A stretch of 64,000 nucleotides of DNA. Source: Octopus sinensis. Taxonomy: Eukaryota. Within the stretch, counting starts at the first letter, position 1, and each line of letters starts with the position of its first letter. The notes beneath the pieces were generated by a model. The model ran no database searches, was not told the DNA's origin, and was given only the letters and a program-made list of their open reading frames with translations. Position numbers and translations under genes: made by a program. Shown here piece by piece: positions 1-64,000 of this stretch. Location: positions 10,788,001-10,852,000 of the forward strand of contig NC_043009.1 in assembly GCF_006345805.1 (NCBI RefSeq), given 5' to 3'.

Positions 1-47
<47 letters not shown>

Positions 48-67
48 CACACACACACACACACACA

Positions 68-171
68 AGGTCCTCGGATCGCTTACCGAAAACGACTTCC
101 AGGCCGGATTCCCAAACTGGCAGGAACCCTGGGAGCGGTGTATTGCTGTGCAAAGTGACTATTTCGAAGGA
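68..171 (+). mobile_element. mariner transposase C-terminal fragment
   Basis: Translates KVLGSLTENDFQAGFPNWQEPWERCIAVQSDYFEG, matching the mariner C-terminal FQ.AF..W..RW.RCI..QG.YFEG pattern; flanked by microsatellites. Confidence 0.65.
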
Positions 172-181
172 ATATATATAT

Positions 182-225
<44 letters not shown>

Positions 226-246
226 ATATATTATATATATATATAT

Positions 247-1173
247 AATTGGTGCATTATCATCCTGAAAGATTGTGCTTACCTCCGGAAACCGTTCCGC
301 AACGATAGGATGAATTTGATCAGATAAAAGGCTTAAATAGTCTTGACTCTTAATTCTGACATGAAGGGAAACCATTGGGGTGGCAGATTTCCAAGATATA
401 GCCTCCACCCCAGATCATCACAGATCCTCCTCCATGTTTAACAGTTGGAAGAAGGCAGTCTGAGTCAAATGCTTCTTTTGGCTGTCTCCACATGTATACT
501 CCGCCGGTGTTTGGAAATAAGGTAACAAATGACTCGTCCGAGAAAATAACACTCTTTTACTGCTCTAGGGACCAATTGTGTAGGTTTTTACTTCACTCTG
601 AACGCTTTACAACGTTTGTTTTTGAAAGTGGTGGTTTTCTGATTGCAACCCTCTCGTGAAATCCGGCTCTATGCAGCTCCCGGCGAACAGTTTTTGTGGA
701 AACTGGGTTCTTGAGGTAGTCATTAAGCTCTGCAGTAATTTTGTGATCCTTTCTGACAATTTGTGTAAGAGTCCGACTGTCCCTATCTTAACGTTTTGGA
801 GTTCTTCCGGAGTTTTGTTTCGATGACGAGGTTTTTTCCCCCTCTTTTGCAAAGGCTGTGATTACTTTCGAGACAGTACTTCTTGATACACCAAAAATTT
901 CAACCATTTTCGTTACGCAAGCGCCTGCCGTACGAGCACCAACAATTTGACCTCTTTGAAAGTTGGATAGATCTGTCATTTTAATGAATTTTAATTACCT
1001 TTTTCTGATGATATCTGAAACAAATAACAGCAATTTTAGCAAAACATATAAAGCAACACTAATAATAAATATAAAAAAACATAAAATTAAACAAGCTTTT
1101 GACAGTTTTACAGATATTTCAAAATTATGATGCTATGATGCCAGTTGTTTCTCTTGTTTTGTCCAACCCTGTA
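247..1173 (-). mobile_element. Tc1-family DNA transposon, degraded, 3'-truncated
   Basis: ORF 788-979 (MTDLSNFQRGQIVGARTAGACVTKMVEIFGVSRSTVSKV) is a Tc1 N-terminal HTH; ORF 214-408 has IFQDDNAP (DDE region); TIR-like end CAGGGTTGGACAAAACAAGAGAAAC plus TA at 1146-1173; 247-440 is homologous to 63810-64000. Confidence 0.85.
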
Positions 1174-1476
1174 TATACTGTGTAGGTCTATGCACCAACG
1201 CGCACATACATATACATATATGTGCATTGGCATACATATACATAGAACCATTTGCAGCTTTCAAAAACCCTACATTACTACACTGTATTTCTTTCCAATG
1301 CAACACATATGCTATGGTAAATGTATTTTCTGGGATTGGTGAAAGCATACACATTGTGAAACTAGAATTAATGATGTAAATTTATGCTTGATCGTTTTCT
1401 TTCAATGAAATACAAAATTGAGAACCACCGCTTTATTCATATAATTCTATGTGTATCTTACGTAAATTTGTCTTAG

Positions 1477-1616
1477 ATTGCAGCTTGAAATAAAAGAATA
1501 CTGTAATGACGATTACTACGGTTCAACATGCGATGTCCATTGTATAGAACGGGATGATGACGATGGCGGCCATTATACATGTGATAAACATTCAGGAAAG
1601 AAAATCTGTAATCCAG
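1477..1616 (+). CDS. DSL-EGF gene, exon A (most of the DSL domain); 5' exons lie upstream of the window
   Basis: ttag acceptor at 1475-76 (an in-frame cag at 1481-83 is an alternative), CAG|gtaag donor at 1617. Encodes LQLEIKEYCNDDYYGSTCDVHCIERDDDDGGHYTCDKHSGKKICNPG, matching DSL C...YYG..C...C..RDD..GHYTC...G.K.C..G. Confidence 0.9.
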
Positions 1617-2054
1617 GTAAGCGAGAGAGAAAAAGAAGGGTAAGAGTGAGAGAGAGAAAGAAAGAAAGAAAGAAAGAGAGAAAGAGAGAAGATGTGAGCT
1701 AGTAGTAGAATTCAATAACTATTCAAATTTCATTATCTATTCGGTATTCAATTTAGTTATCATTCAGTAACAAAGAATCCTTATTGAACATTTTTATACA
1801 TGTTATTTAATTTATATATCATAATCTATGTGTTTCGGATAAAAATTGACGACTCCCGTTGAGTGATAGAGATATTCCTTCGTGATATCATTCAATAATA
1901 AACCCAGTTTCGGTTTACGGGAGAAAGTTACATTTTAACCAGGTCGTTAATGATCAATTTGAAGACAAATTTATCACACTATCCATAAATCTTGATATCT
2001 AACAGTTATATGATAAAACGATATGTGCATGGTGAACCTGGGTAATGAATATGA

Positions 2055-2202
2055 TCCGCCGAGGTCGACTTTGCCTTTCATCCTTTCGGGGTCGATAAAT
2101 TAAGTACCAGTTACGCACTGGGGTCGAGGTAATCGACTTAATCCGTTTGTCTGTCCTTGTTTGTCCTCTTTATGTTTAGCCCCTTGTGGGTAGTAAAGAA
2201 AC
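2055..2202 (+). mobile_element. SINE family B, 3' part (Nin/Sauria-like central domain)
   Basis: GAGGTCGACTTTGCCTTTCATCCTTTCGGGGTCGAT core, also present at 12.8, 14.0, 35.1 and 56.5 kb. Confidence 0.75.
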
Positions 2203-3222
2203 AGAATATGATGACATGCATATTTTTTCTTAATACTTTTCGGTAGATTAGAACGTGAATAACCTAATCGGTTTTCAGAAATCAGAAGACAATACAAAGC
2301 GTTTGTTTACTAAATCCTATGAACAAAGCCAAAGACTCTTGTTAAATTCATCAACCCGCTTTCGATTTGGTCTAGGAGTCACACAACAAGGTCGAAACAC
2401 TAGTGTATCCTTAACCTAACGAAGAGAGTGAGTCATGAATACATAGTCGTCAAAAAAAGAGTTAAAAAGTTGTTAGATAATGACGAAATACAACAGCGAT
2501 GAGCATACCCGGGTTCGAATCTATCTAACGTATAAGGAATGAAATTCTGCCATCGGAGCATCTATCCGATATATCTTAAAGTTATAAGATACGCCCTATA
2601 TCATGAATATAGAAATTCGACTTCAAAATCCGTGTTGTTTAAATACACTACCCTTAAAACATATGCTATTCATTTTATATAGCAATTTTATGCTAGTGTC
2701 TACGTTACCATCATCAAATGAATTGTATATCCTACTTTAGCCGCTATGATAGAATTATATCATTTTGTGTAATGTTTTGACAGCTGTACTACAATAGCTG
2801 TCATACAATTTAGATTTATCTTTCTAGACAATCGTAATGACAGGATATATAGCGATATTTTCGTATGAGGAATTGGTTATTTAGTATGACTAGAAATATG
2901 TGAACTTCATATAATTCATAGTAAGTGTGAACTTGGCAATGTAAACAAAATGACTCCGTTTAAGATAAAATAACGCTCATTTCTCGACGATGAACAACCG
3001 CACGTTTTATTAGTACATATGGCAAAACGGTAAACCTACACTGCGATATGGAAATGGTAGCTAATGGCCTCGAGAAAGGGTTGGAGCTTACAGTATCGTT
3101 TAACGTTGGCTGAAATATAGAATTTACTATGGATTATTGTATGCATATGTATCTCGTCCCATACTTTCAGGATTATCGACTGAATAGCATAACTCATGTT
3201 AAAAGTTAGCATACATAGCATA

Positions 3223-3630
3223 GGCGTAGGAGTGGCTGTGTGGTAAGAAGCTTTTTTACCAACCACATGGTTCCGGGTTCAGTCCCACTACGTGGCACCT
3301 TGGGAAAGTGTCTTCTACTATAGCCTCGGGCCGACCAAAGCCTTGTGAGTGGATTTGATAGGTGGAAACTGAAAGAAGCTCGTCGTATATATGTTTATAT
3401 ATGTATATGTATGTGTGTGTATATGTTTGTCTGCGTTTGTCCCCCCAACATCGCTTGACAACCGACGCTGGTGTGTTTACGTCCCCGTAACTTAGCGGTT
3501 CGGCAAAATAGACCGATAGAATAAGTACTAGGCTTACAAAGAATAAGTCCTGGGGTCGATTTGCTCGACTAAAGGCGGTGCTCCAGCATGGCCACAGTCA
3601 CATGACTGAAACAAGTAAAAGTAAAAAAAA
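3223..3630 (+). mobile_element. tRNA-derived SINE family A, full length
   Basis: Head GGCGTAGGAGTGGCTGTGTGG...GGTTCAGTCCC (A/B-box-like), internal microsatellite, tail CCAGCATGGCC...GAAACAAGTAAAAG; more than 10 copies in the window. Confidence 0.85.
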
Positions 3631-4348
3631 AGTACATGTTAGCAAAATTTTCTTCTAAAACTAAACAGAAATACATTTTCTGATGTATGAATATGTATTC
3701 GACTATACAGAGCAATCCAACGTTATAGTACTATCTGATAAACGAATATCTTGAATTATATAGAGGCTTCAGGAACGAAGATCACATATTTGGATATTTT
3801 GCATAAAGGTAACTGAATGATAAATGTTTACTGTTAGATATCTCAAAAACTAGATATCTCAAAAGAACTGTTTGTTACATGAAAGTTTGAATCATAAACA
3901 TTTTCCTCCTGAATATCGTATGCATTGTGTGTTGAGATATTGCAGAAAAATATATTTCCCGATAGACTTTCTGTATATACAGATATGTACATACAAAACT
4001 TTTTACATACACACATAGACACATATAGGCACACAGCGACACATTCATATGAGCACTTTTTGTTTAATTTGTGTTAGAAAAACATAAAAGTGCTCTATGT
4101 ACATTTTTCTTAGAAGTGCGTAAAGTCTGCTCAATATTTATTCATATCTAAATCAAACAAGCTTACAATGTAATCCTGTTTACTGCTTCTGTATCAGTTG
4201 TAGATTTGGCAAATAAAGAACGGGAAAAAATATGTTACCCACAAAAGAGCATATGAATTGATTGTTCATCATGGCTTGGAATATTTTGTAAAAAAATTTA
4301 CGTATGCTACACACTTTATATTCATATATGCATAACTAATTCTACAAT

Positions 4349-4680
4349 AGGCACAGAAGTGGCTGTGTGGTAAGTAGCTTGCTTACCAACCACATGGTTC
4401 CGGGTTCAGCCCCACTGCGTGGCACCTTGGGCAAGTGCCTTCTACTATAGCCTCGGGCATATATATGTATATATATATATACATACTTTACTTTTTATCC
4501 GGGGTTTTGACGAAAGTTTAAGTTAGGCTTCCCAAACACATGGTTCCAGGTTCAGTCCCATTGCGTAGCAGCTTGGTCAAGTATCTTTTACTATAGCCTC
4601 GGGCCGACCAAGGTCTTGTGAGTGGATCTGGTAGATGGAAACTGAAAGAAGCCTGTCGTATATATGTATATATATATATT

Positions 4681-4717
<37 letters not shown>

Positions 4718-4900
4718 GCCCTCCATCACCTCTTGACAACCTGTGTTGGAGTGTCTATATCTCCGTAACTTTGCGGTTCAGCAAAAGAGACTGATAGCAT
4801 AAGTGCTAGACTTCAAAAAATGCCCTGTGATCGATTGGATTGTTCAAGGTGGTACCCCTGCATGGCCACAGTAAATAACTGAAACAAAGTTTTAAAAAGA
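4349..4900 (+). mobile_element. SINE family A, two adjacent copies (5' fragment 4349-4459; diverged copy about 4520-4900)
   Basis: Direct similarity to 3223-3630. Confidence 0.8.
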
Positions 4901-5489
4901 AATAATGGACTGGAACTGTTCTGTCCTCTCACCGAGTGCCATATCACAAACTAAGATCTGCGTTTTAACCACACGGTCTACCTCATGTCAGGCTTTTCAG
5001 TGAAAACCACAGACTGTACTTTATGAGGGGTCAAAGCATACTCCATTACCTGCTGCTAGCTACTTGTAACCCATTTATATATGTTCATTATCGGTGGAGT
5101 GTGGTCGTTGACCAACCCGGTTCGCCGTAGAAGTTTTGCAGAGTGAGATTGCTCCAATTGGTTGATGGGGACCTGCTACTGATAACCAGTCAATCCGTTT
5201 ATAGCCGACGATTAAACCAATCTCTTACTCGGCTTGTCCTGTGAAGACTGTGTGGACACATAGCAGGATTTTAAAACTCACATAAAATCTATCAAATGCG
5301 GATGGGTTCTTTGAGAGTCAAACACTACAGATCTGGAGAGAATTAAAAGGCAAGCTAACAAAATATGTTAATACATGATCAGTAAAAAATATACAAAATA
5401 GAGAAAAATAATTAAATAGCGAAATTCAATGAAAAATCCCTTAACATAGCTATTTTCACATTGCAGTTAAAAATACATTTGCTAAACTC

Positions 5490-5580
5490 TTGTATAAATG
5501 TATGGATGTATGTATGTACGTATGTAAGTATGTACGTATGTAAGTATGTATGTATATATGTATGTACGTATGTATGTATG

Positions 5581-5637
<57 letters not shown>

Positions 5638-6760
5638 GTATGTATGTGTGTATGTAAGTATGTATGTATGTAAATATGCATTTATGTATGTATGTATGCA
5701 TGTCTGTATGTATGTAAGTATGTATGTATGCATGTATGTATGTAAGTATGTAAGTATGTATGTATGTATGTAAATATGCATTTATGTATGTATGCATGTA
5801 TGTATGTATGTAAGTATGTATGTATGTATGTAAGTATGTATGTATGTAAATATGCATTTATGTATGTATGTATGTATGTATGTAAGTATGTATGTATGCA
5901 TGTATGTATGTAAGTATGTAAGTATGTATGTATGTATGTAAATATGCATTTATGTATGTATGCATGTATGTATGTATGTAAGTATGTATGTATGTATGTA
6001 TGCAAGTATGTATGTATGTAAGTATGTATGTATGTATGTATGCAAGTATGTAAGTATGTATGTATGTAAGTATGTATGTGTGCATGTATGTATGTATGTA
6101 TGAATGTATGTATGTATGTATGTATGTAAATATGCATTTATGTATGTATGTATGTATGTATGTAAGTATGTATGTATGTATGTATGTATGTATGCAAGTA
6201 TGTATGTATGTAAGTATGTATGTATGTATGCATGCAAGTATGTAAGTATGTATGTATGTAAGTATGTATGTGTGCATGTATGTATGTATGTATGTATGTA
6301 TGTATGAATGTATGTATGTATGTATGAATGTATGTATGTATGTAAGTATGCATTTATGTATGTATGCATGTATGTATGTATGTAAGTATGTATGTATGTA
6401 TGCAAGTATGTATGTATGTAAGTATGTATGTATGTATGTATGCAAGTATGTAAGTATGTATGTATGTAAGTATGTATGTGTGCATGTATGTAAGTATGTA
6501 AGTATGTATGTATATATGTATATGTATGTATGTATATGTAAGTATGTATGTATATATGTATGTATATATGTATGTATGTAAGTATGTATGTATGCATGTA
6601 TGTATGTAAGTATGTAAGTATGTATGTATGTACGTATGTAAGTCTCTATGTATATATGTATGAATTTAAGTATGTATGTATGTATGTTTGCATATATGTA
6701 TGTATATTAGTATGTATGTATATATATGTGAACTTATGTACATGTATGATTACATGCATA
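5490..6760. repeat. (TATG)n satellite array, about 1.27 kb
   Basis: Continuous TATG repeat with recurring variant AAATATGCATTTATG; source of the YIHT/YVCM ORFs. Confidence 0.97.
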
Positions 6761-7329
6761 AACCCCAAATAGTTACTTTAAGCATTACTGTAGAGGCTTC
6801 CATAGATTGCAGTTTATTTTACACTGAGCTTATAAATTAAAAAGGAGGAAAACCGTTGTGGCATTTGTGATTTATCTATAAATATTTATACATATATATT
6901 CATGATTACTGCCAGTCACCACTGCTAAAACTGTTAAGAGCGTCGAACAAAATAACACTTGTGTTTTTTTTGTTTACTACTCTTAGAGTTCTATCTTTAA
7001 ATTTTGCTTATGTCTACCTTATCGTTTCTCTACTAAAATCTTTAAGCACCTGTCAATTTAATCAGTATATCTTACCAGAGCCTCGAAGGTTTGCTTCCTA
7101 TTGACTACAGTCCAATGACTGAAGTAAATAACAGTTTGTAATAGCATTCAAATTTCTCTCAGACTACACCTTACAGTATAGAAAATGTAAGGACAAATTG
7201 AATAAGGTAGTTATGTGTACACGATTTCTGAAACGGAAGTCAAGATTTTCATGTGTTGAATAGCTCAATACAAGTCGACTCTGGGTTAAATAATGGCTTC
7301 TTTCTTAGGCACAAAACCAGCAGGTTTCA

Positions 7330-7712
7330 AGGGGAAGGTATTAGTCGAAGACATGGACTTTAGTAACTAACTGGTATTTTATTTTATCTACCTCAATACG
7401 ATGAAAGGCAAAACTAATCTCCAGAGGGTTTGAACTCAGAACGTAAAGAGGCAGAAGAAATACCACGAGGCATCTTGACTCGAGTTTAAGTAATTCTTTC
7501 AAAATTTTGCATAAAGCCAGCAGTTTCGAAGCGATGGACAAATCAATAAAATTGATCACCGCATTCGACTGGTATTTTATATTATCGGCCCCAAAATGAT
7601 GAAAGGTAAAGTTCACCTCGGCGGGATTTGAACTCAGAACGTGAAGAGCCGGTAGAAATGCTACTAGGTATTTTGACCGAAGTGCTAACCACTCTGCCAA
7701 CTCGCCGTCTTC
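7330..7712 (-). mobile_element. two diverged SINE family B copies
   Basis: Reverse-complement similarity (GATGAAAGGTAAAGTT...GATTTGAACTCAGAACGT) to family B. Confidence 0.65.
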
Positions 7713-8480
7713 TTGGAACTAAATAACGATTTCCTAAACACCTTACATGTAAGTCATGAGACAGCCAGGGAGACTCTACACGGTCAGAGGATCTGCTAGA
7801 AATAACAGCCAAATTATTAACGAATCAATACGTACGAACAGAAATGCCCAAAAGACGCAACCTGTACTTCTAGGCATGACAAATCATTAATAAGATGAGA
7901 TATTTATGGCTGGAACGTTTCAGGTCGTAACGCTACTCAAAGGTGGACTTTGGCTGACAACAACAGCAACCACGTTGGTCATTTCTTATTGATCATAGAG
8001 CAATACACCGATATTTGGTGCAGCAAGGAAGTTGTCTCGCAATAACATTTCAACTTCAATACAAGAAACAGTTCTTCACATTTAGTCATATATTACAAAA
8101 TGAAAAAAAAAATCTAAATTGCAGATTCGATTATAGTTCAGAGTGAGGTGAAGAAACTTCATGTCACGAACATAGAGACTTTTTTTCTGATTCCTTGACT
8201 TCCCTCAAACTAAATTACATTATGACGCCATGCTATTTGGATAACAAATTTATGTATGCTTATTGCTATATTTCATAGTCAAGGGACTTAAGAGCTCGGC
8301 GTACTCTCAAGAAATATCGAGCTCAAATCTACTGAGTGACATATAGCGAATGCCTTTACAGATATGAACTCGAGAAGTCTCAAGCAACGAGTTGCATGTT
8401 AGGAGGCCTTTGAGGTGGGATGTGACGTTATCTGACAAGATAAAGCTCTGCCGAATAGTGGTACGCTCATTTTATATAAA

Positions 8481-8879
8481 ACTAGCAGTATCACCCGGCG
8501 TTGCTCGGATTTGTAAGGGAAATAACTATATAAGCATTTTTAGAGAGTTATAGCCAAAAAATAGCAAAAAAATGCATTAAAAATGGAAAATAATGATGGT
8601 AAATTTTTTTTAAATCGTTAATTCATTGTATACATTTTTAGAGAGTTACTTCCCTTATATAATAGCGAAAAAAATGCATTAAAATGGAAAAAAATGATGG
8701 TAAATTCTTTTTTTAATCGTAGACTCATCGTAGATGCGCGCTAATACCCAGAAGGGCTTGATATGAATCACGACTATAAGATACCCGGTTTTGGTTAAAC
8801 TGCACCGCAAAATGTGGGAGTAGTTAGGAATCTAAATCGTAGGAGACAGACACACAACTTGACTTTTATATATAAAGAT
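8481..8879 (+). mobile_element. non-autonomous Helentron/DINE-1-like element
   Basis: Begins ACTAGCAGTATCACCCGGCGTTGCTCGG, has an internal tandem duplication of about 95 bp, and ends TTTTATATATAAAGAT; this architecture is typical of DINE-1/HINE elements. Confidence 0.55.
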
Positions 8880-9774
8880 TACAATAAAGTTTCTTGCTGT
8901 GGAAAGTTCAAGAGTCTTCATACCTTTCCATCTCACCCCTCTTTCTCTCATTCTCCTTATCTCACTTCCATTCTTTCTCTCTCTCTCTCTCTTTATTTAT
9001 ATGTGTGTGTGTGTGTGAGTGCCTGCAATCTATATCTATTTTAATTCCCGGTCTGAAGAATCGCTAATAAGAGATGCCTTACGTGTCATTTTATACATGT
9101 ATACCCATATAAATCGTATTAGTAACGAAACATTTGTAATGAAGAATGAATAACAACAAAAGTTTTCCAGTTCTCTATTTTGATATGTATATATAATATA
9201 ATAAATTATATAACATATATATGCATGTGTGTGCGCATGTGCGTATGCGTGTGTGTGTTTGTGTTAATGTATGGACTTACACATACATATACATATATAC
9301 ATATATAAATATATACACATAAAAGATATGTACATGTTGCCTGCTGTTTTATTTTTACTACTCTGATATTAAATTTTATGTGGCTTTCCTACAGTTACTT
9401 GACGCCTTCCAGAGCTCCATTACGGTGGGGGTATCGTCCCCGTATATGGGGTTTGTGGAATGTTAATGATTTAGGACCACTTTGATCCCTGTTGTCACCA
9501 TAAAGAACAAAGCACGAGCCCTAAGTTGAAAACAATAGGTACTTTATATTTTTGATTATACATTTTTGCATTTTAGACAGCAAAAGAAAGCTTCTCTTGT
9601 ATACTACGACATGACAGCTAACGTATTAAAGAATTTACAACATTTATGTGTTTTATTCTGAAACCAGAAATAATACTGCGTTACACATGGGCTTAACTAT
9701 TATGTGTGGCTATAGGAAATCTGGTGTAGAAAAAACAACAGAGTAGTAATCGAACGTATATATACATACGTACA

Positions 9775-10590
<816 letters not shown>

Positions 10591-10959
10591 ATCCATCCCA
10601 TTCTCTCTCTCTCTCTTTTTGCCCCGTCTCCCTCTCCCCCTCCCCCTCTCTCTCTTTATATATATCTATATATATAAGTTCTTTTATATATATATGCAAG
10701 TTCTTGCATTGATTGCATTTCCCTAACTACTGTATTCTCTGCGACGTTGTTATAAAGCCAGGTAGACGAGAAATAACAAAGCAATCGATACGCTGCAGCT
10801 TTATATGTGCATATGTATTATTGAATGCAGAGACATGGAATTATGGGATGAACAATACAATGACTATGATGCAACCTATTGCAGATAAGACGGGGGTAAT
10901 AAATCACGATAGCATAGCGGCAGAGCATTTTGATGAGAGATATCATGTGTACAGAGATT

Positions 10960-11067
10960 TGCACACACACACACAAACACATACACATTCACACTCATAG
11001 ACATACATACAGGCACACCACACACACACACACACACATACAGAGACAAACACACATACCCGTACAA

Positions 11068-11117
<50 letters not shown>

Positions 11118-12151
11118 GTATATAAATATATATGCATATACATATTTGCATTATATATATACTTCTATGTATGTATACTTGTGTTAATGTAGCCATATAT
11201 ATAAACATAAATATAAACATAAATATCTGTATATATATATATATATATATATGTATGTTCATATATATATGTGTATATATATATATGTGTGTATATTTAT
11301 GTATATATATATATGTGTATATGTATGTATATATATATATATAATTATATATATTATATATATATATATATGCATGTATGTCCATATATATGTATATATA
11401 TATGTATATATGCATATATATATATATATATATATATGCATATATATATGTATATATATATGTATATATATATATATGTATGTTCATATATATATGTGTA
11501 TATATATATATATTATATATATATATATTTACTTATTTATTTCACACGCACATTTATCATAGATAGCAGTATTTACTGTGATATCTCACACTTTCACCAT
11601 AAACGTGCATTAAGTGATCCAAAGGATTCTTTGCAAGTAAGGACATCAATATTATATGCAACCATGCGCGCGTCCGCACACCAGTGCTCTCACACACTTG
11701 CACATTCGCGCACGCACACATGCATACATGTACATACTCACACGCACACACGCGGGGATTCATTAGTGGCCTTACCACGCTTATGATATGTTTATGATAT
11801 CAGTGTATTTCAAAGGGATGTTCAGTGCCGATATGCTTCTATGTATGTATGTACGTATGTATGTATGCATGCATGTATGCATGTATGTATGTCTTTATGC
11901 ATGTATGTATGCATGCATCCATGTATGTATATGTGTGTATGTATGCATGCGTTTATGCATCTATGTGCGTCTGTGTTTATAGTTATGCATGTAAAACGCA
12001 TTGATTCATTGAATATCCTTTCATATATATGTATATATATATATATATATGTTACTTTTAAACACAGTTGTCTTATTTACATATATGCACACGTGTATAC
12101 ACACATGCACCAACACATATGCACCAATACGTATGCACACGGGCACACACA

Positions 12152-12208
<57 letters not shown>

Positions 12209-12254
12209 GTCTGTCTGTCTGTCTGTCTGTCTACCTACCTACCTACCTACCTAC

Positions 12255-12304
<50 letters not shown>

Positions 12305-12330
12305 GTTTGTCTGTCTGTCTCTTTCTATAT
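10960..12330. repeat. compound (CA)n/(TA)n/(TATG)n/(TATC)n microsatellites
   Basis: Directly visible; a unique-looking spacer lies at about 11540-11830. Confidence 0.9.
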
Positions 12331-12794
12331 GAATTCATGGAATGCCAAGGGAATAAGAATTACACAGGCATTTCTATTAGAGATTTTTATCACCTGGATT
12401 ATCTGCCTTCTTCATGGCTTATAGTCTAGCTTACCACGTTGGTTATCTTGGATACCAAACCAGAAAGTCCTTCTGCGTAAATACGCACATGCCCATTAGT
12501 TGTCAACTCGTCCTCAAGTGTGATATCTTAGTATTTCTTCTTAAGCCTTTTTTTCGTGCACGACTTCGAAAATAATTAATCATGTTCACTTCCGACTTCA
12601 TCACTTTGCCACAAATTGTACTGAGGTTACTGTATTTACTTCATACCATGATGCCCTCTCGTGTGACTCTTCAACCCAGCCAGAGAAAGATAGATACTTC
12701 ACACACTATGGACAAATAAACGACTTGTGTTTCTAATGTAACCCTACTTGATAGTGTACCAACATAAACATTTACTTAAACTAAGGTCTATAAT

Positions 12795-13030
12795 AAAGCT
12801 GCGAGCTGGCAGAAGCGTTAGCACGCCGGGCGAAGTGCTGAGCGGTACTTCGTCTGCCGCTACGTTCTGAGTTTAAATTCCGCCGAGGTCGACTTTACCT
12901 TTCATCCTTTCGGGGTCGATTAAATAAGTACCAGTTACGTACTGGGGTCGATATAATCGACTTAATCCGTTTGTCTGTCCTTGTTTGTCCTCTCCGTGTT
13001 TGGACCCTTGTGGGCAGTAAAGAAATAGGT
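12795..13030 (+). mobile_element. SINE family B, full length
   Basis: Head GCGAGCTGGCAGAAGCGTTAGCAC, core GAGGTCGACTTT..., tail GTAAAGAAATAGGTA. Confidence 0.8.
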
Positions 13031-13499
13031 AATGGCTTTTAATGAAACCGTGTTCAATATGTTTCTCCTCTCCGAATATGAAGCGTCAACTTAATGATAA
13101 CATGCTGGCTAGAGTTAAAAGGATTGGAAAGATATTTGAGCCATACCCTGTCGCTAATTCGGAGACTAGAATTGTTTCTTTGACACCTACCACTTTTCAC
13201 TATCGTGTTTTCTGTCATGTTGCAAACGCCTTTAGAAACACCACCTACTGGAACTGATACGAATTATAGACATGATGGAAACTTTCCCAATCTACACAGA
13301 ATTCAACAAATCGTTATTTCTATCAACAACTGTTTGTAGCCGCTTGTGCACCCACAACTGCAAGTACTTGTTGATCAAATTTCAAAGCCTACAACAATTC
13401 TGGTTTTGATATTAGCACTGCAAAAACATGAGTACATCATCAATCTACCCTACAGCACGAAAAATCTAGAACTACTGGAACAAAATTAAATGCAATTTT

Positions 13500-13930
13500 G
13501 AATATTTTATAACTATGCTATGTGCAAATCGATGCTGTTGTGTCATCAAGTATTGACAAGGAGAGCGCCTGATTTGGGGCCTTGAGAGTGAAACAATCAA
13601 AGTATTTACGTTGATAAAAAATTAAGGCTTATAATGCTGCCTTCTTCCGTCTTTCCATTTCCACTCTACGGTGCTAGAACTTGCAAAGTGTACTCATCTC
13701 ATTCATGAAATTTTAAGTATTTCCATAAATCATATCTATGGAATAATCAAAGCTCAATTTGGAAAGATATATAATAGACAGATAGGTGTGACAGAGTATC
13801 CGATTTGTTTCCCAAAGTCCAGGAGATCCAGCTCTGCTGGGATGGGCATATTGTGAGAGTGAATGATTCAACATTACCAAGATTTATTCGAAGCTTCCAG
13901 ACGGAGGTGTAGTGTTGGTGCACACTTTAT
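13500..13930 (+). mobile_element. RTE-clade LINE reverse-transcriptase C-terminal remnant
   Basis: Frameshifted LCWDGHIVRVNDSTLPR resembles RTE LRWAGHIVRM.D.RLPK; upstream fragments resemble K.Y.A....LLYG.ETW. Confidence 0.5.
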
Positions 13931-13999
13931 TGGGAAATGATTCCTATATAGACTGAAATATAACCGAAAATATTTGTGCGATCACCCAATATTTATGAG

Positions 14000-14320
14000 A
14001 GGCGAGTTGGAAGAAACGTTAGCACAGCGGGCGAAAAGCTTAGCGGTATTTCGTCTGCCGTTACGTTCTGAATTCAGATTCTACCGAGGTCGACTTTGCC
14101 TTTCATCCTTTCGGGGTCGATTAAATAAGTAGCAGTTACGCACTGGGGTCGATGTAATCGACTTAATCCATTTGTCTGTCCTTGTTTGTCCTCTCTGTGT
14201 TTAGCCCCTTGTGGGTAGTAAAGAAATAGGTATCTCATTTGCCGCTACGTTCTGAGTTCAAATTCCGCCGAACTCCACTTTACCTTTCATCCTTTGCCTT
14301 TCATCAAGTTGCGTACTGGG
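14000..14320 (+). mobile_element. SINE family B with a partial tandem second copy
   Basis: Similar to 12795-13030; the head-core segment restarts at about 14240. Confidence 0.8.
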
Positions 14321-14552
14321 GACGATCCAACCCACTGGCCCCCTCTCCAAAAATTTCGGGCCTTGTGCCTAAAGCAGAAATGAATATTTTTGAGAGGTTC
14401 ATGTTCAAAACAAGATGCATGTAACGAGCTATTATATGGAAAATTAAGAATATAGATTCTTTACAAATATGTATGGCAAAGAGAGACACACAATTCATGC
14501 AGTAACAATCCTACCTTCTGTCGTTTTGAATATATAGAAATATGAAATTAAT

Positions 14553-14596
<44 letters not shown>

Positions 14597-14615
14597 GTTA
14601 ATATGTTAATATGTA

Positions 14616-14772
14616 GAGGGGTGGCTGCGTATTAAGTAGCTTGCTTCCCAACCAAATGGTTTCAGGTTCCGTTCCACTGCGTGGCACCATGGGCAAGGCT
14701 CTTCTTCTATAGCCTTGGACCGACCAAAGCCTTGTGAGTGGAGTTGGTAGACGGAAACTGAAGGATGCCCAT

Positions 14773-14852
<80 letters not shown>

Positions 14853-15105
14853 ATATATACATGTATGTGCGCGTGTGTGTGTGAGTGTACATGCTTGTGT
14901 GCCTTTGTTTGTCCCGCCAACATCGCTTGACAACCGATGCTCGCGTGTTTACGTCCCAATAACCTAGCGGTTCGGCCTAAGAGACCGATAGAATAAGTAC
15001 TAGGCTTCTATATTATAAGTCCTGGGGTCGATTTACTCGACTAAAGGCGGTGCTCCAGCATGGCAGCAGTCAAATGACTGAAACAAGTAAAAGAAAAGAA
15101 AAAGA
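14616..15105 (+). mobile_element. SINE family A, full length
   Basis: Similar to 3223-3630. Confidence 0.85.
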
Positions 15106-16896
15106 ATATATCTAATATAATAAATGCGAAAACTAATTTCTGTGTATCAGTGTGTCACACTTTGACCCCTTCTCTCACTATTCCATGTCACTTCTAGTAA
15201 TGCGCATGTTGCGGTGAAAATAATGATAGGCATAGAGACGGTGGCGGAGGGAGAGAGAGAGAGAGAGGGAGAGGGAGGGAGAGACAGAGAGAAAGTAAAA
15301 GAGAGGGAGATAAAGAGAGACAAGGTGGCAGTGGGAGTAATAAGAGAAAGAGAAAGAGTGGGTATATGAGAGAAAGAAGGACTGAATACTAAACGAACAT
15401 TTAGCCTTTTCATGATGATAATGGGGTGATAGTAATGGTTTGAGCTGTATTTGTGATAGAGGCGGAGGCGGCGGTGATAATGTTTGTGGTGGTATCCGAA
15501 GCGGTCAGGGATGAAGGTGAGAATAAGTGATGTGAAAGACAGTGGTGATGGTGGTAGAGGGGAAGGCGGCAAAGTCAAAGGTATTGATGGTGGTGGTGGT
15601 GGTGTCAAAAGTCTGAACGGTGTGTGAATGGCAGATGTGGTGACGTTGGTGCTGGTACTATTGTTTGTCAAGCAGCTTTGCAATAAATTCCTAGTCGACG
15701 AATCATATATGCAAATATCAGTGTGTCAGTGTGTCACACTTTTTAAACTTTATTCCCTCAGGCCGTTGCCCAACATATCATACCATTTTGGAATCAGGCC
15801 GACTCGATAAGTAAATTAAAAACACTCCGGGCCGAATTCGGACACGCAATCCTGAAATTTTGGATTCCCGAATTTTCATTACGGGGGTACAAAAAGTAAA
15901 GAAAAATTAAGGGGAGATAAAGAAGCAAAGGGAGGTAAATCCCCTTACTTTACTTACTTTACCAAAATGCGTTTACACCACACCAGGACTAGTTTAGTTT
16001 GGAATTGAAAATCAATTGAGATAGTTGCACCCTACTTCTATTTACGTTTTATTTATTTTCTTATAATCTAAAAAATAGGGCGAGTATGTTCTTGATATTT
16101 TTGCACCCAGGGCCGGACAACTCTGGAAAAGTTATTTAGTTGTTTTAAAGCTAATAAGTGAATATGCTTCAAGAGGAAACGGCTGCAATTTTACCGTACC
16201 TAGCTGCATTATATACATACGTACTAGACACATACACACACACACAAAAACACACACGCATACACACACACAAACTAGCACACACAAACATACACACACA
16301 TAGACAGACACACTCATATTCATGAGGAGATGACACATCGACAATATATTTCTCCATATCTCAAAAACGAAATAGTGTTGAAACTATAGAAATCATCAGA
16401 AACCAACTCTTAATGCCTTTTTCTTGCTAGTAATATTAATGAATGTAAAACGAATATGATATTTAATTTTTTTATTTAAAATATGTCTATAAATTTTTAA
16501 TTATTCGGTTATCACTTCATGATAGCTGCATTCCCCTTTTTTTTTATTTACGAAAATTCTTTCAACTTTAGCAAAAGGGGTAAGGGTGATCTTGATATTT
16601 GACACCCTGGGCCGGATAACTCTGTGTTCTGTGTTTAGCTGCTCATATATGCAGCTGGATATTCAGGTTCGTTAGAAGATCGGTGAAATCTTTTGTGCTG
16701 TATAGTTATGTCAGCTTCTCTATTCAAATCTCACAGCGGTCAAAGAGATTGGCATATCTGTAAACAAAGAAGGTAAAAGTTATATAAAACCTGGGGGTAT
16801 ACGTAACATATCGATAAACATTTTATCAGATGAAATAGTTTATTGTGTGGTTTTAAAATTAGAAAAGAAAAAACATGGAATCATGACTTACTTGAT

Positions 16897-17048
16897 CTAG
16901 CCAAGTTTTACGGACATGGTCACATGACCATTTACAGAATAAACGATGATCTGTACTACTTGATGCAAACCGGAACTGGCTTGCATGAAGATGTCGGATA
17001 CAATAAGTGGAATACAAGGTGGGACCTCTTCGGTCTGGCTACCATCAT
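16897..17048 (-). CDS. nested orphan gene, coding exon 4 (to TAG; exon continues to a donor after 16892)
   Basis: catag acceptor; phase-1 frame DDGSQTEEVPPCIPLIVSDIFMQASSGLHQVVQIIVYSVNGHVTMSVKLG*; 8 synonymous differences against the paralog exon at 28958-29113 in this frame. Confidence 0.75.
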
Positions 17049-17465
17049 CTATGTAGTAACAAATAAATAAAATGAATAAATAAATAAAGTAACAAATAAA
17101 TAAAAATTCATGTTATACCCTAAACGAAACATGGAAAAGAGATTTTGAGAAAAGTATGTATGCATGAACATATGTATCGCAACGACATTAAGTTATCAAT
17201 GCATAGATATATCCCGATCATTCACTACAAGCTGTAAGTTTGTTCTCAAATAGTACTTGGCAGTATTAAATTCATGATTGAGTCGGCCATGCTACGGTAG
17301 TCGTGTTTTCGCTCAATAAACACACACAACGCCCGGTCTGGGAATCGAAACCGCGATCCTCTATGTCTATGTACCATATTTAAATATTCAGAAAATGCAA
17401 AACAATCGAGTAGGTAGTTTATAATATATAGTAAAAAAAAATGAGAAAATGCATTAATAACTTAC

Positions 17466-17525
17466 CAAACTCTGATGGTTTGTGAAATTCTTCATCAAAG
17501 GAATCGGTGTCGGTCGAGGGTAAGT
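17466..17525 (-). CDS. nested orphan gene, coding exon 3 (60 nt, phase 1-1)
   Basis: ttttccag acceptor, G|gtaag donor; DLPSTDTDSFDEEFHKPSEF. Confidence 0.75.
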
Positions 17526-17693
17526 CTGGAAAAGAAAACAGACAATGGATAAAACTATTACTACAAACAAAAACAAAAAATACGAAAGGAAAAGATAACT
17601 CAGACTCTCTTACCCAACACACGAAAATATATATTAATGCATAACAGAGTATATTAATTTGTTAACTGAAGTTTAAGAAGGTCGAATATTTAC

Positions 17694-17741
17694 CTGGACA
17701 AGATGTTCGCTCAGACTGGTCGTAGTCAATGGGGGTAAAAT
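17694..17741 (-). CDS. nested orphan gene, coding exon 2 (48 nt, phase 1-1)
   Basis: tttcag acceptor, CAG|gtaaat donor; DFTPIDYDQSERTSCP; 5 synonymous differences against the paralog exon at 30104-30151. Confidence 0.8.
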
Positions 17742-18142
17742 CTGAAACCAACACAAATATAAATATAGAAATCGTACATGTATGTGTGAGTGAAGTTGAT
17801 GAAGTTTGAGGGCGATTTTGGTTGCTATATCTAGCAAGTGTAGCCCCGCTCAGATTTTTTACGTAGGTATATATGCATGTATGAACCGGCGATATGTTGG
17901 AAAATCTTGTTAAATAACTTGTTTAAGTTTGACTACATAGAAATCTGAATAACTTGTTTAAGTTTGACTACATAGAAATAGCAGCTTAATCTCATAAAGA
18001 GAAATAGAGAAACTGAGAGAGTGAGAGATTGATAAATACATAATCAGATAGATAGAAAAATAGGTAGATGTAGAGAGACGTTAAACAATGCAAAACTCAT
18101 TTGTTTTATGCATATATTTTAAACAATTTTAGCGAAACTCAC

Positions 18143-18371
18143 CCTCAATACGAGGAATTATAGCAGATTGATTGAGATTTCTCGGGAAATCTTCTTCTGT
18201 AGTTGTCATCAAGGAGATGTCTGATGATAACGGTGAAGAAAAATCTGTGTCATCTTCCAAAGGGTCTTCAAGTTTCGGTCGTCGTACGCAGGGTATTAAT
18301 CTTGAGAAAAAGTTTCGAGCTCCTTTACGAAGTCGTTTACGGAAGCCCGGGCGGTGTAGAACGTCGGACAT
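18143..18371 (-). CDS. nested orphan gene, coding exon 1
   Basis: ATG in an AACCAA-ATG context, candidate acceptors ahead of 18381 and 18444, GAGG|gtgagt donor in phase 1; MSDVLHRPGFRKRLRKGARNFFSRLIPCVRRPKLEDPLEDD...PRIE. Confidence 0.7.
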
Positions 18372-18523
18372 TTGGTTATATCTATTAAAACAAACAAGCT
18401 ATTAGCAAATATATTAACGCAAGTCAATGGATTGTAATAGTAACCTACAAGAAGTTAACTGTTAGCAATGGCCAAAGTATCGCAAATGAATGAGGGAAAA
18501 TATCGCGTTTTTCTGACTTCAGT

Positions 18524-18539
18524 ATTATGACGTCATAAT
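18524..18539. promoter_or_regulatory. 16-bp palindrome containing a full CRE (TGACGTCA)
   Basis: ATTATGACGTCATAAT, about 155 nt upstream of the nested gene ATG. Confidence 0.4.
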
Positions 18540-18754
18540 TGTGATTTAACTGACCAAAATTACGTTTTATATTTCAATTAATTTATTACTTAACAATAAG
18601 CAGATACAGAAAGCTAAAACACATTCAAACACAGTTACACACACAAACATACAGACGGATAGAATACAATCGTTGATGCATATATATATATATATATATA
18701 ATATATACATTCGACGTTGCGCACATAAAATTTCATACATACAAAATTTTCAGC

Positions 18755-18866
<112 letters not shown>

Positions 18867-19026
18867 CCTACCTATCTATCTATCTATCTGCTTGTGTGTG
18901 TGTAAGTCTGCGTGTGTGTGAATTTTGGGGGGTTGCTTCAGTATTATATTAACATAAACAAATTAGAATTGGAGTCAGGTGTATTTGGTTATGACATAGT
19001 TCTTCATGAATTGTATACTCGTATCT

Positions 19027-19073
<47 letters not shown>

Positions 19074-19269
19074 ACTTTAGGAAGAAATGGTTTTTGTATA
19101 AAAAAGATGAATTTGATAAGAAGAGGATATATTTCTATTTCCTTTTGGTTCAGCTACTGTCCGGATATATCGTTGGTTTATATATATTAAGATAATGTGC
19201 GATTTGAGAGATTACATTTGTTATTTCCCATCAGGTACAGCTACTATTAAGTGGAGCATATGTTTCTGC

Positions 19270-19294
19270 ATACCTACCTACATATATACATACA

Positions 19295-19325
<31 letters not shown>

Positions 19326-19488
19326 GTACATATATACATACATACACAAATACATACATACATATGTACATATATACATACATACACAAATACATACATA
19401 CACAGATACATATATATACATGCATATATACATACATACATACATACATATATACATACATACATACATATATACATACATACATACA
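19270..19488. repeat. (CATA)n microsatellite abutting an RTE-derived element
   Basis: Directly visible. Confidence 0.9.
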
Positions 19489-20020
19489 TGGTGGCTGCCC
19501 CTCGTTATCGAGTATGGCCATTGCACGAAGCTTAATTAATGTTGTTATCGTGCAATGCCTGTGCAAGAAGATTTTTTTAAAGTGAGGAAAGGCTGTGCAC
19601 TGAGTCAATCCCACTCACTAAGCAACAGCAGCCATAATGCGAAAAGAAGAACAAGTCAACATCATCGGTAACCACTGAGCCGCAGGTTTATGTCGGAGTT
19701 ATCCCAGTTACCTGAGTTACCTTCTCCTAGAAGGATGCCCTAACAAAGGCTAGGAGTCCTTCACTCCCAATGGTTTAACCGCGCGATCGGGTATTCAGTC
19801 CGATTATTTCTACGTCCCGCGCATGATATAGCCTTAAGACATTTATTGGATGGCCGTTCACTCTCAAGAGTTCCTCCGCCCTTTGACGGGTTTTGTTTTT
19901 CATCCCGCAGGGTGTCCAATAAACACCCTCCTCACCAAGCAAGCTTGGTGGGGTTGCCGGTTTCGTCGCCGACGACCCGACCATGCAACAGGTTGTACTG
20001 GGTTACATGTTACCAGTAGC
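19489..20020 (-). mobile_element. internally deleted RTE/BovB-like non-autonomous element
   Basis: The left part resembles an RTE 3' end (GCCCCTCGTTATCGAG on +); the right part resembles an RTE 5' UTR (GGAGAAGGTAACTC on -); no ORF; embedded in CATA repeats. Confidence 0.45.
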
Positions 20021-20263
20021 ATACATACATGTATACATACATATATACATACATACGCAAAAGAACAGGATGTAGTTTCTTGGAGATTTGTCTGCAATTT
20101 CATTCGGATCTAGCGGCAATGTTACTATCTCTTCGGCATACATGTGTGTTTGTGTGTGTGTATGCGTGTGTATGTGTGTTTGTCTGTTTGCACTTACATA
20201 CACGCACACACACACACACACACACACATACGTGCGCACACATTCAAGTGTGTGTGTCTGCCT

Positions 20264-20310
<47 letters not shown>

Positions 20311-20819
20311 TGTGTGTGTGTGCCTGATGTGTGTGTGTGTGTTTTCAAATGCTTTTGTGACCTGCTAATCTCGAATATCTTGCACAATTTGACGGTCGTT
20401 TGTAGCTGAACTTCTTCGTTTAAGAGTGTTCTTCCTAGTTTTCTTAATCTAAATACTTCATAAATTAAAGGCAGAAATCTAAATGTATCGTCTAGATGGA
20501 GTAACAGCACATTTCTCATTAGTTCATCAGAGATAATTTAATCTTACTAATTTTTGAAATAGTTGTGACATACGTTGGGAAAAAGGCTTCAAGCAACACG
20601 TACGATTACCTTTCCCGTCCTCAGATCATCAGATCTGTTTTACTTTACTTGTATTTTATTGAAGTATTTATAGGAACATTCAACATCATGGATGGCCATT
20701 CACTCCTCATCACTATACCTTTTATATAGACTTCCTCAGGATTATCCTTTCTATTTATTACGTGGGGTCATTTTCTATTCCCGACGTTGTCCTTCATATG
20801 TAGGTAATATCTTGATGGC

Positions 20820-21332
20820 GGAGGCGCGTGGCTTAGTGGTTAGGGTGTCAGCATCATGATCGTAAGATTATGGTTTCGATTCCTGGACCGGGTGACGCGT
20901 TGCGTACTTGAGCAAAACACTTCCTTTCACGTTGCTCCAGTCCACTCAGCTGGCAAAAATGAGTAACGCTGCAATGGATTGGCGTCCCGTCCAGCTGGGG
21001 AACACATATGCTATAGAAACTTGGAAACTGGGCCCATGAGCCTGGTTAGGCTTTAAAAGGGTGCATTGTGGAGGCGCGTGGCTTAGTGGTTAGGGTGACA
21101 GCATCATGATCGTAAGATTGTGGTTTCGATTTCTGGACCGGGCGACGCGTTGTGTTCTTGAGCAAAACACTTCATTTCACGTTGCTCCAGTCCACTCAGC
21201 TGGCAAAAGTGAGTAACGCTGCGATGGACTGGCATCCCATCCAGCTGGGGAACACATATGACATAGAAACTTGGAAACCGGGCCCATGAGCCTGGTTAGG
21301 CTTTAAAAGGGCGCATTTATTTATTTATTTAT
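20820..21332 (+). mobile_element. tRNA-derived SINE family C, head-to-tail dimer (250-bp unit)
   Basis: Units start at 20820 and 21070; A box TGGCTTAGTGG, B box GGTTTCGATTCC, V-SINE-like GATGGACTGGC..CC.TCCAG segment, (TTTA)n tail on the second copy only. Confidence 0.85.
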
Positions 21333-21869
21333 ACCTTGATTACATTTTCGAGCAAACATTTCGGATAAGGCTGACATCCTGAATGATAATTCCACAGACT
21401 CGGTAAATGCTCTTGTATCAAAGTGGTTTATCCGCATTTCTTTCACATTTGTGTGTTAGGTATTTTGTTGTCATTTCCTGCCATTGAATTGTAAACGCAT
21501 ATCTTTGTCCGTCGTAAATAGACTTCTCAAGCTATGAATATTGCTGTCACTTTGAAGCCGTTCGGAAATAGAGGCGAACATGAACTTTTGCTAATACAAC
21601 TATTTCAATGATTATTGATCGAATTTTAGACCTAAAATAATTTTGCTGATACATATTTTGTTCATTGTGTGGAAATTGACGCAAGTAAAATTAGAACTGC
21701 AAGAAGGGAGGAAAAATAGGGTAAACCTTTGTAAGATTGTGAATGGGATTAAATGAAATAGAAGCAGCAATTGCTCAGTAACTGAAATAACATTCAAGGC
21801 CATTAGACATACTTAGAATCGATGTTATTATTTGTAACGGTGATAGTGTAGATCCTACAGCATGGTGGC

Positions 21870-22330
21870 AAATGTCTATTAAGACTGTACACGATGATCA
21901 CCATTGTGGTGGAGTGGAAACTCCCATTTGTTTACGATTGGAAGCCTGGTGGGCGGAAAATTGTCATGGTGTTGATTATGTTAGAAGTTGTCCGAAGTGT
22001 TGTCAGCGTAAAACTGTAGAGTTGGCCAGCTGGAGTGAAGGTTTGATCACGTTTACATATGAATCATATTTCTGTACAAAATGTTAGTTGGTGCTATTTT
22101 TCTAGGTGGTCAGAAGTGGTGAGAATAACTTATAAACCTGCTGAAACTGACACATGTTTGGAGGATAATTTTCACAAGGAATGGATTTCCACATATATTT
22201 GATTCTGACAATACAGCTGAATTCTGGGACGAGAAATTGTTACAATGGCTCGAAAAGTTAGGTTGTAAAACTCTTAAAAGATCGCCATATTCTCAGTCTC
22301 CTAATGGTCTTGATGAATGAATAGTACAGA
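21870..22330 (+). mobile_element. Gypsy-like LTR retrotransposon integrase remnant
   Basis: HDDHHCGG...WW....DYVRSCPKCCQRK (H2C2 zinc-binding motif) and DNTAEF...WLEKLG...SPYSQSPNGLDE (rve DNG.EF / PYHPQSNG motif), broken by stops. Confidence 0.65.
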
Positions 22331-23304
22331 GAGTAAACATTTTCTAAAATGTTCGGATCGTTTGATGCTTCTTTCTCACGGTTTCGCCTTAGTTACAGAT
22401 GCAAACTCCATCCTGCTAGAAAGGAAACTTCTTCAGCGTTGATCGGATGCCTGATAAGGACACCATTGACCATGCCATACGCTGTCGGGTTACAGTGCTA
22501 GTTTATGCAAATACAGCTGCGTACGTGCGCACATACACGCGAGTACTGTCCAAATCTCTGACCAATCACATACAGCTAGCTGGCATTCAATTGGTGTATC
22601 AAGTTTCGAGCATTTTGATTGGGTTTTGGATAGAAAATTCACAAAAAAGTCACTTCTATTCATTTTTTAATGGCTTTGTTGGGTGACTGCGGAAATGTAT
22701 AGATGTGCACGACCACCCTTGGACGGTTTTGATTAACCATAGAAAGTACGAGCCCTCTAACAGAAAAATTGTGGATTTGTATAAAGGGCACACACAGATA
22801 GACATTTTGCCGTTTATATATATAGAAATGGCAGAAATGCATAACTGATTGTGAAGTATGACTTCTATTACACAATGACCATATAAGAAAATGTACTGAG
22901 TAACATGAACAAAGTAGCGTACAAAAATCTGCATTGATGTTGGAAGATGTTCCGAAACTTCGCAAAGAGCGAAGTAGAATACAATAATCTATAACAGTGC
23001 TAGAAGTTTGTAGACCAGGCAATCAAATATCTGACGCCAGTGGATGACCAGTAAATGATTTAAGAAGTCAAGCAGTAAACAGGCGGCTTCTTCCTAAACG
23101 ATACGGAAATGATAAAAGATGGAAGTACTTGGCCAAGGAAAACAACCAGGGACGGTCGCTTATGATTATAATCATTAGATGGAGTGCTTTCAGCTTTAAA
23201 TATAAAGACCCGACACGTATGAGACCGTTATTAAATGCCGTCATGACACAATAAGCTTTCTACAAATAGCAATAAATGGCATATTCAATTTTACCAATTC
23301 TTCA

Positions 23305-23484
23305 GGCGTAAGAGTGGCTGTGTGGAAAGTAGCTTGCTTACGAACCACATGGTTTCGGGTTCAGTCCCACTGTGTGGCACCTTGGGCAAGTGTCTTCTAC
23401 TATAGCCTCGGGCCGACCAAAGCTTTGTGAGTGGATTTGGTAGACGGAAACTGAAAGAAGCCCGTCGTATATATGTATATATAT

Positions 23485-23518
<34 letters not shown>

Positions 23519-23767
23519 ATATATATATATGTATGTGTGTGTGTGTGTGTTTGTGTGTGTATACGTTTGTGTGACTGTGTTTGTCCCCCCAACATTGCTT
23601 GACAACCGATGCTGGTGTGTTTACGTCCCCGTAACTTAGCGGTTCGGCAAAAGAGACCGATAGAATAAGAGCCTGACTTCCAAAGAATAAGTCCTGGGGT
23701 CGATTTGCTCGAATAATGGCGGTGCTCCAGCATGGCCACTGTCGAATGACTGAAACAAGTAAAAGAG
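23305..23767 (+). mobile_element. SINE family A, full length
   Basis: Similar to 3223-3630. Confidence 0.85.
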
Positions 23768-25158
23768 TTAGCTGTCAGCTAAACACTCAACATCTTCATT
23801 AAGAGAAAAAATAGATTGTTTACGCGGTTTCCCTACCAGCTAGATGGAGCAGCGAAATCTCATCCGAATCACGGCCAAATATCTTCCAAGAAATATAAGC
23901 AGTCATTGGATACCGTAATCCTTCTTATACAATGTATAAACAGAGGATGCAATGGTCTTGATAGAAATTCATTTTATCTACGTTTCGTCTTGAGGTAAGT
24001 TGATCCTGATCAAAATAAAATACTTAGTTCAGGCAGTAATGTTTGCTCGTTCGGATTAAATCTGTCTATTCAAGTTCTTTAGCAACTAGAACATAATTTC
24101 ATTAATCGAGCTGCTTCCTACTTCTATCGGAATGCTTACTATTCTTTTGAATAACGTTCGGTATTTCCTAGGACTTTTAAAGCTTAAATTAACACATCAC
24201 ATCTAAAACATCTGTTTACTGAGAGACTACCAAAGTGTGTGCTGTTAGGGTAAATTGTCAGAAAATTGTAAATCATTTATCATTTATTTACATATCTGAG
24301 ATTTTGATCTTAGTCTCTGTGAGTTAATGATATCCCTACCGAAGTAGATTTGGCATCCACATCGCAGTCAATATCAAGAAATATAGTGTAAAAGAATGAG
24401 AAAAGTAAATAAGGCATTAACGCAGATTCTGTGTGTTTAATAGGCGATGCTTCTACTGTTAAGCAACATTTTCAATAGACTTTATCAAACATAATAGTTT
24501 GTTGCGATTTATGAGCAAGCAGCTCAGAGTATATCCAAACATATTCATGAAATTACAGCATAACTACCGTCATCGATCTAGATAAATCGTTCTTTTATTG
24601 GGAAATTGACTAAAAAAAGTGGATCTTATGTTGAACAAATGCCCAGCTTCTAAATGATGCGATTAAGTTACAACTTTGTTGTCCTCCATTTCAAAACTGT
24701 TCGTATGTGGTTAAACCAGGTTCAGCTCATTGATGTAGATATATCTCACTACTCTGTGTTCTGTGTTACCTGTACAATGGATATATGATTAAGCGGTTCG
24801 CTTGAAAATCCCGGGGTCCCGAGTTTTATCCCTCTACGTGGCATACTTGGTAATGTATCATTTAGTTAAGCCACGTGATTGAATCCGAGAAGAGGATTTG
24901 TATGAAAGTGAATTTTCTCAGGAATAAAATCCATAGTACACCGGAAGCGCTTGTTAAATGCAGTGCCAGGCATAATATTGCTTTGTGCGAGTTGGCCGTT
25001 TTCCTCAGAGCAAAGCGTACGGTAGGATTCGAAAATGAATTCTCACTCAATCCATTCAGCCATACAAGCGTTAAGAACAGCCAGGCCATACTCAATGAAA
25101 TGACTTTCACTATTTCTAACCGCTTCTTGGCCCACTCCTGCCTTTTAGGACCCATGTA

Positions 25159-25160
<2 letters not shown>

Positions 25161-25250
<90 letters not shown>
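25161..25250. repeat. pure (CA)n
   Basis: Directly visible. Confidence 0.95.
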
Positions 25251-25253
<3 letters not shown>

Positions 25254-25571
25254 CTCGAACGCTTCGTATGAATCACATCGAGCATGATATAATGTATTGC
25301 GATGCTGAAGGTTACAAACCTGGTTCTAAGTATATTGTTTGCCCTGATTTCCCTTGACACACAATAGATATTGAACACTGCACAAATTCAATTTTGTGGT
25401 AAGAAAGTTCCTGTGACTTTGTGACACTGGAATAGTTGGAAGTAGAATTACGGTCAACAGAGAACGATTCCCCAAAATTTCAGTAAGTATTCTGCCACAT
25501 AAACGCATGCTATATGCGTCCATCCATAAGCGCACACACTTACTCAGACAAATATATTATATATATATATA

Positions 25572-25606
<35 letters not shown>

Positions 25607-25862
25607 ATATATAATAATAAATATTAGGGAATAAATCCAAATTTACAGGGAAAAATAATTTTAGGATGAAACCAATGTTATAGTAAAATATAATATAATA
25701 TTAATTTGAGACAAATATCTTAATTATATTTAATTTATATAAAATTTTTTATGTATTGGATTAAGTCTTTCTTTGTTTGATTTGCATAATAGTGGTTTGT
25801 CTCAAATTAATATTATATATATATATTATATATACATGTATGTATGTACGTATGTATGTATG

Positions 25863-25910
<48 letters not shown>

Positions 25911-25924
25911 TGTATATTTTTTAA

Positions 25925-26115
25925 AATCTTTTTTTTGTTTCAGTTATTAGACTGCGGCCATACTGGGGTACAGCCTTGAAGAAATTGTAGTCAAATGAAT
26001 CGATCCCAGTAAACTTTTTAAAGCCAGGAACGTATTCTATCGATCTCTCTTGCCGAACAGATAGGTTATGGGACGTAAAAACACCAACACCAGTTGTAAA
26101 TCAGTGGTAGGGGAC
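25925..26115 (-). mobile_element. SINE family A, 3' half, diverged
   Basis: Reverse complement of the family A tail (GTTTCAG...GCGGCCAT.CTGG). Confidence 0.65.
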
Positions 26116-26326
26116 ACACACATACACAAAACACAGACAGACACGCACACACACACAAACACACATGCATATCTATCTATTTGTTTATATATCTCTCTAT
26201 ATATACACATACATATATATATACATATATATAAGTATATACATAAATACACATTGACACGCACACACACACACACACACATGTATATCTATCTATTTGT
26301 TTATATATCTTTCTATATATACATAT

Positions 26327-26394
<68 letters not shown>

Positions 26395-27639
26395 GTTGTA
26401 TACTGTCAATCTAACAAGAACGTGAAAGTAGGGGGTACCTCACCGTTGTATAGCCCTAGGAGGCATCGAACGCCTTCTGATAGCTTCGACACATTTTTTC
26501 CCTGTGTCCTTATATACATATACGAAGGGGAGACAAACACCCCCGGCCGCCGGAACTGCATCTAGGGACACCGTGTTTCAGGATCATTGTCCTTCATCGG
26601 CCTAGAGTAGCAGACACCGGTCGGCTGGTGATATTTGCCTCGACTTCATAATTGTATATATGTATACTCAGTGAAGTTTATTCACTGATTATCAAAATCT
26701 ACACTGCCTGACAGAACGGGAAGGGAATTCCTCAGAATCAGTGTAGAATCAGTTCTTTATTGTTTTAAAAAAAAAGGATAAAAAGCAAGGATCATGAGAT
26801 CTGTTCATCTATGTTGTGTGCTGTTCTCAATAAATCATGGAAAAACATACGACAGAAAAGCTTTATGGAAATATTCCCTATATATCATCAATCATTCCTG
26901 AGCAGGGTTCAAGATATACTGTTGCAGTTCTATTGAAGCTAATATGAATTGTTTTAGCTTTGTTTACGGATCCCCAGCAATGAGAAATCTGATGTCGGAT
27001 GATCCGGAATGACGTACATCCATCAAAAATCACGTGATGTCGAGAAAAACCTAAAAAACGTAATGCGAGGCAGTAATGCTTGGAGAAAATTAATGTTTTA
27101 GGTTTGGGCACCCGCTCGAAATGCTAGAGTGCGTGCCTGCGCGAGTATACACGGGAACACACACACATACACACACGCACATACACGCACATACACGCAC
27201 GTACGCACACACACACATTGATACGCACGTATACATATGCATATATATGTGTGTATATATATATGTATATATACATATATATATATACAGATATAGGGTG
27301 AAAGATAATTAACTTAATAAAATCAACAAATTTCACCGAGTAGTATTTCGGTATAGAAAAGGACCATATTCGGTAAAAACTTATATAATTATAACAATAA
27401 GGGTTTTGCAACAAGTTGCTTGACACATACGAAAAATTTTAGAATAGCAGTCAAAGGACTCCTATCTTTTTCTACAAAAATATGTCTCCACAGACAACAA
27501 TATTTGTAACTCACATATATATATTTTTTAATTTTATTTATATTTTTATAGTTTTCAGCTCACGAGGATGGTGGTTCATGTATACACAGGAGGAGACTAT
27601 ACAAACACAACACCCATACATACATAAATAAATATATAT

Positions 27640-27689
<50 letters not shown>

Positions 27690-27691
<2 letters not shown>

Positions 27692-27910
27692 ACCAGGAGG
27701 TGAAAAGTTCCTGGCTTTGGGTAAACGAAAAAAATACAGGAGGATTATGTGGAGGATTAGGTATTTATGGTTTTAGTCAGCATGTTTCTCTTTCAGATAC
27801 ACAAACTTATTTGCAGCGGTCCTTCAGTTTTTCTAAGCCCTGTAAAAGAACTCGGAAGAATGGGCCTCCTGCCAGGCCTTTCGCGATAGCCAGGAACTTT
27901 CAAGCACCCT
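27690..27910. mobile_element. mariner-derived MITE
   Basis: Terminal inverted repeats TGAAAAGTTCCTGGCT (27701) and AGCCAGGAACTTTCA (about 27887-27902). Confidence 0.65.
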
Positions 27911-27987
27911 GTCCCCGTGACCGCGTGTGTACCGTTGGCGATTTTTCTCCTCCGTCTTCCCTTCTTTGGATCTTTCCTTTTCCTATG

Positions 27988-28020
27988 TTTCTGACGAAGA
28001 GCTTCGCTCGAAACGTTAAA
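27988..28020 (+). ncRNA. minimal Penelope-type hammerhead ribozyme motif
   Basis: TTT-CTGACGA-A-GAGC-TTC-GCTC-GAAAC-GTT-AAA: catalytic boxes, 4-bp stem II, palindromic AACGTT stem III, 3-bp stem I. Confidence 0.55.
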
Positions 28021-28145
28021 TCCTCCTTCTTTCTTTCCTTTCCTCAGGGTCCAATAATATTATACTTGTTCCACGTCCTCGCGTTGTTGTGTTTTCATGC
28101 TTGGCTTATCTATATATATGTATGTATGTATGTATGTGTGTGTGT

Positions 28146-28177
<32 letters not shown>

Positions 28178-28509
28178 CAGTCTACAAGTTATCGGAAAGA
28201 TCCAGTGGAATAATTAATGATAGGGCCCAGAAAGTGTGTCAATAGCCAGCTGGAGAAGATGTTCTCCTGGGGCTACAAGCTACAGTAGCATCAACCCTTA
28301 GGGGTTAGCCACATTTAAGTGGCAAGTATACTTCACATTGTCGTGTAGCTACTGTTTATACCTCGTTTAGAGATTTATAAAAATAAATAATTTGTATGTA
28401 AAATTTCAGATTTAAATATATTTTAACGATTTTAAGTGTGTCTATTTCTGAATTTGAATTAGGAGACGACACATCAAAACTGTATTTTCCTATATTCCAA
28501 AAGATAGAT

Positions 28510-29349
28510 TAGTGTTGAAATTATAGAAGCAAAAAGCAAAACAGCTCCAATGTCATTTTGCTGCTGGTAATATTAATAATGGATACAAAAGAGTAGGATT
28601 TTTAATATTTTATTAAAAATATATTCATGAATTTTCAGTCATTCGGTAACCTTTCCATGATAGTTGCAACCCCTTTTTTACTTATGAAATTTTTCTACTT
28701 TAGCAAAAAGGGCAAGGGTGTTCTTTATACTTGACACTCAGGGCCGGATAACTCTGATGGTGCTCTCTTCTACGTCGTTGGATTTTCAGGTTCGTTAGAA
28801 CGTCGGACAAATGTTTTGCGCTCTATAGTTATGCCAGCGCCTATACTCAAATCTCACAGCTAAGTTATTGGTATATCTGTAAAAAACATATTGATAAACA
28901 GACCAAATACTTTACTGTGTTGTTTTAATATAACAAAAGGATGGAATTATGGCTTACCTAATCTAGTCAAGACTTACAGACATGATCACGTGACCATTTA
29001 CAGAAAAACGATGACCTGTGTAACGTAATGCATCCCGAAACTGCCTTGCATCTAAATATAGGATACAGCAACAGGAATACGAGGTGGGTCCTCTTCCTTT
29101 TGGTTTCCATCATCTGCGGAGTAACAAATAAATAACATAAAGTAACAATTAAATAAAAATTCATGTTATGCACTAAAAGAACTATGGAAAAAATATATCG
29201 CAAAGACATTAAGTTATCAATATATAAAGCCATGAATACGGTTTTAAATACACCAGCACCATTGTCATACGGTGATGGGGGGGGGAGGACAAACAGAAAA
29301 AAGACACACACGTATGATATATACATACATACATACATTACATATACAT

Positions 29350-29389
<40 letters not shown>

Positions 29390-29717
29390 TATATAATATA
29401 GATATGTGTGTGTGGTGTGTGTGTGTGTGTGTATGTATGTATAGATACAGAACGGGTTTCTTTCAGTTTCCGCTTACCGAATTCACTCATAAGTATTGGC
29501 CGGCCGAGGCTACGGTAGAAGACACTTGCCCAAGTTGCCACACAGTGAGACTGAAACCAGAACCTTTTAACAGGGAAGCAAACTTCTTACACACCACTAT
29601 ACATGTACCTATTATATATATATATATATAGACATAATTATACATATATATATACATACGTGCATACATACGTGCATACATACATGCATACATACATACA
29701 TACACACGCGCACACAC

Positions 29718-29759
<42 letters not shown>

Positions 29760-30270
29760 GAGTGTGTGTGCGTGTGTGCGTCTATGAGTTTGTGATATTT
29801 GAATGTGAATGATATTTAAAAGATTGAACATTACTCTAGATTATAATGTTTAGTAAAATAAATTAGAAGGTGCATTAATTATAACTTTTTCAAACTATGA
29901 TGTGGCGTCAAATAACTCTTCACTCATCAGTGTGGATCGAGGATAAGTTTGCAAATAAAAAACGGACAAAATATAACAACATTACTACAAAAATCACACA
30001 AAATCTCGCAGAGACGAAGACACTCGAATATTATGGTAGACATAACTCAATATGATAACATGTCAGCTAAAAGTTTAGAAGGTCATTTATGATTATAGTT
30101 GACCTTCAGTGGAAGTTCGTTCAGACTGGTCAAAGTCACGAGGTGTAAAATCTGAAAATAACAGAAAAATAATTACATAAATCATACATGTGTGTGTGTG
30201 TGTTGGTGTCTGATGCCGTTTAGGAATGATTTGAATTTTTATATCTGTCGGCTTAGCACCGCCAAAGGTT
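28510..30270 (-). pseudogene. tandem paralog of the nested orphan gene, decayed
   Basis: Exon 2 homolog 30104-30151 intact. Exon 3 homolog 29891-29948 has lost its AG and GT and contains a TGA. Exon 4 homolog 28958-29113 has a premature TAG (29052-54) and a 1-nt deletion. Introns and the 3' region align with 16370-17870. No exon 1 homolog found. Confidence 0.8.
29447..29600 (-). mobile_element. SINE family A, 5' part
   Basis: Reverse complement of the head (GTAGAAGACACTTGCCCAAG). Confidence 0.7.
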
Positions 30271-30339
30271 ATCTCAAAATATTTACATAGAGTGTGTTAC
30301 TAGAGTGAGGTCTGTTGTATATTTATCAAACATGGCTAA

Positions 30340-30660
30340 AGGGTAAAGAACCCCTTCGGTCATGAATGGCCATGGGTTTGCAGTTAAAATGTTACCATCT
30401 TAGACACAAATCCGGGCAAAGTTGTTTATGGAAGCCCATTCATACCAGCCTCCCCACTCCGTGCCACCGATGTTATTGAAGGGAAAGCCAAAGGCTGATA
30501 CAGCTTGGCTCCAGTGACGTCGTAACTCGTTTCCACAGATGAATAAACTAGACAAATGTGAAAAATAGTGTCTTCCTCAAGAATGCAACACACAGCCCAG
30601 TCGGGGAATCTAACTCACTATCTCATGATCGTGATGCCGACGCTCTAACAAACTACAATA
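30340..30660 (-). mobile_element. tRNA-derived SINE family D with an RTE-like tail
   Basis: B-box-like GGGGAATCTAACTC on +, and an end segment CTAAAGGGTAAAGAACCCCTTCGGTCATGAATG resembling the reverse of RTE 3' ends. Confidence 0.5.
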
Positions 30661-31090
30661 TCACTTACAGGTTTACACACACACACAGACACACGCACAA
30701 GACATGCAAAGTCACACATATATGCAAAGAGACACATATATACACATGTGTTCGTGTGTGAGTGTGTGTGTGAATGTGTGTGTGTATACATGGAGAGATG
30801 CTTACATAATTACAAACATGCTTATTAATACAAAATTCAATAGGTTGTGATCAGAGAGTGCTATATGTACTGCTATATGTACGATGTCTAACTTCAACAA
30901 CTCTTCCTACAAAGACAACTTACAATATTGATCCCATTGTCTTATTATTATCTCCACACTGATGAGTTCTTTTTTTACTCGAATCTACAGATTGCAGTAT
31001 TTTATTACCGTCGTTAAGGTACCTATTTGTCTTCTGTATATACACATACACATACATACACCACACACAACTACACACACACACACACAC

Positions 31091-31129
<39 letters not shown>

Positions 31130-31244
31130 GCACTTATGCTTGTATATTTACATACATATATACATACAGGGAGTGAGAGAGAGAGAGAGAAAGACAGAGA
31201 CAGACAGATGAATAAGATAAACATATGGACAGATAAATAGACAA

Positions 31245-31275
<31 letters not shown>

Positions 31276-31430
31276 ACCGTAATATATATCCAGTAATTTT
31301 TTTACTAGTTTTATCTTGTCTCTTTGTCTTTTCTCCATGTTGCTATATGAAAACTTAAGGTGGTCTTAGAGTCGGTTCATGGCTGCTATTTCAGCATGGT
31401 GGTATCTCGTAGATACCCTATATATATATA

Positions 31431-31471
<41 letters not shown>

Positions 31472-31680
31472 ATATATATATATATATTGTGAGCAAAACA
31501 TATTTAGAATAAAATGTGGAAAAGCATAAACTAATTTAAATTAATTTTCATTAATGTGCATCATAATTACGTATTGAATTAATTATGCATATCTTTAAAT
31601 AAACAGTAAAGGAAATTAATTAGATGGTTATATATCTGTGAAATACTTGCTTTTCTACATCGTTCCCGTTCCCTCTCATA

Positions 31681-31724
<44 letters not shown>

Positions 31725-31789
31725 AATCTAATATATATATACCCGCTCGCTCGAAATATTTCCTACACTTGAATCACCTGATCTTACAC

Positions 31790-31876
<87 letters not shown>

Positions 31877-32116
31877 TTCAACAAAAGCTGTAACAGCATG
31901 TAACAAAACCATCTATAAATGTTTAAATGATTATTCCGGAGCATATTCACCATCTCCTTCAATTACTACTTCTCATTTGCTTGGCAGGCGATCAGACCAT
32001 CCTTTAGAAATGTTTTTGTTAAATATTGTAATTGTTTTTGTTGAATAAAATTTGTTGAAAAAAAGCCGCAATAAATATGCACCAACCCAATATATATATA
32101 TATATATAATTACATT

Positions 32117-32250
32117 ATATAAAAGGGCTTAGTAAAATAAATTACTTTGCCGCATACTGAACTCATTAGAAATAGCAGCTAAAAAAACATTTATAAAACT
32201 ATTTCTAATACTTAAAGAAAACCTCTCTCATATAGTGTTTGCTCAATTCA
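32117..32250 (+). repeat. unclassified dispersed repeat (second copy at 61171-61298)
   Basis: TATAAAAGGGCTTAGTAAA...GAACTCATTAGAAATAGCAG...GATAGTGTTT present at both sites after (TA)n. Confidence 0.75.
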
Positions 32251-32572
32251 ACTCACGGAAGTATGGGGGGTAGAGACATTAAAAAATCAGATGCAAAGGT
32301 TATTTGAGAACGTACGTTTCAAGATTAGTCAAACTCGACACTTCTATCATCAGCTCAGAACTCCCTGGTTTGGATTTGAAAACACTGAAAGTGGGAGCAT
32401 ACTCCTTCGGCCTCCTATCGCTTCTGAAGATCCGCTCGTAACTAACAGTGCCAACAAACTCAAATATGCAAGCGAAGAATTCTGCTCTCCCCTTTCCACC
32501 AGCGTGGGTTAAAATCAGCAAACACTATGCTTTTTTCGGTAAAATCCGAGGCATTTAAATAGAGAGAGATGA

Positions 32573-32626
<54 letters not shown>

Positions 32627-32630
<4 letters not shown>

Positions 32631-33195
32631 GACATCCTATAAATAATGACGTTTGTTTATACTTCTTTCATTTTTCAAAATCAAGATAAACAAAGTTCTT
32701 TTTACTTTAAAATGTGCCCTCCTTCATTTTCCACAATGCTCTTCCATCTATCTAGTAAACTTGCAAGACCCCTCTTCCAAAACTGATTTGTCTGTGACGA
32801 AGAATAGTCCACTCGTACAGATCTGATCACGTCTACAAAATTCATATTTTCTCCGTGCAAGTGATATTGAAGATAGCGGTATAAATGTTAATCAGATGGA
32901 GCAATGTCCGGCGAATATGCTGGTTGGGGCATCGTTTCCCATTCAAAGTGCTCCAGCTTTCGGGATGTCATCCTCGGTTTATGTAGCTGAGCATTATCCT
33001 GACGGAAGAAAACCTTTCGTCTTGAAAGCAAAGACAGTCATTTTATTTCTAGCGCTGACTTTAAACGCTCAAGCTGCTTGCAGTAGATCTCCTTTGTTAT
33101 CATTTGGTTTGGGTTTAAAAGTTCAAAGTAGATTAAACCTTTCGTATCCCAACAAACAGAACCACACCTTAAGTGGGTGAAAACCTTTAGCCTGA
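32627..33195 (-). mobile_element. mariner transposase, 3' half with TIR
   Basis: Minus strand reads CWDTKGLIYFELLNPNQ...YCKQLERLK...VFFRQDNAQLH...EWETMPQPAYSPDIAPSD.HLYR...LLDRWKSIVENEG (DD34D-type motifs); TIR-like TTGGGACATCCTATAAATAATG after TA. Confidence 0.9.
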
Positions 33196-33214
33196 GGTAC
33201 CGATGTTTATTCTT

Positions 33215-34105
33215 CCCCTACCCACTGCCTTCGGAGCACTAGCGTAAGTAGATCGTGTGCCGTCCGCGTTGGCACTTCCCTTTACAGTCCTCAGACCCCA
33301 CAAAAAAGACATATTGTCCAAAAGTGAAACTCCTTCCTGGAAAGTGAATTCCGAGCCTTCAGTCATTTATGGGCATGTACCACAATTAAGTCGTCTGCAT
33401 TTTGTAACTGTTGGTATCGTATTGAATATAGTTTTGCATTTGCTAGGAGCCTCTTGAGTGATTTGTGTTGTCTTTTGCACTTGAGGAGTTTATGTGTATT
33501 TAGGATGTTGTTCGTTTTCGGGTCTTGAGTGAGCAGAGGGATATTTTGTATAATTGTGTTGTATGCTTCATTGTTTCTGGGGTTGTGGGTTGATATGTAT
33601 GGGAATGATTTAAAGGGAGGTGTGGTGTTTTGTTTTGTTGTCCTTAGTGTGCTTGTGTCCAATTTCTTGGCACGTTCCATTCCATGGTCTAAAAGTGCGT
33701 GGGGGTGGTGTACTGACGTTCATTGTGTGTTATTTTGAGATCTTGTAGGCGAAGTTCCCGAGTAGTTGCGTCAGATACAATTGTACTGATCCTTTGAGCT
33801 AGATTGAATGGGGTATTTATTTTGGTGTGTTTAGGATGGCATGAACTGAAAAGGAGATACTGTTTTGAGTCTGTTGGTTTGTAGTAGATGTCAGTGACAA
33901 TTTGGTTGTTGGATTTTTAATAATCAAAATGTCCCAAAATGGGAGCTGTTCCTTGCTATATTCCATTGTAAATTGAATATTGTTTAGTATAGATTTGAAA
34001 TCCAGGAGTTTATCATAGGTTTCGGTCCAGATGATAAAACAATCGTCTAGGTACCTTTTTCAGTTTTCTCTTGTATACTGGTGGAATGGGGGACCAAATA
34101 CATGT
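33215..34105 (-). mobile_element. Penelope-like retroelement, 5'-truncated, degraded
   Basis: RYLDDCFIIW RT motif, QFTMEYSKEQLPF, KCKRQHKSLKRLL and TKCRRLNCGTCP (zinc knuckle preceding the GIY-YIG region). Confidence 0.8.
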
Positions 34106-34122
34106 ATTTATATGTGTATATG

Positions 34123-34185
<63 letters not shown>

Positions 34186-34403
34186 GTATAGGGACTTATA
34201 TGTATACATTCGTGTGTGTGAGTCTATGTGTGTAAACACGCATGAATATGTTACTGTAAGTCGATATATTTCTTTGTAAAAATATAAATCAGTTTTTCCT
34301 CAACGTATTTGTACAAAACGCGTATGGATGAGTTTCCTTTTATACACAAACAGACACATACATTTATGTCTATATTTGCACTATATATCCGTATATAATT
34401 ACA

Positions 34404-34444
<41 letters not shown>

Positions 34445-34516
34445 TAATATATATATATATATGGTAGAATGTATACAAAAATACATACATATATTTATAC
34501 ATTTGTGTTATATATA

Positions 34517-34606
<90 letters not shown>

Positions 34607-35124
34607 AGCGTGTGTGTGTGCATATATAAAAAGATATATGTGTATCTATACATATATAAAAACACATATATACATGCACAAACACGCACACAAGTGTATC
34701 TAGCGATGTGACCCTAGATTAATGTTCCAGATTTTCTGTCCATATTTGTAACAATCGCCTGTTACTGAATGCGTTAGATCTGTTGGCAAAATTTCCCTGA
34801 TAACAGCAAAGCATGTACAGCACTTATCGATTTGATATCGGCTTCGTATACCTCCTGGGTTTTCTAAGTCTGTGATATTTAACTATGTACTTTTTTAATA
34901 TATTAGTTCTAGAAACAAAAATGGATCAAAACTAGAATTGAATCCGCCCTTTTCATTCTGCATTCTTAAGTATTTCACACAATCAGCGTTGTAGCTGTTT
35001 TAATGATGTTGGAATCATTCTCAGAAGACAACTGGGGTGATTTTTACAGCAGAGAGTGATTATGATTTAGCCAAATCGGTTGGCCAACGGGAAAAAATGC
35101 TTTGTTTTATTAAATTATATAGCT

Positions 35125-35545
35125 ATTTCTTTACTACCCACAAGGGGCTAAACACAGAAGGGACAAAGAAGGACAGACAAATGGATTAAGTCGATTATAT
35201 CGACCCCAGTGCGTAACTGGTACTTAATTTATCGACCCCGAAAGAATGAAAGGTAAAGTCGACCTCGGCGGAATTTGAACTCAGAACGTAGCGCAGACGA
35301 AATACCTATTTCTTTACTATCCCCAAGGGGCTAAACATAGAAAGGACAAATAAGGACAGACAAACGGATTAAGTCGATTATATCGACCCCAGTGCGTAAC
35401 TGGTACTTAATTTATCGACCCACAAAGGATGAAAGGCAAAGTCGACCTCGGTGGAATTTGAACTCAGAACGTAACGGCAGACGAAATACGGCTATGCATT
35501 TCGCCCGGCGTGCTAACGTTTCTTCCAGGTCGCCGCCTTTTGTTT
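35125..35545 (-). mobile_element. SINE family B, tandem partial dimer
   Basis: The tail-core segment occurs twice (35125-35305 and 35306-35545). Confidence 0.85.
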
Positions 35546-36472
35546 TATTAAATTATATACCTTTACATTCTGGATTCAATTTTATTCAAGGGCAATAAAA
35601 TGATGTACCAATAAACAATTGGATCGATTTAATTAAATATTTCCTCGTCCGCGTCGAATATTGCCCTTGACAAACGTGTAACACATCTAAGCAACAGAGA
35701 TATACGGGAATAATTAATAATGAGAAATATTAGTAATGACATTTGAAGCTGTTCCTCCTTTTCTGAAAGCTTTTGTGACATAAACGCAAAGTTCAATGTA
35801 CATGACTAAGAATCACAATGGGAAGCTATTCCTGGATATTATCCCTTCTAGATATTTGATTTCCAACATATAACACTGATATATTTTTCTTTTGTTGTCG
35901 CTATGTCTCATAGATCCACTATTTATATTCAGCTTACGTAGTTCTAAACAACTAAGAGATTAACGCACCACTGCTTAAGATGTTGGCCAGTCGTAGGTGA
36001 CATCTTTAAGTTGAAATCTTACGCAAGAATGAACATCCACGCATAAAAAGGTCAGTCGTAAAGTGTTGCTTCTTATATTGGTGAATTCCACTTTCCTGGG
36101 GGATACTTGAATTTATCATTTGTTCTATTCTGCTGTTTGGGTCTTAATCACATATAGATTGCTATATCAGTGGTTCATTTAAATTCTCTGTCTCTCGACT
36201 CTTTGCTATTCATATCGAGTCCCTTACTGCAGTTTCTTCAAATGCACTCGCACCAAAACACACGCACTCGGATTTACACATATAAAGAAAAATGTAGTAG
36301 CCGGTTTGATGTGGCAGTTAAAACCATCAGCAGTAGAAAGCAAAAAATTGATTTGATATAATCTGTGTGTGTGTGTGTGTGCGTGTGTGCATGTATAAAC
36401 GTCTGTTTCGTATCAAAAGCTTTAGGACTCTCCCTACTTGACATCTTGCCGAAGTGACACTTAATATACTAC

Positions 36473-36562
<90 letters not shown>

Positions 36563-37055
36563 GTGTGTTTCTTTTTTTACCATTGCATTGTAGAAGGAAT
36601 TCGGAGGGCGGAAATTGATGAATGCATGTTATATGTTTTGTGGATTTGGATTTAATCAGTGAGCGGGTTTAACCTCACAACTTTATCCTATGTCACCATG
36701 TCACCTCTAGCATGGGGCTCTCTGTTTAAATTGTTGGAGACAGATCTTATGTTTCAATATATCATCTTACCTTTCTCCCATTACTTCAAAAGTTTCTGTG
36801 GCCCTGCAAAAGGCCATGGCTGGTGATGTAGTGAAATACAAAATCATTAAATAGAAACTCAATGAAAACGCTTCGGTTTCTTAATAAATATTTTATTTCC
36901 TCAAATTCCTCTCTAATATTTTTGTTTTATACTAAATATCCTTCTTTACATAACTTCATTTCATCTCTGTCCGAAGATGTTTTTATAGTTTGTTGTATAT
37001 TGTAATCATATTTTAAGATTTGAGCAAGATACAGGTTGGAGAGATAATATATTCA

Positions 37056-37104
37056 CTTTACTTGTTTTAGTCATTTGACTGCAGCCATGCTGGAGCACCG
37101 CCTT

Positions 37105-37154
<50 letters not shown>

Positions 37155-37318
37155 CGACGGGCTTCTTTCAGTTTCTGTCTACCAAATCCACTCACAAGGC
37201 TTTGGTCGGCCCGAGGCTATAGTAGAAGACACTTGCCCAAGGTACCACGCGGTGGGACTGAACCTGGAACCATGTGGTTGGTAAGCAAGCTACTTACCAC
37301 ACAGCCACTCCTGCGCCT
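37056..37318 (-). mobile_element. SINE family A with an internal deletion
   Basis: Head and extreme tail present; central 3' domain absent. Confidence 0.8.
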
Positions 37319-39139
37319 ATATATGTAACCTTTTACTATGGAGTGAATATCATGTCTTTAAGCAGAGTATTGTATCTTTCGATACGCGTATTACCGACCA
37401 GTAAAATGTTGTTTCTAAGAGGTGTATAATGCAGAGTATTATACCATATGTTTGTAAAAATTCTTTCGTGTATATTATAGAGTTCACACATGGAATGATT
37501 TAGATTTAGTATTGCTTATGAAACATTCGTTAAAGATCAGTGAACGGCTTAGAAAAATTCTGCTTTGCAGAAAAGCCGAATTGTACGTAAACCTTATATT
37601 TACCAGAGGGTAGATTCTGCTTTTCAGATTTGTGGCAGAAACAGAATATAACCAACTGATGAAATATTCACTACTGAATCTTCAACCACTTCATCAGCAT
37701 CCATTTAGTATCTATAGTCCGTGTAAAATACATTACTATATTATTAGCAATCTCGTTTCGCTAAATACTGGCTTTGGATTCATTGTATCATATTCCTTTC
37801 AATAATGTTTTATTTTCCCTTGCATTCATTAAACAGAAGTTAGTTATGTTGGCATTAAGAATACTTTTTGATGGAAAAATATGAAGATAATGCTAATACA
37901 ACTTTTTAACTATTTCGACTGAGTAGTAGCTTAATCTAAGATTACTATCGACTTCAGATAGTCTGGAACAAACAGTAATCCTATTAGCATATGTGAAGAA
38001 GATATCGAATAAGCAAGAGTCTTAAAAATTAATACGGATAAAAATATGTTGAAACCGTTTCCTTGACTGAAAATAGTGTCAATGTAATAAAAAATTAAAA
38101 AAATAATCTGACGGTGATTTGTTAGAGCAAGAGTGGCCCCAAAGAGGTTATGCAAATACTTATATGTATTCGTATGATATTGCAGTATTAACACCCTGAA
38201 AATAGTTTACCGTATTTTCATGGTTTCTGCATCTTTGAAGCTTAATTTATTCTGCCATCAGAACTCTGTACACTTTATAACATGGTTGCTGTACAGTGTC
38301 TGTAACAGGACGGATACATTTGTCCTAACTGGAGTATGCAAAGGTATGCTGATAATAGATAGAAAGATGATTGGTATAAACATATAAATACATTCTTATG
38401 TAATATTTGTGACATGTTAGGTATGATAGATAAAATTCATAAGCAAAGACTCAGTTACTGGAAGCTAAACGTATCGCTCCAGGCGCACCAAACTTACAAA
38501 GACAAGATTATCGAATTACTTTAAGGTGGTGTTGAAGAGGGTGATCGTCAAGAAACAAATGGTAATTCGACAGAAAAAAGGTTTAGCAAGGTCAGGGCGA
38601 TAGAGATAAATAGAATAAAGGGTGTCTTATCTAGAAATGTAGAAGAGGGGCTGAAGAAAGTCATAGCAACCGTCGTGCTCGCGATGATATTGCTCCTTCA
38701 CCAATTCTTCATAGCGAAACGGGAAGGCCGCATTTTGAGAGCTAAAACATGTGATTTAAGGCACGAAAGGACGAAAACCACTCGATAGTACCGAGTAGTG
38801 AAGGTGCAAAGTGGTAACAAAAACAACAATTTAGACATTGGTGAATGTTATTCGACTTCATATAGATATATGTAGCTTTTCAACTGTTCAGGGCGAGTGG
38901 CGGGCTGGAACGCTGGATGGACTTTAGTATCTTCATCGACAACCGGCCACCCGGCCACAACTCTCTGTGAGTGAGTCGCGGTGATGTAGCGCTGCTAAGA
39001 AAGGACTCAATCAAATAGAGGCATAGCAAAAGATTGACGCAATAGTAATAAAACCAAAAACAAACACTAATAAAATGATAAAGGATTAAAAATATCCAAC
39101 ATTGTTTTAACTCATTCAGTATACTTGAATATATTTCAG

Positions 39140-39262
39140 GATGGTCAGGTGAATCATGTCAAAACAATATTGACGACTGCGTGGGAAACGGTTGCAAGTT
39201 CGGTTCAACATGTGAAGATAAACTCGGATTTTATACCTGTACCTGCCCAGCAGGTATAACAG
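39140..39262 (+). CDS. DSL-EGF gene, exon B (end of DSL plus EGF1)
   Basis: tttcag acceptor, ACAG|gtatgt donor, phase 1-1; (G)WSGESCQNNIDDCVGNGCKFGSTCEDKLGFYTCTCPAGIT(G). Confidence 0.92.
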
Positions 39263-39300
39263 GTATGTTGATTTTATTAAAAGAAATAATATTTTTATTA

Positions 39301-39721
39301 CTCTTTACTCTTTTTACTCTTTTTACTTGTTTCAGTCATTTGACTGCGGCCATGCTGGAGCACCGCCTTTAGTCGAGCAACTCGACCCCGGGACTTATTC
39401 TTTGTAAGCCCAGTACTTATTCTATCGGTCTCTTTTGCCGAACCACTAAGTTACGGGGACGTAAACACACCAGCATCGGTTGTCAAGCAATGCTAGGGGG
39501 ACAAACACAGACACACAAACATATATACACACATACATATATATATATATATACATATATACGACAGTCTTCGTTCAGTTTCCGTCTACCAAATCCACTC
39601 ACAAGGCTTTGGTCGGCCCGAGGCTATAGTAGAAGACACTTGCCCAAGATGCCACGCAGTGGGACTGAACCCAGAACCATGTGGTTGGTTAGCAAGCTAC
39701 TTACCACACAGCTACCCCTGC
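39301..39721 (-). mobile_element. SINE family A, full length
   Basis: Reverse complement of 3223-3630; lies about 40 bp after the exon B donor. Confidence 0.85.
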
Positions 39722-39905
39722 TCAGTTTTATTAATATGTTTCTAAAATTAAATCATATAAATATAATCTGAACTGCTACAGCCTTTAGAATGCTGTTCTG
39801 AACTGGAAAAAGGTTCATATACTTTGACTACAATTTATGAAAGCGAGATGTCAATATTATGAAATGTTTTCGAATAAAACTTACAGACTTCATGCCCATC
39901 GAAAG

Positions 39906-39967
<62 letters not shown>

Positions 39968-40517
39968 ACACACACACACACACACTTATACGAAGCACAT
40001 TCTATGCGAAGAAATCGGATGATTTTGGCAGTCCTCCAATATCGGAAATTTGGCAACGTCCCGCTTCACGCAACATAAAGTTCCGGCAAAAATCGTCATA
40101 AATTCACATCTTTCGCATTCTGAGATTCCTCCCAACCCTAGAGCCGTGTTTTTTTTATGAACGAAACCTCATTCCTAATGATCAAACTAATTAGGGAAGG
40201 TTTCTCCTTGTGCAAACTCGACCTCGAATGGAGAGTAAGTTATTTGTAAGTTTGGTACAAGAATAGACGAGGAATTGACAAAAGAACGAAGCCGTTACTT
40301 TATACACGAACATGAAATAATAAATATTCTTAGATAGTTACGGAAACAAAAACACATACATAGAGCTCTACTTGAAAAATCTAATAAGGTGGGAATGAAA
40401 TCGTAAATACATGCCAAGAGCTGTATAGTAGATTACAACATAAATTGATTAATTTGTTTGATTACAAAAATTTTACAACTATATAAATTCATTTATATAT
40501 ATATATATATATATATA

Positions 40518-40573
<56 letters not shown>

Positions 40574-40899
40574 ATATGCGTATATATATATATATATATA
40601 TGTGTGGGTGTGAGTGTGTGAGTGTGTGTGTGTGTGGTGTGTGTGTGTGTGCAAGTGTGTGTGTTTGAGGTTTCTGTGCGTATGTATTTGTGTGCGTGTG
40701 CATATGTTCCTCAGTGCATGTATATCATTTGTATGCTACACAGAGTAGTACCAGAGTGAAGTTTGAGCCGACACGAAAGCATGAATATCAATATGATTAA
40801 TTATCTCACCACCAGATTCTTTGTAATGTTCTTGTATACAATCCAATTAATCATCCTATCAAGTAAAATGATATCTCTTGGGTGCTGCTTAACAAGCTG

Positions 40900-41400
40900 A
40901 GCAACGAACAGCTTCTGTTCTCAGTAACACATAACTGCATACACAGCTAATACTCTAAATGTTCCAATGGTCTTAGCCTTTAACGGCTTCATTGAAAGTA
41001 GACTGGAATACTACACTTGTGAGGCTATTAAGTAAAATCAACAAATGTAACAGCGGTTTTCATTGAAGAGTTGAAAAACTTGTCTGAGGCTCTGAAAATT
41101 GTCTTGTCACAGTTTCATCTTTGGCTAAAGCATTGAAACATATTGAGAATATGTGACCTACCTCAGCCAAAATTTAATGACTAAATGATGTGGAAGTCAG
41201 GTGGGGAAGGCTTTCATTAACGTTCTTATGAGCATAAACTATGTATTGTTGATGTTAGTTTATTCTTTCCGATTGTGCAGAACCACAGAAGATTGTTCTC
41301 TTACGAATTCAAAAGTCAGTGTATTTGGCAAGGATACCCATAGCCGTTTAAAAATGCAAGGTGTAACTTTAGCCAATCACTGTAGTTATACACTACAGTG
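40900..41400 (+). mobile_element. possible hAT transposase remnant
   Basis: DVEVRWG at about 41190-41210 resembles the hAT DV.TRWNS motif; heavily degraded. Confidence 0.3.
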
Positions 41401-43778
41401 GTAACAAGTTGGTGCTGTTATTTTATGTGCTACACGAACTATGACAGAATATGTCTGCAATCAAATGCATTCTAGTGAATTATACCTAATTTTTTATCTA
41501 GATATATTCTACCTTGGATTTCTATTATCCATTAGTGTATTCTTTATCAAGACCTTAGTTTGTTGCTTTAGATTTTGTTGCCATCTCTAGCAGGGGATAA
41601 GATCACGATGATATTCGCCTGTGAGCTTAGTAGTTAATTGACGATTTGTATGATGCATGCATGCCTTAAGACTAGGCCATAAAACTTATGTGTTCCTTAT
41701 AAGGGAACACGTCGGCAATGATGACGAGATATCAAGGACATGTGAAGCAATGATTTGTCGGTTGCTAGGTCGTCACTACATCCTCTCGATGCACCATAAC
41801 ACCGATTGAAACTTTCTGGCACCCGTAGATATTTTCATTCAGACATTTCCTCATTTCATTATATTCTCCTATGGCTTTCAAGCTCATATAATTTCCAAGT
41901 TATATCGAATTTAGCAATGCCTATTGTTATTGTTCTTTTTTTAAGACAAGATTAGGAAGCAAAAATATTTCTACGGAAACAACAGAGTTATTTACTTAGA
42001 CAATAATTGTTTTAATATATTAGTTATAATACTTTACAAGGTATTATAGACTGCTACAGATTGAGCAAGCTAGCAATACAACGGTTATATAAGAAATCAA
42101 TAACCTTTTGTATGAACACTAACTTATAATTACTTCATCAGTTTTAAGATGGTAACAGCTGTAGCAAATCTGAACTGCCACAGAAATATTTGCTGCCGAA
42201 ATGGACGACAAACTGTGTGCGATAGCAATTTCTCTGTTAGTAATGGACAATTTCAATTGATATATACAGGCGATAATGATGATAATCTTCATTCTAAATT
42301 TCACTATTTCCGTTTAACCCATTCAATATCAAAGTATACATCGTTGTCTGGAGCGAAACATACAGGAAGATATATTTGTTCTGTATATAGTTCCTTTTAG
42401 AAGTGTATAATTTGGCTGCGTGCACGTCAGCATCTGTTATTGAATATTAATCTATGCTCAAATGGTTATAGAAACGTTTAATAATAAGATATTCACGTTG
42501 AAGAAAATAGAGAATGAACGAAAAGCAGGATCGAAAAAAGATAGCGAAAAGATCTAGACGATTTTCGACATAAACAGAGGGCCTCAAATATAGGCGGGTG
42601 GGGTTAGTTGTTTAGATCATCCCAGTATTTGACTGGTACTCTGCTGCATATGTTCATGTATGTTTTCGTAAGTTTTCCTGAATGCTACTCAGCAAAATCC
42701 AAAAGACTATCCAGCTAGTATATCAGCCTAAAAATAAATAAGATCTACCAAGTGAACAAATGAACCAAGCACCAGACTAGTCAAAGACTACGAAGCAGGG
42801 GTGCACAGGAAAGAGTAGACCTAGTCATTTCTAAAAGTCATCTTTACAAACTTGCACAGCCAATATTTACCGCAAATGTGACTACCAATCTGATTCCGTC
42901 GTAGGATATCTTGCACTGGTAGATAAAACTAACTAGAAAAGGAAAAAACACTTGAAAAAAACACACACATATGCTTGCAGTTACGTAGGCGTATTCTCTC
43001 TCCTATTATTGTAGTAGAATGCAATTTGCTGTCATTTCCAACTCACACTTTCGTCTCTTATCTGAATTTTCGACTTCAGCACTTTTCAGATATTTATCGC
43101 ACGCTATACCTATCTGCTATTTCGCAACTTGTTCTATTTTATTTTCCTTGTTCGGGAATTAGTTACAACGGTTTAAATTATATATTTTCATCCACTATAT
43201 CTCATTTAGAAGGTATCAATAACTAAAATACCTTTCTTTTGGTTGGTGACGTTACTAGGGAAAGCGATTCTGGTGTAAGGGGCCGAAACAGCAGCAATCC
43301 TCAATCGATTGCTGATGAGAGGCAATTTTCTGCTTAAATTCACATACATAAATATATACATACATGCATACATATATATTTGGTTTGCAAGATTCTTGAT
43401 GTGAATTCGTGTGTTGAAAGAGATACAATTGTAACTTTGGTGCAGGGAATTATGCAGGTAATAATAAACACACGCACTGGTTTGGTCCTTTATTGTCATT
43501 GCTAGTTAATGGGTTAGTTACTCCACTAACAAAACTATCGATCAGCTGTTTTTTTACTAGTATTTCTAACTCCTATCTTAAACACTTTAGTCAAACAGTT
43601 AATCGATAGTTCTAATGTTCAGTATTGTTCAGTTTGTCATTTCTTTTTTTGTCAAATAATTATTTCATCGCATTGCTTCAATCTCTTCAGTGACACATCT
43701 CAACTTCCATTTCTTTTGAACTCATGTTCCAGCGTTGGGATTTGTCCGAGATCTGTTCGAGATGAATAAGTGCGGGTA

Positions 43779-43819
<41 letters not shown>

Positions 43820-44095
43820 TGTGTGTTTATACGTAAGTGCATGAATCCGTATGCGTGTGTTTTTTAAACACTGACTTCAGTCATTTTTCATATACATATG
43901 ATAGCGGTTTTGATTTTCGCTTCGCAAACGCACACGTTCATCCAAATAACGTGTCTTTTCAAGACAGTTAAACCGTTTTCTTTGATAAATGCTGAATAAA
44001 TTGATATCTATCTGTGCGTGAGTATGAGTATGCATATGCGTGCGCGTGTGTCTGTCTGTGTATGAGAGGGCACGTGTGTAGGAGCATATGTATAT

Positions 44096-44170
<75 letters not shown>

Positions 44171-44194
44171 TCTTTTATTCGTTTACTATTTTAT

Positions 44195-44418
44195 TCTTTT
44201 ACTTCTTCCAGTCATGCTGGAGCACCACCTATGGTCGAATAAATCGACCCCAGGATTTATTATTTGTAAGCCTAGTACTTATTCTATCGGTCTCTTTTGC
44301 CGAACCGCTAAGTTACAGAGACATAAACACACCAACATCGGTTGTCAAGCGATGGTAGGGGGACAAACACAGACACACAAATACATACATACATACATAC
44401 ATACATACATACATACAT

Positions 44419-44482
<64 letters not shown>

Positions 44483-44625
44483 GACGGGTTTCTTTCAGAT
44501 TCCCTCAACCAAATCCACTCACAAGGTTTTGGACGGCCCGAGGCTATAGTAGAAGGCACTTTTCCAAGGTGCCACGCAGTGAGACTGAACCCGGAGAAAG
44601 TTTCTTTCCACACAGCTACTCCTAT
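44195..44625 (-). mobile_element. SINE family A, full length
   Basis: Reverse complement of family A. Confidence 0.85.
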
Positions 44626-45703
44626 AGTTTTATAAAAAAATATTAGACAAATCTAATACAACTAATGTAAAACACGTAGAAGCATATGTTTACATATAGA
44701 AATGTCCAACTTACACAGAATAGAAATGACATCAGGAATTAAAGGAATTTAATCTCCTTTCTGTCAAACGTAAAATTCTTCCCTGAAGATGGAGGCTGGT
44801 ATTATCTGATGATGGACTCAGTTTTCAACCATTATTTTGGACCACCAAACCCCACAAAATAGCTGTTGGACTCGTAAAACTCATATTTAACCTCTTTCGT
44901 TGCCACAGTAATTTGCGTCTGTGGAAAAGGTGAAGCTGTTTTTATTCCTATCTTACCTTTAATACCTTCCAATATGCCCTTTCGAATTCAAACGACTTTA
45001 ATTTCCATTTCGTCTGTTTTTTACGATATGCCAAGATCAGAATTTGAAAGTTATTGGTTTGGAATTAGAGGAGGAATGTTTTTCACACAGTCAGTTGTAT
45101 GATGGAGTTCCAGAGTGGGGAGCAAGGACAATCGTTTCATTTTCGCCCCTACTGGTAAAACCCGAAACATTGTCTTAAAGGAAGTTTTTAGCATGAGATC
45201 AAGAAGCCAAATTTTGTAGAATGAATAACTTTGAATTGATATTGCCAACGTTACAATTAAATATACTTAGGTTAGTTTTTGGTTAATTTTCCTCTTGCGT
45301 TTCACCGGATATCTAACGATTTGTATATACAGTGTGGCTAAAGTATCATAAAAATGTATTTCAGTATAATCCAGTGATGAACACGTCGAATCTATGTCAT
45401 TAGTACTCCTATGAGCTTTCATCTGTTGGCCATCATCCGACAAGGTGAAATAATGTTCATGCATGTGTATGTCTAGATATCCATATGAATGAACCTTTCT
45501 ATATGACATTATATTTAATATACTTGTGACTTTTGTCTCATATTTAACAAATGGTTGGCTATAAGAAACCAAAATCCTAAAATAGTTTTTGGGAACTGGT
45601 TAGTTAAGCGACAGAAGAGAAAGAAAGAAAGAACATAAGCTTTTATAGAGATAACAGACACGTACACACACTTATCTCTCTCGATTCCTTTCTTTCTCTC
45701 TCT

Positions 45704-45765
<62 letters not shown>

Positions 45766-45767
<2 letters not shown>

Positions 45768-46163
45768 TCTTTACTCTTTACTCTTTTACTTGTTTCAGTC
45801 ATTTGACTGCGGCCATGCTGGATCACCGCCTTAATCAAGCAACTCGATACCGAGACTTATTCTTTTGTAAGCCCAGTACTTATTCTATCGGTCGCTTTTG
45901 CCGAACCGCTAAGTAACGGGGACATAAACACACCAGCATCGGTTGTCAAGCAATGATAGGGGGACAATCACACACACACACACTCATATATATATACATA
46001 TATACGACGGGCTTCTTTCAGTTTCCGCCTACCAAATCCACTCACAGGGCTTTGGTCGGCCCGAGGCTATAGTAGAAGACACTTGCCCAAGGTGCCACTC
46101 AGTGGGACTGAACCCGGAACCATGTAGTTGGTAAACAAGCTACTTACCACGCAGCCACTCCTA
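45766..46163 (-). mobile_element. SINE family A, full length
   Basis: Reverse complement of family A. Confidence 0.85.
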
Positions 46164-46227
46164 CATATATTCATTCTTACACAAAAATATATATATGTAT
46201 ACACACACGCACGCACGCACACAAACA

Positions 46228-46625
46228 TATATAAGAATTTTTTGCGTAATGAGATAAAAAGAACCAATGCTGTGTAGACATTAGAACATTTATAGATAGA
46301 AGGTCTTGCAGCTGTTTCCAGGATATTTATTAATTATATCCCTTCATCGGAGACGGTGTGAGGGGATGGTTAAGTAATACTTAATTTAGATATGATACAA
46401 AATAGAGAGTGAGGTGGAGGAATGAAAATAGATGTGAGATATGTAGGGATATTGAAGTTGTAGATCCATTTTTTTAGGCAGAATGGTATATACGTAAGGT
46501 TCCAATACCTTATGAGTAAAATCCAACAGAATTTAAAATGGGTTACTCCAAATATAGAGTTTATACACAATGTAAGATTCCAATACCTATAAACTTATCT
46601 CATTACGCAAAAAAATTCTTATATA
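46228..46625. mobile_element. MITE with TIRs of about 30 bp
   Basis: TATATAAGAATTTTTTGCGTAATGAGATAA (46228-46257) and its reverse complement at 46595-46625. Confidence 0.7.
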
Positions 46626-46757
46626 CACACGCTGACATATGACCAACGTTGAACCCCTTATTCACAAAATTACCGAACCTGGAACTTAACTATGGTCTGT
46701 CTATAGCACTTATTCAGCATTACCTGACAACTTTGGGTCTCAATGACACCATTAACT

Positions 46758-46793
<36 letters not shown>

Positions 46794-47172
46794 GGCATAG
46801 TTACTGCTTACTAAATCACTAATTCACTACGTTTAGGTGAGCAGGGCCTGAGGCTGGAGTGGAAAACAGTAGTCCATGATGCCGTACAATGGAAATGAAT
46901 CCGAATCGATGTGTTACCGGAAGAAACGTTTAAGCCCCACAGCATCACCAACAGATTCTGTTATGCCTTAGCATTCGCTTTCTTTTTATTGATACGACCT
47001 GCATATTGAGCATTCAAACTTTCTGAGCATTTGGCAATAGTGGACCATCATCGTTATTTCGGGTTCCTTACGATACGATTTCTGCCACGTTTTCACACCT
47101 TCATATAAATTCTTCAATGTAACGTATTGATAATGTGCTATAATAACTTCACCCTAACACATGTCTTTTCAG

Positions 47173-47342
47173 GTCGCTACTGTGAAGCAGAAATTAACGA
47201 ATGTGCATGGTTCCATTGTCTCAACGGAGGTAGATGTCAGGATGGTCGCGCGTCCTTTTTATGTATCTGTCCTGCAAAATATACAGGGTCTCGGTGTGAA
47301 CGAGAAATCAATGCTTGTGACAGTTCTCCTTGTTTAAATCAG
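47173..47342 (+). CDS. DSL-EGF gene, exon C (EGF2 and start of EGF3)
   Basis: ttttcag acceptor, CAG|gttggt donor, phase 1-0; RYCEAEINECAWFHCLNGGRCQDGRASFLCICPAKYTGSRCEREINACDSSPCLNQ. Confidence 0.92.
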
Positions 47343-47754
47343 GTTGGTGATGCATATCAATTTCATATTCCTGAATGCAGCGCAACGCATACAGTTAAAT
47401 TGGATCTTAGTAGCATATACGAAGGGAATTCACTACATCTGGGCAAATGATTAGTGATCCTTAATTCAGGCTTCGTAGGTTTGTTGTAATGCATATGAGA
47501 GATTTCTATACACACAAATAACTAACTGGATTAACACCATCCTTCTAATGGTATTGCGCAATATTTTATCAACAAGTAATGGCTGTGAGGATTAACAAAT
47601 TTGGGTGAATAAATTGTCATGCTTTATATTCCTATGATGTTTCGAACTTTTTGATCAGGCGCTATACCATACCATGGCGAGAAAAGAAAAGATATATAGA
47701 TACAATAAGATATATCGATATTAATTCAATAAGAGTAAGGAAGATGGAGCAGAT

Positions 47755-47759
<5 letters not shown>

Positions 47760-47792
<33 letters not shown>

Positions 47793-47830
47793 TGTATGTA
47801 TTGTATGTATGTATGTATGTATGTATGTAC

Positions 47831-47869
<39 letters not shown>

Positions 47870-47906
47870 ATATTTATATATATATATATGTATGTATATA
47901 TATATG

Positions 47907-47944
<38 letters not shown>

Positions 47945-48310
47945 TGTATGTATATATATATGTATATATATATATGTATGTATATATATGTATATATATA
48001 TGTATGTATATATATGTATATATATGTATATATATATGTATATATATATATATATATATTCTAATACATTGTTATTAATATCAGGAAATCAATATTAGAG
48101 AATTCTTCAGAAAGATATATACCTATGTAAAATAATTGTTGTATTAAATATATAAATATATATAAATATATGTAAAAATGTATAAGTATAAATATGTAAT
48201 ATATATGACAGTACAATATGATGGATTTTATGCATAATTATTATGGATATATGTATGTATGTATATATATGCATGTATATATATATATATATATATATAT
48301 ATGTAAATAT
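47760..48310. repeat. (TATG)n/(TA)n arrays
   Basis: Directly visible; interrupted by AT-rich spacer sequence. Confidence 0.85.
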
Positions 48311-48665
48311 ATCGCGATCGCGAGTGGACTCAGTCCGCTGCTTTTCGCCTAGGCACCGTCGTCGTCGACCGCTCGTTCCGCGGGCGGTAGTCTGCCGCCT
48401 CGTCGGCGTTCGATTTCCTGGGCGCCGGCATCGGATGCACTTCCCCTCCGATCCGTCGTCGCGACCTGTTTCCCGTCGAGCCGGTAGGTGCGCGGCGTCC
48501 GCAGGTCGCAGACGAGCGCCCGCCACTGCCGCCGGCTTCGCGGCCGGTCGGCGGTACGGGATCCACGCGCTCTTCTCGACCGGGCCCGTCGCCCCACGAA
48601 AAGCGCAGGCACGGCTAACCGACGGAGACGGGCAAACGCACCTCGCCCTCAGCAAGAAAAAGACT
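48310..48665. other. GC/CpG-rich island of unknown origin
   Basis: 41 of 60 bases are G or C at 48361-48420, against strongly AT-rich surroundings; bounded by (TA)n arrays. Confidence 0.8.
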
Positions 48666-48821
48666 TGTTTTAGTTCTATTCCTGAGCGCCATACTAATAC
48701 AGTATTTGTTTGTACTCCACCTGCCTTCGTCTTTTGTTTATTTTCGTAAACCTTCCGTTATATATATGTATATACGTATAGGTATATATATATGTATATA
48801 TACATACATATATATACATGC

Positions 48822-48867
<46 letters not shown>

Positions 48868-48896
48868 TGCATATATATACATGTATATATACATAT

Positions 48897-51800
48897 AATA
48901 TTTTAAGTATAGGAAAGAATGGAGCTGAGCGAAGATTTAACAAAATTCCTTTATTTTATTTTCGACATAAACTTAGATAAACTTAGATATGTTTCGACCA
49001 AAGATTGGTCCAGGCCATGTCTAACTTAATAGCACCACCTGATAGGATTATTCGAATCCTGTTTAAGTCAAGTTTTGTTTAAATCAAGTTTTGTTTAAAT
49101 CAAGTTTTGTTCAAGTAGTGAGTTCTTGTTGGGTGAGTTGTATCCAATTATGGGTGGCTTATCTGGTATTCTTTGAAGGAATCTATCCAGACTCTGTTTA
49201 AAGTTGATGGGATCCTTCTCCTCTTTGATCTCCCTCGGGACAATGTTAAATAGGGCAGGGCCTGTTGAGGAAAAGAAATTATGTTGCAGTGTACATGTAT
49301 GTTGTGATCTTGAATTGGGCAGGGGGCGTATAGCCCGTGGTCCAAGTCTTGGATGAACCTTGAAGCTAATGTTTAGGTCGTTTGGGCAAAGTTGGCGGTA
49401 TATTTTCCACATCGTACAAATGATGTACCGCTCACGGCGACGCTGGAGGGAGTAAAGTTTCAAGGCTTTAAGGCGATCCCAATAATCGAGAGCAGCCATG
49501 CCTTCAATTTGTTTAGTGAGTGCCCTCTGGGGTGACTCAATTCTGGAGATGTTTTGTCTTGTGTGAGGAGACCACAGTGGGCAGCAGTATTCAAGGTTTG
49601 GCCGTACAAAGGAGGAAAAAAGTGGTATGATGACACCTTGTTCTCTGGACCTGAAAGTTCTTAAGATCCAGGAACTCATCCTACGAGCTATATCGACCTT
49701 CTTGTTGATGTGTGCACTCCAACTGAGATCGTCATCAACAATTACACCCAGGTCTCTGATATTGTTAGAGGCTGTGAGCGGTTCCCCTGAAGGAAGAGAG
49801 TATGGTTGTTTTAGTGAGGAATTTCTTCCAAAATGCATCAGCTCAAATTTTCCCTCATTCAGTTGCATTTTGTTTCTGTCTGCCCATTGACTCACAGCAT
49901 ATAGATCAGACTGGAGTTGAGTTCGGTCTGCTTCTTCATTGACGACTTGCTGAAGCTTAGTGTCATCATCAAATATTTTCACTTTGCAGTAATGTACGAC
50001 ACTGGAAAGGTCGTTTACGTAAATTATGAAGAGTAGCGGACCCAAAACAGTTCCCTGGGGAACACCGCTGGTGACTTTTGCTGGGTTTGAGTGGACTCCA
50101 TCAACTACAACATGTTGTGTTCTATTCGCCAGGAAATACTTAATCCAGTGTAGAACTTTTCCACGGATTCCAACATTTGCCAATTTTGAGAGTAGGATGT
50201 TATGGTCTACCCTGTCGAACGCTTTACTGAAGTCAAGATATATGACATCAGAGTTCGAACCTGTTCCCAAGGCTTTGAGTACATCTTCAATGTGGTGTAA
50301 GAGCTGTGTTAGACAGTCCCTGCCACAGCAAAGCCATGCTGATTTGCATTTAGGAGTTTTTGGGGTCTCCAGGAAGTCAGCTATCCTTGATCTTAACACT
50401 CTTTCAAACATTTTAATGATGTGGGAGGTAAGTGAGATTGGGCGATAGTTGACTGCGAGGGATCTGTTTCCCTGTTTGAAAACCGGGATGACCGACTGGG
50501 ATAGAAACTGTTTCGGTATATAACCTGCGTCTAACGAATTTCTCCAGAGGTTGGTCAGAGGGACTGCAAGTTGGTATCTACATTCCTTCAGGAGACTAGC
50601 GGGAAATCTATCAGGGCCTACAGCAGAGTAATGTTTGACCTCATTTATTGCTGCTACGATGTCGGTGGCAGTGAAGGTTATGTCTGAGATTTGTGTGTTG
50701 GAGTCAACTTCGTTCGTTTCCCTTACGTCAATATCAGTGGGAACACTAAAGACAGAGCGGTATTGTTTCTGCAGTATTTCTGCCATTTCTTTAGCATCGT
50801 GTTGGGGAATGCCGTTATCATCAATCAATGGCCCAATGGGTGAGACAGTGGTTCTATGCTTATTGCATAAGAATAGAACACTTTTGGGTTCTGTTTGATG
50901 TTTTTGATTACCCATTGTTCCTCTACAGCTCTTTGATTTTCAATGGAGGTTTTCATGTTGTCTGCTGCAGATGAAGTTTTTCCAGCTCTAGTCTTTTCAT
51001 TGTTGTTGAATGTGGATGTTGTGTGTGGGAATATTTTAATTGGTTGATTTTTTTGTTGAGTCTTTTGATGCGCCTGATGAGTGTTTTTTTTCTTTTTAGG
51101 GAGCCGGTTTCTGTTTGTGTTAGTAGATTTCTTGGGAGCGTGTTTAGAGCATGTATAGGTGACGATGTTTTCAAAGTGCTGCCACGCGGTCTCAATATGA
51201 GAGGAATTGAGAGTAAAAGACCAGTCTATGGAAGACAGATCCTTTCTGATTGTTCCCCAGTCCGCTTTGTGGAAGTTTATGTTGTCAAATGGGTGCCATG
51301 GAGTGGGATTGGCTGGTTTGGTTTTTATATGTCGGGAATTAAGATTGCAGTGTACCATGTCGTGGTCTGAGAGGAGAGTTTTTTCGACTGAAATACTGTG
51401 AACGTAGCTAGAGTGATTGGTCAATACCAGATCCAAGATCGTTTTATTCTGTCTCGTTGGTTCAAGCACTAGCTGAGTCAGGAAATACTCATCCATCAGA
51501 TTAAAGAGAAGTTCTGCTGCTGCTCTATCTGATGTAGAGCACTTGCCTAACTTCAGAGTATTTGTGGGCCAGTTCACATGAGGGAGGTTAAAATCACCCA
51601 TCACTAGTATGTTTCCGGAGTGGTACTTCCGAAGGAAGGACTTGACTTTGCTAAGGCACTCTTCAAAGTACTTTAGAGGTGCCTGGGGAGGCCTGTAAAG
51701 ACCAACAATGGTTATGTCCTTGGCTTTGTTGTATAGTGATACCGATTCACAGTAGCCATTGGAAAATATGTCCTTGGCATCAAGTGAAAAGGAGTCATGG

Positions 51801-52810
51801 ATAAAGATGGCTGTCCCTCCCTTATTTCGGTCTGTGCGATCCGCACGAACAATGGTGAAATCTTTTATTTTCACCTCTGCGTCCATATGGGTGTTGTTCA
51901 GGTGAGTCTCGGTAAGGATAAAGAAAGGGAAGCAATGTGCCATTTCGGCAAGCCAACTCTCTATATATGGGATCTTCCATTTTTGGGCAATAATTGATGG
52001 GTTGATGCCACGTACATTTAACAGGAATGTCGAGTTAAGGGAAGTTGGTAATGGGTGAGTGGTCCTTGTGATTTGCATAGATGGTTGGTGATAGCTCTCT
52101 GGATCTCCTGGCTTAGGTCGGCCTTCATATTTTCTAGGTATGTCAGTAATAAAGAGTTACTTGTTTGGTTTGCCACTTGATCAGAGGATACATATTTCAT
52201 GTTGGCGTTATTTGGTGTTTTTTCATGGTTCTGTCTACGTTGTTTGATTGTAGGAGGGGAAACATGGTTGTATTTTGTTCTTGTTGTTGTCCTAGATTTC
52301 CTCTGTTCCTGTTTATATTTATTCTGTGATCGTTTTGTGCCCTTCAGTTGGTTGTGATTGCATTCTGGATTCAGGCACATCCTTTGTGAAACAGAAGTTT
52401 GGCACAGTTTAGGATGGAATAAGGTGCGTCCATTGCCTTTTATGCATCCGTATTTAGGATCAAAACCATGGATTCTGTGTATGTTTCGAAGTCTGCAAAA
52501 TTCCTAATTCCGAATGAATAAGGAGTCCATATGCAGCTTTCTCGTCATATGGACTCCTTATTCATTCGGAATTAGGAATTTTGCAGACTTCGAAACATAT
52601 GTCGAAAATAAAATAAAGGAATTTTGTTAAATCTTCGCTCAGCTCCATTCTTTCCTATACTTAAAATATTAAATTAAGCTTCAAATTTCCGCACTAAGGA
52701 ACGGAGTATATGCCCTATGGTCGTAACTTCAACCGTGTTCTTTCTGTTGTGAGTTTGCTACCAGGTATCGGTTATCTTTCGAATTATCCGTAATAAGATA
52801 ATTATTTATC
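48897..52810 (-). mobile_element. hammerhead-bearing Penelope-LTR-like element with an internal inversion (palindrome), split by a LINE
   Basis: 48897-48968 plus 52480-52533 is the reverse complement of 52546-52670; 52671-52810 is homologous (minus strand) to 61420-61540. Confidence 0.7.
48970..52479 (-). mobile_element. CR1/L2-group LINE, 5'-truncated (partial ORF1, APE endonuclease, RT, 3' UTR)
   Basis: EN motifs LLNVRG, LTETHL, GDFNLP, SDHD; RT motifs YRPISLTS, DFSKAFDRV, GVPQGTVLGP, FDDDT, LYSLQRRRERY; Cys/His ORF1 remnant FHPKLC..C..C; 3 x 16-bp repeat at 49062-49109; (AAACTTAGAT)2 tail. Confidence 0.95.
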
Positions 52811-53105
52811 TACTTAAATATATATACATATATTATACATACGCATATAATATGTATGTATATATATTATATAGATAGATATATGTACGTATATATGTAT
52901 ATATATGTATAAGTAAATATATATATGTTTATATATATAGATATATAATATATATGTATATATATGTATAAGTAAATTATATATGTTTATATATATATAA
53001 TATATATGTATATATATATACATACACATATATATATATGTATAATATATATAGATAGATATATGTACGTATATATGTATTATATGTATAAGTAAATATA
53101 TATAT

Positions 53106-53146
<41 letters not shown>

Positions 53147-53584
53147 TATATGTATAAGTAAATAATATATATGTATATATATGTATAAGTAAATATATAT
53201 ATGTTTATATATATATATTATATATGTATATATATGTATAAGTAAATATATATATGTTTATATATATATATATATGTATATATATGTATAAGTAAATATA
53301 TATAGTTTATATATATATATTATATATAATATATAATATATATATTCTTATATATATATATATGTATATATATATAATATAATATATATATATGTATATA
53401 TAATATATTATATATATAATAGTATATATATATATATATTATATATATATGTATATAATATAATATATATGTATATTATTATATATATATATATATGTAT
53501 GTATATATATATATATATATGTATACATATATATATATATATATATATGTATACATATATGTATACATATATATATATATATGT

Positions 53585-53676
<92 letters not shown>

Positions 53677-53696
53677 GTATATTATATATATATGTA

Positions 53697-53753
<57 letters not shown>

Positions 53754-53835
53754 ATATATATATATCTATATATATATAATATATATAATATATATATATA
53801 TATATCTATATATATATATATATATATGTATATAT
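52810..53835. repeat. about 1 kb AT-dominated array containing a minisatellite
   Basis: (TA)n with GTATAAGTAAAT landmarks recurring about seven times at 52900-53300. Confidence 0.9.
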
Positions 53836-55664
53836 GCTGTTGCCGTGAACATTACCGTAAGTAATGTACACTCAGTAAAGGGACTGGTGTTCGGAAGGGA
53901 ACAGAGCTTTTCACAGTCCTGTGGCTTGTCAGCCCTTGTCAAACTGTCTCGCATGGAAAACAAACGTTATATGATGTTGACGCTGGTGGTGCTCTACCTG
54001 CTCCTGTTACCGATTATGGTATATTAAATAGACCCGCAATGACCCTAGGCACTACATGTTTTTTCCTTTTCTTTATGACAGTGAGCTATTTCATCACTGA
54101 GTACGCAACATACACATATCGTCAGCCGCAGTTCCACTTAAGAATATTACTCGCTTTGTCACCACGAACAGTTGACAACGCTTGTAACTGTGGTATAAAT
54201 CAATCGTTAACTAACAAACGAACAGAGCCATCATTTTCTATATCAACAAGAAATAACTGTCATATAATATTAGGACAAAATATATCTAGAGACTTCTGCG
54301 AGAATATTAGCAGGCCTGCTTAAATAACAGCTGGTAAATGTTCAATTGATAAATACGCATACATTTTGTGTAAGAGAGACATTTCATGTAAGCAAGACAT
54401 TTACTAATTGAAAGACACATTGACACAAATAATTGTCGGGGCTATAATTTCATGTCTGTTTGAGTTATAGAATCTAGGAACATAGTCACATCAAATATCA
54501 AGATTTTAGGTAAATATGAAATTTAATTTTTACTAAATGTTACCTCGCGTGACATGAAGATGCTTTTGTAAGTAATTACTCCGTCAGCCGTTTTTGCTCA
54601 ATATGTAACACCAGTTGTGTCTTGAAGTATATACATACATACATAAATACATATGTGTGCGTGTGCTGTGTGTGTGTGTGTGTGTAACTCATCGGGGGTA
54701 AAGGCGTTTGTTGGGATCTAGGTGATAGATGCTTCAGTTGCTTTGCTTTCACGTTCGTTAGTTGGTGTGTGAACCTATCTATTGATATATCTTTCCAGTG
54801 AACAGATCGCGAACGAATGAATCTATTCAAGATAAATTCTGGGAAATGCTGATTAACAATGGAAGGGAAATGCTGAGTGGTTGTTTTGAGAGTGAGAGTG
54901 AGAAAGAGAGAGAGAGAGGGAGAGAGAGAAAGGGAGAGAGAGAGAAACTTATACTTCATCTTATAATGTGACTATAGTTGTTATATATGTTAAATGTTCT
55001 CCAGAAACATATTGAATTCCGTTTCTGTTTATTGATTAAATTACTAGAGCAGAAAACTATATCCGATAAAAATAGCACATAAATTAAAGCGAAATATGAT
55101 ATTAAACAAAAAACTAGGATAAAATATATGATGTAAAACAGAAAGGGAAAGTAATATATTTTATAAGGATAAGAGACTTCTGTGCACAGAATACTTTGTC
55201 AAACTATCACTACTGCAAACATACTACACGATCTGCATGAAAACAAATTGCTAAGAGGACTTGATGTGTTCTGAAGCTTTTCTATAATTTTTGTTGCTTC
55301 CTTCCCCGATCAATCCATCCTGATCCAGGTGATGCATTGATCAAAGACTTTCTAGTCGCGACCTTACCGTAATTTTACAAGCAGCAATGACACCTAAGCA
55401 TTTATTATTCAATGTGTTTTCTCTCCTCTCAGATGATACTGTGTGATTTAAATGCAGATTGGCTGCTATATCTAGCCGAAAGAGCAACCGCAGAAATTCC
55501 TCTGTTAGCTTGTACTACAACACATGATCATTCGCTATAATTTGCATGTGCTCTCAATTCTTCACCGTCGTATCGATTCTATTCTCAGTTCTTGTATAAT
55601 ACACTGATTATGTATTGTTTATATTTTGTACTGCTTTCAACTGAAATTTCTTTCTGCTAACCAG

Positions 55665-55842
55665 GCTACATGCAGTGTAGGAAATGACTCTTCTTTGTTT
55701 ATCTGCGAATGTATAGAAGGCTACACTGGTAGATTTTGTGAAACTTCAAGAGACAACTGCCAACAAAACAACTGCCTTAACGGTGCAACCTGCATTGACC
55801 TACAAAGCGGTTATGACTGTCGATGTGCTCCTGGTTTTACTG
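55665..55842 (+). CDS. DSL-EGF gene, exon D (rest of EGF3 plus EGF4)
   Basis: ctaaccag acceptor, CTG|gtaagt donor, phase 0-1; ATCSVGNDSSLFICECIEGYTGRFCETSRDNCQQNNCLNGATCIDLQSGYDCRCAPGFT(G). Confidence 0.93.
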
Positions 55843-56064
55843 GTAAGTAAAATTCTTCCATGAATGGCTTAATTAATTAATTAATTTATTATTAATATTA
55901 TTACCAGAAGTCAGACTATTGTTATCAGAATGTAATAAAAATATATATAGAAGTTAGCTTTACATAAAACGCATTCATATATTCTCATGTAATCCATAAT
56001 TGTACATTCTTAAACTGAATCATATAATCTGAAACGCATCTCTTCAAAAGATTCTATGGTAATG

Positions 56065-56127
<63 letters not shown>

Positions 56128-56524
56128 TTACCTTCTAGTAAACTATATAGTTAATATCGGATCTTATACATATGGAACCTAATAAACTCGAAGTTTAGTA
56201 TACTTTCAAAAGACGAGCAAAGATTTACATAACCCAGATATTTTAAATTTGTATGCTTAGTACAGTCTTGAAGATAGTCAAAACAATAAAAAACATATCA
56301 AAAGCAAAACAATGAGAAATACAAGCTCTGATGCATAGAGTTTAAATATGGATGTCATATCAGTTGAGGATCAATTGTTAAATACATGATTTCTTTGAAA
56401 TTGTATTCTCTTCAAAGCTTATGTTTTAGAATAAGTTATGGTGAGTACAGACGTTATAGCAACTAATATAATAAAGTAAAATGCAATAGATTCAAAATCT
56501 GTGTCATAGTTTCAAATTTTGACC

Positions 56525-56720
56525 TCAGACCAGAAACCTCGGAGGAGGGGTCAGTCGATTACATCGACCCCAGTACTCAACAGGTACGTATCTTATCGAC
56601 CCCGAAAGTATGAAAGACAAAGTCGACTTTGGCGGAATTTAGAATCAGGATATAAAGACGGATGAAATACTGCTAAGCAATTTGTCCGGCGTTCTAACGG
56701 TTCTGCCAGCTCGCCGACTT
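56525..56720 (-). mobile_element. SINE family B
   Basis: Reverse complement of the family B core and head. Confidence 0.75.
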
Positions 56721-56825
56721 CTGATAGAGTAAAATGTTGAAGATAATGTATATATAATAACCTTTTTTGATTGTATAAACTTAAATAAAATATATTCTCA
56801 GCTATGTAGTATTGATTAATTCTAG

Positions 56826-58870
56826 GTTCGAGATGTGAAGTCGATGTTAATGAATGTAGCAGCGACCCGTGTTTACATGGTGGCATTTGTTACGACAGAG
56901 TGAATAGCTTTAGATGTGATTGCCCGAAGGAAACCAGTGGAGAAATGTGTGAAGATAATTATCTCTCATCATCAATTAGCGTTACTACCGAACGTGACAG
57001 TAGTCATCAATATACAGTCAAATCTAATTCCTCTGACGTAATATCTACAGAAAAGCAATCTGTAGATATATTTATCCCAACAAGTACAAATACCAGCATT
57101 TTAAAAATATACACTACAGAAAGCACCCAGTTAAACGTAACTCAAGAATTAAATCAAAGTGGGACAATTGAATATGGATTAACCACCAATTCTTCTGATT
57201 TTCTTCTTGATAAAAGTAACGCCACCTTAACTACAGTATCGTCGGAATCTCATACGGTTAAATATAACTCGAAGGATATCACTTCAGCAACAGAAGGCTT
57301 GCTTTTGGCAACTATCAATGCTTCAAATCCACAAACTGTTGAACCGTTTTATGTGCCTGTCACTGTAGTCACAGAGAAACCCATAGTGGTTACTGATTGT
57401 TTGGTTATCAAAACATTCCGATCCAATAAACTAAACCAGATACTCTCACAAAATAAAAAATACACTGTTTGTTGGTGGGTCTATGATTCCATCTTGCCAC
57501 CCATGTCTAACCCTGGTACAAGATATACTGAAAACCAGAACGAAGCGTATATTTGGTTTGAAGACACTATGAACGATTTATTGCCTTTAACTTCAAAATC
57601 GACTGCAGTAAATATAAACAGAGACGAAATATTGTCATATTTAAAAAATAGTTTACAAATAATTGATAACAGCTCTGAAAATAAATTTTCACACAATTTA
57701 GTTGATACACCATGTATTCAAATTTGGATGAAAGCAAAACGGAGAGGATACGGGTATTTGAACACAAAACGGGGAGATCCAAATGTTGAATATAAAAGCA
57801 AGTTGAATGTTAAACGAAGATTTCTATCATCTAAGATGCTTTACTGCAAACAAAACTATAACTTGGCTGTTACAACAGATACAAAAGGCTTGCGGAATGA
57901 AACGAAACAAGCATCAATATTGTCACAGTCAACGTCTATGGAGAAGGAAACTACGAACATATCGACATTACCACAGTCAACATTATTGACGAACAAAACC
58001 AGATACATAACAACATTACCTCAATCAACGTTATTGACCAATCGCTCCACACGCTTGCCAGCATTATTAGAACCAACTTCATTGAAAACGAAAACCATGC
58101 GTATATTAACAATATCGCAACCGGCGTTACAGATAAACGAAACAATTATTATGCCAACAATATCAGAAATAATTTCGCTGAATAACAAGAGCTCACAAGT
58201 ATCGAAACTGCTACAAACAACGTCAGGGATTAACAAAACAATACACATGACAAGACATGCTGTTTCCACCTCACCGAAAGAAACGACCACTGTCGGAGTA
58301 AGACGGTTTCACTTACTTCTGAGGAAACTTAACAGAACTCATTACCAGGAGCGCTTTTCATCAATCATAAACAGAGATGGCAACAAACCAAAAATGGTGT
58401 TGACCGTTCTTCGGACAGCCAAGAGAATCTACCAGGTTGGATCTGACTCAGCTCGTAAAGTTTACAGAAAAACAAAACTTCTTCTGCATATGACATTAAA
58501 GCAACTCTCTACAATTTGGATTTCCGTAAAAACTTTTGCAGTTCAACCGATCTCTAAAACTCAGGAAACTATTAGACAGACATGGTTAAAGGTTAATAAA
58601 GCATTCACTAAAACTCGCCAATTATTACAAGATGCTTATATGTTGGCACGGAATAACTTCAAAAATATTTATCAACGAATGAAGGAAAACACTTCAAATC
58701 TGTCAAGAGACAGCTATCAGAAATATTACAATTATTACAACAGCTATAGCAGAAAAATTAACAAAGTATCGAGATATTTTTCGAATATGTATAAAAATTA
58801 TACAAATAATTTGCAGAAATATTGGGAGAAATTTAATAAATATGGCAACGTTAATAACAAACGCCGTTGA
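56826..58870 (+). CDS. DSL-EGF gene, 2045-nt terminal exon (EGF5, Ser/Thr-rich stalk, Cys segment, 16-aa repeats, basic tail)
   Basis: ttctag acceptor in phase 1; [42 protein letters not shown] continues open for 681 codons to TGA at 58868-70. Confidence 0.85.
57911..58294 (+). repeat. coding tandem repeat, 8 x 48 nt (16 aa)
   Basis: Units such as [16 protein letters not shown] / [16 protein letters not shown] lie in exact 48-nt register. Confidence 0.85.
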
Positions 58871-58936
58871 TGACAATGTTTCTCTCTCACCATCACTTCA
58901 ACATTCTTTCTTGGTTTCTGTCTGTCTTTCTGTGTC

Positions 58937-59028
<92 letters not shown>

Positions 59029-59074
59029 ATAAAACAAGAAGACAAAACTTAAATGCTCTAAGAATCCTATTCTG

Positions 59075-59080
59075 AATAAA
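59075..59080 (+). terminator. candidate polyadenylation signal of the DSL-EGF gene
   Basis: First AATAAA after the stop codon, about 205 nt downstream. Confidence 0.35.
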
Positions 59081-60076
59081 AAGAGAATGTGTACACCTTC
59101 ATGATAATATGCTATCGGTTTCAATTGTCAAAGAAAATCTAGTCATGAAATAAGAAAAAGGAAAAATAATTTGAAGTAAATTAAATTAATCTGTGATGAA
59201 TGCAATTTTCAAAGTCCATTTGTTTATCATAGAAAAAGCACATGGCTATAGTTGTTTGTTTCCCACCGGTGGTTGATTCCTCAACATATTAATAGTAACA
59301 GTTTAGCAGTCACATATTATTACTCTTTGTAGCAGAACTGGTCACTGTTCCTTATTGACAATGCTGATATTAAAGAGCGGTTCGTAATGCTATGGTGGTA
59401 ATTTCAGAAGTAGCAGCAATAACGGAACAGGTGGTGGTAGTTGTGGCAGTAAGTGCTTCAATAATATAAATATTTTTAACAGCATACACACGCACACACA
59501 CACACACATACACACACACACACACGTATATGGAGATAAGAAGTTTATTCTAAATCAGGAACGTATACAGGGGAAATTGTTTTGGGGTTTGAAAATGCTC
59601 CTGTATCTCAAAACCTATAGTATCGTCCAAATTTTATAATAGATTTATATGAATTTTCAGCGAGCATATGACCATATATTACTGTCTATCTCCGTGAAAC
59701 TCATAGGAATTTCTATGAATATTTGATCGTTGAAACATTTTTTCCGAATTTTCCCTTGAAACGTTAAACTCTCCTAAACCCTTTTCTCATTTAATTTTTT
59801 TTTTATATTTACCATTGATAAACAAAAGAATTGTCGAAACTGGTTTGATATTTGAATAAATTCTATTACAAAATTAAAAAACGACTACACGTTTTGATAT
59901 TCAGGTGCATTTTCAAACGCCAGAAGGAAATTCTCATATATATATATATATATATATATATCAATAATAAAAGGGTAAAATTAATTAATTATTAATTAAT
60001 TTTACAAGGTAGTGTTCAGTATGTAAAAATACCATTTACGGTATATTTAAAACATTACGTTATATAATTATATAAC

Positions 60077-60116
<40 letters not shown>

Positions 60117-60479
60117 GATAATCATTATTAGGTAATACATCGACTCATCAGAGAGAAAGAGGGGGAATTTCCGTGTAGTCAATCGAATGCTATTTAAAAA
60201 TATGTGAAAAAGATGTTGTTTAAAAGTTACTGGCGTAGATATGCGTCGGTACAATCTTGTGCCAAAAATTTTGAAGAAAGATATACGTCTGTGGTAAAAT
60301 TCTCAGCGGTAATCCATTATGGCTGTGCGTAATATAAATCCCATAATTCAGTTCTCTTCAATGTCTAATTCATAAATGCAGAAAATAAAGGAATTTAAAT
60401 TTTAGCCTTTTATATTTGTATATATAAAACTGGAAGATGTCGTTATATTTTATACAAACGTAAAAATAGCCGTTTACTA

Positions 60480-60800
60480 CCCCAATATAGAGCAAATTAA
60501 TACATCCACTCTATGCAGGTCTCTGAGGATTTTTGGGAGGATATTAAAGATTTGTGAGCCCTTGAAATCCGGTTGTTGTTGTAACTAGTCTTGTATCTTG
60601 ATGGCAATGTTGGGAATTTTGGCACTATGCAGTGTCGCTCCGTTCTGCACTTTCTGTAACTTTCTTTGTTAATACTTATTACAAGTCCTCCTAGCATTCT
60701 CCAGATGTGCACATATTTCCCACCATCGTTCTAGAGAGTTGTGTCTTAACTGTTTTTCCACCTTTTCCAGTAGCTGACACGTCACAATGAGACGATCTAC
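60480..60800 (-). mobile_element. CR1/L2-group LINE 3' fragment, degraded
   Basis: WRMLGGLV...RHCIVPKFPTLPSRYKT parallels the RT C-terminus of the 49-kb LINE. Confidence 0.55.
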
Positions 60801-60998
60801 TTTGTGTAACTTCGCTGGATTATTTCAATATGTTTAAGCCTGCTAAATATTCTACCGCTTGCATTTGCCGAACCGCTAGGTCACGGGGATTCAAAGACAC
60901 TGACACCGTTTGTCAAGCAGTAGTGATGGGTAAACACAGCAGAAAGATACACACACAAATACATAGCTATACACTCACACAAATAGCTAGCTCCCCTT

Positions 60999-61030
<32 letters not shown>

Positions 61031-61113
61031 ATATATAATATATATATATATATATTATATACATATATAATATAATATGCATATATTATATATATATATT
61101 ATAATATATATGC

Positions 61114-61171
<58 letters not shown>

Positions 61172-61327
61172 ATAAAAGGGCTTAGTAAATAAATTACTTT
61201 GCCACATACTGAACTCATTAGAAATAGCAGCCAAAAAAAGTTTTTTAGCCATTTCTAATACTTAAAGAAAATTTCTCTCAGATAGTGTTTACTCAAAATG
61301 CTCTGCATATATATATATATCTATTTA

Positions 61328-61367
<40 letters not shown>

Positions 61368-61419
61368 TAATAAATATAATTATATACATATATATATTAT
61401 GTGAAATAGAAAGATGAAT

Positions 61420-61740
61420 AATCTTGTAGTAGATTAATCAAAAGTTTAACCGATACCTAGTAGCAAAATCACAGCAGTAAACAGCACGGTTGGAGGTACA
61501 ACCATCTGGCGTTGCAACCGTGCGTTGGTGCGGATAATTGAAATTTCGATTTGTTTTTGCTCCGCCTCTGTTCTGTTTTTGTTTTTCCAACGGATTTCCT
61601 TTTTTCTTCCTGAAGAGAAGACACAATATGGTCCCATTATTCAATCGGATTTTGGTAATTGTGCCTTTCGAAACACATGTAGAATGAAATAAAACGATTT
61701 CTTTCAATCTGCGTTCAGCTCCATTTCTTCAATTCACCAA
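61420..61740 (+). mobile_element. Penelope-LTR/retrozyme-like non-autonomous element
   Basis: Homologous to the split element at 48.9/52.5-52.8 kb; contains a hammerhead followed by AATAAA. Confidence 0.6.
61602..61689 (+). ncRNA. type I hammerhead ribozyme with an extended stem II
   Basis: Stem I TTTTCTTC/GAATGAAA; CTGAAGA 61610-16; stem II GAAGACACAAT/ATTGTGCCTTTC; GAAA 61670-73; stem III AC-ACAT-GT; GUA triplet ending at 61681. Confidence 0.75.
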
Positions 61741-61753
61741 TAATGTTTTATAC

Positions 61754-61811
<58 letters not shown>

Positions 61812-61838
61812 ATATATGTATATATAATATATGCATAT

Positions 61839-61889
<51 letters not shown>

Positions 61890-61890
61890 T

Positions 61891-62090
61891 TTATTTAGAG
61901 ATAGCAGTCCTAGTCATCACACCATATAAAAGAATTTTATTTTAATACTTACTACTCATTTCTAAATTTCTCTGCTACACGTGTTTATCGAGGTTCTTTT
62001 ACCGTTCCTTAAGCACGCAGTGTTTTACAGTAAGTATAAAATACAATTCTTTTGTATGGTGTGATGATGGAGACTGCTATCTCTAAATAA
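61891..62090. mobile_element. MITE/foldback with imperfect TIRs of about 64 bp
   Basis: TTATTTAGAGATAGCAGTC...CATCACACCATATAAAAGAATT at left; reverse complement at 62030-62090. Confidence 0.75.
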
Positions 62091-62209
62091 CATATATTTC
62101 CTCATTGTGAATAATTCTTTTATTTGAATTCCTGTGATGCCGGAATTTTTATTCCCTAATAATAAAATAAAATTTATATTATACATTATATATATATATA
62201 TAATATATA

Positions 62210-62293
<84 letters not shown>

Positions 62294-62375
62294 ATATTAT
62301 ATATATATATATATATACGGAGATGTACTTGCATAGCAAGTGATTTGATCTGAGATCGTGTGCTGGAACGAAAAT

Positions 62376-62594
62376 AATTGCAGCGTGGAAGGTGTTTGTA
62401 AGCCATTTAAGAAACACACAAAAGCCGTTCGATTCACTTCAACATTTAAGTTTAATTTGTCGATTTTTGTCAGTGAACAGGTCGCGGATTTTAGCGACGA
62501 AAATATTTTGACAAATTAGACTTAAATGTTGAAGTGAATCGAACGTCTTTTGTGTGTTTCTTAAATGGCTTACAAACAATTCCACGCTACAATT
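62376..62594. mobile_element. foldback element (arms of about 86 bp, 48-nt spacer) with a decayed hammerhead-like core
   Basis: 62376-62461 is the near reverse complement of 62510-62594. Confidence 0.75.
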
Positions 62595-62646
<52 letters not shown>

Positions 62647-62657
62647 TATATAGGCCT

Positions 62658-62790
62658 CTTTCAGTTTCCGTCTACAAACTTCACTCACAAGCCCGAGAAA
62701 ACACTTGGCCAAGGTGCTGCCACGCAATGAGACTCAAGCCGAAACTATGTGGTTGAGAAGGAAGCTCCTTGTCTTCCAGTCACGCCTGCG
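62658..62790 (-). mobile_element. SINE family A, 5' fragment
   Basis: Diverged reverse complement of the head. Confidence 0.55.
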
Positions 62791-63404
62791 TCAATATATG
62801 TACGCACGCACACACACACACACACCACACACACACACACACATCCATATAAAATATGTGCTTGTGTGTGTTAGAGGTGATACTTAGAAATTAAAACGAG
62901 CATTTAGTGATGTAAAGAATCGTAAATAGTTGTAAGATTGATATAAATTTCAATATGGAGATTTACTGCGAGTTGAAATTTCTCTTCAGGGGACTTATTG
63001 AAACAGACTAATTATACAGGAAAATGTTCAATATATAGTATTGCGTACGCAAGGTGGGGGAAAATTATTTATGTGCGAAGAGTGTTCTAAGTTTGGCCTG
63101 CTGTCAAATTGTAGTCGTAAATTTAATTCTTAGTTCTGGAGTTGAAAAAGGTCTTTAAATAAATGTGGCAAAGCAAATAAAATCTTTCTATAAATAGTGG
63201 ATAATTAGTAAGTAATTCGGATTGTAATGAAAAGCCTAAAAGTTCTTTAAAGTCTAAACATTATGGTCATCCAGAGTTGAAAGTTCGTAATGGTTAGCTA
63301 TGGAAAAAGTGCTTCCAAAGAGTGCATCTGTTCTGCATGTACTTCATATACATTCATATGTATGCATGTATGTATATATGTAAATATGTATGTATAATAT
63401 ATAT

Positions 63405-63470
<66 letters not shown>

Positions 63471-63476
63471 TACATA

Positions 63477-64000
63477 TACAAGTGTTGGACACAATAAAGG
63501 AAACACCTTAACATTTCAAGCAAATTTATTTTAATTTTGGACAGGACCACCTTTGGTAGTAATTACAGCTTGAATTTTATGGACTCGTACAAAGTTTGAA
63601 TTGTTTCAAAAGCAACTTTTGTCCATTCTTCAACTAAAACAGTCTCCTGTTCTTGTAGTGATGATGGTGGGGGATATCGACTCCTTACTTGTTTTTCTAA
63701 AATGCACCATAAATGTCCAATAATGTTCAGATCTGTGGACTGTGGTGGCCAGATAAGATGTTCAACTTCACTAGAATGTCCCCCGTGCCATTCACTAACA
63801 ACTTTAGCTGTGTGAACTGGTGCATTTTCATCCTGAAAGATTGTGTTTACCTCCTTTAACAGTCACGCAACTATTGGATGAATTTGTTCAGATAAAATGC
63901 TTAAATAGTCATGACTATTAATTCTCCTATGAAGGGAACCCATTGGACCGGCAGATTTCCAAGATATAATCCCCCAGATAATCACGGATCCTCCTCCTTG
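63477..64000 (-). mobile_element. Tc1-family transposon, 3' part with TIR; runs off the window
   Basis: TA-CAAGTGTTGGACACAATAAAGGAAAC end; minus strand has FQDENAPVH and WPPQSTDLNII (Tc1 WP.QSPDLNPI); same family as 247-1173. Confidence 0.85.

What the first reader, a model, noticed from the sequence alone, without database searches (positions are those of the whole stretch)
16897..18371. Unrecognised 162-aa gene nested antisense in the DSL-gene intron
Seen: four exons with canonical splice sites, all phase 1, give MSDVLHRPGFRKRLRKGARNFFSRLIPCVRRPK (basic, amphipathic, one Cys), then an acidic S/T/D/E-rich linker, then a hydrophobic beta-like C-terminus CIPLIVSDIFMQASSGLHQVVQIIVYSVNGHVTMSVKLG. 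Comparison with the paralog shows 13 synonymous third-position changes in this frame over exons 2 and 4 and a shared stop position, the signature of past coding constraint. I recognise no homolog. Inference: a lineage-restricted gene family; the N-terminus could be a membrane-binding/palmitoylated or targeting motif.
Basis: partly seen in the sequence, partly recalled or inferred. Interest (0 to 1): 0.72.

Follow-up and report, generated by a model that had tools for sequence, protein, structure and literature searches.

The report
Octopus-only small gene inside Notch-ligand intron
The four-exon gene is real: it belongs to a fast-evolving family of small, mostly disordered proteins so far found only in octopuses, it is already in databases as "uncharacterized" (truncated at this locus), and its function is unknown.

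Summary
Minus-strand exons 18371-18143, 17741-17694, 17525-17466 and 17048-16897 have GT/AG sites, are all phase 1, and give 162 aa.

The window is 100% identical to Octopus sinensis CM016871.1. RefSeq calls this locus LOC118765758, but only as a 111-aa product (exon 1 + exon 3 + read-through). The O. bimaculoides orthologue (LOC106880393, 163 aa) has the same four exons and is also nested antisense in a DSL/EGF gene.

- **Coding evidence:** five copies in three species keep the ORF, the splice sites and only in-frame indels.
- **Selection:** dN/dS is 0.14-0.22 in the basic N-terminus, 0.3-0.5 in the C-terminus and 0.6-0.9 in the acidic linker. Exons are no better conserved than introns.
- **Family range:** profile searches find only Octopus relatives (at least three subfamilies, several chromosomes), with no Pfam, PDB or fold match.
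- **Structure:** AlphaFold predicts a cationic amphipathic helix (10-28, followed by an invariant Pro-Cys), a disordered linker and a three-stranded sheet with an invariant Asn-Gly turn.
- **Promoter:** about 200 nt upstream are better conserved than the CDS and carry an invariant TGACGTCA (CRE) site.
- **Window paralogue (28.9-30.2 kb):** a pseudogene.

Expression and function were not tested. Interest is moderate to low.

The parts
18143..18371 (-). Coding exon 1 (229 nt, ends in phase 1). It starts at the ATG at 18371. It encodes the cationic amphipathic helix, the invariant Pro-Cys, the start of the acidic linker and the family motif NLNQSA.
   Evidence: Searches give the coordinates, and the donor is G|GTGAGT. 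An in-frame TAG lies 30 nt upstream of the ATG (read from the sequence). dN/dS of codons 1-34 is 0.14-0.22 across species, p = 0.002-0.02. M1-F10 and the motif RLRKGAR..FFSRL..CV are invariant in 8 family proteins.
17694..17741 (-). Coding exon 2 (48 nt, phase 1 at both ends). It is a linker mini-exon and is skipped in the RefSeq and O. vulgaris gene models.
   Evidence: The same 48-nt exon is present in O. bimaculoides (two copies) and in the second O. sinensis copy.
17466..17525 (-). Coding exon 3 (60 nt, phase 1 at both ends). It is a linker mini-exon. The RefSeq model reads through its donor site to a stop at 17419-17421.
   Evidence: Isoform X2 of O. bimaculoides LOC106880409 skips this exon.
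16897..17048 (-). Coding exon 4 (152 nt including the TAG stop at 16897-16899). It encodes the conserved C-terminal module, predicted as three beta-strands with an invariant Asn-Gly turn.
   Evidence: dN/dS in the sense frame is 0.29-0.55, against 0.43-1.97 in the codon-aligned antisense frame.
18372..18580 (-). Conserved upstream block, either promoter or 5' UTR. It holds a palindromic CRE TGACGTCA at 18528-18535 (-164), TTGTAGGTT at 18442-18450 (-79) and an AT-rich TATA-like stretch TTAATATATTTGCTAAT at 18401-18417 (-46 to -30).
   Evidence: In the alignment of five copies, positions -125 to -1 show 119/125 identity in every cross-species pair, including paralogues whose introns are only 61-78% identical. 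The CRE, TTGTAG and CTAAT blocks are still invariant in subfamilies with 24-45% protein identity. No stable RNA fold is predicted, z = -0.23. No Rfam match falls here.
16322..16896 (-). Conserved 3' flank, probably the 3' UTR. An AATAAA signal lies at 16839-16844, which is 53 nt after the stop.
   Evidence: The flank is 71% identical to the window paralogue and 90% identical to O. bimaculoides. The AATAAA at about +50 is shared with the O. vulgaris and O. bimaculoides orthologues, but not with the B paralogues. Use of this signal for polyadenylation is inferred.
28963..30151 (-). Tandem pseudogene copy in the same intron. The exon-4-like part is about 28963-29113, a remnant of exon 3 is about 29887-29949, and the exon-2-like part is about 30104-30151. 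There is no exon 1.
   Evidence: Exon 4 carries an in-frame TAG and a 1-bp deletion. Exon 3 has lost its AG and GT sites, has a 2-bp deletion and contains a stop.

Best explanation
**What it is.** This is a genuine protein-coding gene of a multi-copy family that current databases hold only for octopuses. It sits antisense in a long intron of a Notch-ligand-type (DSL/EGF) gene, and the same arrangement is found in O. bimaculoides.

**The protein has three parts.**
- Residues 1-33 form a strongly cationic amphipathic helix, followed by an invariant Pro-Cys.
- The middle is a roughly 90-residue acidic, Ser/Thr-rich disordered linker. It is built from short, symmetrical phase-1 mini-exons that can be skipped or multiplied without breaking the frame.
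- The last roughly 40 residues form a three-stranded amphipathic beta-sheet with an invariant Asn-Gly turn.

**Proposed mechanism (inferred, about 25% likely).**
- The protein is cytoplasmic, with no signal peptide and no membrane span.
- The helix, plus an S-acylated Cys28, holds it on a membrane or on an acidic partner.
- The beta module pairs with itself or docks on a partner by adding strands to its sheet.
- The acidic linker, which has 9 CK2-type sites, sets the reach and is tuned by phosphorylation and exon skipping.
- Transcription is driven from a conserved proximal promoter with a full CRE, so expression is predicted to respond to cAMP/Ca2+ signalling.

**Evolution.** Within a species, exons 1 and 4 are homogenised between paralogues by gene conversion, while the linker evolves almost freely.

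**Shown versus inferred.** Shown here: gene structure, conservation, selection pattern, family range, predicted secondary structure and promoter conservation. Inferred: expression, localisation, lipidation, oligomerisation and CREB control.

**Confidence.** About 0.85 that it is a real coding gene of an octopus-restricted family. The 0.4 given applies to the whole statement including the mechanism.
For: **Gene model and orthologue**
- The model reproduces and the window is 100% identical to O. sinensis CM016871.1.
- The O. bimaculoides orthologue P0001 is 163 aa, 71% identical over the full length, with exons of 232/48/60/152 nt. It is nested antisense in a 1056-aa DSL/EGF gene.

**Coding constraint**
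- Five intact copies are kept in three species.
- dN/dS is 0.46-0.62 overall, 0.14-0.22 in the N-terminus, 0.6-0.9 in the linker and 0.3-0.5 in the C-terminus.
- Substitutions in the N-terminus are biased to third codon positions, for example 1/3/6 and 1/3/9.
- The chance of no stop under neutrality is 0.05-0.13 per pair.

**Family**
- An HMM scan of 1.84 billion representative proteins gave 7 hits. A second profile search gave 15. All are Octopus or unnamed read-assembly contigs.
- Distant members (24-45% identity) keep GF.xRLRxGA...PC, N[LR]N[QE]SA and P.xP[LI][IV].D[IF]...NG[HN][VI]. They also keep the layout of a first exon, phase-1 mini-exons and a last exon.

**Structure**
- AlphaFold with 15 sequences predicts a helix at 10-28 (pLDDT about 82), strands at 126-136, 141-152 and 155-162 (pLDDT 75-85), and a linker below 50.
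- The helix has a hydrophobic moment of 0.57-0.65 in six members.
- There is no membrane span.

**Promoter**
- Upstream conservation and the invariant CRE are shown.

**Gene conversion**
- Exons 1 and 4 are 97% and 91% identical between O. sinensis paralogues, against 87% and 86% between orthologues. Introns show the reverse, 61-68% against 86-93%.
Against: **No transcript evidence was available**
- The exact 162-aa product, and five other splice or read-through variants, are absent from the 15-billion-protein collection.
- The read-assembly contigs that carry relatives look genomic, because they read through exon ends.
- Gene models for O. sinensis and O. vulgaris disagree with the four-exon model.

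**Weak or odd conservation**
- Between orthologues, exons are not better conserved than the introns and 3' flank. All exons are 84% identical against 88% for non-coding DNA (odds ratio 1.4, p = 0.03). Exons 2 + 3 are 78% (p = 0.003).
- Linker dN/dS is not different from 1.
- The four O. sinensis-O. vulgaris differences are all non-synonymous.
- The antisense frame of exon 4 is also open in every copy.

**Limits on the mechanism**
- The structure model has low overall confidence (pTM 0.36), and no significant fold match was found.
- The mechanism rests on sequence features only.
- The CRE could equally be a site for another bZIP factor. TTGTAG|G could be a splice acceptor, which would put the true promoter elsewhere.
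Confidence: 0.4

Rival explanations
1. The gene and family are the same, but the N-terminal cationic amphipathic helix is an organelle-targeting signal rather than a membrane anchor. It would be either a mitochondrial presequence or a nuclear/nucleolar signal (RKRLRK, RRPK).
For: - The first 33 residues have net charges of +4 to +10, are almost free of acidic residues in subfamily 1, and are amphipathic.
- There is no signal peptide or membrane span.
- The pairing of a basic N-terminus with an acidic tail is common in nuclear proteins (general knowledge).
Against: - Subfamily 2 has Glu inside the helix (RILEAI), and the Pro-Cys is invariant. A cleaved presequence would not need that.
- A charge of +10 is higher than in usual presequences.
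- No predictor of targeting was available here.
Confidence: 0.2
2. The helix and the C-terminal sheet pack together into one small alpha/beta domain, with the linker as a long loop. The basic face of that domain would bind nucleic acid or another polyanion, with a dsRBD-like topology.
For: - Only these two segments are conserved, and they are conserved together.
- Both gain confidence with a deeper alignment.
- Several of the best Foldseek hits are dsRBD-type folds: Loquacious dsRBD1, ILF3 DRBM2, R2D2, RNase III and DGCR8.
Against: - All those hits have E-values of 0.8-3 and probability below 0.4, over about 40 aligned columns.
- A three-stranded meander is a very common motif.
- The second helix of a dsRBD is missing.
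- Contacts between the helix and the sheet could not be inspected.
Confidence: 0.1
3. The ORF is not a functional protein-coding gene. It would be a decaying ORF or a non-coding antisense transcript unit in the DSL gene, and what is actually conserved is the promoter or transcript.
For: - Exons evolve as fast as the introns or faster.
- Linker dN/dS is about 1.
- All four O. sinensis-O. vulgaris changes are non-synonymous.
- Annotated products are truncated or inconsistent.
- A dead copy lies 12 kb away.
- The upstream block is the best-conserved part.
Against: - The ORF, the splice sites and in-frame indels are kept in five copies.
- dN/dS is significantly below 1 in the N-terminus, while its synonymous rate is normal (dS 0.27-0.41).
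- The same two protein modules survive at 24% overall identity on other chromosomes, and the exon phases are kept.
Confidence: 0.1
4. The protein is a precursor of a cationic host-defence (antimicrobial-type) peptide. The N-terminal helix would be the active peptide and the acidic region a neutralising pro-piece.
For: - The protein has a cationic amphipathic helix of about 20 residues next to a strongly anionic region.
- It evolves fast, has many copies and undergoes gene conversion, as many immune effectors do.
Against: - There is no signal peptide.
- The part under the strongest purifying selection is the helix itself.
- A conserved folded C-terminal module is not expected in a pro-piece.
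- The order (active peptide first) is unusual. That last point is from general knowledge, not tested.
Confidence: 0.05
5. Exon 4 is really the antisense image of a plus-strand coding exon (ORF 16843-17070), or the repeated block is part of a transposon.
For: - The codon-aligned plus-strand frame is open in all five copies.
- The block around exon 4 occurs several times in related loci.
Against: - The plus-strand frame has higher dN/dS in every pair, 0.43-1.97.
- Neither reading has a Pfam hit.
- The extra copies belong to tandem gene copies that carry their own exons 1-3.
- The window's true transposon, a LINE at 49.1-52.1 kb, is unrelated.
Confidence: 0.02

Closest known systems
Octopus 'uncharacterized protein' set: O. 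bimaculoides LOC106880393 (XP, 163 aa), LOC106880409, LOC106879479, LOC106883218, LOC106872864; O. sinensis LOC118765758, LOC118765860, LOC118761728; O. vulgaris CAI9741596 and CAI9726543
   Same: - These are true homologues, with E-values from 1e-66 down to 1e-5.
- They share the N-terminal motif, the NLNQSA motif, the C-terminal module, the phase-1 exon layout and the conserved upstream block.
- LOC118765758 is this very locus.
   Different: - The RefSeq product at this locus is 111 aa (exon 1 + exon 3 + read-through), not 162 aa.
- None of these proteins has a name, a Pfam family, a solved structure or a paper.
Taxonomically restricted ('orphan') genes nested in host-gene introns
   Same: - The protein is small, mostly disordered, fast-evolving and multi-copy.
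- It has no relatives outside a narrow clade.
- It lies antisense in a long intron.
   Different: - It is older and better structured than a typical de novo ORF, with at least three subfamilies on several chromosomes.
- It has two modules under purifying selection.
- It has a promoter-proximal block that is more conserved than the CDS.
Peripheral membrane proteins anchored by a cationic amphipathic helix plus a palmitoylated Cys (for example the N-termini of RGS4/RGS16; from general knowledge)
   Same: It has a basic amphipathic helix followed by a conserved Cys next to basic and hydrophobic residues.
   Different: There is no sequence homology and no RGS or other known domain. Lipidation was not tested.
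Bearded-family proteins of insects (small Neuralized antagonists in Notch signalling; from general knowledge)
   Same: Both are small proteins with an N-terminal basic amphipathic helix and short conserved motifs. This gene also happens to lie inside a Notch-ligand-type gene.
   Different: - There is no Pfam or sequence match.
- The Asn motif here is N-x-N-x-S-A, not the N-x-x-N Neuralized-binding motif recalled for that family.
- The paralogues are not in DSL genes.
CRE-plus-TATA promoters of cAMP-inducible CREB target genes (general knowledge)
   Same: A full palindromic TGACGTCA lies about 165 nt before the ATG, with an AT-rich TATA-like stretch about 40 nt before the ATG. Both are conserved across subfamilies.
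   Different: The transcription start is unknown. Factor binding and inducibility were not tested.

Membership tests
Octopus LOC106880393-like family (unnamed) | N-terminal motif M-[ST]-x5-7-GF-x2-RL[RH]-x-[GR][AT]...P-C, followed by basic residues | tested here: met
   The window protein aligns column for column with 8-15 family members.
Octopus LOC106880393-like family (unnamed) | C-terminal module P-x-[IEP]-P-[LI]-[IV]-x-D-[IF]-[FY]...[IVF][VF][YF]-x-x-[ND]-G-[HN]-[VI]-x-[ML]-[SN]-[VI] | tested here: met
   The profile E-value of the orthologue is 9e-100.
Octopus LOC106880393-like family (unnamed) | Gene layout: a first exon ending in phase 1, then 48-63-nt phase-1/1 mini-exons, then a last exon of 152-179 nt | tested here: met
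   Window exons are 229/48/60/152 nt. L001 has 232/48/60/152 and L002 has 229/48/60/158. L011 has 232/63/60/152 and L012 has 199/48/48/63/63/179.
Octopus LOC106880393-like family (unnamed) | Conserved upstream block with TGACGTCA, TTGTAG and CTAAT | tested here: met
Any curated protein family (Pfam-A), including transposon proteins | A profile match at or near the gathering score | tested here: not met
   The model has no families at E <= 1. Fifteen family members scanned at E <= 5 gave only three single-member chance hits. The PDB sequence profile search found nothing at E <= 10.
Bearded family (insect Neuralized antagonists) | Basic amphipathic N-terminal helix | tested here: met
   Hydrophobic moment 0.64, net charge +10. 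This is a resemblance only.
Bearded family (insect Neuralized antagonists) | Neuralized-binding N-x-x-N motif (NxANE[KR]L) and the other family motifs, or sequence homology | tested here: not met
   The family motif here is N[LR]N[QE]SA. There is no Pfam match. The motif definition is recalled from memory.
S-acylated amphipathic-helix membrane anchors | Cys next to a cationic amphipathic helix, and actual lipid attachment | not testable with these tools
   The sequence requirement is present: Pro-Cys is invariant. The modification needs an experiment.
Mitochondrial presequence | A 15-50-residue cationic amphipathic helix without acidic residues, cleaved on import | tested here: inconclusive
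   The helix is amphipathic and basic. However, subfamily 2 has Glu in the helix and the Pro-Cys is conserved. Cleavage and import are not testable here.
dsRBD-like alpha-beta-beta-beta fold | A significant structural match that includes both helices | tested here: not met
   The best Foldseek E-value is 0.76 with probability <= 0.38. No second helix is predicted.
CREB/ATF target promoter | Full CRE palindrome within about 200 nt of the start, conserved among relatives | tested here: met
   TGACGTCA lies at 18528-18535. It is invariant in 6 of 7 sequences and reads TGACATCA in the seventh. Binding and inducibility were not tested.

The most novel reading that the evidence does not exclude
The family is an octopus-specific set of activity-induced (CRE-driven, cAMP/Ca2+-responsive) immediate-early genes. 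Their small helix-plus-sheet proteins would act at membranes of neurons or other excitable or secretory cells, making them a lineage-specific addition to signalling or plasticity pathways. A more remote version is that the copy nested in the DSL gene modulates Notch-ligand traffic, in the way insect Bearded proteins do.
Probability: 0.08. Interest if true: 0.75.

Novelty: new member of a known kind. Interest (0 to 1): 0.36.

Why it matters
**Practical value**
- It corrects an annotation. The O. sinensis locus LOC118765758, and its O. vulgaris and LOC118765860 counterparts, most likely encode 161-162-aa four-exon proteins, not the truncated or chimeric products on record.
- It defines a family with clear sequence, gene-structure and promoter signatures that could be made into a profile.

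**Biological value**
- It is a tidy example of how a lineage-restricted gene family evolves. Two short modules are under purifying selection.
- They are joined by a nearly neutral linker made of frame-neutral mini-exons.
- Gene conversion is confined to the module-coding exons.
- The proximal promoter is more constrained than the protein.

If the CRE proves functional, the family would give octopus neurobiology a set of clade-specific inducible genes to study. Without expression data, none of this goes beyond a well-described orphan family.

Tried and rejected
- **Plus-strand reading of exon 4 (ORF 16843-17070).** It is open in all copies but is less constrained than the sense frame and has no Pfam hit, so it was rejected.
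- **Transposon origin.** There is no Pfam hit. The repeated blocks are tandem gene copies.
- **Relatives outside Octopus.** A full HMM scan of 1.84 billion representatives and a profile search of 5.8 billion clusters found none.
- **Solved structures.** The sequence profile search found nothing. Foldseek on two models gave nothing below E = 0.7.
- **Transcript evidence.** An exact look-up of the 162-aa product and five variants found nothing. The Logan contigs that carry relatives are genomic read-throughs.
- **Literature.** No paper mentions the LOC identifiers. Of two octopus single-cell atlas papers, the supplements of one (PMC9712504) held none of the identifiers, and none are held as text for the other (PMC9815951).
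- **RNA family or structure in the conserved upstream block.** Rfam gave only microsatellite artefacts elsewhere, and the fold z-score was -0.23.
- **Transmembrane segment or tail anchor.** The maximum hydropathy is 1.15 in this protein. Subfamily 2 reaches 1.79 at its C-terminus, but the invariant Asn-Gly in the middle favours a hairpin.
- **PKA site RRPT.** It occurs in O. bimaculoides but is not conserved (RRPK here), so it was dropped.
- **PxIxIT-type and RVxF-type docking motifs.** Checked by eye; neither fits.
Full report
**1. The observation**

On the minus strand, the ATG at 18371 opens an 80-codon ORF. Its first 229 nt end at a G|GTGAGT donor site. Three further exons follow: 17741-17694, 17525-17466 and 17048-16897. 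All have AG acceptors and GT donors, and all junctions are phase 1.

The protein has three regions:
- The N-terminal 33 residues have a net charge of +10 and one Cys.
- Residues 34-121 have a net charge of -22 and are 62% S/T/P/D/E.
- The tail is beta-like and not hydrophobic enough for a membrane span.

**2. Where the window comes from, and what is annotated**

A search with the 162-aa model returned only Octopus proteins. Fetching their loci showed that window 16000-19000 is 100% identical to O. sinensis CM016871.1. By arithmetic on those coordinates, the window is about 10,788,001-10,852,000 of that record.

- RefSeq has a gene here, LOC118765758, but its 111-aa product is exon 1 + exon 3 + read-through into intron 3. 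The tail GKLLMHFLIFFYYIL is the window's own intron sequence.
- The exact 162-aa product is not in the protein collection.
- The O. bimaculoides orthologue LOC106880393 (P0001, 163 aa, 71% identical over the full length) has four exons of 232/48/60/152 nt.

So "unrecognised" is true only of the full-length model in this species.

**3. Context**

- Plus-strand exons of the host gene were confirmed with Pfam: a DSL domain at 1466-1699, and EGF repeats at 39082-39369, 47109-47447 and 56816-58867. A further EGF-like exon at 55608-55847 was recognised by its cysteine pattern only.
- The gene call that spans the O. sinensis locus on the opposite strand is 1054 aa with DSL and EGF domains. The same holds in O. 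bimaculoides, at 1056 aa.
- The small gene is therefore nested antisense in the long interval after the DSL exon, and this nesting is conserved between species.
- Other family members are not inside DSL genes, so nesting is not a family property.

**4. Is it coding?**

Five copies were reconstructed: the window copy, its O. vulgaris orthologue, O. bimaculoides A and B, and a second O. sinensis copy 1.3 Mb away. All keep an intact 161-164-aa ORF, all splice sites, identical lengths for exons 2 and 3 (48 and 60 nt), and only indels that are multiples of three.

dN/dS (Nei-Gojobori method) across species:

| Region | dN/dS | Note |
|---|---|---|
| Whole CDS | 0.46-0.62 | |
| Codons 1-34 | 0.14-0.22 | p = 0.002-0.02; dS normal; third-position bias |
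| Linker | 0.6-0.9 | not different from 1 |
| C-terminal 40 codons | 0.3-0.5 | |

Simulated neutral substitution leaves the ORF open in only 5-13% of trials per pair.

The strongest argument comes from depth. Subfamilies with only 24-45% identity, on other chromosomes, keep three things:
- the same N-terminal and C-terminal modules;
- an N[LR]N[QE]SA motif at the end of exon 1;
- the same gene layout, namely a first exon, two to four phase-1/1 mini-exons of 48-63 nt, and a last exon.

**5. Caveats on constraint**

- Between the O. sinensis and O. bimaculoides orthologues, the exons are not better conserved than the introns. Exons 1-4 are 86, 79, 77 and 86% identical, against 86-93% for introns and the 3' flank.
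- Pooled exons diverge 1.4-fold more than the non-coding DNA (p = 0.03), and exons 2 + 3 diverge 2.2-fold more (p = 0.003).
- The four O. sinensis-O. vulgaris differences are all non-synonymous.
- Part of this is explained by mosaic evolution. Exons 1 and 4 are more alike between paralogues within a species (97% and 91%) than between orthologues (87% and 86%). Introns show the opposite. That is the pattern of gene conversion limited to the module-coding exons.
- Exons 2-3 of the window copy are the outliers of the whole set, at 65-79% to every other copy.

**6.

The block 16322-17138 matches 28458-29191 at 71%, and 17415-17792 matches 29837-30202 at 67%. The count of 13 synonymous codons is exact, but 21 codons differ non-synonymously.

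That copy has a premature TAG and a 1-bp deletion in exon 4, a destroyed exon 3 and no exon 1. It is a pseudogene, and the flanking DNA is as similar as the exon. Alone it says little.

**7. The antisense ORF**

The codon-aligned plus-strand frame across exon 4 (ORF 16843-17070) is open in every copy. Its dN/dS is higher than the sense frame in all six pairs, 0.43-1.97 against 0.29-0.55. It has no Pfam match. I treat it as a by-product of the sense frame.

**8. Structure and sequence features**

- With a 15-sequence alignment, AlphaFold gives a helix at 10-28 (pLDDT about 82), a disordered 29-120 (below 50), and strands at 126-136, 141-152 and 155-162 (pLDDT 75-85). The pTM is 0.36. A shallower alignment gave the same topology at lower confidence.
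- The invariant Asn-Gly sits exactly at the predicted turn between strands 2 and 3.
- The helix has its hydrophobic residues (F10, L14, A18, F21, F22, L25, I26, V29) on one face. The hydrophobic moment is 0.57-0.65 in six members, within the top 0.3-5% of shuffles.
- Pro-Cys right after the helix is invariant in the family.
- Foldseek against the PDB gave nothing significant. Several weak hits are dsRBD-type folds (E = 0.8-3), which I record only as a lead.
- There is no Pfam family and no PDB sequence match.

**9. An unexpected finding: the upstream block**

The 125 nt before the ATG are 119/125 identical in every cross-species pair, including paralogues whose introns are only 61-78% identical. 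Conservation continues to about -205.

Three blocks survive even in the distant subfamilies:
- a full palindromic CRE, TGACGTCA (18528-18535, -164), which reads TGACATCA in one member;
- TTGTAGGTT (-79);
- an AT-rich TTAATATATTTGCTAAT (-46 to -30).

Other observations on this region:
- An in-frame TAG lies 30 nt upstream of the ATG, so the block is not coding in this frame.
- No stable RNA fold is predicted, and there is no Rfam match.
- The simplest reading is a conserved proximal promoter or 5' UTR with a bZIP (CREB/ATF-type) site. The alternative is that TTGTAG|G is a splice acceptor for an upstream non-coding exon.
- An AATAAA lies 53 nt after the stop and is shared with the O. vulgaris and O. 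bimaculoides orthologues.

**10. How it most likely works**

Shown here:
- a small protein with no signal peptide and no membrane span;
- two short conserved modules, joined by a nearly neutral acidic linker made of frame-neutral mini-exons;
- existing gene models that skip some of those mini-exons (isoform X2 of LOC106880409; the O. sinensis and O. vulgaris models).

Inferred, at about 25%:
- The cationic amphipathic helix, plus an acylated Cys28, binds membranes or an acidic partner.
- The amphipathic three-stranded sheet self-associates or docks by strand addition.
- The linker, with nine CK2-type sites, sets the spacing and is regulated.
- Transcription responds to cAMP/Ca2+ through the CRE.

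Rivals: an organelle-targeting N-terminus; a single helix-on-sheet domain that binds polyanions; a non-functional ORF; a host-defence peptide precursor.

**11. Comparison with what is known, and verdict**

The gene is a member of an unnamed, uncharacterised family that present databases hold only for Octopus. It is not a member of any curated family.

It resembles Bearded-family proteins only in having a basic N-terminal helix, and it lacks their motifs. It is best filed as a well-supported taxonomically restricted gene, already present in databases and mis-modelled at this locus.

Three features are worth noting: the promoter is more conserved than the protein, gene conversion is exon-limited, and the linker is modular.

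No expression evidence could be obtained, and no literature mentions the family.

Interest is moderate to low.

Noticed in passing
window 18372-18580 (-): The roughly 200 nt upstream of the ATG are more conserved than the CDS or introns. They contain an invariant palindromic CRE (TGACGTCA, 18528-18535) that persists in subfamilies with only 24% protein identity.
   Followed up: yes
window 28963-30151 (-): A tandem pseudogene copy of the small gene lies in the same DSL-gene intron. It has no exon 1, exon 3 is destroyed, and exon 4 carries a stop and a frameshift.
   Followed up: yes
window 49095-52078 (-): A non-LTR (LINE-type) retrotransposon with two long overlapping ORFs. One is an endonuclease (Exo_endo_phos_2, E = 2e-14) and the other a reverse transcriptase (RVT_1, E = 1e-24). 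It coincides with the G+C rise at 48-52 kb.
   Followed up: partly
window 56816-58867 (+): The host DSL/EGF gene ends in a 684-codon open stretch. It starts with an EGF repeat and continues as a long Ser/Thr/Asn-rich region with many N-x-S/T sequons and no further domain match, which is unusual for a Delta/Jagged-type ligand.
   Followed up: no
L001 10001-10232 and 11278-11445 (O. bimaculoides): Exon 1 of the orthologue occurs twice, 1.3 kb apart. The first 56 codons are identical, and the first copy sits next to a run of N. This is possibly an assembly artefact rather than a real duplication.
   Followed up: partly
L004 61-250 and L002 1540-1774 / 2938-2992: Further partial copies of family exons lie within 10 kb of the paralogues. 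One exon 4 is 99% identical to the window's, so the family forms local tandem clusters on this chromosome.
   Followed up: partly
window 17246-17377 (-), about 17303-17358: A short stretch inside intron 3 (GGATCGCGGTTTCGATTCCCAGACCGGGCG...) looks like the 3' half of a tRNA-derived SINE. It has a weak match at 21116-21170. It was not examined.
   Followed up: no
window 5500-6750, 9750-10600, 18755-18890, 19260-19490, 47750-48060, 52860-53840: Large microsatellite and minisatellite arrays (GATA, TG/CA and ATAC-type units). They produce spurious Cys-rich ORFs and sub-threshold Rfam miRNA hits.
   Followed up: no
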